Assembly: GCA_965248695.1 (NCBI GenBank)
Contig: CBDFKD010000002.1
Location: 3,008,001-3,072,000, forward strand
Length of the DNA stretch: 64,000 nucleotides
Reading direction: 5' to 3'
Source of the DNA: Acidobacteriota bacterium
GTDB taxonomy: Bacteria > Acidobacteriota > UBA890 > WLXD01
The notes under the pieces are model-generated. The model was not told the DNA's origin, searched no databases, and saw nothing but the letters and a program-made list of their open reading frames with translations. Of the stretch, positions 1 through 64,000 are shown in pieces (position 1 is the first letter of the stretch; every line of letters begins with the position of its first letter). The translations under genes were made by a program, and so were the position numbers.

Positions 1-12
1 TCGAGCCCGGCC

Positions 13-51
13 GAATACCTTCGGATGTAGATATTCATTTGTAGAGTATTC
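13..51. promoter_or_regulatory. Putative PadR autoregulatory operator/promoter
   Basis: AT-rich patch upstream of padR with direct repeats TGTAGATATTC (26-36) and TGTAGAGTATTC (40-51), plus the inverted pair GAATAC (13-18)/GTATTC (46-51). The function is inferred. Confidence 0.3.
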
Positions 52-74
52 CACTCGTTCCCCGAGCGGACGCG

Positions 75-410
75 ATGCCCGGCAGGTTTCTCGCTGAATT
101 CGAGCTGTACGTAATGCTGGCGATCGCCCGGCTGAACGACGGCGCATACGGCGCCGCCATCCGCAGCGAAATCGAGGAGCGTACTGGCCGGCCAGTATCG
201 ATCGGGGCGCTGTACGCTACGCTCAGCCGGTTGGGCAGCAAGCGGCTGCTCGAGTTCGAGGAGACGGAGCAACCAGGGCAGCGCGGCCGGCCGCGCAAGT
301 ACTGCCGCATCACTGCAGAGGGTCAGCAATCGCTCGAGCACTCTACGGCGATGTTGAGACGGATGATGGATGGTGTCGCCGCCGACCGGACCGGCGGGAG
401 CTCCCGATGA
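75..410 (+). CDS. PadR-family transcriptional regulator (acidobacterial type)
   Basis: wHTH motifs YGAAIRSEIEERTGR, SIGALYATLSRL and GRPRKYCRIT; ATGA overlap with the downstream permease. Confidence 0.92.
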   Translation: MPGRFLAEFELYVMLAIARLNDGAYGAAIRSEIEERTGRPVSIGALYATLSRLGSKRLLEFEETEQPGQRGRPRKYCRITAEGQQSLEHSTAMLRRMMDGVAADRTGGSSR

Positions 411-3133
411 GCGAACCGGCTCCCCCCAAGCGTGCCCGGCGCCTGTTGGAGCTAGCGATCCACCCCGAGGATCGACGTTTCGCCCTGGCCGATCTGGAGG
501 AGGAGTTCGAGCGGCGGACCAAGCGGCGCGGCGTCGAGGCGGCGCGAAAGTGGTATCGAACCCAGGCTGCACGCTCATTGGCCCCGCTACTGGTTAGCCG
601 ATTCGTTCGCCTACGGCGGGGGCTGGCCGCCGAGCTGGTAACCAACCTCGGCGCCGCCGTGCGCTCGCTCGCCGCCTCGCCGATGATCGCGCTGGCGACC
701 ATTTTGTCGCTGGCGGTCGGCATCGCCGCTGCGACCTCGGTATTCACCGCCACCAACGCCTTCCTGCTCCGGCCGGCAAGCGCCAGCATCCTGGAACCGG
801 AACGGCTGGTATCGATCTACACAGCGAAGCAGGACGGTAGCTCGTACCGGCAGACTTCCTTTCCGGATTTCGAGGACATCCGGCTTCAGGTGAATGCGTT
901 CAGCGATTTGGCCGCGGTCCGTATGGCCGTGCTGCGAGTGTCCGAGGGATCTCGCCGGCGGAGTATCGCCGCCGAGATCGTCACCGGCAACTACTTCGAT
1001 CTGCTCGGGATCACGCCGAAGGTCGGCCGCTTCTTCCAGGCCGAAGAGAGCCAGATCGGCAGCGCCGAGCGACTCGTCGTGATCAGTCACCGCATGTGGC
1101 AGACGCGTTTCGGCGGCAGTGACGACGTCGTCGGAGCAACGCTCGACCTCGACGGGATTCCGTTTACGGTAGTCGGGATCGCACCGGCCGACCTCACCGG
1201 CCGCATCCCGGCGCTCAAGATCGACGCCTGGGTGCCGCTCGGCATCCCCGGGGGCATGTACCACTCCGACGAACGCGAGCTTGCCGACCGTAGCGATCGC
1301 GAGCACATGGTGATTGGACGACTGCGCCAGGGCATGAGCGTCGAGCAAGCCGGCGCGCAGCTGGAGCTTCTCAGCACTAGACTGCACGCGAGGTACCCGC
1401 AGGATTGGGAGGACGAAGGCGCCCGGCCGCTGTCACTGACCCTGCTAGCCGGTCGCAACTCGCACATCCCGCCAGATTTCCTCAAGGCGGCGGCAGGGTT
1501 CAGCGGCCTGGTCATGGCCGCGGCGGCGCTGATCCTACTGGTCGCGTGCTTCAACGTGGCGAGCTTGTTCCTCGCCCGTGCCGGTCGGCGCGCGCCCGAA
1601 ATGGCCATCTGGCTGGCGCTCGGTGCGAGCCGACGGCGGCTGGTGATGATGCTGCTGACCGAGAGCGTGACCCTGGCACTATTCGCTTGTGCGCTCGGGG
1701 TCTTCCTGTCAGCTCGCGCGATGGGGCTGATGGACTCGGTTTCGCTGCCAATCGGCGATCTGTCGATGGAGTTCGACTTCAGCATCGACTATCGGGTCCT
1801 CGGGTTTGCCCTGCTTGTGTCGATCGCCACCAGCGTCGTGTTCGGCCTGGCTCCGGCGCTAGAAGCCTCCAAGCCGAGCCTGCTGCCGTCGCTGAAAGGA
1901 GACACGCTTCAAGCGCGTCGACGTCATCGGCCACTGGGACTGCGCAACCTGCTCGTGGTTGGCCAAGTGGCGACGGCGTTGATCTTCGTTGTCGGCGCCG
2001 GAGTTACGCTCAGCAGCTTCGACGCGCTGATCGACGCAGACTGGGGAGTGCAGCCCGACCGCATCGCGTTGCTCTCCAAGAACCTCCGCAAGGACATCCC
2101 TCCGGACGCCTTCGTCTCACACTACCGAGATCTGCTGGCGCGTTTCCGAGCCCACCCGGAGGTCGAAGACGCTCAGCTGGCTAGGGTGGTCGAAGGGGGA
2201 ATCTTCGCGGCGGCCAACACCGTGGAGATCCGGGTGGCAGGTTACGAGCGCGCCAGCGACGAATCACTCACGGTGCCGTTCAATGCCGTTGCGCCCGGGT
2301 ACATGGAAATGGTCGCGATTCGTCTGATCAGGGGGCGTACAATCGGTGAGCTTGACGACGCTGGGTCGGTTCACGCCGCCGTCGTCACCGAGGCCTTCGT
2401 GCGGCGCTTCTGGGGCGAACGCGACGGCCTCGGAGAGCAATTCAGCGTCGTTGCAACTCATGAAATGGGCGACCCGCAACGCAGCCCGGTCACTACCCAC
2501 GAGATCGTCGGCGTTGCTGTTGACGCTCGCTATCAGGGCTTCGAGGGCGCCGACGACCTGTACATCTGGTCAGCGCTCTATCAACAGCCGTCTCGCCGGA
2601 CGATGCTCCTGCTGCAGGGCCGCAGCAGCGCCGAATCGATGGTCCGGCTGCTGGCCGAAGAGATCGACCCGAACGACGGGGAGTTCGCCCTGGTGTCGCC
2701 GCGGACCTACGCCGAGCTGATCAGTTTCCAGTTCGGGTTCCTGAACGCCACCGCCAAGGTCCTCGGCTGGGCCGGCGCGTTCGGTCTGGCGCTCGCCGCG
2801 ATCGGCATTTACGGCATGGTCAGCTTCGCGGTGACGCGCCGCAACAAGGAGCTCGCGGTACGCCAAGCGGTCGGAGCCCTCCCGGGTCAGGTCATGCAAG
2901 CCGTGCTCAGAGAAGGGCTGCAGCTGTCGGTTTGGGGTCTCGCCGTGGGCCTGGTCGTGATCGTTCCGCTGACGGCACTGCTGCGGGCGGACTTGGCAGG
3001 GATCAGCCCGGTCGACCCAGCCTCCACCGCCTTCGGCGCAGCCGTTCTCATGGCCGTCGCCCTGATCGCAAGCCTGATCCCGGCCCGACGAGTCACCCGC
3101 CTCGACCCGGTCGCCACGCTTCGCGAAGATTAG
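407..3133 (+). CDS. ADOP-type duplicated orphan ABC permease (MacB_PCD + FtsX, twice)
   Basis: N-terminal GDLEE-like segment, SLAVGIAAATSVF, LLVACFNVASLFLAR, GIYGMVSFAVTRR and C-terminal RLDPVATLRED; no ATPase gene nearby. Confidence 0.92.
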   Translation: MSEPAPPKRARRLLELAIHPEDRRFALADLEEEFERRTKRRGVEAARKWYRTQAARSLAPLLVSRFVRLRRGLAAELVTNLGAAVRSLAASPMIALATILSLAVGIAAATSVFTATNAFLLRPASASILEPERLVSIYTAKQDGSSYRQTSFPDFEDIRLQVNAFSDLAAVRMAVLRVSEGSRRRSIAAEIVTGNYFDLLGITPKVGRFFQAEESQIGSAERLVVISHRMWQTRFGGSDDVVGATLDLDGIPFTVVGIAPADLTGRIPALKIDAWVPLGIPGGMYHSDERELADRSDREHMVIGRLRQGMSVEQAGAQLELLSTRLHARYPQDWEDEGARPLSLTLLAGRNSHIPPDFLKAAAGFSGLVMAAAALILLVACFNVASLFLARAGRRAPEMAIWLALGASRRRLVMMLLTESVTLALFACALGVFLSARAMGLMDSVSLPIGDLSMEFDFSIDYRVLGFALLVSIATSVVFGLAPALEASKPSLLPSLKGDTLQARRRHRPLGLRNLLVVGQVATALIFVVGAGVTLSSFDALIDADWGVQPDRIALLSKNLRKDIPPDAFVSHYRDLLARFRAHPEVEDAQLARVVEGGIFAAANTVEIRVAGYERASDESLTVPFNAVAPGYMEMVAIRLIRGRTIGELDDAGSVHAAVVTEAFVRRFWGERDGLGEQFSVVATHEMGDPQRSPVTTHEIVGVAVDARYQGFEGADDLYIWSALYQQPSRRTMLLLQGRSSAESMVRLLAEEIDPNDGEFALVSPRTYAELISFQFGFLNATAKVLGWAGAFGLALAAIGIYGMVSFAVTRRNKELAVRQAVGALPGQVMQAVLREGLQLSVWGLAVGLVVIVPLTALLRADLAGISPVDPASTAFGAAVLMAVALIASLIPARRVTRLDPVATLRED

Positions 3134-3256
3134 TGGCCCAGCCCCCGTAAAGGCTGACGAGCGCAAGTACCGGCCCGAGTATTGACGCTCCGAAACCATG
3201 TGCGAACATGGCGCCCACCGATCTGGTCTTCCGAAACCAAATGCAGGTGAACGCTC

Positions 3257-3628
3257 ATGACAATGGACGCCGCGACCGAGTTCGCTGATCTCGCAGCTGC
3301 TGACCCGAACATCCAGGCTCAACTAGACGCGGTGTCCTCGACGGACGCCGGAGAGCGCGTCGACGCGCTCGTCGGCGTCGGCGCGCAGGCGGGCTACGAC
3401 TTCACTTCCGAGGACTACTACAACTCGGGCTCAATACGCGCCGCGGAGGTGAATGAGGCCTGGCCGGTCGAGACGGCGCAACAGGCGGCGCCGGTGGCGT
3501 CGCCGTTGCAGCCTTACGCGCAGTATGGCTCCCCGTACAGCGCCTTCCCGCCCATACCGCCACCGATGCCGACATATTTGCCGCCGCCGCCCTACATACC
3601 ACACAAGGAACCTGGCGAAGGGGCGTAG
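3257..3628 (+). CDS. Nif11-like leader peptide protein with Pro/Tyr-rich C-terminus (candidate RiPP precursor)
   Basis: AATEFADLAAADPNIQAQL...ALVGVGAQAGYDFTSED matches the Nif11 leader pattern (F...DxxLQxxL...AxxAGYxFTxED). Confidence 0.65.
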   Translation: MTMDAATEFADLAAADPNIQAQLDAVSSTDAGERVDALVGVGAQAGYDFTSEDYYNSGSIRAAEVNEAWPVETAQQAAPVASPLQPYAQYGSPYSAFPPIPPPMPTYLPPPPYIPHKEPGEGA

Positions 3629-3691
3629 ACGCCCTGCCGACACGCAATTCACCGCCCTCTACCGTGTGGCGACCTCCGGCGCGGTACCACC

Positions 3692-4864
3692 TTAACGATC
3701 GGGCAGGTTCAGCGGCCGGTAGTAAGGCTGGTCGCCGAGCTCCTCGAACTTCGCCACCCAGTTGGCACCCGCGTCGTCCGGGGTAAACGACCAGTCCTGG
3801 CGGTGATAGTTCCAACTGTTGGGATTCAAGGTCTGGGCCACCTCCCAGTAGGAATTCGCGAGCTCGGCGTCGCCGGCGAGATGGAAATGCGCCGCGAGTC
3901 GGAAATTGGCGTCGGCAAGGGCCTCGTCGGACGTTCGGGCGCGAATGTCGGGGGCAAGCTCGTCGGGGCCCAGCGCGTAGACGCTCGCGCTGCCGTTCTC
4001 GACCCAGTCGCGAACCGCCGGCAGGTAATCGTCGGTGCCGAACGAGAGATCTCCGAAGGCGTACTCGCGCGTGTAGGCGCCCTCGTCATGGCGCACGATA
4101 ACGCCCTGCTCGTCGATCAGCACCGCTGTCGGCACGTTGACCATGTTGTACAGGGCGCTGACCGTGTGGCGTGGGTCGATGAGGGCCGTGAACTTCGCGT
4201 CGGCAGCATCGTAGAACTCACCCGCCGCGGCCTCGCCACCGGTGTCCTGGGCGACAGCCACGATCTCGAGGTTCTGGTCCGCGAGCTCCTCGTAGAGAGC
4301 CTGCCAACCTGGCAGGTCGAGGCGGCAGCCTCACCACGAGGCCCACGTGAGCAGCAGCACTTTCTTGCCGCGAAAGTCCGAGAGACGTACAACGTCGCCG
4401 TTCCGATCCGGGAGCGCGAAATCGGGCGCCAGTGCGTGGTCAACGAGGTCCGCTTGCAGGATCGGGATCTCGCTGAAGCTCCAGGTGTGGTGAGCACGAT
4501 CCACGACATAGGCTTGGTGGAGCTTGCGCGCAAAGGCGGTGAGGCTGAACCACCGCTGCCCGTCGCGGGTGACAACGATATCGCTGTCGTCGGTCTGGTT
4601 GACGGGGATGCAGAGTGTGTCGAGACAAGCGCCCTCGGGCTTGAGCTCGAAGCCGTTGACCCGAGTCAGATCCGCTGGCGTCACCCAGAGATCGGACGGA
4701 TCCGCGAGCGTCTGCTCGACGGTCACCACGTGACCGGCGTGGAGGACGGTGGTCGGCACCTGCTCGGTGGTTGCGCATGCCGGGGTCATGGCTGTCGCTC
4801 CGACCAATAGAGTGGCCGGCATCAGGTGTGATCGCATCGTGCGCATCCCTTGCTGTCGGGTCAT
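3692..4864 (-). CDS. ResA/TlpA-like redoxin selenoprotein with WAxxUGC motif (Sec at 4331-4333)
   Basis: ORFs 4331-4864 and 3692-4261 are in the same frame. The junction reads LTWASW-TGA-GCRLDLPGWQALYEE, followed by a SECIS-like hairpin. The start may be 4837. Confidence 0.88.
4300..4333 (-). promoter_or_regulatory. Bacterial SECIS element
   Basis: mRNA: UGA GGCUGCCGCCUCGA CCUGCCA-GGU-UGGCAGG; perfect 7-bp stem, with the G/U apical loop 21 nt after the UGA. Confidence 0.8.
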
Positions 4865-4952
4865 CGTTTGTCGGCCTGCTGCACAGATTGCAGAGGTTAG
4901 TTAGGATTCCCTCCCCCGTCTACTCATCGTGATCCGGCCACCTGCCTTACCC

Positions 4953-6038
4953 ATGCCTCCTCCGGTTCGAATCGCACTATTCGGCAACTCGCACGCCGAG
5001 GGCATCCAGCTTCCGGCGCTGGCCCATATCGGGGGCAACGAGGTCGTCGGAATCGCCGGTCACAATGCCGACAAAGCAGCGTCGACGGCGGCGCGCTGGG
5101 GAATCGAGCGCTCGACATCGGATTGGCGCGAGCTTCTCGAGCTCGAACCGGACCTGGTGCTGGTCAGCACGCCGGTAGATCTGCACGCGGAGATGGTCCG
5201 CGGCGCTCTCGGCACGGGTGCCGCGGTGCTGTGTGAGAAGCCGTTCACCCTCGACGTACGGCAAGCCGAAGAGCTCACCGAGCTCGCCGCCGGCAGGCTT
5301 GCACTGATCAACTACCAGCTGCGCTGGAATCCTGTCCGCCGCCAGATCCGTTCGCTCTGCCAGGACGGCTCGGTAGGCCAGGTGCAGCATGTCCGGGCCG
5401 ACCTGATGCTGAGCACTACGGGCTTCGAGCATCGGCCGTACACCTGGTGGTCGCAGTCAGACCGGGGCGGAGGCGTGCTCGGAGCCACCGGAACCCACGT
5501 GGTCGACGGTATTCTGTCGATGTTCGGGCCGATTGAGTCTGTCAGCGCCCGGCTCGAGACCTTCGTCAAGCAACGAAAAGACGCCACCGGCGTCGAGCAC
5601 GAGGTCAGCTCAGACGATTATGCGGAGCTATGGTTGCGCCTCGACAGCGGCGTCCGGGTGAGCATTACCGTGAGCCTGGCTCTACCCGGAGCGGCCCGCT
5701 GGCTGCTGGAGATTTCGGGAACCGAAGGCGCTCTCAGGCTCGATCGCGAACAGCGCTTGAGCGGTGGGCCGAACGGGGCCGATCCTGCCCCGATCGACTG
5801 CGACACCAGCTGGATGCCACCGGAGCAATACGGCATCCAAGGTCGAGGTCCGTTCGCTGCCCTCGAGGTGCCATTCCTGGCGGACGTCGTGGCGGCCGTC
5901 GCCGACGGTCGGACCGAGCTCGAGGAGGCCGCGACGTTCGCTGACGGCCTCGCAAACGTACGCATCCTCGAGGCGGCGCGGCAGTCGGCCGGCAATGGCG
6001 GGGCGTGGGTGCGCGTGCGCAGGTGCGCCAAAGCGTAA
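4953..6038 (+). CDS. Gfo/Idh/MocA family oxidoreductase
   Basis: VLCEKPF motif, NYQLRWNP and GGGVLGATGTH; the start may be 4929. Confidence 0.9.
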   Translation: MPPPVRIALFGNSHAEGIQLPALAHIGGNEVVGIAGHNADKAASTAARWGIERSTSDWRELLELEPDLVLVSTPVDLHAEMVRGALGTGAAVLCEKPFTLDVRQAEELTELAAGRLALINYQLRWNPVRRQIRSLCQDGSVGQVQHVRADLMLSTTGFEHRPYTWWSQSDRGGGVLGATGTHVVDGILSMFGPIESVSARLETFVKQRKDATGVEHEVSSDDYAELWLRLDSGVRVSITVSLALPGAARWLLEISGTEGALRLDREQRLSGGPNGADPAPIDCDTSWMPPEQYGIQGRGPFAALEVPFLADVVAAVADGRTELEEAATFADGLANVRILEAARQSAGNGGAWVRVRRCAKA

Positions 6039-6083
6039 TTCACCGGCACGGCGATAAGCGATCGCGTTGGTGCCGGGCCACGC

Positions 6084-7019
6084 CTACGAGCTCGCCACCG
6101 GCTCCTGCGCCAAGGCCAGCGGTCGTGGTCGAGTCGCTGCGCTTTGGCGCACGATCTGCAACACGCGCTCGCGCTCCTCGCCGATCAACAGCATACGCGG
6201 CGCCCGCACCGTTTCCGTGCCGTAGCCCATCTCGGCGCAGGTGAGCTTGATGTACTGCACCAGCTTCGGATGACTGTCGAAGTGCAGCATCGGCATGTAC
6301 CAGCGGTAGATGTCCAGCGCACGCTGCCAGTCGCCCGCCATCGCCGCGTCCCAGAGCATGCGGTTCTCCTGCGGGAAGGCATCCACGAGGCCTGAGATCC
6401 AGCCAGTACAGCCAAGCAGGATGCTCTCGAGCGCGACATCATCGAGGCCGGAGAAGATCAGGTAGCGATCACCGAGCACGTTGAACAGGTCGGTGACTCG
6501 CCGCGGGTCACCGGAGGCCTCCTTGATGCAGACGATATTTTCGACATCGGCCAGCTCCTGGAACATCTCGGGCGTGATGTCGACCCGGTACACGGGCGGA
6601 TTATTGTAGCACATGATCGGCAAGCTCATTGAGGCTGCCACGGTGCGATAGTGGTTCACCGTCTCACGCGCGTCGGAGTTGTAAACCATGGCGGGCATGA
6701 GCATGAGCCCGTCCATGCCGGCCGCCTCGGCCGCCTGCGCAGTCGCGCACGCGCCCTGAGTGGTGAACTCGGCAACCCCGTTGAGGATCGGCACGCGGTC
6801 GCCGGCGACCTCCTTGGTCGCCGTCAGCACCTCGACCTTCTCGTCGAGCGACAGCGAGCAGTTCTCGCCGATGGTGCCCAGCATGATCAGCCCGTGGATG
6901 CCGTCGTCGAGCAGAGCTTCCACGTGTTCCTGGGTGGCCCGGAGGTTGAGCGAAAAATCGTCATGGAATTGCGTGGGAACGGCAGGGAACACCCCGTTCC
7001 AATCAACCTTGTGTGCCAT
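6084..7019 (-). CDS. DapA/dihydrodipicolinate synthase-family lyase, resembling 1-pyrroline-4-hydroxy-2-carboxylate deaminase
   Basis: LGTIGE, YNNP, IKEASGD (Schiff-base Lys), GLDD and GWISG motifs; the substrate is inferred. Confidence 0.85.
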   Translation of the reverse strand: MAHKVDWNGVFPAVPTQFHDDFSLNLRATQEHVEALLDDGIHGLIMLGTIGENCSLSLDEKVEVLTATKEVAGDRVPILNGVAEFTTQGACATAQAAEAAGMDGLMLMPAMVYNSDARETVNHYRTVAASMSLPIMCYNNPPVYRVDITPEMFQELADVENIVCIKEASGDPRRVTDLFNVLGDRYLIFSGLDDVALESILLGCTGWISGLVDAFPQENRMLWDAAMAGDWQRALDIYRWYMPMLHFDSHPKLVQYIKLTCAEMGYGTETVRAPRMLLIGEERERVLQIVRQSAATRPRPLALAQEPVASS

Positions 7020-7086
7020 AGGGTGTTTCTCCGGCGTAAACGGACTCCAGGCGTCGCTTGAACTCGGACCTAGGGTAGCGGAAGCG

Positions 7087-8205
7087 CTACGACTCAGCCT
7101 CCTCGGGAACCTCGACGATCAGCCGTAGCGTCGGATGAGTCTCGGGCGCGGTGATGGCGTTGAGGACCTCGAACTGCAGCTCGAAGCTCGACCGCTCCTC
7201 ACCGGTCACCTCGAGGGAAAGCTCGCCGTGCGCCGGCACGCGAAGTATCGATGGGTGCTTGGCGAAGCGATGGCCGTCGATGCTGCGCAGCTCGAATGCG
7301 GCATCCGATCGGTTGGCGAGCGTCAAACGGATGACGTCGTAGTTGTCTCGTCCGCTGACCTTCGCCACCGTCAACGAGGAGTGGATCAACGGCATCAACA
7401 TCTCCTCGCGGCCGATCAGGAAGTTGCCCATCCACGCCACGGTACGGTTCGACCGAAGCGCCTCCTGCACCGATTCGACGCTGCGCTCCTCGGCGAACAC
7501 CAGCGTCACGGTGCGATGGGCGCCATCGTGGATCGCGTATTCCCAGTCGATCAGACCATGGATATCGGAGACCCCGAGGATCGCCAGGTCGTTGTCCAGC
7601 GCGATCTGGAGCGTCTCGGCGGTATACCAGTACTCGTTGGCCACCTCGATGCCGTGGAGCATGCCGTCGGCGATGAGTTGCAAGTGCATATCGGCGATTC
7701 GTGCGACCCCGTACGAAGCCGTGTACGACGGATGGTTCCAGAAAACGAAGCCGCCCTGTTCGTTGGCTGCCCGGAACGCGTCCATGGGATCGTCGGCCAG
7801 CAGCGCGTTGGCGTCAGTGATGAACACGGCATTGACGTGGCCCAGGGGCAGGGCGCGCGTCACCTCGGCGCCGTTGACGACCATCAAATCGGAGCCCAGA
7901 GCCTCGTTGTGCTCGCTCGCAAGAACGAACGACCGGTTGCGGTCCGGATGCGGAATGTCCTCTGACTTGGGCTGATACTCCAGATGCTCGGTAACCGCGA
8001 CGAGGTCGAGCCCGTCGCGAATCGATTCCTGCACCCGGATTGGGGGCCACACCATGCCGTCCGAAAACACCGAGTGCGTATGCAGATCGATGACGAGCGT
8101 GTGGTATCCCGGCACGTTCGGGAACTCAATGGCACGCTCCTGAGCGAACGTCACGGCGCTGGTGAACAAAGCGGCCAGGGCGACAACAGTGCGCGCTCCG
8201 GTCAT
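7087..8205 (-). CDS. Secreted PHP-domain (Sb-PDE-like) phosphodiesterase
   Basis: Signal peptide; DLHTHSVFSDG, TEHLEYQP, FWNHP and SDIHG metal-binding motifs. Confidence 0.85.
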   Translation of the reverse strand: MTGARTVVALAALFTSAVTFAQERAIEFPNVPGYHTLVIDLHTHSVFSDGMVWPPIRVQESIRDGLDLVAVTEHLEYQPKSEDIPHPDRNRSFVLASEHNEALGSDLMVVNGAEVTRALPLGHVNAVFITDANALLADDPMDAFRAANEQGGFVFWNHPSYTASYGVARIADMHLQLIADGMLHGIEVANEYWYTAETLQIALDNDLAILGVSDIHGLIDWEYAIHDGAHRTVTLVFAEERSVESVQEALRSNRTVAWMGNFLIGREEMLMPLIHSSLTVAKVSGRDNYDVIRLTLANRSDAAFELRSIDGHRFAKHPSILRVPAHGELSLEVTGEERSSFELQFEVLNAITAPETHPTLRLIVEVPEEAES

Positions 8206-8246
8206 CGAGGTCTCCTCGTTGCACCGGCAGGGCCGGTGTCGGTGTA

Positions 8247-8518
8247 GTGGCCTGTAACAGATGATCGTTGCCTATCGCAGATGGGATTTGCGGGTGAGAT
8301 CAAGGCGCGGCGACGCTGTCGATGCTAGGGACACCGTCGAGGAGCCGCAACGCCGAGATCGCCCGCAACTGCCCATCTGTCCACAGGATGGCGGCGAACT
8401 GGGCCCGCCTGCGGCGTTGCTCCTCCTCGATAATGGGCAAACATTGTCTCGTCGGATCGCCTGGCATCCGAGCCCATTTCGCCACCACGATAGGCAACGA
8501 TCATCTGTTACAGGCCAC
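8247..8518. mobile_element. MITE copy 1 (272 bp, 31-bp perfect TIRs, flanking TA)
   Basis: Ends GTGGCCTGTAACAGATGATCGTTGCCTATCG and its reverse complement; TA at 8245-8246 and 8519-8520; a second, inverted copy lies at 21284-21555. Confidence 0.9.
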
Positions 8519-9627
8519 TAGTTGGTACGAAGCAGCTTATGGCAGAGCAGCTTGGAGAGATTCAACAACAGCTTGCCTGCCGCCACCGGATCCTCACCCA
8601 TGAGCTCGCGCAGGGCGCTTTCGCTCAGCGACAGCACACGTGTGCCGTCCTGGACGGCATAGACATCCGCCGATCTCGGGCTCTCGAGCAGAAACGCCAT
8701 CTCACCGACCACATCGCCCGAGGTGCAAACTGCGACAACGGTGTCGTCGACGCGGATCTCGAGCAGTCCGTCGAGCACCACGAACATGTTATGGGCAACG
8801 TTCCCTTGCTTGATCAGGTGGTCGCCCTGCCGACACTCGATGGTATTGCTCTTGGCGAGGCAGCGCTCCTCCTCGGCCGTTTCGAGGCCATCGAACAGGT
8901 GGATGGGATTCCGCGACAGCTCGAGTGCGCGGTCGACATCGCCCCAGTAGCGCTCCTTGCTGGTGAGCGCAGCGCTCACCACCGCGCCGTGGTTGGCGAG
9001 CAGATCAGCGAGGCACGCGGGCAGGCGGGATTCGGCACCGAAGTCAGGCAGGATAGGGACCAGGCTCGACCCGATCGTGCGCATGTACTCGAGATCCTCT
9101 GGAACCATCACCAGGGGAATCAGATACCCGGTTTCCGGGCTGTTGACGTTCGTACTCGAGTAGGTACGGAACCCCATTCCCATGTAGAGGTTCAACAGGT
9201 GGGGCTCGCAGTCTCCGAACATCAGCTGAATTCGCCGGTCGGCAACGAACTCGAGGTAACGCCTGAACATACGGAAGACGAGGTCGGTTCCACGCTGCTC
9301 CGTGGTCACCATGAAGCGCTCACCGACAACGATCTGCTGGCGGGGGATCTGCTCCAGGAACGGCGCGAGCCCATACTGCTCGACGTGCCGATCGCTGAAG
9401 TGCGCGTCCGCGCCCCAGGTGAGCCGCATCGTACCGACGGTGCCGCCGCAATCATCGCGGGCGTAGTAGAGACGGCTCGCGGCGTCGTCAGGCTCGATCA
9501 GCAGCCGGTTCTCATGGTCGGCGATTGAGCCGTAGCGGTTCATCTCCTGCACGTAGACATCGTAGCGCAGGCGATAGACGGCCTTGTGCTCAGCCTCGGT
9601 CTGGGCACGACCGATCTCAGGCTTCAT
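8518..9627 (-). CDS. GNAT (FeeM/LuxI-like acyltransferase) fused to a C-terminal cyclic-nucleotide-binding domain
   Basis: N-terminal AVYRLRYDVYVQE...VGTMRL...LNLYMGMGF; C-terminal GDVVGEMAFLLESPRSADVYA (cNMP phosphate-binding cassette). Confidence 0.82.
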   Translation of the reverse strand: MKPEIGRAQTEAEHKAVYRLRYDVYVQEMNRYGSIADHENRLLIEPDDAASRLYYARDDCGGTVGTMRLTWGADAHFSDRHVEQYGLAPFLEQIPRQQIVVGERFMVTTEQRGTDLVFRMFRRYLEFVADRRIQLMFGDCEPHLLNLYMGMGFRTYSSTNVNSPETGYLIPLVMVPEDLEYMRTIGSSLVPILPDFGAESRLPACLADLLANHGAVVSAALTSKERYWGDVDRALELSRNPIHLFDGLETAEEERCLAKSNTIECRQGDHLIKQGNVAHNMFVVLDGLLEIRVDDTVVAVCTSGDVVGEMAFLLESPRSADVYAVQDGTRVLSLSESALRELMGEDPVAAGKLLLNLSKLLCHKLLRTN

Positions 9628-9713
9628 GGGTCGAGTCCTGCAGCACGGCGAGGATCGGGATCGGAGCTCGTCTTCCGGATCGCGATCCTAGCCCAGCGCG
9701 GCGGCAGTATCGA

Positions 9714-10451
9714 CTATGGCAGGTGGTCGTGAGCCATGTCCGGAACGTTGTAAGGCACCGGGATGACCTGCTCGGCAAGGCGGAGCTTGAGTAGCTGCAG
9801 CAGCGTTACGTCGATCGGATCGAGCTCCGCCAGCAGCTGCCCTGGAAGCTCGCTGCGTTGCGGCGCCCACGCGTCGTCCTCGCGCGCCAGATCTTGCACT
9901 TGCAGGGCGACGGCGTCGCCGACCGTGATCGGCAACTGGTCGAAGTGCCGCCCGCGAACCACGACCGCGCCGGCGGCAGCGTCGCCGATCGATTCGAGCT
10001 CCATGCGCTCTGGCTCGACCGACACCACGCGCAGGCCCGTCACCACGACTTCAAGGCGCGAACGCGGGCGGCCACCAGCGGCAATCTCAACCAGCGTGAC
10101 TTCCTGTGCGGTACGAACGATATCCAGCCAGGCCTCCCGACTACCGCGGTGATCTAGCAACTGCCCCTCGGCAACCATCCCCTCGAGCTCCCAGTCGGGC
10201 TCCACATACCGGAACTGGAAGCGTAGCGGCTCGTCACTGACGTCGGCGTCCACCAGGGCGACCCCGTTGTCCGACGTGGAGTCGACAACGGTGCTCTCGG
10301 CACCCGGCAACCAGCCATCAATCGCGGCGCTGGCCACCGCAGGTGGAATTGGCGGGGTACTCGGGCCGCAGGCCGAAGCGGCAAGCAATGCTGCCGCCGC
10401 TGCGCACACCCTGGTACGCCGCACGTTCTTCCTCAGCAACTCGCGGTTCAT
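9714..10451 (-). CDS. Hypothetical lipoprotein
   Basis: Basic N-terminus, hydrophobic stretch and LAASAC lipobox; no family recognised. Confidence 0.5.
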   Translation of the reverse strand: MNRELLRKNVRRTRVCAAAAALLAASACGPSTPPIPPAVASAAIDGWLPGAESTVVDSTSDNGVALVDADVSDEPLRFQFRYVEPDWELEGMVAEGQLLDHRGSREAWLDIVRTAQEVTLVEIAAGGRPRSRLEVVVTGLRVVSVEPERMELESIGDAAAGAVVVRGRHFDQLPITVGDAVALQVQDLAREDDAWAPQRSELPGQLLAELDPIDVTLLQLLKLRLAEQVIPVPYNVPDMAHDHLP

Positions 10452-10487
10452 GTCCTACCCTCGTGCGGGGTCATGAGTGGGCATGAG

Positions 10488-10518
10488 AAAACCCCCGCGG
10501 GGCTCGCCCGCGGGGGTT
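10488..10518 (-). terminator. Rho-independent terminator
   Basis: AACCCCCGCGGG-loop-CCCGCGGGGGTT followed by T residues on the minus strand, just downstream of the gene ending at 10544. Confidence 0.75.
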
Positions 10519-10543
10519 AACCCTGCGTAACTCGGGTCTCGGT

Positions 10544-10903
10544 CTAGCTGGCGCTGACGTGCTCGACGCTCGTGACCTTCATGGCCTTGAGGCCATCGCG
10601 CTCCATCATCGTGCCGGTGATCTTGACCTGATGCGCTGCGTGGTTGCTCAGCGACTTGAAGGCGTCCATCTCGGACCGGTCCGGCATCAGCACGAGCACC
10701 TGACCGTCTTCCGTCAGCAGGGAGGCGGGCACGCCCATCTCCAGGCACATCTCGGTGCAGCCGGCCTCTTCGGGGCCATGGGCGCCGGCGGCGTAGCAGG
10801 CCGTGTCGATCACCCTACCGGCGACGGTCTCCTGCATCGGCGCGGCAACCGCGACCGAGGCGACAACCATGACCAGCGCTAGAGCTGAAGCTACTCGCTT
10901 CAT
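10544..10903 (-). CDS. Small secreted Cys/Met/His-rich protein (possible OB-fold, metal-binding)
   Basis: Signal peptide MKRVASALALVMVV; GRVIDTACY...CTEMC and KVxITG-like pattern; AGGAG RBS upstream of 10903. Confidence 0.7.
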   Translation of the reverse strand: MKRVASALALVMVVASVAVAAPMQETVAGRVIDTACYAAGAHGPEEAGCTEMCLEMGVPASLLTEDGQVLVLMPDRSEMDAFKSLSNHAAHQVKITGTMMERDGLKAMKVTSVEHVSAS

Positions 10904-11071
10904 AAGAAGATACTCCTGAGTCGAAGGAATCTTGTTGGGGACGCGGTATTTCCAGGCTAGCAACGGGGGGAGGAACGAGTGTCACGCTCCCGACCAACCG
11001 CGTGACCTAGCATACAGAAGCAGTCACGATTCACCAGGGGCTGGTGGATTCTCGCGACCATGCGGTCGTTC

Positions 11072-11094
11072 ACCCGGTCGCCAAGCGACCGGGT
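11072..11094. terminator. GC-rich hairpin downstream of the gene ending at 11107
   Basis: ACCCGGTCGC-CAA-GCGACCGGGT perfect inverted repeat; no clear U-tract. Confidence 0.45.
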
Positions 11095-11106
11095 TCCCCT
11101 GCTCGG

Positions 11107-13035
11107 CTACTGGTCGCTTTCTGGCGCCGACGCAGGTGCCGACGTGATCTCTACGGGCACCCAGTTGACGTAGCCGATCATCATCTCGTCGAAGGTCTGC
11201 TCGCCCCAGCCGACTTCGTCGGTCGGGTCGGGGTTGGCCGGGTTGTTGGCGCTGTTGTCATACCAGGCAGTGGCCCGCAGGATGGTGCCAGCCGCTACCG
11301 GGCGGGGTGTGCGGAGCTCGTAGTTCAGCTGCCAGTTGAAATCGTAGCGCGGTATCGAAAGCAGCTCCTCGACCTCGCCTTCAGGAGAGACGAGCTCGTA
11401 GCGAAACGCGACGCCGCGGACATGCGTGTGCGGCAGCAGCGACAGCAGCACCGAAGCATCTTCGAATGTGTGCTCCGCGACGACCTCGTGGCGTTCTGCA
11501 CCGGGTGGAATCACGAAGCGCGTGTTGAGCGCCGAGCTCGTCTGAACCTCGGTATGCGCCGGCTCGTCGGCGAAGTGGAGTCCGATCCGGGTCTCATCGA
11601 CCCACGGGCGTCCGTTGGGCGTGTAGTGGAGTTGCACCTTGAGCCATGCGCCGGCGGGTAGCAGCTTGCCGAACCCGTCCGGGTATCGGAGGCCGTCCTG
11701 CCCGGGAACGCTGCTGGCGAAGTAGCTGCGTGCGCCACCCTGGAGCACGCGCTCGGCGTCCGGATCCCCCTCCAGCGCCCGCGCCCGGATGTCCGGGTGC
11801 TCGACGAACAGCAGCGCGTGATGCAGGACCTCGGGAGCGCCAGGGAGAATCTCCACCGCCTGCAGCCAGCGATCCTCGGCGAAGTCCGTCTTGATGTACT
11901 GGTACTGGTAGTCGACTACGCCTTCTCTCGGGACATTGAAAGGCTCGGGAATCGGCAGCTCGGCGTCAGGCTTTCCCAGCGTCCAGCCCTTGGTCCAGCG
12001 AATCGGCATCGGCGCCTCGGCCGGATCACCTTCCGGTGTATCGGCGGCCAGCCACTGGTTGAACGATGCCATCTCCTCGTCGGTGAGCGAAGGATCGTTG
12101 GCCCACTCCTCGTGCCCCTCGGCGAACCAGGGCGGCATGAGGCCGTCAGCAAGCACCCACTCGATCATGTCCTTGCGCCGTACGACGTCCTGATAGTCGA
12201 CCATCGGGAACGGCCCCGCGGCGCCCTCGCGATGGCAGCGCTGACAGCGCGCCTGGACGATGCGGCTTACCCGGTTGTGCCACGTCGGGGCCGCGGCGGC
12301 CACGTCAGCGGCTTCGTCCGGCGCCAGGTAGCAGCCCGGGGCCAGCGTGGCGCGTACGACCGGAAGCGATGCTGAGGCGGTCGCCTCGAGCGCCCCCCGC
12401 AAGTACTCCTGTCCAGCAGCTGGCTTCGTATAGCCGAGCCCGTACTGATCGTCCACCGCCCCGCGGTACATGAGGGTGCGCGCCGCATCCAGCACGAAGA
12501 CCTCGGTCGACGTGACCGCGCCCAATGCCGCAGCGATGCGACCTTCGGGGTCGATAACGTACTCGCCGTCGAAGCCGTACCACTCGATTTCCTGTAGGCC
12601 CTCCGCGGCCGTGCCGTAGGGCATCGGGTCGACATACAGGAAGTCGAAGCCCTGCGGATCGAACTCCGTTTCCATTGCCGCAAGCCGGGGCCCGTACTTC
12701 TTCGACAACGGGCAGCCAGGATCGCGCATGGCGATAACCAGACCTCGCGAACCGGTCAGCTCGGTGAGCCGGACGGCACGCCCCCCGAGTGTGCGCACCT
12801 CGAGGTCCGCAATCAGCTCGCCGACGCGTGGTGCGTCATTACCCAGGACTACGGGCCCGCCGCGATATTGCAAGGCGTGTCCCGCCACCTTTGGCGCAGT
12901 GGCGTTCTGCGCCACCGCGGGCTGCGCCTGGGCCGAGTCGAATGCGATAGCCAACACCGCGGGCGCCAGAAGCAGCCCCCCGAGCGATAGCGCTCGAGTC
13001 GTCGTGCGGTTGCGATGCGAGGTTGTCAGCTTCAT
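11107..13035 (-). CDS. Secreted redoxin + cytochrome c + copper type II (PHM/DBH-like) monooxygenase-domain fusion
   Basis: Redoxin GCPLS...YRGAVDDQY...PGC; heme motif CQRCH; Cu-ligand-like VLHH, LHY, PHTH and DEMM. Confidence 0.8.
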   Translation of the reverse strand: MKLTTSHRNRTTTRALSLGGLLLAPAVLAIAFDSAQAQPAVAQNATAPKVAGHALQYRGGPVVLGNDAPRVGELIADLEVRTLGGRAVRLTELTGSRGLVIAMRDPGCPLSKKYGPRLAAMETEFDPQGFDFLYVDPMPYGTAAEGLQEIEWYGFDGEYVIDPEGRIAAALGAVTSTEVFVLDAARTLMYRGAVDDQYGLGYTKPAAGQEYLRGALEATASASLPVVRATLAPGCYLAPDEAADVAAAAPTWHNRVSRIVQARCQRCHREGAAGPFPMVDYQDVVRRKDMIEWVLADGLMPPWFAEGHEEWANDPSLTDEEMASFNQWLAADTPEGDPAEAPMPIRWTKGWTLGKPDAELPIPEPFNVPREGVVDYQYQYIKTDFAEDRWLQAVEILPGAPEVLHHALLFVEHPDIRARALEGDPDAERVLQGGARSYFASSVPGQDGLRYPDGFGKLLPAGAWLKVQLHYTPNGRPWVDETRIGLHFADEPAHTEVQTSSALNTRFVIPPGAERHEVVAEHTFEDASVLLSLLPHTHVRGVAFRYELVSPEGEVEELLSIPRYDFNWQLNYELRTPRPVAAGTILRATAWYDNSANNPANPDPTDEVGWGEQTFDEMMIGYVNWVPVEITSAPASAPESDQ

Positions 13036-13130
13036 TCGTCCTTGTCCGTCCGCAAGGGCGCCCGAGCGGCGCCGAGAGTCAGGTGAAATAGTATGTCGCC
13101 GGCACCGGGGGAACCACACGAGTGCCGCAG

Positions 13131-13958
13131 CTAGCCACCCGCGATGGCAGAAATTCGCACGCCTCCGACCGCCCCCGACGCAAACAGATCGGCGACCACC
13201 CGGTAGAAGTGCTCGAGGCCGTCGACGATCTCGGGACCGTGGATTTCGACGTTGCGGGCTCGGGCGGCACCGAACGAGTGCGCCCGCTCCGCTGTGAACG
13301 TCGTCCACGGCGCGGACATGTCCTGCACGGCAATATCGGTGAAATGCGCCGCCCGCAGCTGCTCACGGTACTCCTCCGGTGACGGTAGATACGGGCACTG
13401 AACCTCCTGCCGAAGGTCGCGCCATTGTTCCGCGCCGGGCTCCCGGAGCTTCGTGTAGTCCTCTATCCAAAGGTGCCCACCGGGTTCCAACAGCCTGCGG
13501 CAGACGCCCAACAAGCGCCGCCGCTCGGGAATGTGCAGGAACACAAGAAGCGACAGCAGCACGTCGAAGGTGCCGCTGTACAGATCGCTCTCGTCCTCTT
13601 CAGCAAGCACGTCGCCGACACGATGCAGCACCCGATCGGCGAGGCCGCAGCGGCGCGTCAGGTCTTTGCCCAGTCGATGCAGATCCGGCTGCAGCTCGAG
13701 CGCAGTGACCTTGCAGCCCGTGCGCTGGGCAACGTAGCGCGCCGGGCCACCGATACCCGAGCCGACATCGAGCACGCGACTGTCGGGGGCCAACGTGAGC
13801 TCCTCGATCGCCGCATCGAGTGCCTCGACACCGTGGTAGTGGTACTGATCATGCGCGGTGAGATCGTCGACCTCGAGCGGCGCGCCGTCGACGATACCGT
13901 CGGCCTCGAGCTCGGCGTAGATTCGCTCGACGTGATCGTAGAGCTTCATCTCCTTCAT
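13131..13958 (-). CDS. Class I SAM-dependent methyltransferase (sarcosine/dimethylglycine N-methyltransferase-like)
   Basis: DQYHYHG and VLDVGSGIGGPAR motif I; the substrate is inferred. Confidence 0.85.
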   Translation of the reverse strand: MKEMKLYDHVERIYAELEADGIVDGAPLEVDDLTAHDQYHYHGVEALDAAIEELTLAPDSRVLDVGSGIGGPARYVAQRTGCKVTALELQPDLHRLGKDLTRRCGLADRVLHRVGDVLAEEDESDLYSGTFDVLLSLLVFLHIPERRRLLGVCRRLLEPGGHLWIEDYTKLREPGAEQWRDLRQEVQCPYLPSPEEYREQLRAAHFTDIAVQDMSAPWTTFTAERAHSFGAARARNVEIHGPEIVDGLEHFYRVVADLFASGAVGGVRISAIAGG

Positions 13959-13975
13959 CCGAGCATCTCGCGCCG

Positions 13976-15448
13976 TCAGCGCACACGCTCAAACCGCAGT
14001 CCGCTGACGCGGCCGCCATCCAGCGTAAATCGGGTCGCCCGGCCGCTGTCGGAAGGCTCGAACGTCACTGTCAGACGCGGCGCCTCGAACACACCCTGCC
14101 CAGCAGCTCGCAACGGCAGCGGCTCCATACCCGGGATGGTGAGCACGAGATCTCCCGCCGCCGAGCCGACACCGTAGGTGGAGTCGACCTCGCTGCCGTA
14201 GAAGCTACCGACGTAACCGGCGAGCTCGGCAGCAGTCAGCTGCACGCTCGTCCCGGGCTCGTCGGTCGCCGTCTGGGCCCCACGCGACGGGAGCTGCAAC
14301 GGTGCGAGCTCTGGCACCAGCGGCCGCAGGTAGACGTCGGCGATCTCCAGAGCCAGGCGCACGGCGTTGGCAGTGCCGCCGTTCACTGCCGTGAACACCG
14401 CCAGCCCCTGGTCGGGATACCGTACCGTGTGCGCCGTGAAGGCGGCGAAGCCACCAGAATGATGCACGCGCCGCAGCCCGCGGTCATCGTCGAACGTCAG
14501 GCCAAACGCATAGCTCAGCTCGGTGCCATCGTTGAGTGTCCCGCGCTCGCCCATGCGCCCAATGAGCTCCGCATCGCCGCCGTCCAGGTGCGCGAACCAA
14601 TGGCGCATGTCCACCGCGGTGGTAAAGATACCGCCGGCGCCGACGAAATCTCGCTGTGAAAGGTAGAGCCGCCACCAGCCGTCGCCCTCGCCGGCGCGCA
14701 CATAGCCGTAGGCGCGCTCGGGCACAACGGCGCCGTGATCGTCCTTGAACAGCGAGCTGGTCATCCCCAGAGGCTCGAAGATCTCGGCGCGGGCAAACTC
14801 GGCCAGCGTCTTGCCGCTGACGCGCTCCACCAGCACTCCCATCAGGAAGTACCCCGAATTGCTGTAGAGGAATCGCTCCCCTGGCGGGAAGTTCAGGCCG
14901 CGCTGGCGCGCCAGCAGTGCGAACGTCGCATCGGCGGTCGCCAGCTGATCGGATCGGTAACCGGCATAGCGCGCCAGCTCGTTGTAGTCGCGCAGCCCGC
15001 TGGTGTGATGCACCAGGTGGCGGATGGTCACTACCCCCTCCGGATAGCTCGGGATCTCCGGCAAGTGCTTGCGGATGTCGTCGTCCAGATGCAGCTCCCC
15101 ACGCCCGGCAAGAATCGCGATCGCCATCGCCGCGAACTGCTTGGATACCGAGCCCACCCGAAACACCGTCGACGGGGTGTTGGGGATCCCGTACTCCAGA
15201 TTCGCCAGCCCGTAGCCGCGCGCGTAGACGAGATCGCGGTCCAGGTAGACGCCGAGTACACCACCGGGCCCGTCGTCCAGATCGAGGGGCTCCACCAGCG
15301 CGTCGACGGCGGCCGATCGTGCGTCGTTGGCCCCGAATCGGACGGCTGTCGTCCCAGGCCTCGATTCGGCAACGACGCCACAGCCGACGGCTGCGGTCAC
15401 CAGAACGACGATGGCGAGCAGAGGGCATCTGCGGCGAGGTTCGCGCAT
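13976..15448 (-). CDS. Serine hydrolase, beta-lactamase/AmpC-like family, probable lipoprotein
   Basis: GSVSKQF (SxxK), YSNSGY and HSGG motifs; AAVGC lipobox-like sequence. Confidence 0.88.
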   Translation of the reverse strand: MREPRRRCPLLAIVVLVTAAVGCGVVAESRPGTTAVRFGANDARSAAVDALVEPLDLDDGPGGVLGVYLDRDLVYARGYGLANLEYGIPNTPSTVFRVGSVSKQFAAMAIAILAGRGELHLDDDIRKHLPEIPSYPEGVVTIRHLVHHTSGLRDYNELARYAGYRSDQLATADATFALLARQRGLNFPPGERFLYSNSGYFLMGVLVERVSGKTLAEFARAEIFEPLGMTSSLFKDDHGAVVPERAYGYVRAGEGDGWWRLYLSQRDFVGAGGIFTTAVDMRHWFAHLDGGDAELIGRMGERGTLNDGTELSYAFGLTFDDDRGLRRVHHSGGFAAFTAHTVRYPDQGLAVFTAVNGGTANAVRLALEIADVYLRPLVPELAPLQLPSRGAQTATDEPGTSVQLTAAELAGYVGSFYGSEVDSTYGVGSAAGDLVLTIPGMEPLPLRAAGQGVFEAPRLTVTFEPSDSGRATRFTLDGGRVSGLRFERVR

Positions 15449-15540
15449 TGGTCCAAAATCCTCCGAGCTCTGGGAATGCGCGCGCCGCGAAGAATCCCGT
15501 CGCGAAGCCGGCCACATCAGTGCCTCTCGACGGTGGTGCC

Positions 15541-17616
15541 TCATCCGCCGAAGTCCGCGAATCCCTTGCCGTCGGCCACGAGTTGTTCGAGCAATGCCGA
15601 CGGATGCCAAAAACCGTCCTGATCCTGCTGCTCGAAGCGCTTCAGCGCATCGAGCAGCGTCGGCAACCCGACGGCGTCGGCGTAGAACATCGGGCCACCG
15701 CGATAAACCGGCCAGCCGTAACCGCACACCCATGCCACGTCGATGTCGCTTGACCGTGAGCTGATGCCTTCCTCGAGGATCTTGGCGCCCTCGTTGATCA
15801 TCGGATAGATGCTGCGCTGCAGGGTCTCCTCGTCGCTGATTTCGCGACGCGTCGCGCCGGTGGTCTCAGCGAGCTCCAAGATGAGCTTCTCCACCTCCGG
15901 ATCGGGGCTGCCGCCGCGCGTCTCCGGGTCGTATTTGTAGTATCCGGCGCCGGTCTTCTGGCCGCGCCGTCCCCTCTCGCACAGGCGGTCGCGAAGCGTC
16001 TTGCCCTCCGCTGCCTCGCCATCCCAGTGGATGTCGAGACCGGCCAGATCTGCCATCGCGAACGGCCCCATCGGCATGCCGAAGTCGTAGTTGACCCGAT
16101 CGATGTCCCACGGCATCGGCCCCTCGAGCACCATCCGGTCGACCTGCGCGCTGCGCTGAAAGAGCATGCGATTGCCGATGAATCCCGGGCACACGCCCGA
16201 GACGACCGCCACCTTGCGGATTTTCTTGGCGAGCGCCATCACGGTGGCCATGACTTCCTTGGAGGTCTGGCCGGCACGCACGACCTCGAGCAACCGCATG
16301 ACGTTGGCCGGGCTGAAGAAGTGCAAGCCCACCACCATCTCTGGCCGCCCGGTTACCGCCGCGATCTCATTGACGTCGAGCGCCGAGGTGTTGGTGGCCA
16401 GGATGGCGCCGTCCTTGACGATGCCGTCGAGCTTGGTGAATACCTCCAACTTGAGATCCATGTTCTCGAAAACGGCTTCGATGACGAGATCGCAGTCGGC
16501 GACATCATCGAGCGACAGCGTCGGCGCCAGCAGGCCCATGCGCTCGTCGACCTGCTCGGCGGTCATCCGACCGCGCTTGGCGCTGCGCTCGTAGTTGCTC
16601 CGCACGACGCCGAGACCACGGTTGAGCGCTTCCTGGCCCGCCTCGACGATGGTGACCGGTGTTCCGGTGTTGAGGAAGTTCATCGCAATGCCGCCGCCCA
16701 TGGTCCCGGCCCCGATGATTCCAACCGTAGTGATCGGAATCTTCGGCGTGTCCTTGGGAATATCGGGGATCTTGCTCGCGGCGCGCTCGGCGAAGAAGTA
16801 GTGGCGCTGCGCCGCGGATTTGTCGCCGTACATCAGCTCGTCAAACCGCTCGCGCTCGATCCGAAGGGCCTCGTCGAAGGGCTTCGACAGCGCGTCCTCG
16901 ACGCAGCGGACCACCGCCTCGGGAGCGTCGAAGCCGCGTGTCTTGCGAGCAATCGACTTGCGGAACCGGTCGAAGAGCTCCGGCTCCTGTCGAGCTTCGT
17001 CGAGCCTGTGGTCGAGGTCGCGTACCAGCGGCAGCTCCGCGCCGGTCTCGATGACCTTACGGGTGAACGCCAGGCCACCTTCCAGAACGTCGTCGACGAT
17101 CTCGTCGATGAGCCCGTGCTCCAGCGCGAAGTCGGCGCGTACCATGCGGCCCGAGACCATCATATCCAGGCCCCTCTCCACGCCCACCAGCCGCGGTAAT
17201 CTCTGTGTGCCGCCAGCCCCCGGGATGAGCCCGAGATGCACCTCTGGCTGGCCGAACCGCGCGGTGGGCACCGCCACGCGGTAGTGGCAGCACATCGCGG
17301 TCTCCAGGCCACCACCGAGCGCGGTGCCGTGGATCGACGAGATGACCGGCTTGGAAGCGCCCTCGATGACCATCTGCACGTCAAAGAGCGAGGTCCCCTC
17401 GATCGGCTTGCCAAACTCGCGGATATCGGCACCGGCGATGTACGTGCGCCCCTCGCAGACGATGAGAATCGCCGCGGCCGTATCGTCGGCGTCGGCGGCC
17501 GATACCGCCGCGTGCAGCCCGTCGCGGACCCCGCGGCTGAGGGCGTTTACCGGCGGGTTGTCGATATGGACAACCGCGATCCCGTCTTCAACTTGCATCT
17601 GCACCAGGTCGCTCAT
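15541..17616 (-). CDS. Bifunctional enoyl-CoA hydratase / 3-hydroxyacyl-CoA dehydrogenase
   Basis: [40 protein letters not shown] and GLHFFSPA. Confidence 0.95.
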
Positions 17617-17670
17617 CTTGCCGATAGCTCCAGCATTGGATTCGTGCTAACACCTCAGGCTCGAAGAGCT

Positions 17671-17691
17671 TATACAGACCGACTGATCGGT
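17671..17691. promoter_or_regulatory. Putative TetR-type operator in the divergent beta-oxidation promoter
   Basis: ACCGA-CTGA-TCGGT palindrome (17678-17691) directly after a TATACA -10-like hexamer. Confidence 0.3.
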
Positions 17692-17726
17692 GCCCGACGG
17701 CACCGACCCGGACGCAGGAGTGGAAG

Positions 17727-18917
17727 ATGCGCGAAGCCGTCGTCGTTGCGAGCTCGCGAACGCCGCTGGCCAAATCGTTCCGCGGCTCGTTCAACATGAC
17801 GCGGCCTGACGACTTCCTGGCCCACTGCATCAAGGACGTGCTGGCCAAGGCGCCGGTGCTCGACGCGGCCGAGCTGGAAGATGTCATCATCGGCTGCGCC
17901 GTACCCGAGGGCACTCAGGGTTCGAACGTTGCCCGCGTGGCGATCATGCGGGCCGAGCTGCCGATGAGCATCGCGGCCACGACGGTGAATCGATTCTGCA
18001 GCTCGGGTCTGCAGGCGGTCGCCATGGCGGCGCACCAGATCATCAACGAAGACGCCGACGCCGCAATCGGTGGCGGCGTCGAGAGCATCACCCAGACGTT
18101 CACCGCTGATGTCAGCCGCAACCCCTGGGTCGATGAGCACGTTCCCGGCGCCTACATGGCGATGGGTGACACGGCCGAAGTGGTGGCGAAGCGCTACCGG
18201 ATCAGCCGTGATGCGCAGGACGAGTACGCGCTCAGCAGCCAGCTGCGCACCGCCGCGGCCCAGCAGGAGGGGCGGCTCGACGAGGAGCTGGCTCCGATGC
18301 AGGTTACGCGCGCCATACTCGACAGGAAGACCGGCGACGTCGTCGGTGAACAGGAGCACCTTCTCGAAGCCGACGAATGCAATCGGCCGGATACCACGCT
18401 CGAGGGACTCGCCAGCCTGAAGCCCTATTTCGACCGTGACAGCGGGCATGGAAGCGTTACTCCAGGCAACTCGTCACAGCTGTCCGACGGCGCATCGGCG
18501 ACCTTGCTCCTGTCGCGCGAGCGTGCCGAGGCGCTGGGAATCCAGCCGAAGCTGGTGTGCCGCGGCCTCGCTGTCGCCGGCTGCGAGCCCGATGAGATGG
18601 GCATCGGACCGGTGGTCGCCGTGCCCAAGCTGTTGCGGCGACACGACCTCACGATCGACGACATCGACCTGTGGGAGCTCAACGAGGCATTCGCGTCGCA
18701 GGTGGTGTACTGCCGAGACCAGCTCGGGCTCGATCCCGACAAGCTCAACGTCAACGGCGGCTCGATCGCCATCGGCCATCCCTTCGGCATGACCGGATCG
18801 CGCATGGTGGGCACGCTGGCCAACGAGATGGCGCGCCGCGAAGCCCGCTACGGCGTGGTGACCATGTGCATCGGCGGCGGACAGGGCGCCGCAGGTCTCT
18901 TCGAGCGGTGCGGGTAG
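17727..18917 (+). CDS. Acetyl-CoA C-acyltransferase (thiolase)
   Basis: NRFCSSG, NEAFA, GHPFG and MCIGGGQG. Confidence 0.95.
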
Positions 18918-18928
18918 GGCCCGGCGCA

Positions 18929-20136
<1,208 letters not shown>

Positions 20137-20140
<4 letters not shown>

Positions 20141-21198
20141 GCGGACCGCAGGGTCTGATCGATGTGCGCGACAACCATCGCTTCGACGAGCCGGCGCTGC
20201 ACCGGTATCTCGCTGACAACCTCGACGGCTATCGCGGCGAGGCGCGCATCCGGCAGTTCGCCGGCGGGCAGTCCAACCCCACCTTCCTGCTGACCGCGCC
20301 GGAGCCCGAGAGCAGCGCGGCGAGCGGCGACCGCGCCGCCACCTGGGTGCTGCGCAAGAAGCCGCCGGGCACGCTGCTACCGAGCGCCCACGCGGTCGAG
20401 CGCGAGTACCGTATCTATGAGGCGCTGGCGAACACCGATGTGCCCGTTCCGGGCATGCACCTGCTGTGTGAGGACGATTCGATCATCGGTACGCCCTTCT
20501 ACGTCATGGAGCACGTTCGCGGGAGGATCTTCCCGGATGCCAACCTTCCCGATGTGGAACCCGCGGATCGTCCAGCAATCTACAAGGAGATGATCCGCGT
20601 ATTGGCGGCGCTGCACGGGGTCGACTACGTGGCCAAGGGATTGGCGGACTTCGGCAAGCCGGGCAACTACTTCCTGCGTCAGACCGGTCGCTGGACCAAG
20701 CAGTACCTGGCGGCGCAGACCGACGACATCCCGTCGATGGACCGGCTGATCGAATGGCTTCCGGACAACGCGCCCGACGACGACACCACGACCGTCGTTC
20801 ACGGCGACTACCAGCTGTACAACATGGTCTTTCACCCGACCGAGCCGCGCGCGCTCGCGGTACTCGACTGGGAGATCTCGACGCTGGGGAATCCGCTCTC
20901 CGATCTCGCCTACAACTGCATGAAGTACTACTGGGATGGTCCGGGCTCCTCGGTACGCGGCAACTCGACCGTGCCGCCGGAGCACGACATGGTGGCCGAC
21001 TACTGCGCCCTGACCGGCCGCGACGGTGTTGAGAACTGGAGCTTCTGCCTGGCGTTCTCGGCCTTCCGTATGGCGAGCATCCTCCAGGGGGTGTACAAGC
21101 GCGGCCTGCAAGGGAACGCAGCCTCTTCGCGCGCACTGCAGATGAAGGATCTGGTGACCCTGACAGCAGATACGGGCTGGGAGCTGGCCAACAGCTGA
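20137..21198 (+). CDS. APH-like phosphotransferase (ACAD10/11 kinase domain or LvaA-like)
   Basis: [28 protein letters not shown] and LDWE; ATGA-coupled to the acyl-CoA dehydrogenase. Confidence 0.9.
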
Positions 21199-21283
21199 TC
21201 CGCTAGCTGCCTTCGGGTCTGCGCGCGAGCCGGCCGTGGCGGAAGCCTGGCGACCTGGTACGACGTCTGACCGCGGCGTGCTA

Positions 21284-21555
21284 GTGGCCTGTAACAGATG
21301 ATCGTTGCCTATCGTGGTGACGAAATGGGCCCGGATGCCAGGCGGTCCGACGAGACAATGTTCGCCCATTTTCAAGGAGGAGCAAGGCCGCAGGCGGGCC
21401 CAGTTCGCCGCCATCCTGTGGACAGATGGGCAGTTGCGGGCGATATCGGCGTTGCGGCTCCTCGATGATGCCCCTAGCATCGACTGCGTCGCCGCGCCTT
21501 GATCTCACCCGCAAATCCCATCTGCGATAGGCAACGATCATCTGTTACAGGCCAC
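21284..21555. mobile_element. MITE copy 2 (inverted relative to copy 1)
   Basis: Same TIRs with CTAG context on both sides; 12 substitutions versus copy 1 by manual alignment; lies between convergent genes. Confidence 0.9.
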
Positions 21556-21559
21556 TAGC

Positions 21560-22348
21560 TCATCCCAGGAACGAGCCGCCGTCCATTCCGATCGCCTGGC
21601 CGTTGATCCCGCGACCGCCCTCCTGGCACAACAACAGCGCCATTTGGGCCACCTCGTCCGGGTCCAGGGCCCGCCGTTGTGGTGTGTCCGCCAGGATCGT
21701 CGCCTCGGCTTCGTCGTGGCTCATTCCCGTCTTGCCCATGATGTTCTCGATCGCCTTGGTGACCAGCTCCGTGGCCACCCAGCCCGGGCAGATGGCGTTC
21801 ACCGTCACGCCGCGCTCCCCCATCTCGGCCGCGATACAGCGGGTGAAGCCGAGCATGGCGTGCTTCGACGCGGCGTAGGCCGAGACGTACTTGGCACCGG
21901 TGCGCGACAGCACCGACCCGATGTTGATCACCCTCCCCCAGCCACGCTCAGCCATCGCCGGCGCGAACGCCTTGGTGCACAGGAACGTGCCGGTGACGTT
22001 GATCGTCATGATCCGGTTCCACTCCTCCAGGGACAGGCGATGCAGCGGCGCCGAAGTAGCGATGCCGGCGTTGTTCACCAGGATGTCGACGTCACCGATC
22101 TCGTGGGCCACCGTCCGCGCCAGCGCGTCGATACTCTCCGCATCGGCAACATCGCAGGTCGTGGCCTGGGCCTGGAGTCCACGGTCACGAAGCGACCTCG
22201 CCACCGTATCCACCTGATCCGCCGACCGTGCCGCAACCAGCACCTGAGCGCCGGCCTCGGCCAGTGTCTCCGCGATCGCCGCGCCAATGCCACGTCCGCC
22301 GCCCGTAATGACGGCATTCCTGCCGCTCAGTGTTCCGTCCATCGTCAT
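21560..22348 (-). CDS. SDR family oxidoreductase
   Basis: TGGGRGIG, NNAG and YAASK. Confidence 0.93.
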   Translation of the reverse strand: MTMDGTLSGRNAVITGGGRGIGAAIAETLAEAGAQVLVAARSADQVDTVARSLRDRGLQAQATTCDVADAESIDALARTVAHEIGDVDILVNNAGIATSAPLHRLSLEEWNRIMTINVTGTFLCTKAFAPAMAERGWGRVINIGSVLSRTGAKYVSAYAASKHAMLGFTRCIAAEMGERGVTVNAICPGWVATELVTKAIENIMGKTGMSHDEAEATILADTPQRRALDPDEVAQMALLLCQEGGRGINGQAIGMDGGSFLG

Positions 22349-22387
22349 TTCATCGTGTCCGATTGGTGGTGGTGGGCGTCGAGAGGC

Positions 22388-24157
22388 TCACTGGCATAGT
22401 GGCCGCAGAGTGTGCACGAACGCCGCCGCCACGGTCGGATCCGCCAGTGCCGGATCGCCCACCCCCTGGCGCGCGATCCGGATCGTGGTGATGCCGTTGG
22501 GAAACATGATGACGCGCTGCTCGCCCCAGCCCGACATGTACGGCAGGTCGACGCTGCAGCCTTCGGCGACCGTGAACGGCCAGTGCCAGGTCGCCATGTG
22601 GTAGGTGCGCATCCCGGCCTCGGTCGGGCGCCCGTACCCGAGCCCGCGGATGGGCGTCTCGTACATCAACTCCGCCAGCTTGGCACGGTGGAGGATCTGT
22701 CGACCGTCGTGCTCGCCGCCGTTCTGCAGCAGTATGGCGAGGCGGGCGAGCTCATCGAGGGTGGCGTAGAAGCCCTGCTGGACGGTCGGTACGCCCACGG
22801 GTCCGTCGGGCTCATTGGTCAGGCTGATCGCAGGGCCGTGGATTCCGATCGGGCGGTACACCTCGTCCAGGAGGAACCGCCAGAGGCTGGCGTCGGGTCC
22901 TTCTCTCTCCTTGAGGTAGGCGTCCGCGATGACGCCGACGAGGAACATGTCCTGGTCCCGGTATCGGAACACCTCTCCGGGACCCCAGGGGTGTTCGGTC
23001 GCGTCGAGGATGGCGACCACCTTGTCGCCTGCTGACTCCTCGTCGTACCACTCGTAGCGAACCAGGTAGCCGTCGCCGGAGTTGTTGGGCTCGGTGACTT
23101 CGCTTCCCTCGCCCAGGCCCGTAGCCATGTTGAGCGCATCACCGACCGTCACCCCGTTCCAGCCATCGTGCGGCGGCTGCACCGCGACGTAATCTAGCAC
23201 CGGCAGTTCGAATACCTCCGGACCGTACTTCTGCGCCAGTGCCAGCATGCCGACGGCGGCAACCGCGGTCTTGGTGACCGACCAGACGCCGAACCGCTGC
23301 TCATCGCAGTAGGGCAGATCTCCGTGCGGCGTGAAACACGGCGTCCGGTACAGCACCCCGTCGCGCACCAGGGCCAGGGCGATCACCGCGGGGTCGAGAG
23401 GTCGCTCTGAACCCTCCAGCTCCTCGAGCCCGACCCCGGCGCCGAGCTCGTCCCAGGCAGCCACGGGCAAGCGCTGCTCGAGCTCGGTGGCGTAGTCGGC
23501 AGCCAGCGCGTCGCGGTCGGGAACCGGGCCCGGCTCGTACGCCATCTCCAGCTGACCCCAGGCCTCGAAGAAGCCCTCCGCGTAGAACGGCGAGGTCTCG
23601 GTGAGGATCTGGTAGCGCAGCCCGGAGACCTCGGTGCCGTCGTACAGGAACGTCGCGACGCCGTTGTGCGACTCGCCTTCCATGTGGTTGCCGAGCGCAA
23701 ACCCGAACGAAGCCCGCGACCATGCCCCATCGGCCGGCTCTGACCAGATGCGCCCCGGAAACACGAGGATGTCCCAGTACGAACCGCCCCTCTGGCGCGA
23801 TCCGACACGAATCAGGCTCCGGTCGGCCGGAACGAGATGGTCTTCATGGGTAAAGAACGCGAGCTCCGCGCCAGGGAACAGCTGCGTATCCCGACCGAGC
23901 ACCGTTCGTGGCTCGACCTGCGTCGGATCGGTGATCATCTCGGCGCCCTGGACGATCAGCGTTCCCTGGAAGGGGGCATGGGCTGCCGAGGCGCCTTCGC
24001 CTGGCAGGAAGGCGGAGTTCGGGACCACCCCCTCCGGCGCCGCCGCGGAGAGGAGCTCTTCCGCCGGAAGCACTGGTGGCGACGGTCGATCGCAGCCCAT
24101 CATCACAAGGGCGCAGAGCAGGCTCGCCGTCAGGGGCTGGAGAGATCGCATGGTCAT
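22388..24157 (-). CDS. Serine hydrolase (beta-lactamase-related) lipoprotein with extended N-terminal domain
   Basis: WSVTK (SxxK), LNMATG, FRYRD and MSGWG; VMMGC lipobox-like sequence. Confidence 0.78.
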   Translation of the reverse strand: MTMRSLQPLTASLLCALVMMGCDRPSPPVLPAEELLSAAAPEGVVPNSAFLPGEGASAAHAPFQGTLIVQGAEMITDPTQVEPRTVLGRDTQLFPGAELAFFTHEDHLVPADRSLIRVGSRQRGGSYWDILVFPGRIWSEPADGAWSRASFGFALGNHMEGESHNGVATFLYDGTEVSGLRYQILTETSPFYAEGFFEAWGQLEMAYEPGPVPDRDALAADYATELEQRLPVAAWDELGAGVGLEELEGSERPLDPAVIALALVRDGVLYRTPCFTPHGDLPYCDEQRFGVWSVTKTAVAAVGMLALAQKYGPEVFELPVLDYVAVQPPHDGWNGVTVGDALNMATGLGEGSEVTEPNNSGDGYLVRYEWYDEESAGDKVVAILDATEHPWGPGEVFRYRDQDMFLVGVIADAYLKEREGPDASLWRFLLDEVYRPIGIHGPAISLTNEPDGPVGVPTVQQGFYATLDELARLAILLQNGGEHDGRQILHRAKLAELMYETPIRGLGYGRPTEAGMRTYHMATWHWPFTVAEGCSVDLPYMSGWGEQRVIMFPNGITTIRIARQGVGDPALADPTVAAAFVHTLRPLCQ

Positions 24158-24237
24158 CTTCCTCGAGGACAAGGGTGCGGGACCGACCGACGGCATCATC
24201 GCCCAGCATCCCGGCCACTGCCAGCGGCCCGTGATTC

Positions 24238-24715
24238 TCAGGAACCGCTCGCGGGAGCGAGAGCGTTGAGCCGCTCGCCGAAGTTCAGAATCGCGTGCAG
24301 GCGGTCAGGAGGGTCCGCCGGATCGCGGTGTCTAACCATCAGGAATCGCCCGTCGGCGGCCACGTCGAACGACGCCTTGACGAGCCCGAGCCAGAACCGC
24401 GCAGTGCTGAAGAGCACGTCACGCTCGACAACCAGTGCTTCCGGGTCCGCCCGGATCGTAGCGGCGTGGAATCGTGACGACCTCAGCGAGCGGTAGATCA
24501 ACTCGGAGCCGACAGCGGACCATGCCGGATTCAGGCCGTCTTCGACCGACACCTGGAGGTCGGCCCCGTCGGGGAAGCGCCTGACGTAGACCTGTCGGCG
24601 ACCGGTCCGGTCCGACTCGAACGCCAGGAGGCTACCGTCGGTACACCTCGCCCATGCCGCCAGCACCGAGCGGCTCGATGATCTCGAAATGTCCAATTCT
24701 GGTGCCAGGTTCCAC
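24238..24715 (-). pseudogene. Ser/Thr kinase-TolB/PD40 gene remnant with a large internal deletion
   Basis: GTG 24715 reads [25 protein letters not shown] (kinase Gly-loop) and stops at 24632. Another frame continues [23 protein letters not shown]...FDVAADGRFLMV, the C-terminal propeller typical of these proteins. Confidence 0.85.
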
Positions 24716-24788
24716 TGCGTTCTCCGCGGCGGAGGCTACTACACGCTGCCGCCGGCCGATGGGTTAAGCCTCCTGGCGGGAGACGAAC

Positions 24789-26210
24789 TCACCAGAGCTG
24801 TTCCTCCTTCACCGGACCGTCGTCCCACATCTGGGCGCTGGAGATATTCGGCATGCCCCAGTTGTTGCCGTTCCACCCGCCGAAGCCGTCCAGCCGAAAA
24901 GCCCAGAAGCCGGAGTTGAAGTCGCTCACTACGATGAGACCATCGGCATCGCGCACGTCGACGCCCCAGGCGCCGGTGTAGATGTTGCCGGTGGTGGCTT
25001 GCGGCGGTCGCTCGTCGTCGCCATAGAGCATCGGCCCCACCCGCGTCTGGTAGTAGCCCAGCGTGAAGGGGTGCTTCGGGTCGGTCATGTCGACGATCTG
25101 CAGCCCGTCGTCCTGGGCCGAGATGAACACGTACGGCCAGCGCACCTCATGGTTATGAGTGGAGCCGCCGAACTTGGCGATCCAGGCGCCGATGCCAGCG
25201 CCGGTGATGATATTCGGCGTGCGCTCCTCCGACCCCGGCGGCCGAAGATCGAAGAACCGCACGGGAGAGTGCTGATACGTGGGCTCCGGCATTCCGATGG
25301 CGTAGCGACCATCGGGCGTCGGCGTGAAGGTGTGTCCGTCCATGACGCCAGGAATGCCGGTAACCGTGGTGATCAGCTGGGGGTTCTCGACGTCGGTGAC
25401 GTTGAACACGTGGAAGCCACCGGTACCGGCGCCGTAGAACCGGTCCTGCTCGGCGTCGGGCAGGTACCCCATGAACATGTCGTGCCACTGGCGGCTGCGC
25501 TCCGCTCGCGGTGACGGGACCGGAATGTTCGAAACCGGCTCCGTGATGCCACGACCCAGCTGTCCGAAGTCATAGAGGAAGACGTCCTCCGACTGGGTGG
25601 TGGCGGCCAGCAGCGCGCGGCCATTGGAATGCCGGTAGGTGAAGATGTTGTGAATCCCACCCACCATGTCGGGCAACCGGATCTCGGCCACCTTGCGCAC
25701 CGTCGAGGCGTCCGGCAGCCCGGTAACATCGAAGATCACCGCCCCGAGGTCGGCGTCGGGGCCGCCCTGCGCGAACTGACACGAGACCGCCACGTAGTAG
25801 CGGCCGTTGTCCTTGGCGTACTTGATGTCGACGCAACCGGTGCCCTGGTGCAAATCCGGATCGTCGATGATCCAGCGGTAAAGAACCCGCGGCCGCTCCG
25901 GGTCCTCGATGCTGATGGCGTAGAAGCCGGAGTGACCGAAGCGCTGGGCGATGTAGGCATAGGGTCGCGACATCTCCTGCTCGAGCTCGATGTCCGCGTG
26001 GCTGAACCGGATGCCCGGCAGCGGCAGGTGCGATACGACCTCGATGTTCGGCGTGCCCGGCATGCCCACCGGATGACCGGTCTCCGGCTGGATGCAGGTC
26101 GGGTCACCGAAGCATGTCACCTGCGCTTCGGCGTCTGAGGCCACAAGAAAGCAAGCCAAAGCGGTGAGAACGAGCAGGGACAAAGCGGTCAGCGGACTGG
26201 CTTGGCGCAT
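24789..26210 (-). CDS. Secreted LVIVD-repeat beta-propeller protein
   Basis: Signal peptide; GAVIFDVT, GFHVFNVTD, GLQIVDMTDP and GAWGVDV repeats. Confidence 0.8.
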   Translation of the reverse strand: MRQASPLTALSLLVLTALACFLVASDAEAQVTCFGDPTCIQPETGHPVGMPGTPNIEVVSHLPLPGIRFSHADIELEQEMSRPYAYIAQRFGHSGFYAISIEDPERPRVLYRWIIDDPDLHQGTGCVDIKYAKDNGRYYVAVSCQFAQGGPDADLGAVIFDVTGLPDASTVRKVAEIRLPDMVGGIHNIFTYRHSNGRALLAATTQSEDVFLYDFGQLGRGITEPVSNIPVPSPRAERSRQWHDMFMGYLPDAEQDRFYGAGTGGFHVFNVTDVENPQLITTVTGIPGVMDGHTFTPTPDGRYAIGMPEPTYQHSPVRFFDLRPPGSEERTPNIITGAGIGAWIAKFGGSTHNHEVRWPYVFISAQDDGLQIVDMTDPKHPFTLGYYQTRVGPMLYGDDERPPQATTGNIYTGAWGVDVRDADGLIVVSDFNSGFWAFRLDGFGGWNGNNWGMPNISSAQMWDDGPVKEEQLW

Positions 26211-26439
26211 TGAGCACTCCTGGATCCGAGTGAGTGTAGGTTCGTATAGCCCCGTTGATCAGAGCCGCAACGGCCGGATTATCGGTGCGAGGTCATCCCC
26301 ACACAACCGCTCGCGCGCCGCGGCCTCACGGTAGGTTCCAGCAAGAGGGCGCTCGCGCCGCTGCCGCGATGATTCGCCAGCCGCTTACGCGGTGCGGGCT
26401 CGGAACCGGCGCACCTTGGCGCGGTTACGCCGCGCTAGC

Positions 26440-26527
26440 ATCGACGGCGCTCACCGCTACCGAGGCCTACAGGGCGGGCACCGCGGCAGACGACGACCAA
26501 ACACTGCTGGTGCTTCGCCGCCGCTAG
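26440..26527 (+). pseudogene. Possible C-terminal remnant of a SpoIIE/PP2C phosphatase
   Basis: ALTATEAYRAGTAADDDQTLLVLRRR-stop resembles the DD[IQ]TLLVL terminus of SpoIIE-type phosphatases; the rest of the gene is absent. Confidence 0.45.
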
Positions 26528-26568
26528 CCCGCCCGTAAGGCCTCCGGAGGAGGAGCCCTCCGCCGTCT

Positions 26569-27525
26569 CTAACTGTCGAACAAGGTCGGCTTGAACGCCA
26601 GCACCTCGGCCTCGGCGCGCTGGGCCTGCCCTACGGTGAAGTGGTCCATGCAGGCGTCGTCGCTGTAGTCCATGAAATTGAAGATGGGATCTTCGCCGGC
26701 CTGATTCGGGCAGCTGTCCCGACCGATGGGGCAACCTGACGCCGGGCTGCGCTCCGCCGGGGTGTCGTCCACCAGATCGCCCTCCCCGCTGCACCCGTTG
26801 CCGGTCTCGTCGAACGTGTGGTAGAGCCCGATCCAGTGACCGACCTCGTGCACAGCCGTATCGCCCTCGTTGAACGGCGCCTCGTCGCCGCCCGACACCG
26901 TCGAATACAGCAAGACCACGCCATGACGGGTATCCGACTCGTTGTAGTCGCTCGGGAACGAGGCGTAGCCGAGAACACCCTGTGTCGGTCGGCAGGTGTA
27001 GATGTTGAGCGTCCGTTCCGGAGCCACAGCGTTCTTCTTCTTGAATTTCCTCTCCTGTGCCCGCTTGAGGCATTTCTTGGCGAAGGCGTTGTTCTTGTGA
27101 CGGCGGATCTCTGTCAAATCGAAGGCGACATCGCCATCCTGGAAGGCGTCGTTTAGAACTACCATCTGCTGCTGCACCTGATCGTCGGTCACGTCGAACT
27201 TGCCGTTCTTGGTGGTCACAATGTGAAAGACGACCGGAATCGTCGTAGCGCGCCGCTCGACACGGGCTCACACGCGACGCAAGTACGGCTGCAAGAGCGC
27301 ATCAACCAGGTCACGCTCCTGCTGGCTGGGCGTGCGCGCGGCGCAACGAACGCCGAGGTGCCGGCTTGATGGGGGCCCGGCGAAGATGTTCTGCGGCAGG
27401 CTGGCGCGGTCGACGCGGCTTTCTTGCGCCAGGGCGCGGATAGTCTGCAGCGAGTCCTCCTGGGCGGAGGCCGCGGAGACCGGGATTAGCACGGCGATAA
27501 CGGTAAACAGCGCAGCAGCCTTCAC
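26569..27525 (-). pseudogene. M43 (ulilysin/pappalysin-like) zinc metalloprotease interrupted by an in-frame TGA at 27268-27270
   Basis: Signal peptide and prodomain RC motif, then ...YLRRV-TGA-ARVERRATTIPVVFHIV in frame; HEVGHWIGLYHTF and NFMDYS Met-turn. Confidence 0.85.
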
Positions 27526-27594
27526 GTGTCGCTCTCCACAGGGGCGGGAATACGGCCATTCCTTATAGAACGCGCACTCTGCCCCCCAGAAGGC

Positions 27595-29322
27595 TCATCG
27601 CTCGATCACTCGCCCCGGAAGTGCCCCCGTCAACTGCCCGTCGTCGAGGGTCAGTTTGCCGTTGACCAGGACATGACGCATGCCGCTCGGGTAGCGATGC
27701 GGCTCGAGGATGGTGGCGCGGTCGGCGACCGTGTCGTAGTCGAAAACCACGATGTCGGCCGCCGCGCCCGCCCGCAGGACACCTCGATCCGTGAGCCCGA
27801 TAATCTGCGCCGGCAGGCCTGTCGACGAGCGCACCGCGAACGGCAGGCTGATGATGCCGCGGTCGCGTGCGTAGTGGCCGAGCTTGCGGGGGTAGCTGCC
27901 GTAGTAGCGGGGGTGCTGTCCGGGCTCCATGTCGAGCTGGATGCTGGCGTCCGTTGAGGTCGCGGTGTAGTCCTGGATCATGTAGTTCTCGACATCGAAC
28001 CGGTGCCCGGCGATGGGACGGAACGTCACCCCCGAGAGCATCTCTGGCGTACCCTCGAGGGCGAACGCAATCAACTGCTCGGACGGTGAGCGTCCGCTCA
28101 CCTCGGCGACCTCGGCCAGCGTCTGGCCGACCAGCGCGTCGTCCGGTGGTGCCGCCACGATGACGTGCCGATCGGCGCCACCCTGCATGTCGAGCAGGTG
28201 CTCGATGTCCTCCGCCAGCAGCGCCCGCGTAGCCGGATCGTCCAGGTGGTGGCGCAGGTTCTGCTTGTGGTCGACATACAGTGCCGGGTCGCCAAGGCGG
28301 GGATCGTCGAGGCCGCCGGTGCGATCCGTGCCGGGCGGGGCGTAGGCCCACCGCGGGATCACCGCGGTCGCGCCACCGCCGAACGTCTCGTAGGGATACT
28401 GGTCCAGATACACCTGCACGCCGTCCGCACGGGCGCGCTCGATCATCAGCACGTCGGTGGACGATTGTCCCCAGGTCGATGGGCCCTTGGCCTTGATATG
28501 GCTGCCGACGACCCGGATACCGGTCTCGCGCCCGATACGGATCGTCTCCGCCATGCCATCAGTGCCCGTGAGTCGCCACCCATCCACCAAGCTGGGCGTC
28601 TGCCAGAGCGGCAGCGGCGACTGGCTCCGCTGGTGGGCGTAGTAGAAGCCATCGTACTCACCAACCACATGCGCCAGCGCAATGAGCTCCCCGCTGGTGC
28701 TGAACCTCCCCGGTCGATACTCCGGTCCAGCTCCGAGACCCCACGCACCGTCCTCCATGCCGTGCCGCACAAGATCGCGCATGCGGGCGATCTCGTCTTC
28801 GGTGGCGGCGCGCTCGTAATCGTCTCCCATCACCTGCCGACGCACCGTGGCGTGGCCGACCATGGGTACAACGTTCAGAGCGATTCCCTTCGAGCGGTAG
28901 GCGGCGATCTCGTTGGCAACCGGCCAACGCACGTTGCGGCCATCGGGGCCAACGACCACCGTCGTGACCCCCTGGGCGACGAGATTGTGTGCCTTGCGCT
29001 CCTCGACGCTGTCACCGGCGAGGCCCCGATCGGCGTGCGAGTGCATGTCGATGAAGCCCGGCACCACATGCAGGCCGGTGGCGTCGATCACCCGCGCCGC
29101 CGTCGCCGCGCTCAGATCGCCGATTGCAGCAATGCGCTCCCCCGCAATCCCGACATCCGCACGGATCGCCGGGTTGCCGGTGCCGTCAAGCACCTGACCA
29201 TTGCGAATAAGCACGTCGAAGCTCTGCGGCGCAGCTGCAACCGCGCCGACGCAGAGCGTCGCGCCGAGCAGCCCGGTCAGCACCCCGCGCCGCCGACTCG
29301 TAGACACCAACAGGTGCCTCAA
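27595..29322 (-). CDS. N-acyl-D-amino-acid deacylase-family amidohydrolase, secreted
   Basis: PGFIDMHSH, GSHIK, DQYPY, HPRYYG and ADIVVFD; the TTG start overlaps the Rieske gene stop (TTGA). Confidence 0.88.
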   Translation of the reverse strand: MRHLLVSTSRRRGVLTGLLGATLCVGAVAAAPQSFDVLIRNGQVLDGTGNPAIRADVGIAGERIAAIGDLSAATAARVIDATGLHVVPGFIDMHSHADRGLAGDSVEERKAHNLVAQGVTTVVVGPDGRNVRWPVANEIAAYRSKGIALNVVPMVGHATVRRQVMGDDYERAATEDEIARMRDLVRHGMEDGAWGLGAGPEYRPGRFSTSGELIALAHVVGEYDGFYYAHQRSQSPLPLWQTPSLVDGWRLTGTDGMAETIRIGRETGIRVVGSHIKAKGPSTWGQSSTDVLMIERARADGVQVYLDQYPYETFGGGATAVIPRWAYAPPGTDRTGGLDDPRLGDPALYVDHKQNLRHHLDDPATRALLAEDIEHLLDMQGGADRHVIVAAPPDDALVGQTLAEVAEVSGRSPSEQLIAFALEGTPEMLSGVTFRPIAGHRFDVENYMIQDYTATSTDASIQLDMEPGQHPRYYGSYPRKLGHYARDRGIISLPFAVRSSTGLPAQIIGLTDRGVLRAGAAADIVVFDYDTVADRATILEPHRYPSGMRHVLVNGKLTLDDGQLTGALPGRVIER

Positions 29323-30836
29323 GCGGAACCGACGATCTCGTCCATGTACCACTCGACAAAGTCGCTCGGGCCGCTCTCCCCGATCGAGTAGCGACCGGCG
29401 CTGTAGCTCCCTGAACCCACGCCCCGGTGGTTGTTCTCGACTACCCAGATGTCCTCCTGGATCGTCACGTGCCAGAGAGCCATCAGGTCGTCGGGGTCGT
29501 AGTCGCGTCCCTCGACCGCGTCCGGGTGCACGAGCCACATCAGCTCGCAATCGGTCTGCGCCGCTCCGCGCGGGGTGAAGCGCGCGATGGCAACATGGTC
29601 GTCGTAGCACTGAGCGTAGTAGGAAAAGAACCGCGTCGCCGCGACCCGGGTCCCATACGTCCATTCGCTGATGTTGGGGAGCAACGGCGCCAGCTGCGTG
29701 CCGTCCATGGAGCCGGTTATGTAGTCGGGATTGAGCCTTCCGAACACGCGGTATTGGTCGGAAGCAGCGCCGCTTCCCATTCCCATCGCGCCGCCGAACC
29801 CACCACGCAGGTTGCGCTGCCCCTCCGGCCGGACCCAGGCGCGCACAGCGGTAGCCCGTTGCTCGAGCTGTTCGGCCGTGCCCTCTATGTCGTAGTTGTG
29901 GGTCGTCACCAGCGATTTGTGGGAAGGCCCGCAGTGATAGCACTCCTGGAAGTTCTCCAGCGCCAGCTTCCAGTTGCCCGCGATCGGATACTGCCGCCGA
30001 ACCGCGACCTTGAGATCGGCGGTGCCGTAGTACTCGAGCGTGGGGCGCATGCCGCCAACCTGGGCCTCGAAGTCCGATGGCTCATCCGCTTGCGAGAGGT
30101 TGAGGAAGATGTTGCCCTCCAGGTCACGCAGATGGCACGGGATGAGTCCGTTGTCGGCCGGATCGAAATCCTCCTGCATGCCGTAGGCATAGATGAGGCT
30201 GCCCTCGGTATCGTACGTTCAGGCATGGTACGGACACCGGAAGACGGGGCTGCTGCCGCTACTTCCGAGTTGCTTCACTGACAGGCGAGGATCGCCGGGT
30301 ACCGCGTCGCCGTCGTGACGGCACAGCCGCGATCCGCGGTGTCGGCAGACGTTGTGGAAACCGTTTACCTGGCCGTCGTTTCCGCGCACGATGATGACGC
30401 TGTCGCTGCTGCCGTACCCGAAGACGAAGTAGTCGCCGGCGTTCGGAATCCGCGAGGCATGGTCGGCGAACATCCACTGGCTCTCGGCCAGGAACGCCTC
30501 GTCCCGAAGATAGTGCTCCTCCTCGAGGTAGTACTTCGCCGGAATCGTCGTGCCCGGCTGCCAGCCTTCCGCGTAGCGGCGCCTGACGGTCGAGGCGACC
30601 GTGCTCGGGTGGGCACCGACGCCGCCGTAGCCGATGACGCGCCCCGGTGGGTTGATGCGGGCAGCGGCCCCGTTCGGGGCTGCCGTGGCCGCCGTGGGCG
30701 ACCCGTTAGCGGCGAGCGTCTCTCCGTGCAGAGCTCCTGGAAGCGCTACGGCCGCGGCGCCGGCTGCCACGGATTTCTTGGCGAAATCTCGTCGGCTGAC
30801 AGTACCTGTTACGTCTTCGCGATCGCGCTTCTTCAT
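29319..30836 (-). pseudogene. Rieske non-heme iron oxygenase alpha subunit (GbcA/choline monooxygenase-like) with Tat signal; TGA replaces a conserved Trp at 30219-30221
   Basis: SRRDFAK Tat motif; NVCRHRG...CPYHA-TGA-TYD in frame; ENFQECYHCGPSH and QED iron ligands. Confidence 0.87.
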
Positions 30837-30890
30837 ACCGATCTCCCCGAATGACTCTGCCTCCTGAGACGGCGTTTCGCCGCCTGACAG

Positions 30891-32753
30891 TCAGGAGTCT
30901 ATTGGCGCCGACGACGGCGTCACAAGGGGCGGCGCGGCCGGATCGGGGTCCTCCGTGAGCCGGTGCCCGAGATCGGCTGTCTCCGAAGGAACCAGGAGGA
31001 GACCGCACCTCCGAGCCCAATCGCCGAGCGCGGCGCTGCTGGTGGTACGGACCAGAGGCGCCGCCAGGAGCAGTCCCGCCAAGATCGGGGCAAGCCAGGG
31101 GACAAACGCCGGGCTATAGATCAACGTGACTCCGAGCCAGGCAACGCCGATGCCACTGATCCAGCACGTTTTCCTGAGGGCCGTCGGCCAGGAGACGTCC
31201 ATGCCGTGCCGTCGCTGGACGCTCCACTGAACCGTGTGCCCGGTCAACACGCTGAGAACAAACCGGCAGTGGTACATCATCATGAGCGGCGCCGTTACGA
31301 CCGCGAAGACCATCTCTATCAGGGCGCTGACAACGAGCCTGCCGGCGCCGCCGAAGGATCTCCGATTCCGCGCCAAGGCAAGCCCAAGCGCCAGCAGCTT
31401 GGGCACGAACAGGATGACGACCGTGACCAGGAGCAGTGAAAGCACCGACTGCGCGCCAGGCAACGGCAAGGCCGCGAGCAGGTCGTACGGTACGGCAGCA
31501 GCGAGGCGGATCTCGCTGCTGTCGAACACGACGTACGCCGTGCTCGTCAAGAGCATCAATAGCCACAGCAGCGACGAGACGTAGCCCATGGCGCCGAGCA
31601 CGAAATGTAGCCGGCTCATCGGATGCAACCCGCGAGCCAGCAACAGCCGCAGATGTTGCAGGCTCCCCTGAGCCCAACGGCGGTCGCGCGTGGCGTAGTC
31701 GAGGATGGTGCCGGGCAACTCCTCGTAGCTGCCGCCGACCGACGGTAGCAGGTACACATGCCATCCGGCGCGCCGCAGCAGCGCTGCCTCGACGAAGTCG
31801 TGGCTGAGGATCTCGCCTCCCCAGGGCGGTTCGCCGCGCAGCACCGGCAGGTCGCAGTGGTCGATGAAGGCACTCAGCCGCACGATGGCGTTGTGGCCCC
31901 AGTAGTTGGCGGCATCCCCCTGCCAGAAGCTCTGTCCGGTAGCGATCATCGGGCTGTACACACAGGCAGCGAACTGCAGCAACCGACCGAACAGCGTCGT
32001 CTGGCGAATGGGGACCGGCACGGTCTGGATGAGCCCGGCCATCGGGTTTGCCTGCATCGCCCGCACCAGGTCGACCAGCGACTGTCCGCTCATGACGCTG
32101 TCGGCATCGAGCACCACCATGAAGTCGTAGTGCGCCCCCCAGCAATGGCAGAAATCAGCGATGTTGCCGGCCTTGCGTCCGACGTTGGCTTGCCGGCGCC
32201 GATAGTGCAATGAAATGGCGCTCGCCCAGTGCTTCGAGAGCTCCACCCAGGCCGCCCGTTCGTCGCGGGCGATCGCTTCGTCGGTCGTATCACTCAGGAC
32301 GTGGACGGCGAAGCCTACTGCCTCCCCGGTCGCCACCAGCGAGCCGATGGTCGCCGATAGGCGGCGCATGACGCGAGCCGGATTCTCGTTGTGGATCGGC
32401 ATGACGAGCGCCGTGAGGGAGACAGCGGCCTCATCGTGCGCGTCGTGCATCTGCAATGACGGCGGCGACAGCGCATCGCGGCCGGTGGCGCGCAAGACGA
32501 ACCCGATGACCCCATTCCAGAAGGCGATGCAGATCCAGGTGAACGTCGCCGCGAACAGCAGGAGGATAGCGATCTCGAGCAACGTCAGGCCAGCGGTGCG
32601 GACGATATCGAGCATCATGCCGGTACCGGTCAGCGCCGTCAGCCCGACGAGCGCGAAGAACAGCCAGCGGCGAGCACGAATGCGTCCAGCGCTGACGCCG
32701 CTCGGGCAGCCTGGCGCGGACTCGCTATTGCGAAACGTCGGGGTACCAGACAT
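30891..32753 (-). CDS. opgH: Glucans biosynthesis glucosyltransferase OpgH/MdoH
   Basis: MPIHNE, LSDT, RKAGNIADF, VLDADS, NYWGHNAI, LSHDFVEA and RDRRWAQG. Confidence 0.93.
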   Translation of the reverse strand: MSGTPTFRNSESAPGCPSGVSAGRIRARRWLFFALVGLTALTGTGMMLDIVRTAGLTLLEIAILLLFAATFTWICIAFWNGVIGFVLRATGRDALSPPSLQMHDAHDEAAVSLTALVMPIHNENPARVMRRLSATIGSLVATGEAVGFAVHVLSDTTDEAIARDERAAWVELSKHWASAISLHYRRRQANVGRKAGNIADFCHCWGAHYDFMVVLDADSVMSGQSLVDLVRAMQANPMAGLIQTVPVPIRQTTLFGRLLQFAACVYSPMIATGQSFWQGDAANYWGHNAIVRLSAFIDHCDLPVLRGEPPWGGEILSHDFVEAALLRRAGWHVYLLPSVGGSYEELPGTILDYATRDRRWAQGSLQHLRLLLARGLHPMSRLHFVLGAMGYVSSLLWLLMLLTSTAYVVFDSSEIRLAAAVPYDLLAALPLPGAQSVLSLLLVTVVILFVPKLLALGLALARNRRSFGGAGRLVVSALIEMVFAVVTAPLMMMYHCRFVLSVLTGHTVQWSVQRRHGMDVSWPTALRKTCWISGIGVAWLGVTLIYSPAFVPWLAPILAGLLLAAPLVRTTSSAALGDWARRCGLLLVPSETADLGHRLTEDPDPAAPPLVTPSSAPIDS

Positions 32754-34392
32754 AGGTCCAGGTCTCGGTCAGCCTCGCACCGCCAGCCGTGAGGAACATC
32801 CGCATGTCGGCCGCTCGGCTCCCATCCGGCTGCAAATCGAAGCTCGCGCGCCACCCCGTAGCGTCGGGAAGCGGTTGCACGCTCAGGTTCGAGGTCTGTC
32901 CGTTCGAGATCTCCAGGACGGCCGCGACGCGCTCGCCGTCTTGGATCGCCGCCACCGTTGCACCGCCGAAATCGACCACGAAGTGCCGCTGGCGGCGTGG
33001 CGGCGGGTCGCTGTCGCCGGGCAAAGCATCCCACCCGATCCGGGTGCGCTCAACTTGCATCAACGTCTGCGTAGGCAGCCGGCGATCGAAGGTCGTAGCG
33101 CGATACCTGTAGCGGCGTGCCTGCCCGGCACGGAAGGGTTCATCCGGAGCCCAGTAGGCAACGATGTTGTCGTTGAACTCGGCGCCCGTCGGAATCTCCA
33201 CCAACTCCACACCACCGCCTCCCCAGGCGCCGTCTTCGACTTCAATCCAGAGGCTGGGTCGGCGATGATAAACAGCCTCTAGGTCGAGGTAGCTGTCGAA
33301 CCGCCGATCTCGCTGAACCAGGCCGAAGCCTTGCGGGTCGCGGTCGCGCAACGAGGTGACGCGCAGCCGGCGACGATTGCTCAGCGGACGGAGGATCCAC
33401 TCGCCGGCGCGCGTGAGCATCAGCAGGCCGTCGGAATCGTGCACCTGCGGACGATAGTCATCCCACTCGCGGGCACGATTCGGGCCATACAGGAACATGC
33501 TCGTCAGCGGAGCGACGCCGAGCTTGGCAATGTCCCGGCGGGCATGGAGACGGGCATCAACGCGCAGCACGGTGCTCTCGCCCGGCTGCAAATCGAAGCG
33601 GTAGGCGCCAGTTACGGAGGGGCTATCGAGCAAGGCGAAGAACACGAGCGTGTCGTCGCCCGGGGCTGGCTGCAGAAGCCAGAACTCACGGAAGACCGGA
33701 AACTCCTCGCTGCCGGGCGGCACCACATCAACGGCGAGGCCGCGACCCGACAGCCCGTGAGCCTGGTGACCGCCCAGCAATCGAAAGTACGACGCGCCGA
33801 GAAACACGGCCGCCTCCTGGCTCTGTCCCGAGTGCCCGAACGGATAGTGGACGCGGAAGCCAGCGTAGCCGAGCTCCGGCGAGAGCTCCGCGGCGGTAGC
33901 GGCAAGCGTCTCGGGGTAGCGAAAAAGCTCCCGATCGAGCAGCAGCTCTCTGGCCCGGCCGTCTTCGACCAGGTGAATGCGTACCCGATCTTGATAGAGC
34001 GACCCCGGGTGGAAGAGCTGCAGCTCGAACGGCGACTCGCCACGCCACAGGGCCGCCTGCGGACGAAACTCGATCGAGCGATACTGCGCGTAGTCGAGCC
34101 GCTCGAGGGCCGCCGGCACGGTGCGCTCGTACGGCGTGTACGGCAGCCGCGCTGACCTCAGCGCACGCTCGTTGACGTAGGTATGCAACGAATCGGCCGT
34201 GACCGAGGTAGGTGGCGGTACAGACGCGTCTGCAGCGCGCTGCCGATCCGCCGTCGCCAGCGCCGGGCCGTCTTCGACCGGCTTGGTGTCGCGGCCCTGC
34301 GTAGATAGTGTGGGGTCCGACCCACACGCCGCACCGATCAGCAACAGAGAGAGCACGGCGAGCGGCCACGCACACAACCGACCGAGTTGCAT
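32725..34392 (-). CDS. opgG: Periplasmic glucan biosynthesis protein OpgG/OpgD (MdoG family)
   Basis: LDYAQYRSIEF, FLGASYFR, GLSGRGLA, EEFPVFREFW, RPQVHDSDGL and DNIVAYW; lipoprotein-like N-terminus from ATG 34392. Confidence 0.9.
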   Translation of the reverse strand: MQLGRLCAWPLAVLSLLLIGAACGSDPTLSTQGRDTKPVEDGPALATADRQRAADASVPPPTSVTADSLHTYVNERALRSARLPYTPYERTVPAALERLDYAQYRSIEFRPQAALWRGESPFELQLFHPGSLYQDRVRIHLVEDGRARELLLDRELFRYPETLAATAAELSPELGYAGFRVHYPFGHSGQSQEAAVFLGASYFRLLGGHQAHGLSGRGLAVDVVPPGSEEFPVFREFWLLQPAPGDDTLVFFALLDSPSVTGAYRFDLQPGESTVLRVDARLHARRDIAKLGVAPLTSMFLYGPNRAREWDDYRPQVHDSDGLLMLTRAGEWILRPLSNRRRLRVTSLRDRDPQGFGLVQRDRRFDSYLDLEAVYHRRPSLWIEVEDGAWGGGGVELVEIPTGAEFNDNIVAYWAPDEPFRAGQARRYRYRATTFDRRLPTQTLMQVERTRIGWDALPGDSDPPPRRQRHFVVDFGGATVAAIQDGERVAAVLEISNGQTSNLSVQPLPDATGWRASFDLQPDGSRAADMRMFLTAGGARLTETWTYVWYPDVSQ

Positions 34393-36016
34393 GTCCACGA
34401 TCGCGTCGACGACACGTCTCCGAGCCGTTGCTCTCCGATTCTTGCTCGCGTGGTTGCTCATCAACGCCATCTTGCTAGCCCCGCGCTGGTTGGCGACCGG
34501 CAGCCTCGGCGGCGCTTGGGTGACGGCGGAGTCAGGGCTGGTGGTCGGACTCGTCGCGTTGCTGCCCGTTCGCCATTGGAGCCAGCTGCTCGCCCGGTTC
34601 GCTGCGGTCGTTCTGGTCAGTCTGAGCATCGTCGTGCTTGCCGACACGGTGGCACGGCAAATTCTCGCACGTCCGCTGAGCCTCTACCTCGATCTGAGCT
34701 TACTGGGCGCGGTGCTCAACCTGCTACGCGGCACGCTCGGCACCTTCGTCGCGACCCTTGCCGTGCCCCTGGCGCTCATCGTAGCCGGCCTGCTCACCTG
34801 GGGCCTGGCACGTCTGCTGCAGCCAGAAGCCGTTCCGCGTGGCTCGTGGATCCTGCGCGGCGCCGGCGTCGCCATGATCACGGTGTCGGCTCTCGGCCTG
34901 CTCGACAGGCCGCCGCCAGGGATCGCCGAGAGGATGGCTCGACCGGCAGTGCTGGTCGCCGGGCAGCAAACGAGGCACCTGCAGCGAATGCTCACTGAGC
35001 GCCAGCGCTTCGAGGCCGAGATGGCAGCGGTCCAGGCGAGCTACGCGCACGTTCCGGGCTTGCTGCAACGACTCGAGGGACGCGATGTCGTGCTCGGCTT
35101 CATCGAGTCATACGGCTTGTCAGCGATCACCGATCCGCGCTACGCGGGCATCGTCGTACCCCGGCTTCAAGAGCTCGGAGCGCGGCTGCAGGCCGCAGAT
35201 CTGTATCTGGCTACCGGGGCGCTGGTGGCGCCCGTCCAGGGAGGGCAATCGTGGCTCGGGCGTGGATCGTTGCTCGGCGGCCTGTGGCTGGAGAACCAGC
35301 TGCGCTATGACCTGCTGCTGGCGGGGGGGCGCGAGACGCTGGTCGACGACTTCCGTCGCGCCGGCTACCGCACCGTGGCGCTGATGCCGGCGATCACCCA
35401 CGCCTGGCCCGAAGGCGAACGCCTCGGCTACGACGAGATCTATGCCCACAAGGACATCGACTACGCCGGTCCGGCGCTCAACTGGGTCACCATGCCGGAT
35501 CAGTTCACCTGGTCGTTCCTGCAGCGGCACATCCGCAGCGGCGACGATCCCCGGCCGCTGTTCGCCGAGCTCGGCCTGATCAGCAGTCATGCACCGTGGA
35601 CGCCGATTCTGACGGTGCTCGACGACTGGGACTCGATCGGCAACGGAGAGGTGTTCTCCAAATGGGAAGGGGTGGGCGAGCGGCCGGTCGACCTGTGGCG
35701 CGATCACGACCGGGTGCGCCAGCACTACGCCTTGTCTATCGACTATGCGCTTCAAGTCGCCACCGCGTACGCCGAGCGCTACGTCGATGAGCGCACGCTG
35801 CTACTGGTGCTCGGCGACCATCAACCCGCCCCGATGATTACCGGAGACGATGCCAGCCGCGCCTCGCCGGTCCACGTGATCGCCGCCGACCCGACGCTGC
35901 TGGAGCCCTTCGTGGCCTGGGGCTTCGTCGAGGGCGCCATTCCGGCCTCGGCTCACTCGGCACCTCGGATGGACGCGTTCCGCGACTGGTTCGTGCGCGC
36001 CTTCAGCCTGCCATGA
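34391..36016 (+). CDS. Membrane-anchored alkaline-phosphatase/sulfatase-superfamily protein (LtaS/OpgB-like architecture)
   Basis: About 5 N-terminal TM segments, then FIESYG, GGQSWL, SSHAPW and GDHQP (E, S nucleophile, H, DH); the start is uncertain. Confidence 0.78.
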   Translation: MSTIASTTRLRAVALRFLLAWLLINAILLAPRWLATGSLGGAWVTAESGLVVGLVALLPVRHWSQLLARFAAVVLVSLSIVVLADTVARQILARPLSLYLDLSLLGAVLNLLRGTLGTFVATLAVPLALIVAGLLTWGLARLLQPEAVPRGSWILRGAGVAMITVSALGLLDRPPPGIAERMARPAVLVAGQQTRHLQRMLTERQRFEAEMAAVQASYAHVPGLLQRLEGRDVVLGFIESYGLSAITDPRYAGIVVPRLQELGARLQAADLYLATGALVAPVQGGQSWLGRGSLLGGLWLENQLRYDLLLAGGRETLVDDFRRAGYRTVALMPAITHAWPEGERLGYDEIYAHKDIDYAGPALNWVTMPDQFTWSFLQRHIRSGDDPRPLFAELGLISSHAPWTPILTVLDDWDSIGNGEVFSKWEGVGERPVDLWRDHDRVRQHYALSIDYALQVATAYAERYVDERTLLLVLGDHQPAPMITGDDASRASPVHVIAADPTLLEPFVAWGFVEGAIPASAHSAPRMDAFRDWFVRAFSLP

Positions 36017-36813
36017 CCGCATGGCTGGGGTTGATCCGCTCGCTGGTGGTGTACTGGCGCCCGGGCCGTCAGCGGGCGCTGCGAGCGCTGTATCGTCCCT
36101 TCGTCGAACTCGACGATCTCGTTTTTGACGTCGGCGCCCACCTGGGTGACCGATCGGTGGCGTTCGCGGCCCTGGGCGCCCGGGTCGTCGCGCTCGAGCC
36201 GCAGCCACGAGTCGCCCGCTGGCTGAGACGATTGGTCGGGCACAGCGATCGAATCACGGTGCGACAAGAGGCCGTCGGCCGCAGGACAGGGATCGGCGAC
36301 CTTGCCATAAGCCGTCGAACCCCTGCTGTTTCGACGCTGGCCCACGGCTGGAGATCGCGTCTTCCCGACGTCAACAGGAGCTTTAGAAACGTGCGCTGGG
36401 ATGAGACGGTGAGCGTCACCGTCAACACCCTGGACGCGCTGATCGCCACCTATGGGGTACCGGCCTTCTGCAAGATCGACGTCGAAGGGCATGAGGCAGA
36501 CGTGCTCGCCGGACTCAGTCAGCCGCTACCGAGCCTGTCGTTCGAGTTTGTCGCCGGCGCACTGGATGTAGCCACCGACTGCATCGGTGAGCTCCGTGGG
36601 CTCGGGCGATACGAGTTCAACGCTATCGCGGTCGAGCAGCGCCGCTACCTGTTCGACGCCTGGCGCAGCGGTGACGAGGTAGTGCAGTGGCTGGCGGCCG
36701 GTGCCGACGGATGCTCGTCCGGTGACCTGTACGCCGTTCTGGTGCATCCTTCCACCGGCGCGCTACCGAACACGGCCGACGCGTCCGAACTCGGCGACAA
36801 CGGAGCACCGTGA
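36013..36813 (+). CDS. FkbM family methyltransferase
   Basis: VFDVGAHLG, ALEPQP, TLDAL and KIDVEGHE. Confidence 0.9.
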   Translation: MTAWLGLIRSLVVYWRPGRQRALRALYRPFVELDDLVFDVGAHLGDRSVAFAALGARVVALEPQPRVARWLRRLVGHSDRITVRQEAVGRRTGIGDLAISRRTPAVSTLAHGWRSRLPDVNRSFRNVRWDETVSVTVNTLDALIATYGVPAFCKIDVEGHEADVLAGLSQPLPSLSFEFVAGALDVATDCIGELRGLGRYEFNAIAVEQRRYLFDAWRSGDEVVQWLAAGADGCSSGDLYAVLVHPSTGALPNTADASELGDNGAP

Positions 36814-37655
36814 GCATCCCGATCGACGAACGTACAGCCTGGCACCTGGTTGGCGCGATCTCACCAGGATCGGTGCGGCCCGATGCCCCGGTGCGCGTTC
36901 AACACGAGACCCGGTCCGACGTCTGGCTCGAGGTCGACGCGTCGGGAGCCTGGCGAGCTTCGGCGCCGACGACCGACGACGCCCGCGACGTGTTCGAGCT
37001 GTACCTGCCGCTTCAGGTGCGCGATCGGTTCGTGATCGGGCAAATGGCGCAGAGTCTCGACGGTCGTATAGCGACCGTCGCCGGGAACTCCCAGTTCTTG
37101 ACCGGACCGGCCGACATTCGCAGGCTCCATCGACTGCGGGCGCTGGTCGACGCGGTTGTCATTGGCGCCAGCACGGTAGCCTCCGACGATCCGCAGCTGA
37201 CCGTTCGCGAAGCCGAGGGCGACGACCCGGTCAGGGTGGTACTCGACCCGAACGGACGCCTCGACCCGGCAAGCACGGTGTTCACCGACGGCGCAGCACC
37301 CACCATCGTGCTGCGCCAGGCAGCCAACGACCATGGACCGAGTGCTGCTGCGGGCGAAGTCATCGAGCTTCCGGTGGATGGCCCAAACGGGTTCGACACG
37401 CGCACCGTTCTGTCGCTGCTCCGAGACCGTGGGCTGAAACGGGTGCTCGTCGAGGGTGGCGGGATCACGGTGTCGCGCTTCCTGCAGGCGGGCGCGCTGG
37501 ATCGCCTACACGTAACGGTGGCGCCGGTGTTGTTGGGATCGGGCTGCCGAGGCTTCACGCTCGACCCGATCGTTGCGCTCGACGAGGCAATCCGACCGCC
37601 AGCGCGGCGCTTCAACCTGGGCGAAGACGTCGTATTCGATCTCGATCTCAGCTGA
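36810..37655 (+). CDS. RibD C-terminal reductase-domain protein (stand-alone)
   Basis: AQSLDGRIAT, HRLRALVDAVVIGASTV, DDPQLTVR and VLVEGGG; no deaminase domain. Confidence 0.88.
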   Translation: MSIPIDERTAWHLVGAISPGSVRPDAPVRVQHETRSDVWLEVDASGAWRASAPTTDDARDVFELYLPLQVRDRFVIGQMAQSLDGRIATVAGNSQFLTGPADIRRLHRLRALVDAVVIGASTVASDDPQLTVREAEGDDPVRVVLDPNGRLDPASTVFTDGAAPTIVLRQAANDHGPSAAAGEVIELPVDGPNGFDTRTVLSLLRDRGLKRVLVEGGGITVSRFLQAGALDRLHVTVAPVLLGSGCRGFTLDPIVALDEAIRPPARRFNLGEDVVFDLDLS

Positions 37656-38578
37656 ACCGCGCCGCCGGCCTGGTCATCAAGATCACGGCCCCCGGAAGGC
37701 TGGCCGTCAGCACCAACAGACCATAGGCGACGGAGATCGCCACGCCATCGGCCACCGGCAGACCGGCTGCTTCCCACAGCAGGGCGGCCGCCGCCTCGCG
37801 CACGCCCCAGCCGGCGATGGTAGCGGGAATCAGCATGGCCACCAGCACCGGGGCGACGAGCGGCAATAGCGTGCTCGACGGTGTTTCCACCCCGACGGCA
37901 CGCGCCATCAAGAGATAGACGGTGATGTACGAGGCGACTAGCAGGCCGGAGCTGATCAGCTGCGCCGGCAGCGCTCCCGGCGACAGGAGTCCCGCACGCG
38001 AGTCGTGCCAGACGCGTCGTGCGAGCGAATCCGTAACCCCCGATCGCGACATTGCCCCAGGCGAGCAACCCGGACACGACGACCACCAGCAACCCCATAC
38101 CCAGCAGCGGCACCGCTATCGGAGCCAGGGGCGTCGACAGCCAGATGAGCGATCCGCCGGCGACCACCAACATCACGACCTGCCCCGACGCCCGTTCCAG
38201 CATCACGGCGCGCAATGCCCGCCCGCCGAGACCCGGCGGAAGCGCGCGTCCATGGCGCCAGGCGCGGCCGAGGTCACCGCCCACTCCACCCGGGAGCACC
38301 TGGTTCAAAAAGCTGGCGATCGCGTACTCACGCAGGGCGGCGACGAAGGGCAGGCGGATGCCGAGCCGGTCGGCGGTGAATCGCCAGCGCCAGGCTGAAA
38401 GCACCACCTGGAGCAGCGAGATGGCAGCGGCGGGCACCACCCAGCGCGCCTCCAGCTTGCCGAGGCGATCGATCACCCGGTCAAAGTCGAGGTACACCGC
38501 CAGGATGACCAGCAACGCGATGCTGAGGCCGAATCGCGCCAGCAAGAGCCCGACTCGCGCCCCCGCCGCCGATTTCAC
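37648..38578 (-). pseudogene. Lysylphosphatidylglycerol-synthase TM / flippase-like protein with a +1 frameshift near 38055
   Basis: AWRW, FLNQVLPGGVGGD and VMLER in one frame; IPATIAGWGVREAA in the next; the shift is in a G run (TGGGGC). It may be a sequencing error. Confidence 0.8.
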
Positions 38579-40542
38579 GACTGACCGGCCAACTCGTCCG
38601 CCGGCAGCGCCAACAAGTCTGTGTGGCCGACGCTGAGCTCGAACGATCGGCGCTCGATCGTGATCCTGCGACGCCCGGCCCAGGCTTCGATTCGCCGCCT
38701 GCTTGCTGGTCGCTCCTGGCTCGCAGCCTGCCGCCATCCGTCTACCAGGGCGAGCGCCAGCGCTGCGTCGGCGAGGCCAAGCTGCCAAACGCTCGGCTGT
38801 AGGCAGGTACGGTACCCGGCACGGCGGAAGAGCTCCTCAGCCACCCGCCCAGCAGCCGGTCCGAGCGCCGGGCCCAGGCCCTTGTCGCTCAGTTGATGGG
38901 CGCTCACCGCCTCTCGCACGAGCTCGTCGTCCGGGTCGACATCAGCGGTAGGGGCCCCGCTGGCGGTCGAAAAGAAGTGGAACTCCCCGTCGTAGCTCAG
39001 CGCAAAATAGGCGGCGCGTTCTGCCTGCTTGCATACGTTCACCAGGCGACGTAGCCACGCTTCCGAAACCAGGTCCAGCAGGGCGGAACCGGTCACCAGA
39101 TGGGCGCTGGCGACCGCCTCCAGGCCGCGATCGGCAAGGTCTCCATGCTGGCGGCAGAGACGACAATGGGGGCCGGGGCTCACCGCTCGGCCGAGCAATC
39201 CGGCGTCATGATCGACCAGCGTCCAGGCTTGAGGCAGCGTTAGCCGTGGCGACAGGAAGCGGAAGTTGGAGCCAGTACCGCTACCCAGATCGACGATCCG
39301 CGACCATCCTCTCTGCTGCCAGGTCAGCCGCAGCCGGTCGACGAGGTCGTAGGCCCGCGAGCGATGATCGACCGGCTCGCGCAACGACAGCCAGTCGGCG
39401 GCAAAACGATCGATGACCGGCGGCCGGTGCGCCACGGCTGAGTCAAAGGCTCTCGGCGACGCTCCACCGCCGAGCGGCGTCAGCTCGAGGACCGAGGCGG
39501 CGAGCGCATGACCGCCCTGATCCCAGGTTGGCAGACGCGGCGCCACGAGGCGAGCCGCGGCGGCCATATCAGCCAGCCTCTGTGCTCCGTCCGGATCGCC
39601 GAGCACACCCTCCAGGGCGCCGGCCAGCGCCTCGGCTTCACCGGGGGCTACCAGCACGGCGGCGCCGTCCGGCATCGCTTCCGGGATCGCACCGCCCGTG
39701 GTGCTGACCACCGGGAGCCCGCGCGCTAGCGCTTCCGTTAGCACCATGCCGAAGCCCTCATAGTGCGAGGCCAGCACGAACAGCGAGGCGGAGTCGTAGT
39801 AACGGTCCAAGTGCTCCGCGTCGCACTCACCGACGAATTCGATCCTGTCGCCAAGCCCGGCCGCTGCCGCTTGATCGAGCACTGCCTGACCATGGGCGGG
39901 ATGGTCTCGTAGGCTCCCGACACACACACAGCTCCACGAAAGGTGCTGCAGTCGTTGCAACGCACCAATCAGAACGTCGTGACCCTTGCGCGGAGTCACC
40001 GAGCCAACACACAGCAGTCGAGGCGACGCCCCGGCGCTCGGACCTGTAGCCGTCTTGGCGGGGTCGGTCCCCGGGGGCACTGCCCGCACCCGGTCCTGCG
40101 CGACTCCGAGAGCCTTCAGCCGCGACGCCGTGAACTCGCTGGTGGTCACGATCCCGGCGCAGCAGCGTAGGGCGGCACGCTCTGTTTGGCGGAACCGCTC
40201 CTGATCAGCGCTCGACAGGCCGGTCTCGTCGGCCAGCGGGTGATGCACCAAGGCGAGGATCCGCAGCCGATCGCCGTGGGCGTGCACGACGTCGGGAAGG
40301 GCGCCCATCGCCAGCCCGTCGATCAGCGCCCGAACCCCTTCCGGTATCTTCGAAAGCGCCTTCGCCAGCGCCCGCCGCGCCGTTGTGTCGGCATCGGGAA
40401 AACGACCGTCGAGCTCGTGGACCGTGACCCGCCACCCCAGCCGCTGCAGCGCGGCCGCCATGCGAGCGTCGTAGATACTGCCACCGGTGTGTCGCGCCAG
40501 GGATCCCGGAACAACCAGGTGCAGCTCGAAGTCCTCAGGCAT
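38575..40542 (-). CDS. GT4 glycosyltransferase fused to a class I SAM methyltransferase-like domain
   Basis: TGGSIYD, RKGHDVL and [15 protein letters not shown], then [13 protein letters not shown] and [11 protein letters not shown]. Confidence 0.88.
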
Positions 40543-40933
40543 CTCCCTCGTAGCTGGCCCAGGCGACGTGCGACTCGCTGAGGGTGACGCGAACACGAGT
40601 GATCCGGCGCGCCCCTTCACCCAACTCGCCCCGGTGCAGCGCTGCAACCAGGCGATCGAAGATCTCCCGCGCCAGGAACTCGGTGGTCGTGTTCTTGCCG
40701 TCGAACGCGGGATCCTCGTCGAGGTTGGTGTAGTTCAGCTGGCTGAGGATCGAACCCAGCTGCTGGCTGGCGAGGCCGATGTCGACTACCAGGCCGTCGG
40801 CATCGAGATCGGGTCGGCAGAAGGTGGCATCCACCACGTAGGTCGCCCCGTGCAGTGCCTGCGCCGGGCCGAAGGCCTCGCCGTCGAAGCTGTGGGCGAT
40901 CATGAAGTGGTCTCGAACGTTCAGGCTGTACAC
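40535..40933 (-). CDS. 6-pyruvoyl-tetrahydropterin synthase/QueD superfamily (COG0720), PTPS-IV subtype
   Basis: [26 protein letters not shown] and ESH; lacks the QueD CxxxHGH motif. Confidence 0.87.
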
Positions 40934-41005
40934 AGTAAGTGTCTCCCGTCGTCGGATCCGATCCGGCTCGCTACGCCGGCGCTATCAACGACAAGCTCAA
41001 CGCTT

Positions 41006-41992
41006 TCATGGTGTGGGATAGCAGATACGGTGGCACAGTGCCGCGCCCGGATCAGCGCTCAGTCGCTCCAGCACCTGTGGCAGGTCCTCGAAGTCGTCCT
41101 CGCCGGTGATGAGCACGTCGAGCTTCGGATCAGCAAGGAGCTCGAGCGCCAGGCGCATGCGTCGTCCGTGGCTCCAGCGGGGGATGCGCTCCGGCGGAAG
41201 GCGGCCCACCTGACTGCTCTTGATGGTCAACCTGCGGGCGTGGAACGCCTCTCCCAGCGGCAGGTCGACGTCGCGACTGCCGTACCAGCTGAGGTCTACG
41301 ATCGTGCCCTCCAAGCCGGCCACCGCCAGCGCGGTCCGCAGCCCAGCGGGCCGGCCGCTAGCGTGGACAACGAGGTCGGCATCGGCGTCATCGGGGGCTT
41401 CGCCGCGAAACCTGATGCCGAGCTCCCGGGCAGCAGCCTCACGCCCGGGGTTGGTATCGATCACCGTCACTTTCGTGCCCGGAACTTGACGGCACAGAAA
41501 CCCGACCAACAGACCCAGTACGCCGGCGCCAACGACGACCACCCGGTCGCCGACACGGGGGCATGCATCCCACAACACATTGACCGCGGCTTCCATGTTC
41601 GCCGCCAGCACGGCGCGCTCGAGGGGAACGTTGTCGGGCACCAGCGTGACGTTGACGGCGGGCACGCAGTAGAGATCCTGATGCGGGAACAGGGAGAAGA
41701 CTCGTCGCCCCAGAAGCGACCCTTCTCCTTCGACCACCTCGCCAACGTTGATGTAGCCGTACTTGACTGGCGCCGGAAAATCGCCCTCTTGGAACGGGGC
41801 GCGCATCGTCTCATATTGGGACGGCGGAACCTCGCCGCGGAACACGATGGACTCGGTCCCGCGGCTGATCGCCGAGTAGCGTGTGCGTACGAGGACGTGG
41901 CCGTCGCAGACCGCCGGTATGGAGGCCTGGCGAATCTCGCCCTGTCCGGGCGCCCGTATCCAGAATTGGCGAGCAGTGTAGGTTCCTGGCAT
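41006..41992 (-). CDS. Zinc-binding alcohol dehydrogenase-family (MDR) protein
   Basis: SAISRGTE, KYGY and VVGAGVLG. Confidence 0.87.
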   Translation of the reverse strand: MPGTYTARQFWIRAPGQGEIRQASIPAVCDGHVLVRTRYSAISRGTESIVFRGEVPPSQYETMRAPFQEGDFPAPVKYGYINVGEVVEGEGSLLGRRVFSLFPHQDLYCVPAVNVTLVPDNVPLERAVLAANMEAAVNVLWDACPRVGDRVVVVGAGVLGLLVGFLCRQVPGTKVTVIDTNPGREAAARELGIRFRGEAPDDADADLVVHASGRPAGLRTALAVAGLEGTIVDLSWYGSRDVDLPLGEAFHARRLTIKSSQVGRLPPERIPRWSHGRRMRLALELLADPKLDVLITGEDDFEDLPQVLERLSADPGAALCHRICYPTP

Positions 41993-42016
41993 CGTTCGTG
42001 GGCAACCGTAGCAGGT

Positions 42017-42793
42017 ATGAGGTCGCTGACTACCGTCGAGGATCCCGTGAGCGCAACCGTGCCATCGACTGGCGCCGCACGCCGCGCCAGCAACGATCTT
42101 GCGTTCGCGCTCCCAGCGTTGATTGCCGCGGCCGTCGGCTTTCGGGTCGCCATCGACCTTCCGTTCGACTACTTGCTGGTCGCGTTCACACTCTACGCGC
42201 TTCAGGGCGCAGCGGTGGTGTGGGCCGCTCCTGCCGAGCTGCCCGTCCCGGGAGTAGGCGTGGCGAACCGCGTCACGCTGGTCCGGTCCACTCTGGTGAT
42301 GCCGGTGGCGGCGCTGACGCCCTACTCGACTGTGCTCGGCGATCGCGCGTACTGGTGCATCATCCTCGCGGGCACGGTGGCGTTGATGCTCGACGGCGTC
42401 GACGGGTGGCTGGCCCGTCGCACCGGCACCTGCACGGATTTCGGCGGCCGCTACGACATGGAGCTTGACGCCTTCTTCATGCTGGCGCTGTCGGTGCTGG
42501 TGTGGAGAAGCAACAAGGTCGGGGCGTGGGTGCTGTTCATCGGCGTGCTCCGTTACCTCTTCGTCGCCGCGGCCCGGGTCTGGCCAGCTCTGCGGCGCGA
42601 GCTGCAACCCAGCTGGCGGCGCAAGACGATCTGTGTTGTCCAGGGCCTGGCGCTGCTCGCTTGCCTGGGCCCGGGCGTTCCGCCCGCCCTGGCGTCGGCG
42701 GGCGCCGCTGGCGCGCTCGTGCTATTGACTTACTCGTTCGCCGTCGACATTCGGCGACTCGTAGCGGACTCATCACGACAAACCGAGGTCTGA
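42017..42793 (+). CDS. CDP-alcohol phosphatidyltransferase family protein
   Basis: ANRVTLVR and DGVDGWLARRTGTCTDFGGRYDMELD signature; the start is 42017 or GTG 42047. Confidence 0.9.
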   Translation: MRSLTTVEDPVSATVPSTGAARRASNDLAFALPALIAAAVGFRVAIDLPFDYLLVAFTLYALQGAAVVWAAPAELPVPGVGVANRVTLVRSTLVMPVAALTPYSTVLGDRAYWCIILAGTVALMLDGVDGWLARRTGTCTDFGGRYDMELDAFFMLALSVLVWRSNKVGAWVLFIGVLRYLFVAAARVWPALRRELQPSWRRKTICVVQGLALLACLGPGVPPALASAGAAGALVLLTYSFAVDIRRLVADSSRQTEV

Positions 42794-42830
42794 AGTTCCA
42801 GTGACCTCGAGAGCGAGGCAAAGAGGAACG

Positions 42831-43655
42831 ATGGGCACTCTAGAGGGCAAGGTGGCGCTGGTCTCGGGAAGCGGGCGAGGCATCGGCAGGTCGATCGCCT
42901 GTAAGCTCGCAAGCGAGGGCGCGCGCGTGGTCGTGAACGATCTCGACGAGGGGCCCGCCCTGGAGACCGTGGCGCAGATCCAGACCGCTGGAGGGCAGGC
43001 AGTAGCGTGCATCGGCAACGTCACCGACGACGACTTCGGCGAACGCTTCGTGGCGACGGCGGTCGACACCTACGACGGGCTCGACATCATCGTTAACAAT
43101 GCCGGCTACACATGGGACGGCGTCATCCAGAAGATGATCGATGAGCAGTGGGAGGCGATCCTCGAGGTTCATCTGACGGCGCCGTTTCGCATCCTGCGAG
43201 CCGCTGCGGAGTACATCCGACCGAACGCCAAGGCCGAGGCCGCGGCTGGGGCCGAGGTGCACCGGAAGGTGGTGAACATCTCCTCGATCGCCGGCACCGG
43301 GGGCGGCGCCGGACAGGCCAACTACTCCACCGCCAAGGCCGGCATCCTCGGCCTGACACGGGCCATGGCCAAGGAATGGGGGCGCTATAAGGTCAACGTC
43401 AACGCGGTGGCATTCGGGCTGATCTCCACGCGGCTGACGAAGCCATGGGGCGACGAGGATGCCCAGATCGAGATCGATGGGCGCACGATCAAGGCCGGTG
43501 CGAACCGGCAACTACTTGAAGCCGCTCCGCAGTTGATCCCGCTGGGACGGCCGGGGACCCCCGAGGAGGCCGCCGGCGCCGTCTATCTGCTGTGCACCCC
43601 GGATTCAAACTACATCACCGGCCAGCTGCTGATCTGCGGCGGTGGGCTCGTATAG
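42831..43655 (+). CDS. SDR family (3-oxoacyl reductase-like)
   Basis: SGSGRGIG, NNAG and YSTAK. Confidence 0.92.
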   Translation: MGTLEGKVALVSGSGRGIGRSIACKLASEGARVVVNDLDEGPALETVAQIQTAGGQAVACIGNVTDDDFGERFVATAVDTYDGLDIIVNNAGYTWDGVIQKMIDEQWEAILEVHLTAPFRILRAAAEYIRPNAKAEAAAGAEVHRKVVNISSIAGTGGGAGQANYSTAKAGILGLTRAMAKEWGRYKVNVNAVAFGLISTRLTKPWGDEDAQIEIDGRTIKAGANRQLLEAAPQLIPLGRPGTPEEAAGAVYLLCTPDSNYITGQLLICGGGLV

Positions 43656-43715
43656 AGAGCCACGCCAGGCGACTCGACGAACAAGACTTAGGTACGGCGA
43701 GACAGCTGAAGCAGG

Positions 43716-45149
43716 CTACTCTCCCTCGCCCTCCATCGCCTCCACCGCGACAGCGCGCCGCGCGACGATCTCGTCGTACTCCTCCTGCGACATGTACGTC
43801 AGGTCGACCCACGCGTGCGCCATCTCGTCGACGGTACGATCGCCCCAGCCAACCCATTGCTCGTGATCGGGGTTGTTGGGGTTGTCGACCGTATTGTCGT
43901 GCCAGGCGGTGATCTTGATGATCGTGCCGGCGGGCACGACCGGGGCAACGTGGTCGGCGTAGATGTAGTTGACGTGCCAGTTCCACTGGAAGTTGTCGAC
44001 CTGGCTGAGGACCTCCTCGCGCCCATCGGGATAGATGGCCGTCATCTGCATGGCCTTGCCGCGCATGTGCATGTGCGGCTGGAAATTCTCCAGTCGCGCC
44101 GGCCACTTGATCGTGTGGAGTTGCTGGGTCACGGCAATCTCGCCGGGGGAAATGTCGATGCCGGTATCACCGCGCGCGTCCCAGAACTGCAGCCGCGTGC
44201 GGTTCCAGGGTTTGTTGTCCTTATCGTAGAACCACATCCCGATCTCGACCTGGCTGTCCTCCACCTGCTTTCCCATGGCGTGCATGTGGACCTCCCAGCG
44301 GATGCTCGAGCCGGGGAGCATCACCTTGCCGGCGCCGTCCGGAAAGATCTCTCCTGTCTTACCGACTGCCCACTCCATGAACAAACCGGGACCGCCCATG
44401 GCACTGCGACTGGTCGCCACTACCGGACCCGTGCTCATGGGTCCCGCTTCTTCGTCCTGCTCTAGAAACGCCAGCACGTGGTGGGTGATGGTAAGGGCGT
44501 CGTTGCCGACCGGGCGGATCTCGATCGCCTTCACCCAGCGCGGCTCGGTGAGGCCGGTCGGCGTCACCGGGCGGAACCACTTGTCCTGCGTCACCGCCTC
44601 CAGCGTGTAGGGCTCGGAGGCCACGATCAGGTCGGGCTCGCGACCGAAGGTGTCGAGTAGCTGCCACGAGTTGGGATCGGGAAAATCGGCCGGCGGCGGC
44701 AGGTCGGCAGCATCGCCCAGGGGGGCGCCGGCGTCGACCCACGCAACGATCGTATCGATTTGCTCGGCGTTTAGGCCCGTGTCGTTCTTGAACTCCTTGA
44801 TGCCGATGCTGCGGTTGATGTGCCAGGGAGGCATGACCCGGTTCTGGACCTTCGCCTTGATCATGGGCGCGTACGTGCGCGCCTCTTCGTAGGTCAGCAG
44901 CGACATCGGCGCGATGGACCCGGGCTGGTGGCATGCCTGGCACTTGGCGCGAAAGATCGGCGCGACGTGCTTGGCGAAGGTGACTGCGTCCGGGACCTCG
45001 TCAGCCCGCGGCAGCGCCGCCGCCAGGGGACCTGTCGAGTCGGCCTGAGCAAGTACCGCGCTGGGGATGACCGCGGTTGCCATGATCGCCATCACGATGC
45101 ACGAGCCCGCCCAGGTCCGACCACGGCTCGAAATCACTGTTTTCATCAT
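43716..45149 (-). CDS. Secreted cytochrome c + copper type II (PHM/DBH-like) monooxygenase-domain protein
   Basis: Signal peptide; CQACH; ITHH, EVHMH, QPHMHMRG and DEM. Confidence 0.8.
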   Translation of the reverse strand: MMKTVISSRGRTWAGSCIVMAIMATAVIPSAVLAQADSTGPLAAALPRADEVPDAVTFAKHVAPIFRAKCQACHQPGSIAPMSLLTYEEARTYAPMIKAKVQNRVMPPWHINRSIGIKEFKNDTGLNAEQIDTIVAWVDAGAPLGDAADLPPPADFPDPNSWQLLDTFGREPDLIVASEPYTLEAVTQDKWFRPVTPTGLTEPRWVKAIEIRPVGNDALTITHHVLAFLEQDEEAGPMSTGPVVATSRSAMGGPGLFMEWAVGKTGEIFPDGAGKVMLPGSSIRWEVHMHAMGKQVEDSQVEIGMWFYDKDNKPWNRTRLQFWDARGDTGIDISPGEIAVTQQLHTIKWPARLENFQPHMHMRGKAMQMTAIYPDGREEVLSQVDNFQWNWHVNYIYADHVAPVVPAGTIIKITAWHDNTVDNPNNPDHEQWVGWGDRTVDEMAHAWVDLTYMSQEEYDEIVARRAVAVEAMEGEGE

Positions 45150-45162
45150 GCTTCTCCCGTTC

Positions 45163-46011
45163 TTATTCGATGACGGTCACTTTGACGAATCCGTTGCTCC
45201 AGCAGCACTGGGCGTGGCCCGCGCTGGCGACCCCGGAGGAATCGTTGGCTCGTACTCGGAGCACATACTCACCGGGGGTCGCGAAAACCACCGTCGTGGT
45301 CGTCTCGCCGCCGGCCGCCGGCACCTCGGCAGTGGTCTCACTGAACATCACGTCGCCGGGCCCCTGATGCTTGAACCAGGTCAGGGTGACCGGCATCCCC
45401 GCTTCTCCGAACCGCTGCACGCTACCCCGGCCCCTGCCGTCGTCGCGCGCGGCCACCATGACGCGCAGCGGCTGGGCAAGAGTCGCGGTGAGGGCCTCGC
45501 CCGTGACACCGCCCGGTCCTGCGCCCTCGCGGTCGCCGAATCGAAGCACGGGCGGCGTGTTGCCTGAATCGACCTCACCGTCGAGCGCGTCGATCTTCCA
45601 GTCCGTTTTCAGGTGCCCCGGTATCGAAAAGGTCTCGCCGCGGTTCTTGAGCGTCCAGTAAACCTTGGCGTCGCCGAAATCCGCCGGAACGCTCACGGTG
45701 AACACGCCCCAGTGTTGCCGCGCGTGGAAACGGGTCGGCTGATCGCCATCGAACTCGGCCGGCTCCATGAAGTTGTCGGGTCCGAGCGGAATCTCGAGGA
45801 TCTCCTCGGTGTTGCGGTTGTAGTAGCCGAAGGAAAGCGCGTACGTACCGTCTGGGTTCTCGTACCAGCCCTCGAACGACGGCGTGACGGTCGATCCGGC
45901 CCCGGTCGACGGCGCAAACGGCAACTGCGGTATCGGCGCCGAGCCCATGGCGGCACTCGCGCCGATCAGGGCACAGGTCGCCGCGACGGCGACCACGGTC
46001 GGTTTGCGCAT
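45163..46011 (-). CDS. Conserved secreted hypothetical protein (Ig/PKD-like C-terminus, terminal QCCW)
   Basis: Signal peptide; FEGWYENPDG, FGYYNRN, PGEYVLRVRAND and QCCWSN. Confidence 0.72.
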   Translation of the reverse strand: MRKPTVVAVAATCALIGASAAMGSAPIPQLPFAPSTGAGSTVTPSFEGWYENPDGTYALSFGYYNRNTEEILEIPLGPDNFMEPAEFDGDQPTRFHARQHWGVFTVSVPADFGDAKVYWTLKNRGETFSIPGHLKTDWKIDALDGEVDSGNTPPVLRFGDREGAGPGGVTGEALTATLAQPLRVMVAARDDGRGRGSVQRFGEAGMPVTLTWFKHQGPGDVMFSETTAEVPAAGGETTTTVVFATPGEYVLRVRANDSSGVASAGHAQCCWSNGFVKVTVIE

Positions 46012-46118
46012 GGTTCTCCTGAAAGCTCACCCGGCGTGCCGCGACCACCGCGAAAGCGGCACGCGCACAGCTATACCTCGGAGGGTCATCGGTCCGGCAC
46101 GGGAAGTCAATAGGCGCC

Positions 46119-48071
46119 TCACTCCAACGCCAGCGCCACCAGCTCACCGGCATGCCCGGTGGCGCCGACGGCGAGCACGATGTACTGCTTGCCCTCGTGC
46201 ATGTAGGTGATGGGCACACCGCTTTGGTTCGCCGGCAGCTCGATCTCCGCCAGGACCTCGCCGGTGAGCTTGTCGTAGGCGCGCAGCTTGTTGCCGCCGG
46301 CCCCGAAGCCCCCGAACAGACCTGCGCCTTCGCCGACGAAAAGCAGCGTCTTGGTAACCAGCGGCGCGCCGTGATCGGGGCGGCCAGTCGGCGGGATATC
46401 CAGTCCACGGAGCGCCGGATGCTCGCGCACGTAGTCCGGAGTCTCGCCATTGGGTCGCATCCAGGTGTGCTCGCCGGTGTTCAGATCGATGGCCGTGATA
46501 CGGCCCCACGGCGGCTTGAGCAACGGCAGACCGCGCGGCCCTCCTCCCTCGGGTAGTCGTATGCCGGTCCCTATCACGTACCGCATGTTGGAGGTGTCGG
46601 GGTCGGTCCACAGCCCGTAAACACTGGGCCTGGTAATCGAGCTGACGTAGAGAATGCCGCTCTCCGGATCCGCCGCCGCGCTGGGCCAGTTGGCGCCGCC
46701 AACGCTTCCCGGTACCGCCAGGGTTCCCTTCGTTCCGCCCTCTTCGATCAACGATGGCGGCGTGAACAGCGGTCCGAGACGAAAGCTCGCCGCCTGCTCC
46801 TTGGCCTCCTCGAAGAGCTCGGGAGTGAAGTCGATCAGGTCGTCGATCGTCACCCCCTGCCGGTCGAACGGCGCCGGCCTGGTCGGAAACGGCTGCGTCG
46901 CCGCGGTGCGCTCGCCTGGAACGTCGGTCTGCCCGACGGGGCGATCCTCGATCGGCCACACCGGTTGACCGGTGACACGGTCGAACACGAAGGTGAACGC
47001 CTGCTTGGTGACCTGAGCGACCGCCTTGATCAGGCGTCCGTCGACGTCGATGTCGAGAAGGATCGGGGCCGCGGGCAGATCGTAGTCCCAGATCCCATGA
47101 CGGACCGTCTGGAAGTGCCACACGCGCTCACCGGTGCGGGCGTCCAGACACACGAGGCTCTGTGAGAAGAGGTTGTCACCGGGACGGTGACCGCCGTAGT
47201 AGTCGCCGGTCGGGGCCTCCAGCGGCAGATAGAGGTAGCCGAGCTCGAGATCAGCGGAGAACGTCGTCCATACGCCAGCGTTCCCCGTGTAGCTGGAGGA
47301 TCCCTCGTCCCAGGTCTCGTGACCGAACTCGCCGGGCTCGGGGATCGTGTGGAAGATCCACAGGCGCTCGCCGGTACGAACGTCATAGCCGCGGATATGG
47401 CCGGCCGGCATCTCCTTGGTAGGGGGCCTGCTACCGGACGGAAAGGCCGCGCCGACGACGACCACGTCACCGACTACGACCGCCGGCGAGCTCGACCCGA
47501 TGGTGGCCGTGTCGATGTCGAAATCGCGGTCAAGCTCGCGCCTCAGGTCCACCGTGCCGTCGACGCCGAAGTCCGGCAACCGCCTGCCCGTCTTGGCGCT
47601 CAGCGCCACCAGGTGGTAGGCCGGCGTGATCAGAAAGATGGTCTCTTGATCGCCGTTCGACCAGTAAGCGACCCCGCGCCCCGAATTGGGACGCGGCGCG
47701 GTCCCACCGCGCCGCCCTTCGTCCATGCGGTACGCCCACAGCGTCTCGCCGGTGGCGGCATCGATCGCGACCACTGCGCGCCGGGTTCCCGCCGTCGCGT
47801 AGAGCACGCCGTTCACCATGAGCGGCGTCGTGCGGTAGTTGAACTCCGGTCGCGGGCCGAAGTTGTCGGCTTTCCACCGCCAGACGATCTGGAGATCGTT
47901 CACGTTGTCGCGATCGATCTGATCGAGTGGCGCATATCTGGTGCTCGCCGCGTCGCCGCCGTAGTAGTGCCACCCGACCTCGCCGTCACCGGACTGCGCG
48001 ACACCGGTCGCGGCGCTGGCAAGGGCCGCCATCATCACCAGGCCAACGCGAGTCGCCTGCGCGCTCATCAC
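46119..48071 (-). CDS. PQQ-dependent dehydrogenase (glucose/quinate-type beta-propeller), secreted
   Basis: RYAPLDQID, TPLMVNG, WHFQTVRHGIWDYD, GGANW and KPPWG. Confidence 0.92.
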   Translation of the reverse strand: MMSAQATRVGLVMMAALASAATGVAQSGDGEVGWHYYGGDAASTRYAPLDQIDRDNVNDLQIVWRWKADNFGPRPEFNYRTTPLMVNGVLYATAGTRRAVVAIDAATGETLWAYRMDEGRRGGTAPRPNSGRGVAYWSNGDQETIFLITPAYHLVALSAKTGRRLPDFGVDGTVDLRRELDRDFDIDTATIGSSSPAVVVGDVVVVGAAFPSGSRPPTKEMPAGHIRGYDVRTGERLWIFHTIPEPGEFGHETWDEGSSSYTGNAGVWTTFSADLELGYLYLPLEAPTGDYYGGHRPGDNLFSQSLVCLDARTGERVWHFQTVRHGIWDYDLPAAPILLDIDVDGRLIKAVAQVTKQAFTFVFDRVTGQPVWPIEDRPVGQTDVPGERTAATQPFPTRPAPFDRQGVTIDDLIDFTPELFEEAKEQAASFRLGPLFTPPSLIEEGGTKGTLAVPGSVGGANWPSAAADPESGILYVSSITRPSVYGLWTDPDTSNMRYVIGTGIRLPEGGGPRGLPLLKPPWGRITAIDLNTGEHTWMRPNGETPDYVREHPALRGLDIPPTGRPDHGAPLVTKTLLFVGEGAGLFGGFGAGGNKLRAYDKLTGEVLAEIELPANQSGVPITYMHEGKQYIVLAVGATGHAGELVALALE

Positions 48072-48514
48072 TGGGCGGCAGCAGCGGTGAGACGGATCTC
48101 GAACAACGCCTCCTGATCCGGAGCCAGCTCCTCGTCCCCTGCCGGCATGCGGTTGGCGCGCAGCATCATCGCTATGAGGTCGACCGTCTCGCGACCTGAC
48201 AAGCGGCCCGGATCGTCCTCCGGCATGGTCTCTTGAATGATCGCGTACAGGATGCCGAGGGATTCCTCACGCCAGTACTGCATGAAGTCCCGGCCCATGA
48301 GGCTGATGGAGGTTTCACCACCACGCAGGTCGACCCCGTGACAGGTACCGCATTCACGCTCGTACGTACGCAGACCTCGCTCGGCTTGCTCGTCGGTGTA
48401 GACACCGTCCTCGGCGCTGACCTGCGGCATCCCGGTGATCGTCACGTCCGCGGCCAGCGTCGCCCCGGCAAGGGCGAGCGTGCCAGCCAGCGCGCTCAGC
48501 ACCGTCTTCGTCAC
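48068..48514 (-). CDS. Class I cytochrome c
   Basis: GVYTDEQAERG, CGTCHG and distal TMP; its stop overlaps the PQQ dehydrogenase start. GTG start at 48514. Confidence 0.88.
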   Translation of the reverse strand: MTKTVLSALAGTLALAGATLAADVTITGMPQVSAEDGVYTDEQAERGLRTYERECGTCHGVDLRGGETSISLMGRDFMQYWREESLGILYAIIQETMPEDDPGRLSGRETVDLIAMMLRANRMPAGDEELAPDQEALFEIRLTAAAAQ

Positions 48515-48727
48515 CTGCGTCGTCTCCGATTCGGATGGCGGCAATCCGCCAACTCCGATGCCAAACCCGGAAACACTACCCTACTGCGCCGCGGGGCCGG
48601 TAGACGATCCGGCTCGCCGTCGAGTTCACCAACGCCGATGCCTTCGAGGCCGAGCGCGCCTCGACAACAGGACGCCGACACACCGATCCGACTCGAAAGA
48701 AGTAGCGTTGGAGTCGGAGATGATGCC

Positions 48728-49675
48728 GTGAGAATCACCGAGCGAATCGCGACCGCGACCGAGCCCTTCTTCAGCTTCGAGCTGCTGCCGCCGCTGCGCG
48801 GCGGGACCATCGCGCCCTTGCTGGAGACCGTCGAGGCACTGCTGCCCTATCGCCCCGCCTTCATCGACGTCACCAGCCATGCTGGCGTGGTGACTTATGA
48901 AGAGAGCCCCGACGGGCTACAGCGACATATTGTCCGCCGTCGACCCGGGACACTCGCCGCCAGCACGCTGATTCAGCACAAGTACGGCATCGCCACCGTC
49001 CCGCATGTCGTATGCAAGGGGTTCACGTGTCAGGAGACCGAGGACTTCCTCATCGACGCGAGCTATGTCGGAATCGAAACCCTGCTGGCGATAGCAGGTG
49101 ACGATCACGGCTACGACAAGCCGCTTACCGACAACCGAACCCGCAACGAGAACGCCCTCGAGCTCGTGCAGCAGATCCGTGCTCTCGGCGCTGGTAAGTA
49201 CGTCTCAACGCCGCGTGAGGGAGCACCTATCGGGTTCGAGGTCGGCGTCGCCGGCTACCCGGAAAAGCACATCCAGAGCCCCAACATGGAATCCGACGTC
49301 CGCTGGCTGAAGCGCAAGCTCGATGCTGGCGCCGATTACGTCGTCACTCAGATGTTCTTCAACAACCAGAGCTATCACGACTTCGTCCAGCTGTGTCGCG
49401 ACACGGGGATCGACGCGCCGATCATCCCGGCGTTGAAAGTCCTGACCGCCAAGCGGCAGCTGACGATGCTGCCGAAGACGTTCTTCATCCACCTGCCCCC
49501 GGAGCTCGTGGACGCGGTGGAATCCGCAGCCGACGACGAGGTGCCCGAAGTCGGTATCGAATGGGCCCGGCGACAGATCGAGGATCTGCTGATCCACGAC
49601 GCCCCGGCGATCCATCTGTACGTGATGCAGAACCCACGCCCGACGCTGCGACTGCTGGAGATGCTGCGGCGCTGA
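48728..49675 (+). CDS. metF: Methylenetetrahydrofolate reductase
   Basis: FSFELLPP, VAGYPEKH, GADYVVTQMFF and IHLY; GTG start after GGAG. Confidence 0.92.
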   Translation: MRITERIATATEPFFSFELLPPLRGGTIAPLLETVEALLPYRPAFIDVTSHAGVVTYEESPDGLQRHIVRRRPGTLAASTLIQHKYGIATVPHVVCKGFTCQETEDFLIDASYVGIETLLAIAGDDHGYDKPLTDNRTRNENALELVQQIRALGAGKYVSTPREGAPIGFEVGVAGYPEKHIQSPNMESDVRWLKRKLDAGADYVVTQMFFNNQSYHDFVQLCRDTGIDAPIIPALKVLTAKRQLTMLPKTFFIHLPPELVDAVESAADDEVPEVGIEWARRQIEDLLIHDAPAIHLYVMQNPRPTLRLLEMLRR

Positions 49676-49765
49676 CGTCACCGGACGGTGCGTCTCGCGA
49701 CCGCTCACCGGCCGGCCGGCTGTCGCGGCCGCGTCAACCACTTCCCGGCTTGATAGAGTCGGCCG

Positions 49766-51451
49766 GTGGTCGAGCACACGCCGAGCAAGGAACAAACCTG
49801 GGACGTCATCATCGTCGGTGGCGGCTCAGCCGGCTGCGTCCTGGCCAACCGCCTCAGCGACGACCCCACGATCCGCGTGCTGATGCTCGAAGCGGGACCG
49901 GTGGACCACGGTTGGGATTTCCGCCTCCACATGCCCGCCGCCCTGGCCTGGCCGCTGGCCGGGCGTACGTACAACTGGTGGTACGAGTCCGATCCGGAGC
50001 CCGGCATGGGCGGTCGTCGTATCTACCAGCCTCGCGGCAAGGTGCTCGGCGGCTCCAGCTCGATCAACGGCATGGTCTGGATTCGCGGCAACCCGCTCGA
50101 CTTCGACCGATGGGGGAGCGAACCGGGGCTGGCAAGCTGGGACTTCGCCCACTGTCTGCCCTACTTCCGGCGCCTGGAGCAGCGGCTCGCCGGCGGCGAC
50201 GAGTACCGCGGCGACACCGGCCCGGTGTATGTGACAACGCCGCGTGGCGGCAACCCCCTCGGGGCGGCCTTCCTCGCTGCGGCACAACAGGCCGGGCACG
50301 CGCTCAGCGACGATGTGAACGGCTACCGGCAAGAGGGCTTCTCGACCTTCGATCGCACTACCTACCGCGGCCGCCGCTGGAGTGCGGCGCGCGCCTACTA
50401 CCATCCCGTCAGGCGACGCCAGAATCTGACCCTCAAGAGTGGGGCGCTGACGACGCGCATCCTCTTCGAGGGGCGCCGCGCGGTGGGAGTGGTGTATCGG
50501 AGCGGCGGCCGCCAACACACCGCTCACGGCAGCGAGATCATCTGCTGCGGTGGCGCCATCAACTCGCCCCAGTTGCTGCAGCTCTCGGGCGTCGGTTCCG
50601 CCGAGCGTCTGCAGGCGCTCGGGATCGAGGTGGTCCAGGATCTACCCGGCGTCGGCGAGGATCTCCAGGACCATCTGGAGGTCTACGTACAGTACGCCTG
50701 CACGCAGCCGGTGAGCCTGTACCCGGCGCTGGCCTGGTGGCGACAGCCATGGATAGGCGCCAAGTGGCTCTTCGGCCGCAGCGGCATCGGGGCCAGCAAC
50801 CAGTTCGAGGGCGGCGGCTTCATCCGCAGCAACGACAACGTGGACATTCCGAACGTGCAGTTTCACTTTCTTCCCATCGCCATCCGCTACGACGGCTTAG
50901 CCCCCAACCCCGGCCATGGCTATCAGGTTCACGTCGGACCGACGCTCTCCGACGCTCGTGGGTGGGTGCGGATCCGTTCCTCGGATCCCGACGAGCACCC
51001 TTCGATCCGCTTCAACTACCTCTCCACGGAGCAGGACCGGCGCGAGTGGGTCGAGTCGGTCCGCTGCGCGCGCGACATCATGACCCAGCCGGCGTTCGAG
51101 CCGTTCCGCGGCGCGGAGCTCGTGCCCGGCGATGACGTCGAGACGGACGAGGAAATCCTCGACTTCGTCGCTCGCGACGGTGAGAGCGCCTACCACCCCA
51201 GCTGCACCTGCCGAATGGGCACGGACCCCGATGCCGTGACCGACGCCGAGCTACGAGTGCGTGGCCTGGAGGGACTTCGCGTCGTCGACGCCTCGATCAT
51301 GCCTTCGATCACCAACGGCAACATCTACGCGCCGGTGCTGATGATCGCCGAGAAGGCCGCCGACATCATCCGCGGTGATACGGCTCTGGATCCCTCGACT
51401 GCCCGGTTCTACCGGCATGAAGTGGCCCCCGAGCCCCGGGCGTCGTCGTAG
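49766..51451 (+). CDS. betA: Choline dehydrogenase (GMC oxidoreductase)
   Basis: GGGSAG, RGKVLGGSSSINGM, LQDHLEVYVQY, FHFLPIAIRY, AYHPSCTCRMG and TNGN. Confidence 0.9.
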   Translation: MVEHTPSKEQTWDVIIVGGGSAGCVLANRLSDDPTIRVLMLEAGPVDHGWDFRLHMPAALAWPLAGRTYNWWYESDPEPGMGGRRIYQPRGKVLGGSSSINGMVWIRGNPLDFDRWGSEPGLASWDFAHCLPYFRRLEQRLAGGDEYRGDTGPVYVTTPRGGNPLGAAFLAAAQQAGHALSDDVNGYRQEGFSTFDRTTYRGRRWSAARAYYHPVRRRQNLTLKSGALTTRILFEGRRAVGVVYRSGGRQHTAHGSEIICCGGAINSPQLLQLSGVGSAERLQALGIEVVQDLPGVGEDLQDHLEVYVQYACTQPVSLYPALAWWRQPWIGAKWLFGRSGIGASNQFEGGGFIRSNDNVDIPNVQFHFLPIAIRYDGLAPNPGHGYQVHVGPTLSDARGWVRIRSSDPDEHPSIRFNYLSTEQDRREWVESVRCARDIMTQPAFEPFRGAELVPGDDVETDEEILDFVARDGESAYHPSCTCRMGTDPDAVTDAELRVRGLEGLRVVDASIMPSITNGNIYAPVLMIAEKAADIIRGDTALDPSTARFYRHEVAPEPRASS

Positions 51452-51519
51452 GCCTGCGGTCGGCGAGCACCGCGGAAGCCCTATGCTTCCGGCAGGTCTT
51501 CGCGTGGGCGCCTCAGACG

Positions 51520-52827
51520 CTACCGCGTCTCGCGATCGTCCCGGTAGACCTCGCCGCCCTTCATGACGAACATCACGCGCTCCATGACGGTGATGTTGTC
51601 GAGCGGGTTGCCGGAAACGGCAATCACGTCGGCGAGCTTGCCTGCCTCGAGGCTACCGACGCGATCGTCCCAGCCTATGATCATCGCCGAGGCGCTAGTG
51701 GCCGAAGTGATCGAGTCCATCTCGCTCTCGCCGTTCTCGACGCGCTCCTGGAACTCACGGGCATTGAGCCCATGCTCGAAGACACCGGCGTCGGTGCCGA
51801 ACCCGATGGTCAGCCCACGCTCCACGGCGCGCCGGAAGGTGGCGTTGCGGAACCGCATCATCTCGCGCGACCGTTGGATCTGCGCCTCGGGAATCCCCAG
51901 GCTGGCCCCGTCGCGCGGGATGATCACCCCGACGTACAGGGTCGGCACGTAGAAGGTCGAGTCGCTCGCGGCGAGCATCTCGAGGCCTTCCTCATCCATC
52001 ATCGAGCCGTGATCGACGGTCCGCACACCGGCTCGGATGGCGGCGTTGATGCCTTCAGCGCCGTGAGCGTGCGCCGCAACAAAGCCCTCGCGACGGGTCG
52101 TCTCCTCCACCGCTGCGGCGATCTCTTCGTCGGAGTACTGCTGCGCGCCGGGTGAGATGCCGCGCGATAGCACCGCACCCGTGGCAAGGATCTTGGTGAA
52201 GTTGGCGCCGTGCTTGAAGTTGGTTCGAATGACGGCGCGCACCGCATCAGCCCCGTCGGCCAGATTGCGCACTGTGGGCACGTCGACGTAGATGGAGAAC
52301 TGGCGGGCGTCTCCCGCCCCACCGGTCGCCGACACATAGTTGCCGGCTACCTGCATGCGCGGGCCCGGAAGCACCCCGGCGTCGATGACATTTCGCAGAT
52401 CCACATCGGTGTAGGGCCATTCCGGGCCCATGTCGCGAACCGTCGTGAACCCGGCGCGCAGCGTCGCCAACGCGTTGGCCGCCCCGTACAGGGCCGACTC
52501 ACCGGGAGTCGTGGTGAGCAACACCGACTCCCAGTGGACTCCGACCTCGGAGGTCAGGTGCGTGTGTAGATCGATCAGGCCAGGCATCAGGGTGGCATCA
52601 CCCAGATCGATGGTGCGGGTGCCCCCGGGGACAGCGAGCGCCGCGCCAACCGCGGCGATGCTTTCGCCCTCGATGAGGATCTGTCCCGGCTCCACCAGGT
52701 TGCCGACGCCGTCAATCAGCCGGGCTGCCGTCAGGAGGGTCAGCTCGGCCTGCTGGGCGAGACCCGAACCGCCGGAGACAAGAGCGGCGAGAACCGCGAC
52801 GAGGAGGCTACGAGAGCTCGGCATCAT
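51520..52827 (-). CDS. Secreted metal-dependent amidohydrolase (Xaa-Pro dipeptidase-like)
   Basis: PGLIDLHTH, KILATG, AAHAHG, DHG and FGTDAG; ATGA-coupled to the upstream membrane gene. Confidence 0.88.
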   Translation of the reverse strand: MMPSSRSLLVAVLAALVSGGSGLAQQAELTLLTAARLIDGVGNLVEPGQILIEGESIAAVGAALAVPGGTRTIDLGDATLMPGLIDLHTHLTSEVGVHWESVLLTTTPGESALYGAANALATLRAGFTTVRDMGPEWPYTDVDLRNVIDAGVLPGPRMQVAGNYVSATGGAGDARQFSIYVDVPTVRNLADGADAVRAVIRTNFKHGANFTKILATGAVLSRGISPGAQQYSDEEIAAAVEETTRREGFVAAHAHGAEGINAAIRAGVRTVDHGSMMDEEGLEMLAASDSTFYVPTLYVGVIIPRDGASLGIPEAQIQRSREMMRFRNATFRRAVERGLTIGFGTDAGVFEHGLNAREFQERVENGESEMDSITSATSASAMIIGWDDRVGSLEAGKLADVIAVSGNPLDNITVMERVMFVMKGGEVYRDDRETR

Positions 52828-53294
52828 TGTTGATCGCCTTTGAATTCGGTCAGGACGGAGGCACAGGGACTCCCCTGTGGTCTGGATGGGTGCCGCCAGG
52901 CGAATACAAGGCCCAGCAGACCGATCACCGTCATCGTACCCGCGGCCAGAACCGGGGTCGCGCCGCTCATGGACTCGCTGAACAACTCCACCCCCGCCCG
53001 GTCGGGATACATCTCGCGCTCGAACTCGGCGTTGCCCGAGTAGTGGAGCCACTGGCCGACCGCGCCGCTGAGAACGCAGGCCCACATAACCACCCGCAAT
53101 GCCAGCAACACACCGCGGGCGGGCACGAACCACGCTGCGGCGGACACGACGAGCACCGCCACGAGTAGTGCCAGCGGCAGAAGCTGCCACCAGTCTTCTG
53201 TGTGACCGATCAGCAGCAACTCGACGAGAGCCCCGAGACTGCCGAATAACGCGACCGCCAGCACGCCGCGCCGGAGTCCGCCGTCCGTAGACAC
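52824..53294 (-). CDS. Uncharacterised membrane protein (about 4 TM) with His/Glu motifs
   Basis: Hydrophobic helices; VELLLIGHTED, HYSGNAEFERE and GATPVLA. Confidence 0.7.
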   Translation of the reverse strand: MSTDGGLRRGVLAVALFGSLGALVELLLIGHTEDWWQLLPLALLVAVLVVSAAAWFVPARGVLLALRVVMWACVLSGAVGQWLHYSGNAEFEREMYPDRAGVELFSESMSGATPVLAAGTMTVIGLLGLVFAWRHPSRPQGSPCASVLTEFKGDQQ

Positions 53295-53307
53295 GACCCC
53301 GGCTGGC

Positions 53308-53942
53308 CTACGAGCCGGCGATGGTCACGTAGCGCTCGAATCGCGCCACCTCGTCATCGTCGACGTATTTTCCGATCTCGCGACGAAACTGTTCGATCCC
53401 CACGTAGGGACGGTACTCCTCGAACTCGTGGATCATGCGTGGCCCATGCCGGGGATCGTTCCGAGGTCCTCCGACGAGGCGGCGTTCAGGTCGAGCGGCA
53501 CGAAGACGTACTGCTCCAGGCGCGCGACCTCGTCATCGTCGACGTACTTGCCGATCTCGCGACGAAACTGTGCCAGCGACGCGTACGGTCGATACTCCTC
53601 GAACTCGTGCGCCATACGGCGGCCGACTCCGGGAATCAGCTGGATCTCGGCGTCGGTCACGTCGTTCAGATTGATCGGTAGCCAGAGGCGGGAGTAGATA
53701 GCCGCGCGCTGCTCGTCGCTTAGCCCGGCACCGATCGCCGCGTCCAATGCCGCCACGTTCGCCCACGGTCGGCCGCCGATGATGGTCGCCGCGCCGGCAG
53801 CACCGACGTGCGGCACGCCGGCCAGATCCTCCTCGGTGCCCAGGTTGGGATTGAGCAGGTCGGGGCTGGTTCCCACCTGTGCTGAAACCGATGTGGCAAC
53901 AAGAACAATTGCCGCGGTGAGCACGATACGGCGGTGACGCAT
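53308..53942 (-). pseudogene. Secreted helix-hairpin-helix (ComEA-like) repeat protein with a -1 frameshift near 53440
   Basis: Two ~60-aa repeats (IPGVGRRMAHEFEEYRPY...FRREIGKYVDDDEVAR). The second repeat continues in another frame after GGC CA CGC (one C missing). It may be a sequencing error. Confidence 0.8.
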
Positions 53943-54003
53943 TGCAGACTCCTCGGGCACTCGAGAACATGAACAATTGCTTGTTCAGGCGGATCGTTGC
54001 TGA

Positions 54004-54037
54004 AGTATATCGATATTGAGACGCAGTCTCAATATCG
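54004..54037 (-). promoter_or_regulatory. Sigma70 promoter TTGAGA-N17-TATACT overlapped by a 12-3-12 palindrome (Fur-box-like)
   Basis: -35 at 54032-54027 and -10 at 54009-54004; CGATATTGAGAC-GCA-GTCTCAATATCG at 54011-54037. Confidence 0.7.
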
Positions 54038-56236
54038 TCACCCCGCCAGTGCTTCGCGCACCCGTTGCCGATTGAACGGCATGTGTCGAAGCCGCCGCCC
54101 GGTCATCGCGCCGAACGCGTTGGCGATCGCCGGAGCCACCCCGAGCACGGCCCGATCGCCGATCCCTACCGGGGAACGATCGGTGCCAAGCAGCTCGGCG
54201 TGCACCTCCGGCGCATCGGCCATCCGCATCACCGTGTAGTCGTGAAAGTTGGACTGCTCTACCTGACCGCCCTTCATGGTGATGCGCTCGTACAGAGCGT
54301 TGCTGGCACCGTAGATGACAGCGCCTTCGATCTGACCGATAACGTTTCTGGGCTGCACCGCGATCCCGAGATCAACCGCCATCCAGACGTTGGGTACGCG
54401 GATCGCGCCGCTGGTCTCGTCGACCGTGACCTCGGCAATCGTCGCCATGATCGTTCCGAACGATGGCGTATAGGCCACGCCGAGCGCGCGCCCAGCGGCA
54501 GCTCCCCAGTCCGCCATGTCGGCAGCCGCCCGCAATACCCGGCGTGCCCGCTCTGAGCTCAGGTACTGCAGACGGAATTCCAGCGGATTCGCCCCCTCGG
54601 CGACAGCCACCTCGTCGAGGAAGCACTCGGAGGCGAACGCCTGCTGCGCCGACGCGACGCCGCGCATCCAGGACACCCGCACTGGGATCGAGCGGCGGAT
54701 GCGCTGCGTACGACCGCCGAAGTCGTAGGCGAACTCCGCGCCCATGCCCCAGGTCACCGCTGCGTGCTGCTCGGGCGAACCGTCGCGCACGGCGGCCGCC
54801 AGCCGCGGGTCCGCCCGGCTCGCCACGTCCTCCCCTACGGCACGGTGCCTCCAGTCGACGATCCCGCCCTGATCGTCGACGCCACAGTGCAGGCAGTGGG
54901 CGCTGACGGGCTTGAAGCGGCCGAACTGAACGTCGTGCTCGCGAGTCCAGATCGCCTTCACCGGTCGGCCGACGGCGCGCGACAACAGCACCGCATCGAG
55001 GGCCCAGTCGTGGTCCATATCGCTGCGCCGACCGAACCCGCCACCGAGGAACATGCGATGCAGCGTTACGTCAGCCGTCGGAATTCCGAGGCTCTCGGCG
55101 GCGACGTGAACTAGGTGCGTCGGGGCTTGCGTACCGGCCCATATCTCAACGCGCCGAGCCTCTGAGTCGAACAGCGCAACGGCGTTGAGGGGTTCCATCT
55201 GCGCCTGATATATGAAGTCGGTACGGTACTCCTGCTCGTGGATGCTCGCGCCCGCGGTGCCCTCCTGGGGTGGCTGATCGCGGGCGATTTCCATGTGCGC
55301 CTCGAGCTCGGCGGCCGAATCGAGCCTATCGCCGTCGGCGGCGCTCCAATCGATCTGCAGCAGCTCACCGGCAGCAATGGCGCCCTCGTACGTCTCGCTC
55401 ACCACGCCGATCCCGTCCGGCAGCGCCACCACGTCGAGCACCCCCGGAACGGCGAGGGCGGGCGCATCGTCGACCCGCACCACCGTGGCTCCTGGTACCG
55501 GCGAGCGGGTCACCGTCGCGTAGACCATGCCCGGGAGGCTGACGTCGATGCTGTAATGCGCCTCCCCGGTAACCTTGGACGGAATGTCGCGGCGCGGCTG
55601 GTCGTGGCCGATGAGCCGGAAGCTGGCCGGATCCTTGAGGTCGGCATCGGAGATCTCCGGCATGGTCGCGGGCAGCTGGGCTGCAGCGGCAACCTCCCCA
55701 TAGCTAATGCGACGACCGCTACGTGCGTGGATCACCACGCTGGGCTCGGTGCCAAGCTCCTCGATCGGCACAGCCCAGGCAGCCGCAACGTGGTCCAGCA
55801 GCACACGCCGCGCCTGGGCGCCCTGGCGCCGCAGTAGATCGTAATAGCCGGCGACCGCCGCGCTGGACTCGGTCATCAGCAACCCGTAGTACCCCGGATT
55901 GCCGTAGGGCTCGTCGAGCGACGGGCTGAGCTCGATGCGGACATCGTTCCAGTCGGCATCGAGCTCCTCGGCGAAGATGATCGGCAGGGCGGTCATCGAT
56001 CCCTGCCCCATCTCGTCGGCAGGGGCGAGGATGGTGACGGTCCCGTCCGCTGCGATGTTTGCCCAGACGTTGGGGACGAGTGGCTCCGTCACCGCAGCGG
56101 CCGCGGCGGTCGCCCGGAACGGGTTGCCCGGCACCGTCACGACAAGCCCGAACGTCAGCCCGGCAGCACTCCGCAAGACGCTCCGCCGGTTCAGCAGCGA
56201 GTTCGCCTCGAGACCTCGGGTTTCCTGGTCCGCCAT
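54038..56236 (-). CDS. Molybdopterin oxidoreductase large subunit (isoquinoline 1-oxidoreductase beta-like), Tat-exported
   Basis: NRRSVL, EMGQG, AEELD, QMEP, LGGGFGRR and QSNFHDY. Confidence 0.9.
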   Translation of the reverse strand: MADQETRGLEANSLLNRRSVLRSAAGLTFGLVVTVPGNPFRATAAAAAVTEPLVPNVWANIAADGTVTILAPADEMGQGSMTALPIIFAEELDADWNDVRIELSPSLDEPYGNPGYYGLLMTESSAAVAGYYDLLRRQGAQARRVLLDHVAAAWAVPIEELGTEPSVVIHARSGRRISYGEVAAAAQLPATMPEISDADLKDPASFRLIGHDQPRRDIPSKVTGEAHYSIDVSLPGMVYATVTRSPVPGATVVRVDDAPALAVPGVLDVVALPDGIGVVSETYEGAIAAGELLQIDWSAADGDRLDSAAELEAHMEIARDQPPQEGTAGASIHEQEYRTDFIYQAQMEPLNAVALFDSEARRVEIWAGTQAPTHLVHVAAESLGIPTADVTLHRMFLGGGFGRRSDMDHDWALDAVLLSRAVGRPVKAIWTREHDVQFGRFKPVSAHCLHCGVDDQGGIVDWRHRAVGEDVASRADPRLAAAVRDGSPEQHAAVTWGMGAEFAYDFGGRTQRIRRSIPVRVSWMRGVASAQQAFASECFLDEVAVAEGANPLEFRLQYLSSERARRVLRAAADMADWGAAAGRALGVAYTPSFGTIMATIAEVTVDETSGAIRVPNVWMAVDLGIAVQPRNVIGQIEGAVIYGASNALYERITMKGGQVEQSNFHDYTVMRMADAPEVHAELLGTDRSPVGIGDRAVLGVAPAIANAFGAMTGRRLRHMPFNRQRVREALAG

Positions 56237-56688
56237 CAGGCCGAGTCCGACGCGACGCGCTGGATGGCGCGAATGACGCGCGGGTAGGTTCCGCAGCGGC
56301 AGATGTTCTGCATGTGGGCGACGATCTCGCCGCGGCTGGGCTGCGGGTTGCGCGCCAGCAGATCAGCGGCGCTCATGATCATCCCCGGCTGACAGTAGCC
56401 ACACTGGGGCACCTGCTCGTCAACCCAGGCATCGAGCAGCGCGTGACGCATCGCTGCCAGACCCTCGATGGTCGTGATCTCGTGGCCGGCAGCAGCGCTG
56501 ATCGGCGTCTGACAGCTCAGCGCGCGCCCGCCGTCAATGTGAACCGTGCACGCACGGCAGACTCCCAATCCGCAGCCGAACTTCGTGCCCGTAAGCCCGA
56601 TGTGATCGCGCAACACCCAGAGGAGCGGCGCGTCAGGCTCGGCTTCGACGGCCTGGGAGCTGCCGTTGACGGTGATGGTGAACCGCAT
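56236..56688 (-). CDS. (2Fe-2S)-binding small subunit (IorA-like)
   Basis: [16 protein letters not shown] and ICRCGTY. Confidence 0.93.
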
Positions 56689-56712
56689 CTGCCCTGTACC
56701 TCTGAATTGCGC

Positions 56713-57861
56713 CTATTCGTTGCGTAACGCCACCACCGGATCAACCCGCGTGGCGCGACGGGCGGGCAACAAGGAGGCGACGAAGCCGACGGTCATGATC
56801 AGCAGCGTTACTGCCACGTAGGTAGGCGCATCGGTCGGCGCTAGACCGAACAGCATCCCGGTCAGGAACCGAGACAGGATCAACGCCACACCGATCCCGA
56901 GTACCGCGCCACCCACCACCAGCGCCATCGCCTGTCGGATGACCATCCAGGCGGTCGTCTGGGCATCGGCTCCGATCGCCGTCCGCACACCGATCTCACC
57001 GCTCCGTTGCGCAACGCTGTGATTGACCACTCCATAGACGCCCACTGCTGCCAACACTGCAGCGCAGAGCGCCAGGCCGACCAAGAGGGCGGTGTTGAAC
57101 CGCGGCAGCGCCACCGATTCCCACAGCAGATCACTGATCCGCGCCACCTCGGTCGGAACCAGCTCGGGATCGATGGCAAGGATGGCGTCGCCCACCGCGC
57201 GCGTCACCGCCGCCAGCTCCAGATCCGAGCGCACCGCCAGGTGCATGTCGCTGAGCGCGAGCTGGCTGTACGGAACGTAGAGCTCGGGACCGACCTCCGA
57301 TTGCAACCCGCCATGTCGGGTGCTGCCAACCACACCGACGATCTCGAGCTCGCCCGCCATCGGCATCTGCAGTGTCTTCCCGATCGGCTCGCCTTCCGGG
57401 AAGTAACGCTCCAGGAGGGCGTCGTTGATAATCGTCACCTCACGGCCCTCCTCGCCATCCAGACGGTCGAAGAGGCGACCGTTGACAAGCGGGATGCCCA
57501 TCGCCGAGACGTAGTCCGGAATCACGCCCCGAAAGTCGGCCCGCGGGCGTTCGGTCGGCGACGCAGCGTCGAGGCCGAGAATCGTAAACGGCATTTCGAA
57601 TGCGTTGCCGACCTCGCTCATTGGCAGGTCAGACACGGCGCCGGCTTCGATGACGCCGGGCAACTCGCGCACGCGATCCGTCAGCTCGGCGAAGAAACCG
57701 CGGCGATCCATCGAATCCGGGTAACGCGACGGTGGCAACTGCACCGCGAAGGCGACGACTCCATCACGCCGGAATCCGGGATCCGTGTCGCCGAGCCGAT
57801 TGAAGCTGCGAACCATCAGACCGGCACCGACCAGCAGCGCCAGCGCCAACGAAACCTCGGC
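56713..57861 (-). pseudogene. 5'-truncated ADOP permease (second half only)
   Basis: Begins abruptly at AEVSLALALLVGAGLMVRSF and ends RVDPVVALRNE; the upstream sequence belongs to another gene on the opposite strand. Confidence 0.85.
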
Positions 57862-57975
57862 GTGGTGCGCGCCGAGGACTGGCCTGTTCTGCCGACCACA
57901 CGGAGTGGCTTCGAGCTGCGCCCCTTCGATTTCTTCTCCCGTAATCCGGCCCTCGACATTCCTGCACAGGAGTGA
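57862..57975 (+). pseudogene. C-terminal remnant of a copper amine oxidase (TynA-like)
   Basis: VVRAEDWPVLPTTRSGFELRPFDFFSRNPALDIP-stop matches the conserved EDWPVMP...FF.RNPALD terminus of copper amine oxidases. Confidence 0.82.
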
Positions 57976-58053
57976 GGCGGTCCGAGATCGAGGCATGAGC
58001 GATGCGTGACCAACGCGAGCAACGAACAAGTCCTGAGACAAGGAGACGACCGT

Positions 58054-58920
58054 ATGCGCCGATCGCGTTCGCGGTTCTATTGTTCGTTCTGACGGCCAGT
58101 GTCGCGCACTCGCACGATATCTGGCTCCACGCCGACCGGTTCCGGCTCGACGTTGGAGACACATTGATCATCCGGCAGCTGCTCGGCGCCGAACTCGAGA
58201 CCGATCTGTCGCAACCCGAGGCGACGCAGGAGCTGCCGCTCATGCGAAGCATGACGTCACGGCTGTCGATGCTTGACTGACAAGGGCTCGATGGATCTGC
58301 TCGCAGAGCTGCCGGATATGAGAACCCGACCGTCGATTACGCCGGTGGTCGAACGGACAGTCGATTTCGAGGGCCTGGCTCTGGTGACCATGGAGCACTA
58401 TCCGCTGTACACCGAGTTCACCAACGACGAGTTTCGCGAGTATCTGGACCACGAGGGACTCGACATCCGGGACTTCCGCGAAGGCATGGGCTCGAGGTCA
58501 GAGCAGGCTGAGGCATACGTACGAACGCTCAAGTGTCTCGTGCAGGTCGGAGAAGACGACCCCGACGCGAACCCGAGCGAGCTACACCGGCGGGTCCTGG
58601 GTCAGAGAATCGAGATCGTGCTGTTGCAGAACCCGTACCGGCTGAACCCCGGCGACGAGCTCGACGTGCAGGTGTTGGCCAACGGTGAGCCGGTTCAAGG
58701 CCAGCTCGTAAACGCCTACAACGGCAGCTCGCACGCGCCGGTCTCGAAGCAGCAGGCACACACCGATGCCGGGGGTGTCGCGCGCTTCGTACTCGACGGT
58801 TCAGGGCTCTGGCTGATTCGCCTCGTCAACCTGACGCCGTGCTCGGGCCGCACGGACGGAGAGTGTGAAGACGCCGACTGGGACAGCGCCTGGGCCGCCT
58901 ACAGCTTCGAGTTGGACTAG
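58054..58920 (+). pseudogene. DUF4198-like periplasmic protein with two apparent 1-bp frameshifts (near 58061 and 58273)
   Basis: AGGAG RBS + ATG 58054 is out of frame with the signal peptide IAFAVLLF...SHDIWL; the second part has FREYLDHEG, IEIVLLQNPY and GLWLIRLV. Confidence 0.72.
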
Positions 58921-58946
58921 TCAGACGGCGCAGTACGCCGATGCTC

Positions 58947-59300
58947 TCAGAAAGGGTCGGTGCAGGCCGGCGTCACGTTGACCGCGCTCAGCGCAGAAGG
59001 AACGTCGCTCGGTGCGCCGGTAGCGTCGCAGAATCCATCGCCGTTGGCGTCGGTGGCATCGCACTCCCCGCCCGGGAGGAAGATGTACTGAGTGATGACG
59101 CTGTCATCAGCAACATCGTTGAACGCGCAGGCGGTCAGACGGCATGCACCTTTGCCCATCAGCTTTTGCAGCATCTTCCCGTCAACGTTCTTGACCTTGC
59201 CGCTCTTCTTGCAAACCTGGGCATAGCCCAAGGGCACATGCGCCTTGCCTACAAGCGTACCCGGGATCAACAGCAAAAGTGCCCCTACAAAAGACAACAT
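58947..59300 (-). CDS. Small secreted 6-Cys hypothetical protein
   Basis: Hydrophobic N-terminus, Lys-rich segment and DANGDG Ca-loop-like motif; lower GC than neighbours; the start is uncertain. Confidence 0.55.
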   Translation of the reverse strand: MLSFVGALLLLIPGTLVGKAHVPLGYAQVCKKSGKVKNVDGKMLQKLMGKGACRLTACAFNDVADDSVITQYIFLPGGECDATDANGDGFCDATGAPSDVPSALSAVNVTPACTDPF

Positions 59301-59562
59301 CAACGATCGTCGCGTGTGCTCTCCACTCCCGAATGAGGTGAGGTGGCCGAACGCAAGGCCCGAGCCCTGGAATACGCAGCGCGTACCGTAGCACGCTTTT
59401 GTCGGCATTTGAAAATGTCAACGGTTAGCGGCGGTACACTCAGGCGCAAGAAGCCGATGAGTATGGAATAGTGGTCCCACGATCCACCGAAGAGTCATCG
59501 ATCTGAGCCGGGCGGCGACGGCCCGCCTGTTGACACTCCATACAGCCCAGGAGCGGAGCCAG

Positions 59563-62019
59563 ATGAAAGCGCGCGCCGCGATACTCGCGGCTATGGGCCT
59601 GTTCCTCGCCGACGCCGGCGCTGCAACCGGAACCAGAGAGCTCGGAACGGCACGGATTGGAGACCCCGCCAGTGCCGCATTCGGGCGCACTGTAGAAGGC
59701 TCGCGGCCGTCCGCTGAAGACGAGCTGATCCAGCGATACTGTCTGCGCTGTCACAATGACCAGCTGCTGCGCGGCAACATGTCGCTAGAACGCTTCGATG
59801 CAGCGTCGCCGGAGGGCAGCGCCGAGCTGGCCGAGAAGATGATCGTCAAGCTGCGTGCAGGGATGATGCCGCCCCCGAACGCGTGGCGCCCGCCCAACGA
59901 GGCCGTCTTCGCGCTGGTGGAGTTGCTCGAGTCACGCTTGGACGCGGCCGATGCCGCGGCCCCGAACCCTGGCAGCCGATCGTTTCAACGCCTCAACCAG
60001 GCGGAGTACTCGCAGTCCGTGCGCCATCTGCTCGGGCTGGAGATCGACGCCGCCGACTATCTGCCGCTGGATACCAAGAGCGCCAACTTCGACAACATTG
60101 CCGATGTCCAGATGCTGTCGCCGATGCTGCTCGACGCCTACATGAACGCCGCCGCCGAGATCAGTCGACTGGCGGTGGGCGATGCCCGCACGACACCGAC
60201 GTCGGCGACCTACACCAACCCCGGCTACACCTCGCAATGGGACCGTGTCGAGGGCGCGCCGTTCGGCACCCGCGGCGGGATCAGCGTCAGCCACATCTTC
60301 CCGGCCGACGGTGACTACGAGTTCCGCCTGGCCTTCGAGCACACCACGACCGGGGGCTACTTCGGCGGCGTGACCAAGGGGGAGCAGATCGAGGTTTCGA
60401 TCGACGGTGCCCGCGCCGCGCTCCTCGATGTCGACCGCTGGATGAGCGTCGCGGATCCCAATGGCGTCAACATGCGCACCGAGCCGATCTTCGTGCGTGC
60501 CGGACCCCGCCGGGTAACTGCGGCGTTCATCAAGCAGAGCGAGGGGCCGCTGGAGGACCTGCTGTCACCGCACGACTGGTCGCTGACCGACCGCCAGATC
60601 GGGGTGAGCGGCTACGGCGTCACCTCGCTGGCGCACCTGAAGGACCTCGTGGTGGCCGGGCCGTTCCGAGCCACCGGGGTGTCCGACAACCCCGTGCGCC
60701 GGCAGCTCTTCAGCTGCCGGCCGACGGTGCGTGAGGAACAACGCCCCTGCGCCAGCGAGATCGTTTCCCGTCTCGCCTCCCGGGCGTTCCGCAGATCGCT
60801 GACCGACGGCGACCTCGACGCGCTGATGGGGTTCTACGAGGCAGGCGCCGATCTCGGCGGCTTCGAACAGGGCATCCGTCATGCGCTGGAGGCGATCCTC
60901 GCCAGTCCGGACTTCATCTTCCGCTTCGAGGAGGCACCGGCGAGCGTCACGCCCGGCGCGGTGTATCGCCTCAGTGACGAGGATCTCGCCGCCAGGCTTT
61001 CGTTCTTCCTGTGGGGCTCACCACCCGACGACGAACTGTCGGAGCTGGCGGCCGACGACGGGCTGTCGGTTCCCGAGACGCTCGAGGCACAGGTGCGTCG
61101 GATGCTGGCCGACCGCCGCGCCGAGGCGCTCGGCACGCGCTTCGCGGCGCAGTGGCTGCGCCTCGACGACCTCGATGCGGTGCACCCGGATCGGCTGCTC
61201 TACCCCGACTTTCACCAGCAACTGGCCGATGCGATGCGGCGCGAGACGGAGCTGTTCTTCAGCGGCCTGGTGGAGAACGATCGCAGCGTTCTCGATCTGT
61301 ACCGTGCCGACTACTCGTACCTGAACGGGCGTCTGGCGCGGCACTACGGCATACCGGGGGTCATCGGCGAACACTTCCGCCAGGTCGCCTATCCCGACGA
61401 CACGCGGCGCGGCCTGCTCGGTCACGGCAGCATCTTGACGCTGACCTCGCACGCTGGCCGCACCTCGCCGGTGCTGCGCGGCAAGTGGGTCATGGAAGTG
61501 CTGCTCGGCACGCCGCCTCCTCCTCCCCCGCCCGGCATCCCGGACTTCGACGAGACCGCAAGCGTGGCCAACGGGCGCGTTCTGACCACGCGCGAGCGCA
61601 TGGAAGAGCATCGCTCGAACCCGTCGTGTAGCTCCTGCCATCGATTCATCGACCCCATCGGGCTGGCGCTGGACAACTACGACGTCACCGGCCGCTGGCG
61701 GATTCGCGAGCACGGCGTCCCGCTGGATACCCACGGCGAGATGTATGACGGAACACCGGTCGACAGCCCGGCCTCGCTGCAGGACGCTTTGCTGATGCGC
61801 CCGGTGCCCTTAGTGCGGAATTTCACCACGAATTTGATGGCCTACGCCCTCGGGCGGCGCCTGGAGTATTACGATCAACCAACAGTGCGACGGATCGCTC
61901 GCGGTGCGGAGCTCCAGGGCTATCGCATTTCGGCGTTCATCCTGGGGGTCGTTCAGAGCGACGCCTTCCAGATGCAGCGCGCCGGCGCCGTTGCCGACGA
62001 CACGTCATCACATGAGTAG
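59563..62019 (+). CDS. DUF1592/DUF1588/DUF1585-type (planctomycete cytochrome c / PSD) protein
   Basis: CLRCH, RLNQAEY, RLSFFLWGSPPD, FAAQWL, TSPVLRGKW, CSSCH and YALGR. Confidence 0.9.
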   Translation: MKARAAILAAMGLFLADAGAATGTRELGTARIGDPASAAFGRTVEGSRPSAEDELIQRYCLRCHNDQLLRGNMSLERFDAASPEGSAELAEKMIVKLRAGMMPPPNAWRPPNEAVFALVELLESRLDAADAAAPNPGSRSFQRLNQAEYSQSVRHLLGLEIDAADYLPLDTKSANFDNIADVQMLSPMLLDAYMNAAAEISRLAVGDARTTPTSATYTNPGYTSQWDRVEGAPFGTRGGISVSHIFPADGDYEFRLAFEHTTTGGYFGGVTKGEQIEVSIDGARAALLDVDRWMSVADPNGVNMRTEPIFVRAGPRRVTAAFIKQSEGPLEDLLSPHDWSLTDRQIGVSGYGVTSLAHLKDLVVAGPFRATGVSDNPVRRQLFSCRPTVREEQRPCASEIVSRLASRAFRRSLTDGDLDALMGFYEAGADLGGFEQGIRHALEAILASPDFIFRFEEAPASVTPGAVYRLSDEDLAARLSFFLWGSPPDDELSELAADDGLSVPETLEAQVRRMLADRRAEALGTRFAAQWLRLDDLDAVHPDRLLYPDFHQQLADAMRRETELFFSGLVENDRSVLDLYRADYSYLNGRLARHYGIPGVIGEHFRQVAYPDDTRRGLLGHGSILTLTSHAGRTSPVLRGKWVMEVLLGTPPPPPPPGIPDFDETASVANGRVLTTRERMEEHRSNPSCSSCHRFIDPIGLALDNYDVTGRWRIREHGVPLDTHGEMYDGTPVDSPASLQDALLMRPVPLVRNFTTNLMAYALGRRLEYYDQPTVRRIARGAELQGYRISAFILGVVQSDAFQMQRAGAVADDTSSHE

Positions 62020-62060
62020 GCTACCGAGACCATGAGGTTGTTGCCCCGGCGGAGTCGAGG

Positions 62061-63470
62061 ATGCTGATCACCGGAAAGCACGTTCAACGCCGCACGTTCC
62101 TACGTGGCGCCGGAGCAACCCTTGCTCTGCCGTTCCTGGACGCCATGGTGCCCGCCGGCCGCCTGGCTACGGCGGCGACCCGAGAGGCCGAAAAGACCCG
62201 CCTGGTGGCAATCGAGATGGTGCACGGCGCCGCCGGCTGCAATCAGTGGGGCGCGACCCAGAACCTCTGGTCACCGGCCGCCGCGGGTGGAGACTTCGAT
62301 CTCGACCCGACAGCCCTGGTGTCGCTCGATCCGTGGCGCGACTACCTGACGATCATCAGCAACACCGACGTGCGCATGGCGGAGGCCTTCCGGCCACACG
62401 AGATCGGCGGCGACCACTTCCGCTCCAGCGCCGTGTTCCTCACGCAGTCGCATCCGAAGCAGACCGAAGGCTCCGACGTGCTCGTGGGTACCTCGCTGGA
62501 CCAGTTGTACGCCCAGCGGTTCGGGCAGGACACGCCGATTCCCTCGATGCAGCTGTGCATCGAGAACATCAACCAGTCCGGCGGATGTGCATACGGGTAC
62601 ACGTGTGTCTATACGGACTCGATCAGCTGGGCGTCGCCGACCGAGCCACTGCCGGTGATCCGCGACCCGCGCGTAGCCTTCGAGCAGTTGTTCGGGGCCG
62701 GCGGCACGCCAGAGGAGCGCGCAGCGCGGCGGCGCGCGAGCCGCAGCATCCTCGATTGGGTCACCGGGCGAGTCGCCGAGCTGCGGCGAGATCTGGGCCC
62801 CAACGATCGCCATCGATTGGATCGCTACCTGGAGAACGTGCGCGAGATCGAGCGCCGCATACAACGCACCGAGGCACGCAACACCAGCGGCGCCGAACGC
62901 GCCATCCCCGAAGCCCCGGCCGGCGTGCCCGACTCGTTCGAAGCGCACACCAAGCTCATGTTCGACCTGCAGGCACTAGCGTTCGCCTCCGATACCACGC
63001 GCGTCTTTTCCTTCAAGATGGGACGCGACTCCTCGGCGCGCGTGTTCCCGGAGAGCGGTACCGACAAGCCGTTCCACCCGGCGTCACACCATGGCGGCAA
63101 AGAAGACGCGATCCGCGACTTCTACTTGCTCAACCGCTACCACGTCAGCATGTTGCCGTACTTCCTCGAGAAGCTGGCCAGTATCGATGAAGGTGGCACC
63201 CATCTGCTGGACAAGACGATGATCGTCTACGGGTCGCCGATGGCAGATAGCAACCTGCACAACCACCGACGGGCTCCGCTGATCGTGCTCGGGGGCGCCG
63301 GCGGCAAGCTCGACGGCAACCTGCACGTCGAAGCGCCGGACGGTACGCCGATGGCCAACGCCATGTTGACCCTGCTGCACAAGCTGGGACATGAGGATCT
63401 CGCCAGCTTTGGCGACTCGTCCGGCGAGTTGTCCCTGTCGCTGTCAGCCACCTCCGCATCGGCGGACTGA
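62061..63470 (+). CDS. DUF1552 (HXXSHH) domain protein with Tat-like signal
   Basis: RRTFLRGAG..LALPFLDAM, FHPASHH and SNLHNH. Confidence 0.9.
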   Translation: MLITGKHVQRRTFLRGAGATLALPFLDAMVPAGRLATAATREAEKTRLVAIEMVHGAAGCNQWGATQNLWSPAAAGGDFDLDPTALVSLDPWRDYLTIISNTDVRMAEAFRPHEIGGDHFRSSAVFLTQSHPKQTEGSDVLVGTSLDQLYAQRFGQDTPIPSMQLCIENINQSGGCAYGYTCVYTDSISWASPTEPLPVIRDPRVAFEQLFGAGGTPEERAARRRASRSILDWVTGRVAELRRDLGPNDRHRLDRYLENVREIERRIQRTEARNTSGAERAIPEAPAGVPDSFEAHTKLMFDLQALAFASDTTRVFSFKMGRDSSARVFPESGTDKPFHPASHHGGKEDAIRDFYLLNRYHVSMLPYFLEKLASIDEGGTHLLDKTMIVYGSPMADSNLHNHRRAPLIVLGGAGGKLDGNLHVEAPDGTPMANAMLTLLHKLGHEDLASFGDSSGELSLSLSATSASAD

Positions 63471-63492
63471 TCCGCAACGAGTGCCGGCTTTG

Positions 63493-64000
63493 ATGAGGAC
63501 CCGCGCCCGCGTCACCGTAGCCGCCATGCTCGGGGCGTTGCTGACCCTGGGGCTGGCGCCCGCGGATCCACCGGTGGCGGACGCCGCCATGCACGACGAC
63601 CTCGACCTGGTTCGGTCGCTGCTCAAGGGCGGCGCTGACGTCAACGCAGCACAAGGCGACGGCATGACGGCGCTGCACTGGGCCGCCAGGACCGGCAACA
63701 CCGAGCTCGCAGAGATGCTCATCTACGCGGGCGCGAACCTCGTCGCGACGACGCGCATCGGCGGCTACACGCCGCTGCATCTGGCGGCCGCCGGAGGGCA
63801 GGCGGTGATGGTGGAGGCGCTCCTTCGGGCCGGTGCCGGGCCGGCGCAGCGAACCACCAGCGGCGGTGCCGTAGCGCTTCACCTGGCGGCCGGCGCCGGC
63901 AGCGTTGCGACGGTCGACGCCCTGCTGAAGCACGGAGCCGACGTCGACGCGCGCGAGGCACGGTGGGGGCAGACACCGCTCATGTTCGCCACCTCGAGAG
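63493..64000 (+). CDS. Secreted ankyrin-repeat protein (runs off the window end)
   Basis: Manual translation from ATG 63493: signal peptide, GADVNAAQGDGMTALHWAA, GYTPLHLAA and GQTPLMFA. Confidence 0.9.
   Translation, partial: MRTRARVTVAAMLGALLTLGLAPADPPVADAAMHDDLDLVRSLLKGGADVNAAQGDGMTALHWAARTGNTELAEMLIYAGANLVATTRIGGYTPLHLAAAGGQAVMVEALLRAGAGPAQRTTSGGAVALHLAAGAGSVATVDALLKHGADVDAREARWGQTPLMFATSR

Follow-up and report, generated by a model that had tools for sequence, protein, structure and literature searches.

According to an excerpt of one account of osmoregulated periplasmic glucans (OPG), their phosphoglycerol and phosphoethanolamine substituents derive from membrane phospholipids, and the enzymes responsible combine transmembrane (TM) segments with a sulfatase domain and are not significantly similar to one another (PMC3818809). 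PTPS-IV is a subfamily of COG0720. A part of a second paper lists PF00925 and PF01872 in its gene neighbourhood and gives FGPAQ as the family signature (PMC5445326), and a passage of a third ties PTPS-IV to F420 synthesis on the basis of unpublished work (PMC5041015). Our literature search found no published function or product for the PTPS-IV cluster. The claim that the subfamily has no assigned product, made in a preliminary description of the DNA studied here, is therefore not undisputed, given the F420 attribution.

Within the window, the 64 kb stretch of DNA that was analysed, a PTPS-IV gene belongs to eight close-packed genes (34391-42793) that lie head-to-head with opgG and opgH (30891-34392). 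The product of the cluster is probably an unusual head group for a membrane lipid. That this SCO6650-type PTPS-IV cluster makes a lipid head group that decorates the OpgGH glucan is a tentative proposal, with chances that we place somewhat short of even.

Gene organization and cytoplasmic enzymes

All ten genes lie where the preliminary description had placed them. The glucan-backbone glucosyltransferase gene opgH (mdoH; 30891..32753, minus strand) scores 750 bits against the NCBIfam model NF003958 (MdoH; cutoff 419) and encodes Pfam GT2 domains. Its partner opgG (mdoG; 32725..34392, minus strand) matches PF04349 (MdoG, E 6e-177), likely starts at the ATG at 34392 and encodes a signal peptide that, read by eye, ends in a lipobox-like ...LIGAAC. 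The sequence CATG at 34390-34393 holds the overlapping ATGs of opgG and the divergent membrane transferase gene. Further start and stop codons overlap as ATGA/GTGA at 36013-36016 and 36810-36813. The GT4 gene begins before the PTPS gene has ended (40535-40542), and the GTG start of the flippase-like gene is overlapped by the stop of the GT4-methyltransferase gene at 38575-38578. Only a 24-bp spacer separates the divergent dehydrogenase and CDP-alcohol phosphatidyltransferase genes. This arrangement is not due to chance, since the gene order recurs in 80 related loci. Neither GTP cyclohydrolase II nor creatininase was found in the 64 kb window by a Pfam scan of 144 ORFs (each of at least 140 codons) or by tblastn with the genes of the Vreelandella locus L053, bearing out the earlier remark that the window lacks a GTP cyclohydrolase. 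A Rieske oxygenase gene nearby carries an in-frame TGA.

The PTPS-IV protein (40535..40933, minus strand; PF01242, E 6e-25) is an SCO6650-like T-fold protein that contains the 11-residue PTPS-IV signature. It matches PDB entry 3d7j, "Uncharacterized protein SCO6650" (E 4.5e-52), and shares 64-75% identity with its homologues in all 80 loci from four phyla. In an alignment, the invariant E85 pairs with a Glu of the canonical PTPS 2g64, which we take to be the Glu with which T-fold proteins bind the edge of the 2-amino-4-oxopyrimidine.

Several enzymes that could work on a small molecule surround it. The FkbM-family SAM methyltransferase (36013..36813, plus strand) scores 86 bits against TIGR01444 (cutoff 37.7) and also matches PF05050. 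The stand-alone RibD_C (pyrimidine reductase) protein (36810..37655, plus strand) matches PF01872 at residues 73-249 (E 3.8e-40), following an unclassified N-terminal extension of 72 residues; Pfam detects no deaminase domain in it, and every score against the NCBIfam riboflavin models falls below cutoff. A fusion protein (38575..40542, minus strand) joins an N-terminal GT4 glycosyltransferase (PF00534, PF13439) to a C-terminal class I SAM methyltransferase (38578-39390). The closest NCBIfam models for the GT4 part are the small-molecule or lipid GT4s EpsE, MshA, BshA and GlcN-PG synthase, all below cutoff. By sequence, the C-terminal domain matches Methyltransf_25 only at E 0.0078; its structural model (pLDDT 95.6) retrieves class I SAM methyltransferases with Foldseek (3mgg, E 1.9e-10).

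A further gene encodes an MDR-superfamily NAD(P)-dependent dehydrogenase that is polyol-dehydrogenase-like (41006..41992, minus strand). It had been described as a Zn dehydrogenase; the MDR assignment stands, but a zinc site is not demonstrable, as ADH_zinc_N stays below threshold (26.3 bits against 31.8), Pfam gives no ADH_N match, and a Ser occupies the position of a zinc Cys of RspB in a weak alignment. Weak sequence matches in the PDB include RspB and threonine, sorbitol and galactitol-1-phosphate dehydrogenases, and the BchC model yields 49 bits (cutoff 291). The CDP-alcohol phosphatidyltransferase (42017..42793, plus strand; PF01066, E 3.5e-17) carries at residue 126 the intact sequence DGVDGWLARRTGTCTDFGGRYDMELD, a full D-x2-D-G-x2-A-R-x8-G-x3-D-x3-D signature, which is also found in 68 of the 70 loci with a CDP-alcohol transferase match. 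PgsA is its closest NCBIfam model, below cutoff.

T-fold proteins bind pterins and purines. Such binding, together with a GT4 closest to the small-molecule enzymes MshA and BshA (below cutoffs) and the many halophiles among the carriers, would fit a non-lipid product, namely a soluble glycoside of pterin or pyrimidine type such as a cofactor, a pigment or a compatible solute; the CDP-alcohol enzyme would then join two soluble alcohols by a phosphodiester. We regard this as very improbable. Pfam finds no cytidylyltransferase for a soluble CDP-alcohol donor among representatives of the recurrent ORF clusters, and three of the recurrent proteins sit in the membrane: the TM-anchored transferase, the CDP-alcohol transferase and the protein that resembles flippases. 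The unpublished F420 link reported in a passage of PMC5041015 would also favour a soluble product, but no F420 genes were found in the Pfam scan of the window or among the recurrent neighbours.

The membrane transferase and the flippase-like gene

The gene facing opgG (34391..36016, plus strand) encodes a membrane-anchored alkaline-phosphatase-superfamily protein of what we call type A, a candidate head-group transferase. Its score against PF00884 is below threshold (21.4 bits, gathering score 25), and the fold supports the assignment: the AlphaFold model (pLDDT 81) is LtaS/EptA-like, has long N-terminal helices that we read as transmembrane, and finds LtaP/LtaS, MCR-1/EptA and GacH as its best PDB structure matches with Foldseek, at E ~1e-6 and low TM-scores of 0.3-0.45. 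A sequence search against PDB chains gave no match. The protein had been called LtaS/OpgB-like; Foldseek upholds an LtaS/EptA-type fold, but at the profile level there is no similarity to the E. coli enzymes OpgB (probability 1.8%) or OpgE (0.6%).

E239, S287, W288 and H400 are invariant across transferase subtypes A and B, and D476/H477 are kept in 19/19 subtype A rows and 20/22 subtype B rows. The invariant residues are candidate metal and nucleophile residues, though residues 282-302, which hold the candidate nucleophile, are modelled at pLDDT <50. A hydrolase-type (formylglycine) active site, named beforehand as evidence that would tell against the proposed pathway, was not seen, because these candidate residues are invariant and a C/S-x-P-x-R formylglycine motif is not conserved in the aligned subtypes.

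The flippase-like membrane protein (37648..38578, minus strand; GTG start at 38578) is of the LPG_synthase_TM/MprF type (PF03706). It had been described as flippase-like, but its gene is not intact. The gene is interrupted by a +1 frameshift: positions 3-184 of the PF03706 profile fall in one frame and positions 200-299 in the other, and tblastn with an intact homologue likewise yields two flippase-like pieces in different frames. The split results from a single surplus base in a homopolymer, C5 as written and G5 on the strand of the gene, which our reading of the sequence places at 38037..38041. This may be a sequencing error, a pseudogene mutation or a slippage site; homopolymers are a classic place for sequencing errors. 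The pathway in the window may be impaired because of this frameshift.

The cluster in this genome could be a decaying remnant without a product, which we think unlikely. The frameshift, the in-frame TGA in the neighbouring Rieske oxygenase gene, and the lack in the window of the GTP cyclohydrolase II and creatininase genes that 47/80 and 48/80 relatives carry all speak for decay. Yet none of the remaining cluster genes is interrupted, their start and stop codons overlap, and the frameshift sits at just such an error-prone homopolymer. Moreover, in 33 of the 80 relatives the sequence within reach likewise holds no linked GTP cyclohydrolase II, and the substrate could come from a housekeeping ribA.

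Conservation of the cluster and its linkage to opgGH

The survey covered 80 related loci from Acidobacteriota, Gemmatimonadota, Pseudomonadota (alpha, beta and gamma) and Actinomycetota. Their core consists of PTPS-IV (80), GT4 (80), the dehydrogenase (78, always immediately upstream of PTPS-IV) and a methyltransferase domain (75), joined by the CDP-alcohol transferase in 70 loci and RibD_C in 69. Sulfatase-like (44), FkbM (43) and flippase-like (36) genes are less regular, and in 36 loci no sulfatase-like gene lies within reach. In relatives, GTP cyclohydrolase II (PF00925, E ~1e-54; 47/80) and creatininase (PF02633; 48/80) are positioned between RibD_C and FkbM. These counts agree with the recurrence of PTPS-IV with RibA/RibD paralogs asserted in the preliminary description, and PMC5445326 reports PF00925 and PF01872 there independently; a GTP origin of the cluster product is plausible from gene content. 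The linked GTP cyclohydrolase II paralogues look canonical, which leaves the role of the creatininase unexplained. The PTPS-IV cluster is a conserved, widespread and uncharacterised unit.

Enrichment of opgGH beside such clusters, the check proposed at the outset, proved strong. Of the 80 loci, 21 have at least one of opgG and opgH within 10 kb of the cluster, and among the 59 loci whose flanks are complete the count is 19. By our estimate, random placement of one opgGH copy per ~5-Mb genome would give about 0.3 loci. The adjacency takes at least five different gene orders. Both L017 and L039 have the genes running co-directionally as opgG-opgH-dehydrogenase-PTPS-GT4-MT-flippase, with the dehydrogenase match starting a few bases from the end of opgH; in Vreelandella (L053) the opgH ORF and FkbM have one boundary base in common, and in L012 they overlap by 11 bases. 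On a dehydrogenase+PTPS+GT4 tree of 76 rows, adjacency changes 11 times, at least eight of these changes being forced by well-supported branches, so it is not one inherited block. The link is specific to the transferase subtype of the window: opgG/H adjoins in 14 of 19 loci with subtype A, whose members are 45% or more identical to the window protein, three loci being without and two ended by the locus edge, whereas it adjoins in 0 of 25 subtype B loci. The transferase is absent from seven loci that have opgG/H nearby.

The type A transferase, FkbM and opgGH thus travel together, and could form a separate OPG-modifying module that acts on ordinary phospholipids by phosphoethanolamine or phosphoglycerol transfer plus methylation, is chemically unrelated to the PTPS-IV product and has the PTPS-IV genes as mere neighbours. 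FkbM directly follows opgH in Vreelandella and L012, and OpgB and OpgE set a precedent for ordinary head groups (excerpt of PMC3818809). We nonetheless find such a module doubtful. Subtype B, with identical invariant residues, accompanies PTPS-IV in 25 loci without opgGH; at least 22 of the 43 FkbM loci have no opgG/H nearby, given that opgG/H occurs in only 21 loci; and in L017 and L039 opgGH is joined to the dehydrogenase-PTPS-GT4 operon and not to the transferase.

Somewhat less doubtful, though still on the unlikely side, is a new membrane phospholipid or glycolipid as the end product, serving in the envelope when salt, alkali or drought stresses the cell. In that case the sulfatase-like enzymes would have different acceptors or would link head groups into polymers in the manner of LtaS, and opgGH would be nearby through co-regulation in shared envelope or osmotic housekeeping. 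LtaS and LtaP, the top structural matches of the window transferase, are polymerases. The core and the CDP-alcohol transferase recur in 70-80 of 80 loci, against 21 with opgGH linkage; the 36 loci without a nearby sulfatase-like gene and the 25 subtype B transferases, never beside opgGH, point the same way. Many carriers bear the names of halophiles or alkaliphiles (Chromohalobacter, Vreelandella, Thioalkalivibrio, Salinisphaera). The cluster is also present in Actinomycetota, including Pseudonocardia, Streptomonospora and Kribbellaceae; two of these loci have a sulfatase-like match (L044, L049) and five a flippase-like match (L044, L049, L054, L074, L080), and no opgG/H was found near the Actinomycetota clusters. 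However, co-regulation alone does not explain why opgH abuts or overlaps the dehydrogenase or FkbM, why subtypes A and B differ so sharply in their linkage to opgG/H, or why adjacency persists through at least five rearrangements.

A possible route to a glucan decoration

For the proposed transfer of a lipid head group to the glucan, we infer the substrates, products, topology, acceptor and every chemical step. The first, cytoplasmic step would fall to the stand-alone RibD_C reductase, which would divert the product of GTP cyclohydrolase II, supplied here by a gene beyond the window, from riboflavin synthesis; because it would reduce without deamination, the 2-amino-4-oxopyrimidine face would be retained. 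The MDR dehydrogenase and the T-fold PTPS-IV may then rework a ribityl or polyol compound, which GT4 and the two methyltransferases would glycosylate and methylate. The CDP-alcohol phosphatidyltransferase would link this compound to CDP-diacylglycerol, making it a phospholipid head group, and the MprF-like flippase would carry the lipid to the outer leaflet. There, the membrane-anchored LtaS/EptA-fold enzyme would attach the head group with its phosphate to the OpgGH glucan, a transfer resembling those of phosphoglycerol by OpgB and phosphoethanolamine by OpgE.

The lipid-to-glucan pathway first put forward is supported in part, namely by the conserved cluster, the plausible GTP origin, the transferase fold and the link to opgGH; a general role in glucan modification is weakened, since opgG/H is missing from the 10 kb around the cluster in 40 of the 59 fully flanked loci and from the surroundings of the Actinomycetota clusters. 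With no sulfatase-like gene within reach in 36 of the 80 loci, most organisms may make the lipid or small molecule as their final product. The conserved core and the subtype-specific, repeated linkage to opgGH make transfer of a lipid head group to the glucan a well-supported hypothesis, and the recurrence of that linkage in distant bacteria suggests a new glucan decoration.

The cluster and its opgGH neighbours

The gene list given in the preliminary description was borne out by ORF lists and by scans against Pfam and NCBIfam. On the minus strand, opgH (30891-32753; MdoH model NF003958, 750 bits against a cutoff of 419) and opgG (32725-34392; PF04349, E 6e-177) are adjacent and co-directional, and their products are members of the MdoG/MdoH families. 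Facing them on the plus strand are genes for a membrane ‘sulfatase-like’ protein, hereafter the type A transferase (34391-36016; PF00884, only 21.4 bits, and structural matches), an FkbM methyltransferase (36013-36813; TIGR01444, 86 bits) and a reductase consisting of RibD_C only (36810-37655; PF01872, E 3.8e-40). The minus strand then encodes a flippase-like protein (37648-38578; PF03706), a GT4 glycosyltransferase with an extra C-terminal domain (38575-40542; PF00534 and PF13439), a PTPS (40535-40933; PF01242, E 6e-25) and an MDR-type dehydrogenase (41006-41992; ADH_zinc_N, sub-threshold), and a CDP-alcohol phosphatidyltransferase (42017-42793; PF01066, E 3.5e-17) follows on the plus strand.

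These genes are tightly packed. Neighbouring genes share bases of their start and stop codons at 36013-36016, 36810-36813, 38575-38578 and 40535-40542, and the dehydrogenase and CDP-alcohol transferase genes diverge from a spacer of only 24 bp. At the CATG palindrome at 34390-34393, the proposed divergent ATG codons of opgG (minus strand, 34392) and the transferase (34391) overlap. Because this leaves no intergenic space, each promoter must lie inside the coding region of its neighbour, unless the true starts differ. An SDR gene at 42801-43655 was rejected as a ninth member because just 3 of the 80 related loci conserve it.

The GT4 C-terminal domain is predicted to be a class I SAM methyltransferase. 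Its Pfam match reaches an E-value of only 0.0078, but its model is confident (pLDDT 95.6) and the top Foldseek matches listed are methyltransferases, the best being 3mgg (E 1.9e-10). In the SAM loop DLGSGTG, G38 and G40 are invariant, and D34, L35 and G36 nearly so. The two enzymes form a single fused ORF in the window (38575-40542) and in a Vreelandella locus (L053:10396-12324); in another related locus they are two overlapping ORFs (L045:10330-12274). Since they occur both split and fused, the GT4 and its methyltransferase may act on the same substrate.

The ‘Zn dehydrogenase’ of the preliminary description does belong to the MDR superfamily, but its zinc site is not demonstrable: ADH_zinc_N scores 26.3 bits against a threshold of 31.8, Pfam returns no ADH_N match, and a Ser aligns, albeit weakly, with the zinc Cys of RspB. 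The CDP-alcohol transferase has 63.7 bits to PF01066 (cutoff 22) and the full D-x2-D-G-x2-A-R-x8-G-x3-D-x3-D signature at residue 126, which is the CDP-alcohol phosphotransferase motif. In both respects it resembles enzymes of the PgsA/phosphatidylinositol-phosphate synthase type, and PgsA is its nearest NCBIfam model; however, it scores 38 bits where the PgsA cutoff is 109, and is therefore not a PgsA orthologue. The RibD_C protein matches PF01872 and has no deaminase domain. With TIGR00326 at 112 bits against a cutoff of 156, its identity as a bifunctional RibD was rejected in favor of a reductase domain alone. Its 72-residue N-terminal extension (36810-37025, plus strand) matches no family, the best Pfam E-value being 0.13.

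The flippase-like gene is broken. PF03706 is matched in two frames, one holding profile positions 3-184 and the other 200-299, and by tblastn an intact homologue aligns to the window as two pieces in two frames, with the shift located in the C5 run at 38037-38041. Like the flippase domain of MprF, which belongs to PF03706, the match spans the profile and the gene stands in a lipid-synthesis context. Unlike MprF, it is stand-alone, without a synthase domain, and is frameshifted and present in only 36 of the 80 related loci.

The remainder of the window encodes unrelated metabolic genes. As the preliminary description had stated, no GTP cyclohydrolase gene is present: a Pfam search covering 144 ORFs (140 codons or longer) and tblastn with the Vreelandella L053 genes found neither GTP cyclohydrolase I or II nor a creatininase in the 64 kb. 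No known RNA, riboswitches included, matched at Rfam gathering scores in the window and four loci. Nearby lies a gene for a Rieske-type ring-hydroxylating oxygenase alpha subunit (29319-30836, minus strand), whose Rieske domain ORF (30219-30836) and catalytic domain ORF (29319-30179) share a frame. They are separated by an in-frame TGA (30219-30221) at the expected conserved Trp of C-P-Y-H-x-W (...CPYHA*TYD). Because neighbouring genes use TGA as an ordinary stop, recoding was rejected; the codon reflects either a nonsense mutation or an error of sequencing. Beyond the cluster, a PQQ-dependent dehydrogenase (46122-48580, minus strand; PF01011, E 3e-190) adjoins a small cytochrome c ORF, and a 477-residue protein (43716-45149) has a weak cytochrome c match only; relatives of each occur in 5 related loci. 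A gene pair at 59461-63467 (plus strand), encoding PSD/DUF1592-DUF1588-DUF1585-DUF1587-DUF1595 domains and then DUF1552 (HXXSHH), is conserved and unrelated to the PTPS-IV cluster, and is followed by ankyrin repeats at 63370-63999.

PTPS-IV and its conserved neighbourhood

The window PTPS carries an eleven-residue signature that contains FGPAQ. All 15 aligned homologues keep F21, G22, P23, A24, Q25, H28, G29, A30 and T31 of this region unchanged. To our knowledge, PTPS-IV has had a crystal structure for years with no established function. The sole close solved relative of the window protein is PDB 3d7j, ‘Uncharacterized protein SCO6650’ (E 4.5e-52 over residues 1-129), and the window protein is about 75% identical to its closest homologues, which come from named records of Acidobacteria and Gemmatimonadales. 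Passages in two earlier accounts describe FGPAQ as the PTPS-IV signature, standing where PTPS-I/II/III have Cys...HGH motifs (PMC5445326, PMC5041015). One of these passages places PF00925 and PF01872 in the PTPS-IV neighbourhood (PMC5445326), and another states an involvement in F420 synthesis, citing unpublished work (PMC5041015). Of these neighbours, the window has RibD_C; PF00925 is missing from its 64 kb, but 47 of the 80 related loci carry it.

These loci were obtained by scanning a PTPS-IV alignment against a collection of one genome per species, which returned at least 580 matching stretches; the best 80 were kept with 10 kb per side. All 8000 candidates scored in a protein database also matched. 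The 80 loci (designated by L numbers) represent Acidobacteriota, Gemmatimonadota, Alpha-, Beta- and Gammaproteobacteria and Actinomycetota, and the window PTPS is 64-75% identical across them. As a first-pass ORF clustering chained antisense ORFs, the tallies rely on tblastn with window proteins and with genes from the loci, together with Pfam scans of representatives.

The cluster consists of a conserved soluble tailoring set and a CDP-alcohol phosphatidyltransferase, often accompanied by a flippase-like protein and an enzyme of LtaS/EptA fold. PTPS and GT4 are found in all 80 of these best loci, the dehydrogenase in 78, the methyltransferase domain in 75, the CDP-alcohol transferase in 70 and RibD_C in 69. 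Creatininase (48 loci) and GTP cyclohydrolase II (47), both identities being confirmed by Pfam and NCBIfam, are followed by the sulfatase-like gene (44), FkbM (43), flippase-like (36), opgG (18), opgH (17) and cytochrome b561 (10). The usual order begins with the CDP-alcohol transferase on the minus strand and dehydrogenase, PTPS, GT4, methyltransferase and sometimes flippase-like on the plus strand. RibD_C (minus), cyclohydrolase II (plus), creatininase, FkbM and the transferase (minus) follow, and opgG and opgH (plus), where present, come last. In one main rival reading, the product is a soluble glycoside.

Two further arrangements were seen among the relatives. FkbM is separated from the type A transferase by a cytochrome b561 gene (PF01292) in the 10 loci that carry it (L004, at 17380-18042, L010, L016, L017, L019, L021, L025, L032, L040 and L052), and not in the window. 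In Pseudonocardia sp. N23 (L044:10706-13978), flippase (from 11604) and sulfatase (from 12917) matches fall in one maximal ORF; L079 is grouped with this case, with an ORF of about 1199 residues. The L044 ORF may be a flippase-like/transferase fusion, or an over-extended ORF in high-GC DNA.

By mean identity and tree, the window is placed among Vicinamibacterales (Acidobacteriota). Compared with most relatives it is a reduced version, without cyclohydrolase and creatininase. In the preliminary description, the cluster was proposed to build a GTP-derived lipid head group that is transferred onto the OpgGH glucan. The absence of the entry enzymes from the window copy and its frameshifted flippase-like gene were counted against that chain, and another main rival holds that this genome's cluster is a copy in decay.

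The cyclohydrolases of the relatives bear on the chemistry of entry. SCO6655 has a Tyr-to-Met change, which would leave a formyl intermediate for a creatininase to remove. When the 47 cluster-linked GTP cyclohydrolase II paralogues were aligned to E. coli RibA, C54, C65 and C67 were kept in 47/47 and Y105 in 46/47, and the pairing of a GTP-cyclohydrolase-III-like (SCO6655-like) paralogue with a formamidase was rejected. Because Tyr105 and the zinc cysteines are kept, no formamidase should be needed, and the canonical look of these enzymes leaves the role of the creatininase unexplained. The cluster-linked cyclohydrolase II (L053:14085-15200 and 46 other loci) is a long form of about 370-410 residues in which the catalytic Cys and Tyr known from E. 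coli RibA are retained. Its N-terminal 165-200 residues or so match no Pfam family and align to NCBIfam PRK08815. A passage on BrbF describes this creatininase-family formamidase as deformylating a GTP-derived pyrimidine (PMC9478397). Like the early riboflavin pathway together with BrbF, relatives of the cluster bring together GTP cyclohydrolase II, a RibD_C reductase and a protein of the creatininase family. Unlike the riboflavin pathway, the reductase is stand-alone, without a deaminase, and the window holds the reductase only.

The window thus resembles the SCO6650 family of Streptomyces coelicolor in its FGPAQ motif and in having relatives that neighbour GTP cyclohydrolase II and RibD_C. 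It differs from the published PTPS-IV neighbourhood in that its cluster lacks GTP cyclohydrolase II and is joined to opgGH and a type A transferase. No link of a PTPS-IV cluster to opgGH or to this transferase was found in the literature searched, nor was anything on the cluster product or any OPG connection of the cluster.

The membrane transferase and its joining to opgGH

The transferase (34391-36016) gave no sequence match to PDB chains, either as a single sequence or as a profile. A model built from 41 homologues (pLDDT 81) has long N-terminal membrane helices followed by an alpha/beta domain. Its best Foldseek matches are LtaP/LtaS, MCR-1, EptA and GacH, with E-values from 8e-07 to 2e-05 (4uop 7.9e-07, 2w5r 1.2e-06, 9nww 1.4e-06, 5fgn 1.7e-05), at TM-scores of only 0.3-0.45 and identities of 11-14%. 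The model therefore assigns the protein to the LtaS/EptA alkaline-phosphatase-superfamily fold, by matches that are weak; this weakness was counted against the whole chain, as was the poor modelling of the putative nucleophile loop. ESM Atlas look-alikes are annotated only as ‘sulfatase-like hydrolase/transferase family protein’. E239, S240, G284, G285, S287, W288, H400, D476 and H477 are invariant in the family and kept in both of its subtypes. The invariant Glu, Ser, His and Asp-His positions fit a candidate metal site and Ser/Thr nucleophile, with residues 282-302 modelled at pLDDT below 50. No active site of the formylglycine sulfatase type emerged: the C/S-x-P-x-R motif is absent from the window protein and occurs in 6 of 42 family members at scattered, non-homologous positions only.

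The comparison with LtaS, OpgB and EptA thus yielded an LtaS/EptA-type fold but no profile similarity to OpgB. Sequence-level kinship with E. coli OpgB or OpgE was rejected (hhalign probability 1.8% and 0.6%). According to an earlier account, the phosphoglycerol and phosphoethanolamine of OPG derive from membrane phospholipids, the enzymes combine TM segments with a periplasmic sulfatase-type domain, and OpgB and OpgE have no significant similarity to each other (PMC3818809). Given this mutual dissimilarity, the absence of similarity to the window transferase does not exclude an analogous role. Like OpgB and OpgE, the transferase has N-terminal TM segments and a sulfatase-type domain, and its gene adjoins opgGH; unlike them, it shows no detectable sequence or profile similarity, and substrates are known for OpgB and OpgE only. 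It likewise finds its best structural matches in the phospholipid-using LtaS/LtaP, EptA/MCR-1 and GacH, its own invariant Glu, Ser, His and Asp-His residues forming a candidate site, but has no sequence-level match to those enzymes.

Joining of the cluster to opgGH is repeated and specific to one transferase subtype. A gene-neighbourhood survey found opgG and/or opgH within 10 kb in 21 of the 80 best loci (19 of 59 with full flanks), an enrichment over the roughly 0.3 loci expected by chance, by our own estimate, from one opgGH copy per ~5-Mb genome. The sharpest result is the contrast between subtypes. Among the 19 loci with a type A transferase (at least 45% identity to the window protein), opgG/H is adjacent in 14, absent in 3 and cut off by the locus end in 2, whereas it is adjacent in 0 of 25 loci with the more distant type B.

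The arrangements are diverse. The window-type order occurs in Vicinamibacterales, Longimicrobiales and Gemmatimonadales. In L017 and L039, opgG, opgH, dehydrogenase, PTPS, GT4, methyltransferase and flippase are co-directional, the dehydrogenase match starting a few bases from the opgH end. Three Vreelandella loci have co-directional opgG-opgH-FkbM-creatininase, and in L053 the opgH ORF and FkbM share a boundary base. In a Kiloniellales locus (L047), opgH is divergent from CDP-alcohol transferase-FkbM-dehydrogenase; opgH and FkbM overlap by 11 bases in L012, and RibD_C is followed by opgH in L076. OpgH scores above the MdoH cutoff in L047 and L076; in L012 the protein is fragmentary. On a tree of dehydrogenase, PTPS and GT4 (76 rows, quick search), opgG/H adjacency required 11 changes, compared with 17-22 in the ten shuffles listed, and well-supported branches force at least eight.

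In the Terriglobia loci L055 and L064, opgH-opgG is divergent from transferase-FkbM a few kilobases off the dehydrogenase-PTPS-GT4-methyltransferase core. Of the 7 loci with opgG/H nearby but no transferase, 6 have FkbM. Two of the main rivals concern this linkage. In one, transferase, FkbM and opgGH form a separate module that uses ordinary lipids. In the other, the pathway ends with the lipid itself, and opgGH is merely co-regulated. Most loci lack a nearby opgGH, and Actinomycetota carry the cluster; both were counted against transfer to the glucan.

A possible route to the periplasmic glucan

In the proposed chain, the product of GTP cyclohydrolase II would be reduced by the stand-alone RibD_C protein but not deaminated, which would divert it from the bacterial riboflavin route. 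The 2-amino-4-oxopyrimidine edge would thereby be kept, and this is the edge that T-fold proteins recognise. The dehydrogenase and PTPS-IV might then remodel the ribityl chain. One chemically plausible, if speculative, outcome is C2' oxidation and ring closure to a dihydroneopterin-phosphate-like pterin. The GT4 and the methyltransferases would decorate the compound, the CDP-alcohol enzyme would make its phosphatidyl derivative, the flippase would move this outward, and the type A transferase would pass the phospho-head group to the OpgGH glucan.

The whole chain, from a GTP-derived lipid head group to the OpgGH glucan, is put forward tentatively, at somewhat below an even chance. Two of its parts are rated higher, namely that the conserved pathway has a membrane-linked product and that it is functionally coupled with OPG where the genes are joined. 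A broader version is considered unlikely: that at least three Gram-negative phyla make a phospholipid with a glycosylated, methylated pyrimidine or pterin polyol head group and transfer it to periplasmic glucans. Here the head group would come from a riboflavin-pathway intermediate via the reductase, the dehydrogenase and the T-fold PTPS-IV, GTP cyclohydrolase I would not be needed, and a new family of LtaS/EptA fold would carry out the transfer. Such a pathway would give lipids a head group of nucleobase origin and OPG a new kind of substituent, and would answer the old question of what PTPS-IV/SCO6650 does.

PTPS-IV is a large orphan family, with at least 580 stretches at one genome per species. 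Its ties to a CDP-alcohol transferase, a flippase-like protein, a new family of LtaS/EptA fold and, in many lineages, opgGH turn an ‘unknown pterin-like enzyme’ into a testable envelope-lipid hypothesis, with cultured, non-pathogenic carriers in Vreelandella, Chromohalobacter, Variovorax and Streptomyces coelicolor. The hypothesis, if true, would bring in both a previously undescribed type of phospholipid head group and a further decoration of periplasmic glucans. The reach of OPG biology would then include Acidobacteriota and Gemmatimonadota, since this analysis located opgGH in both.
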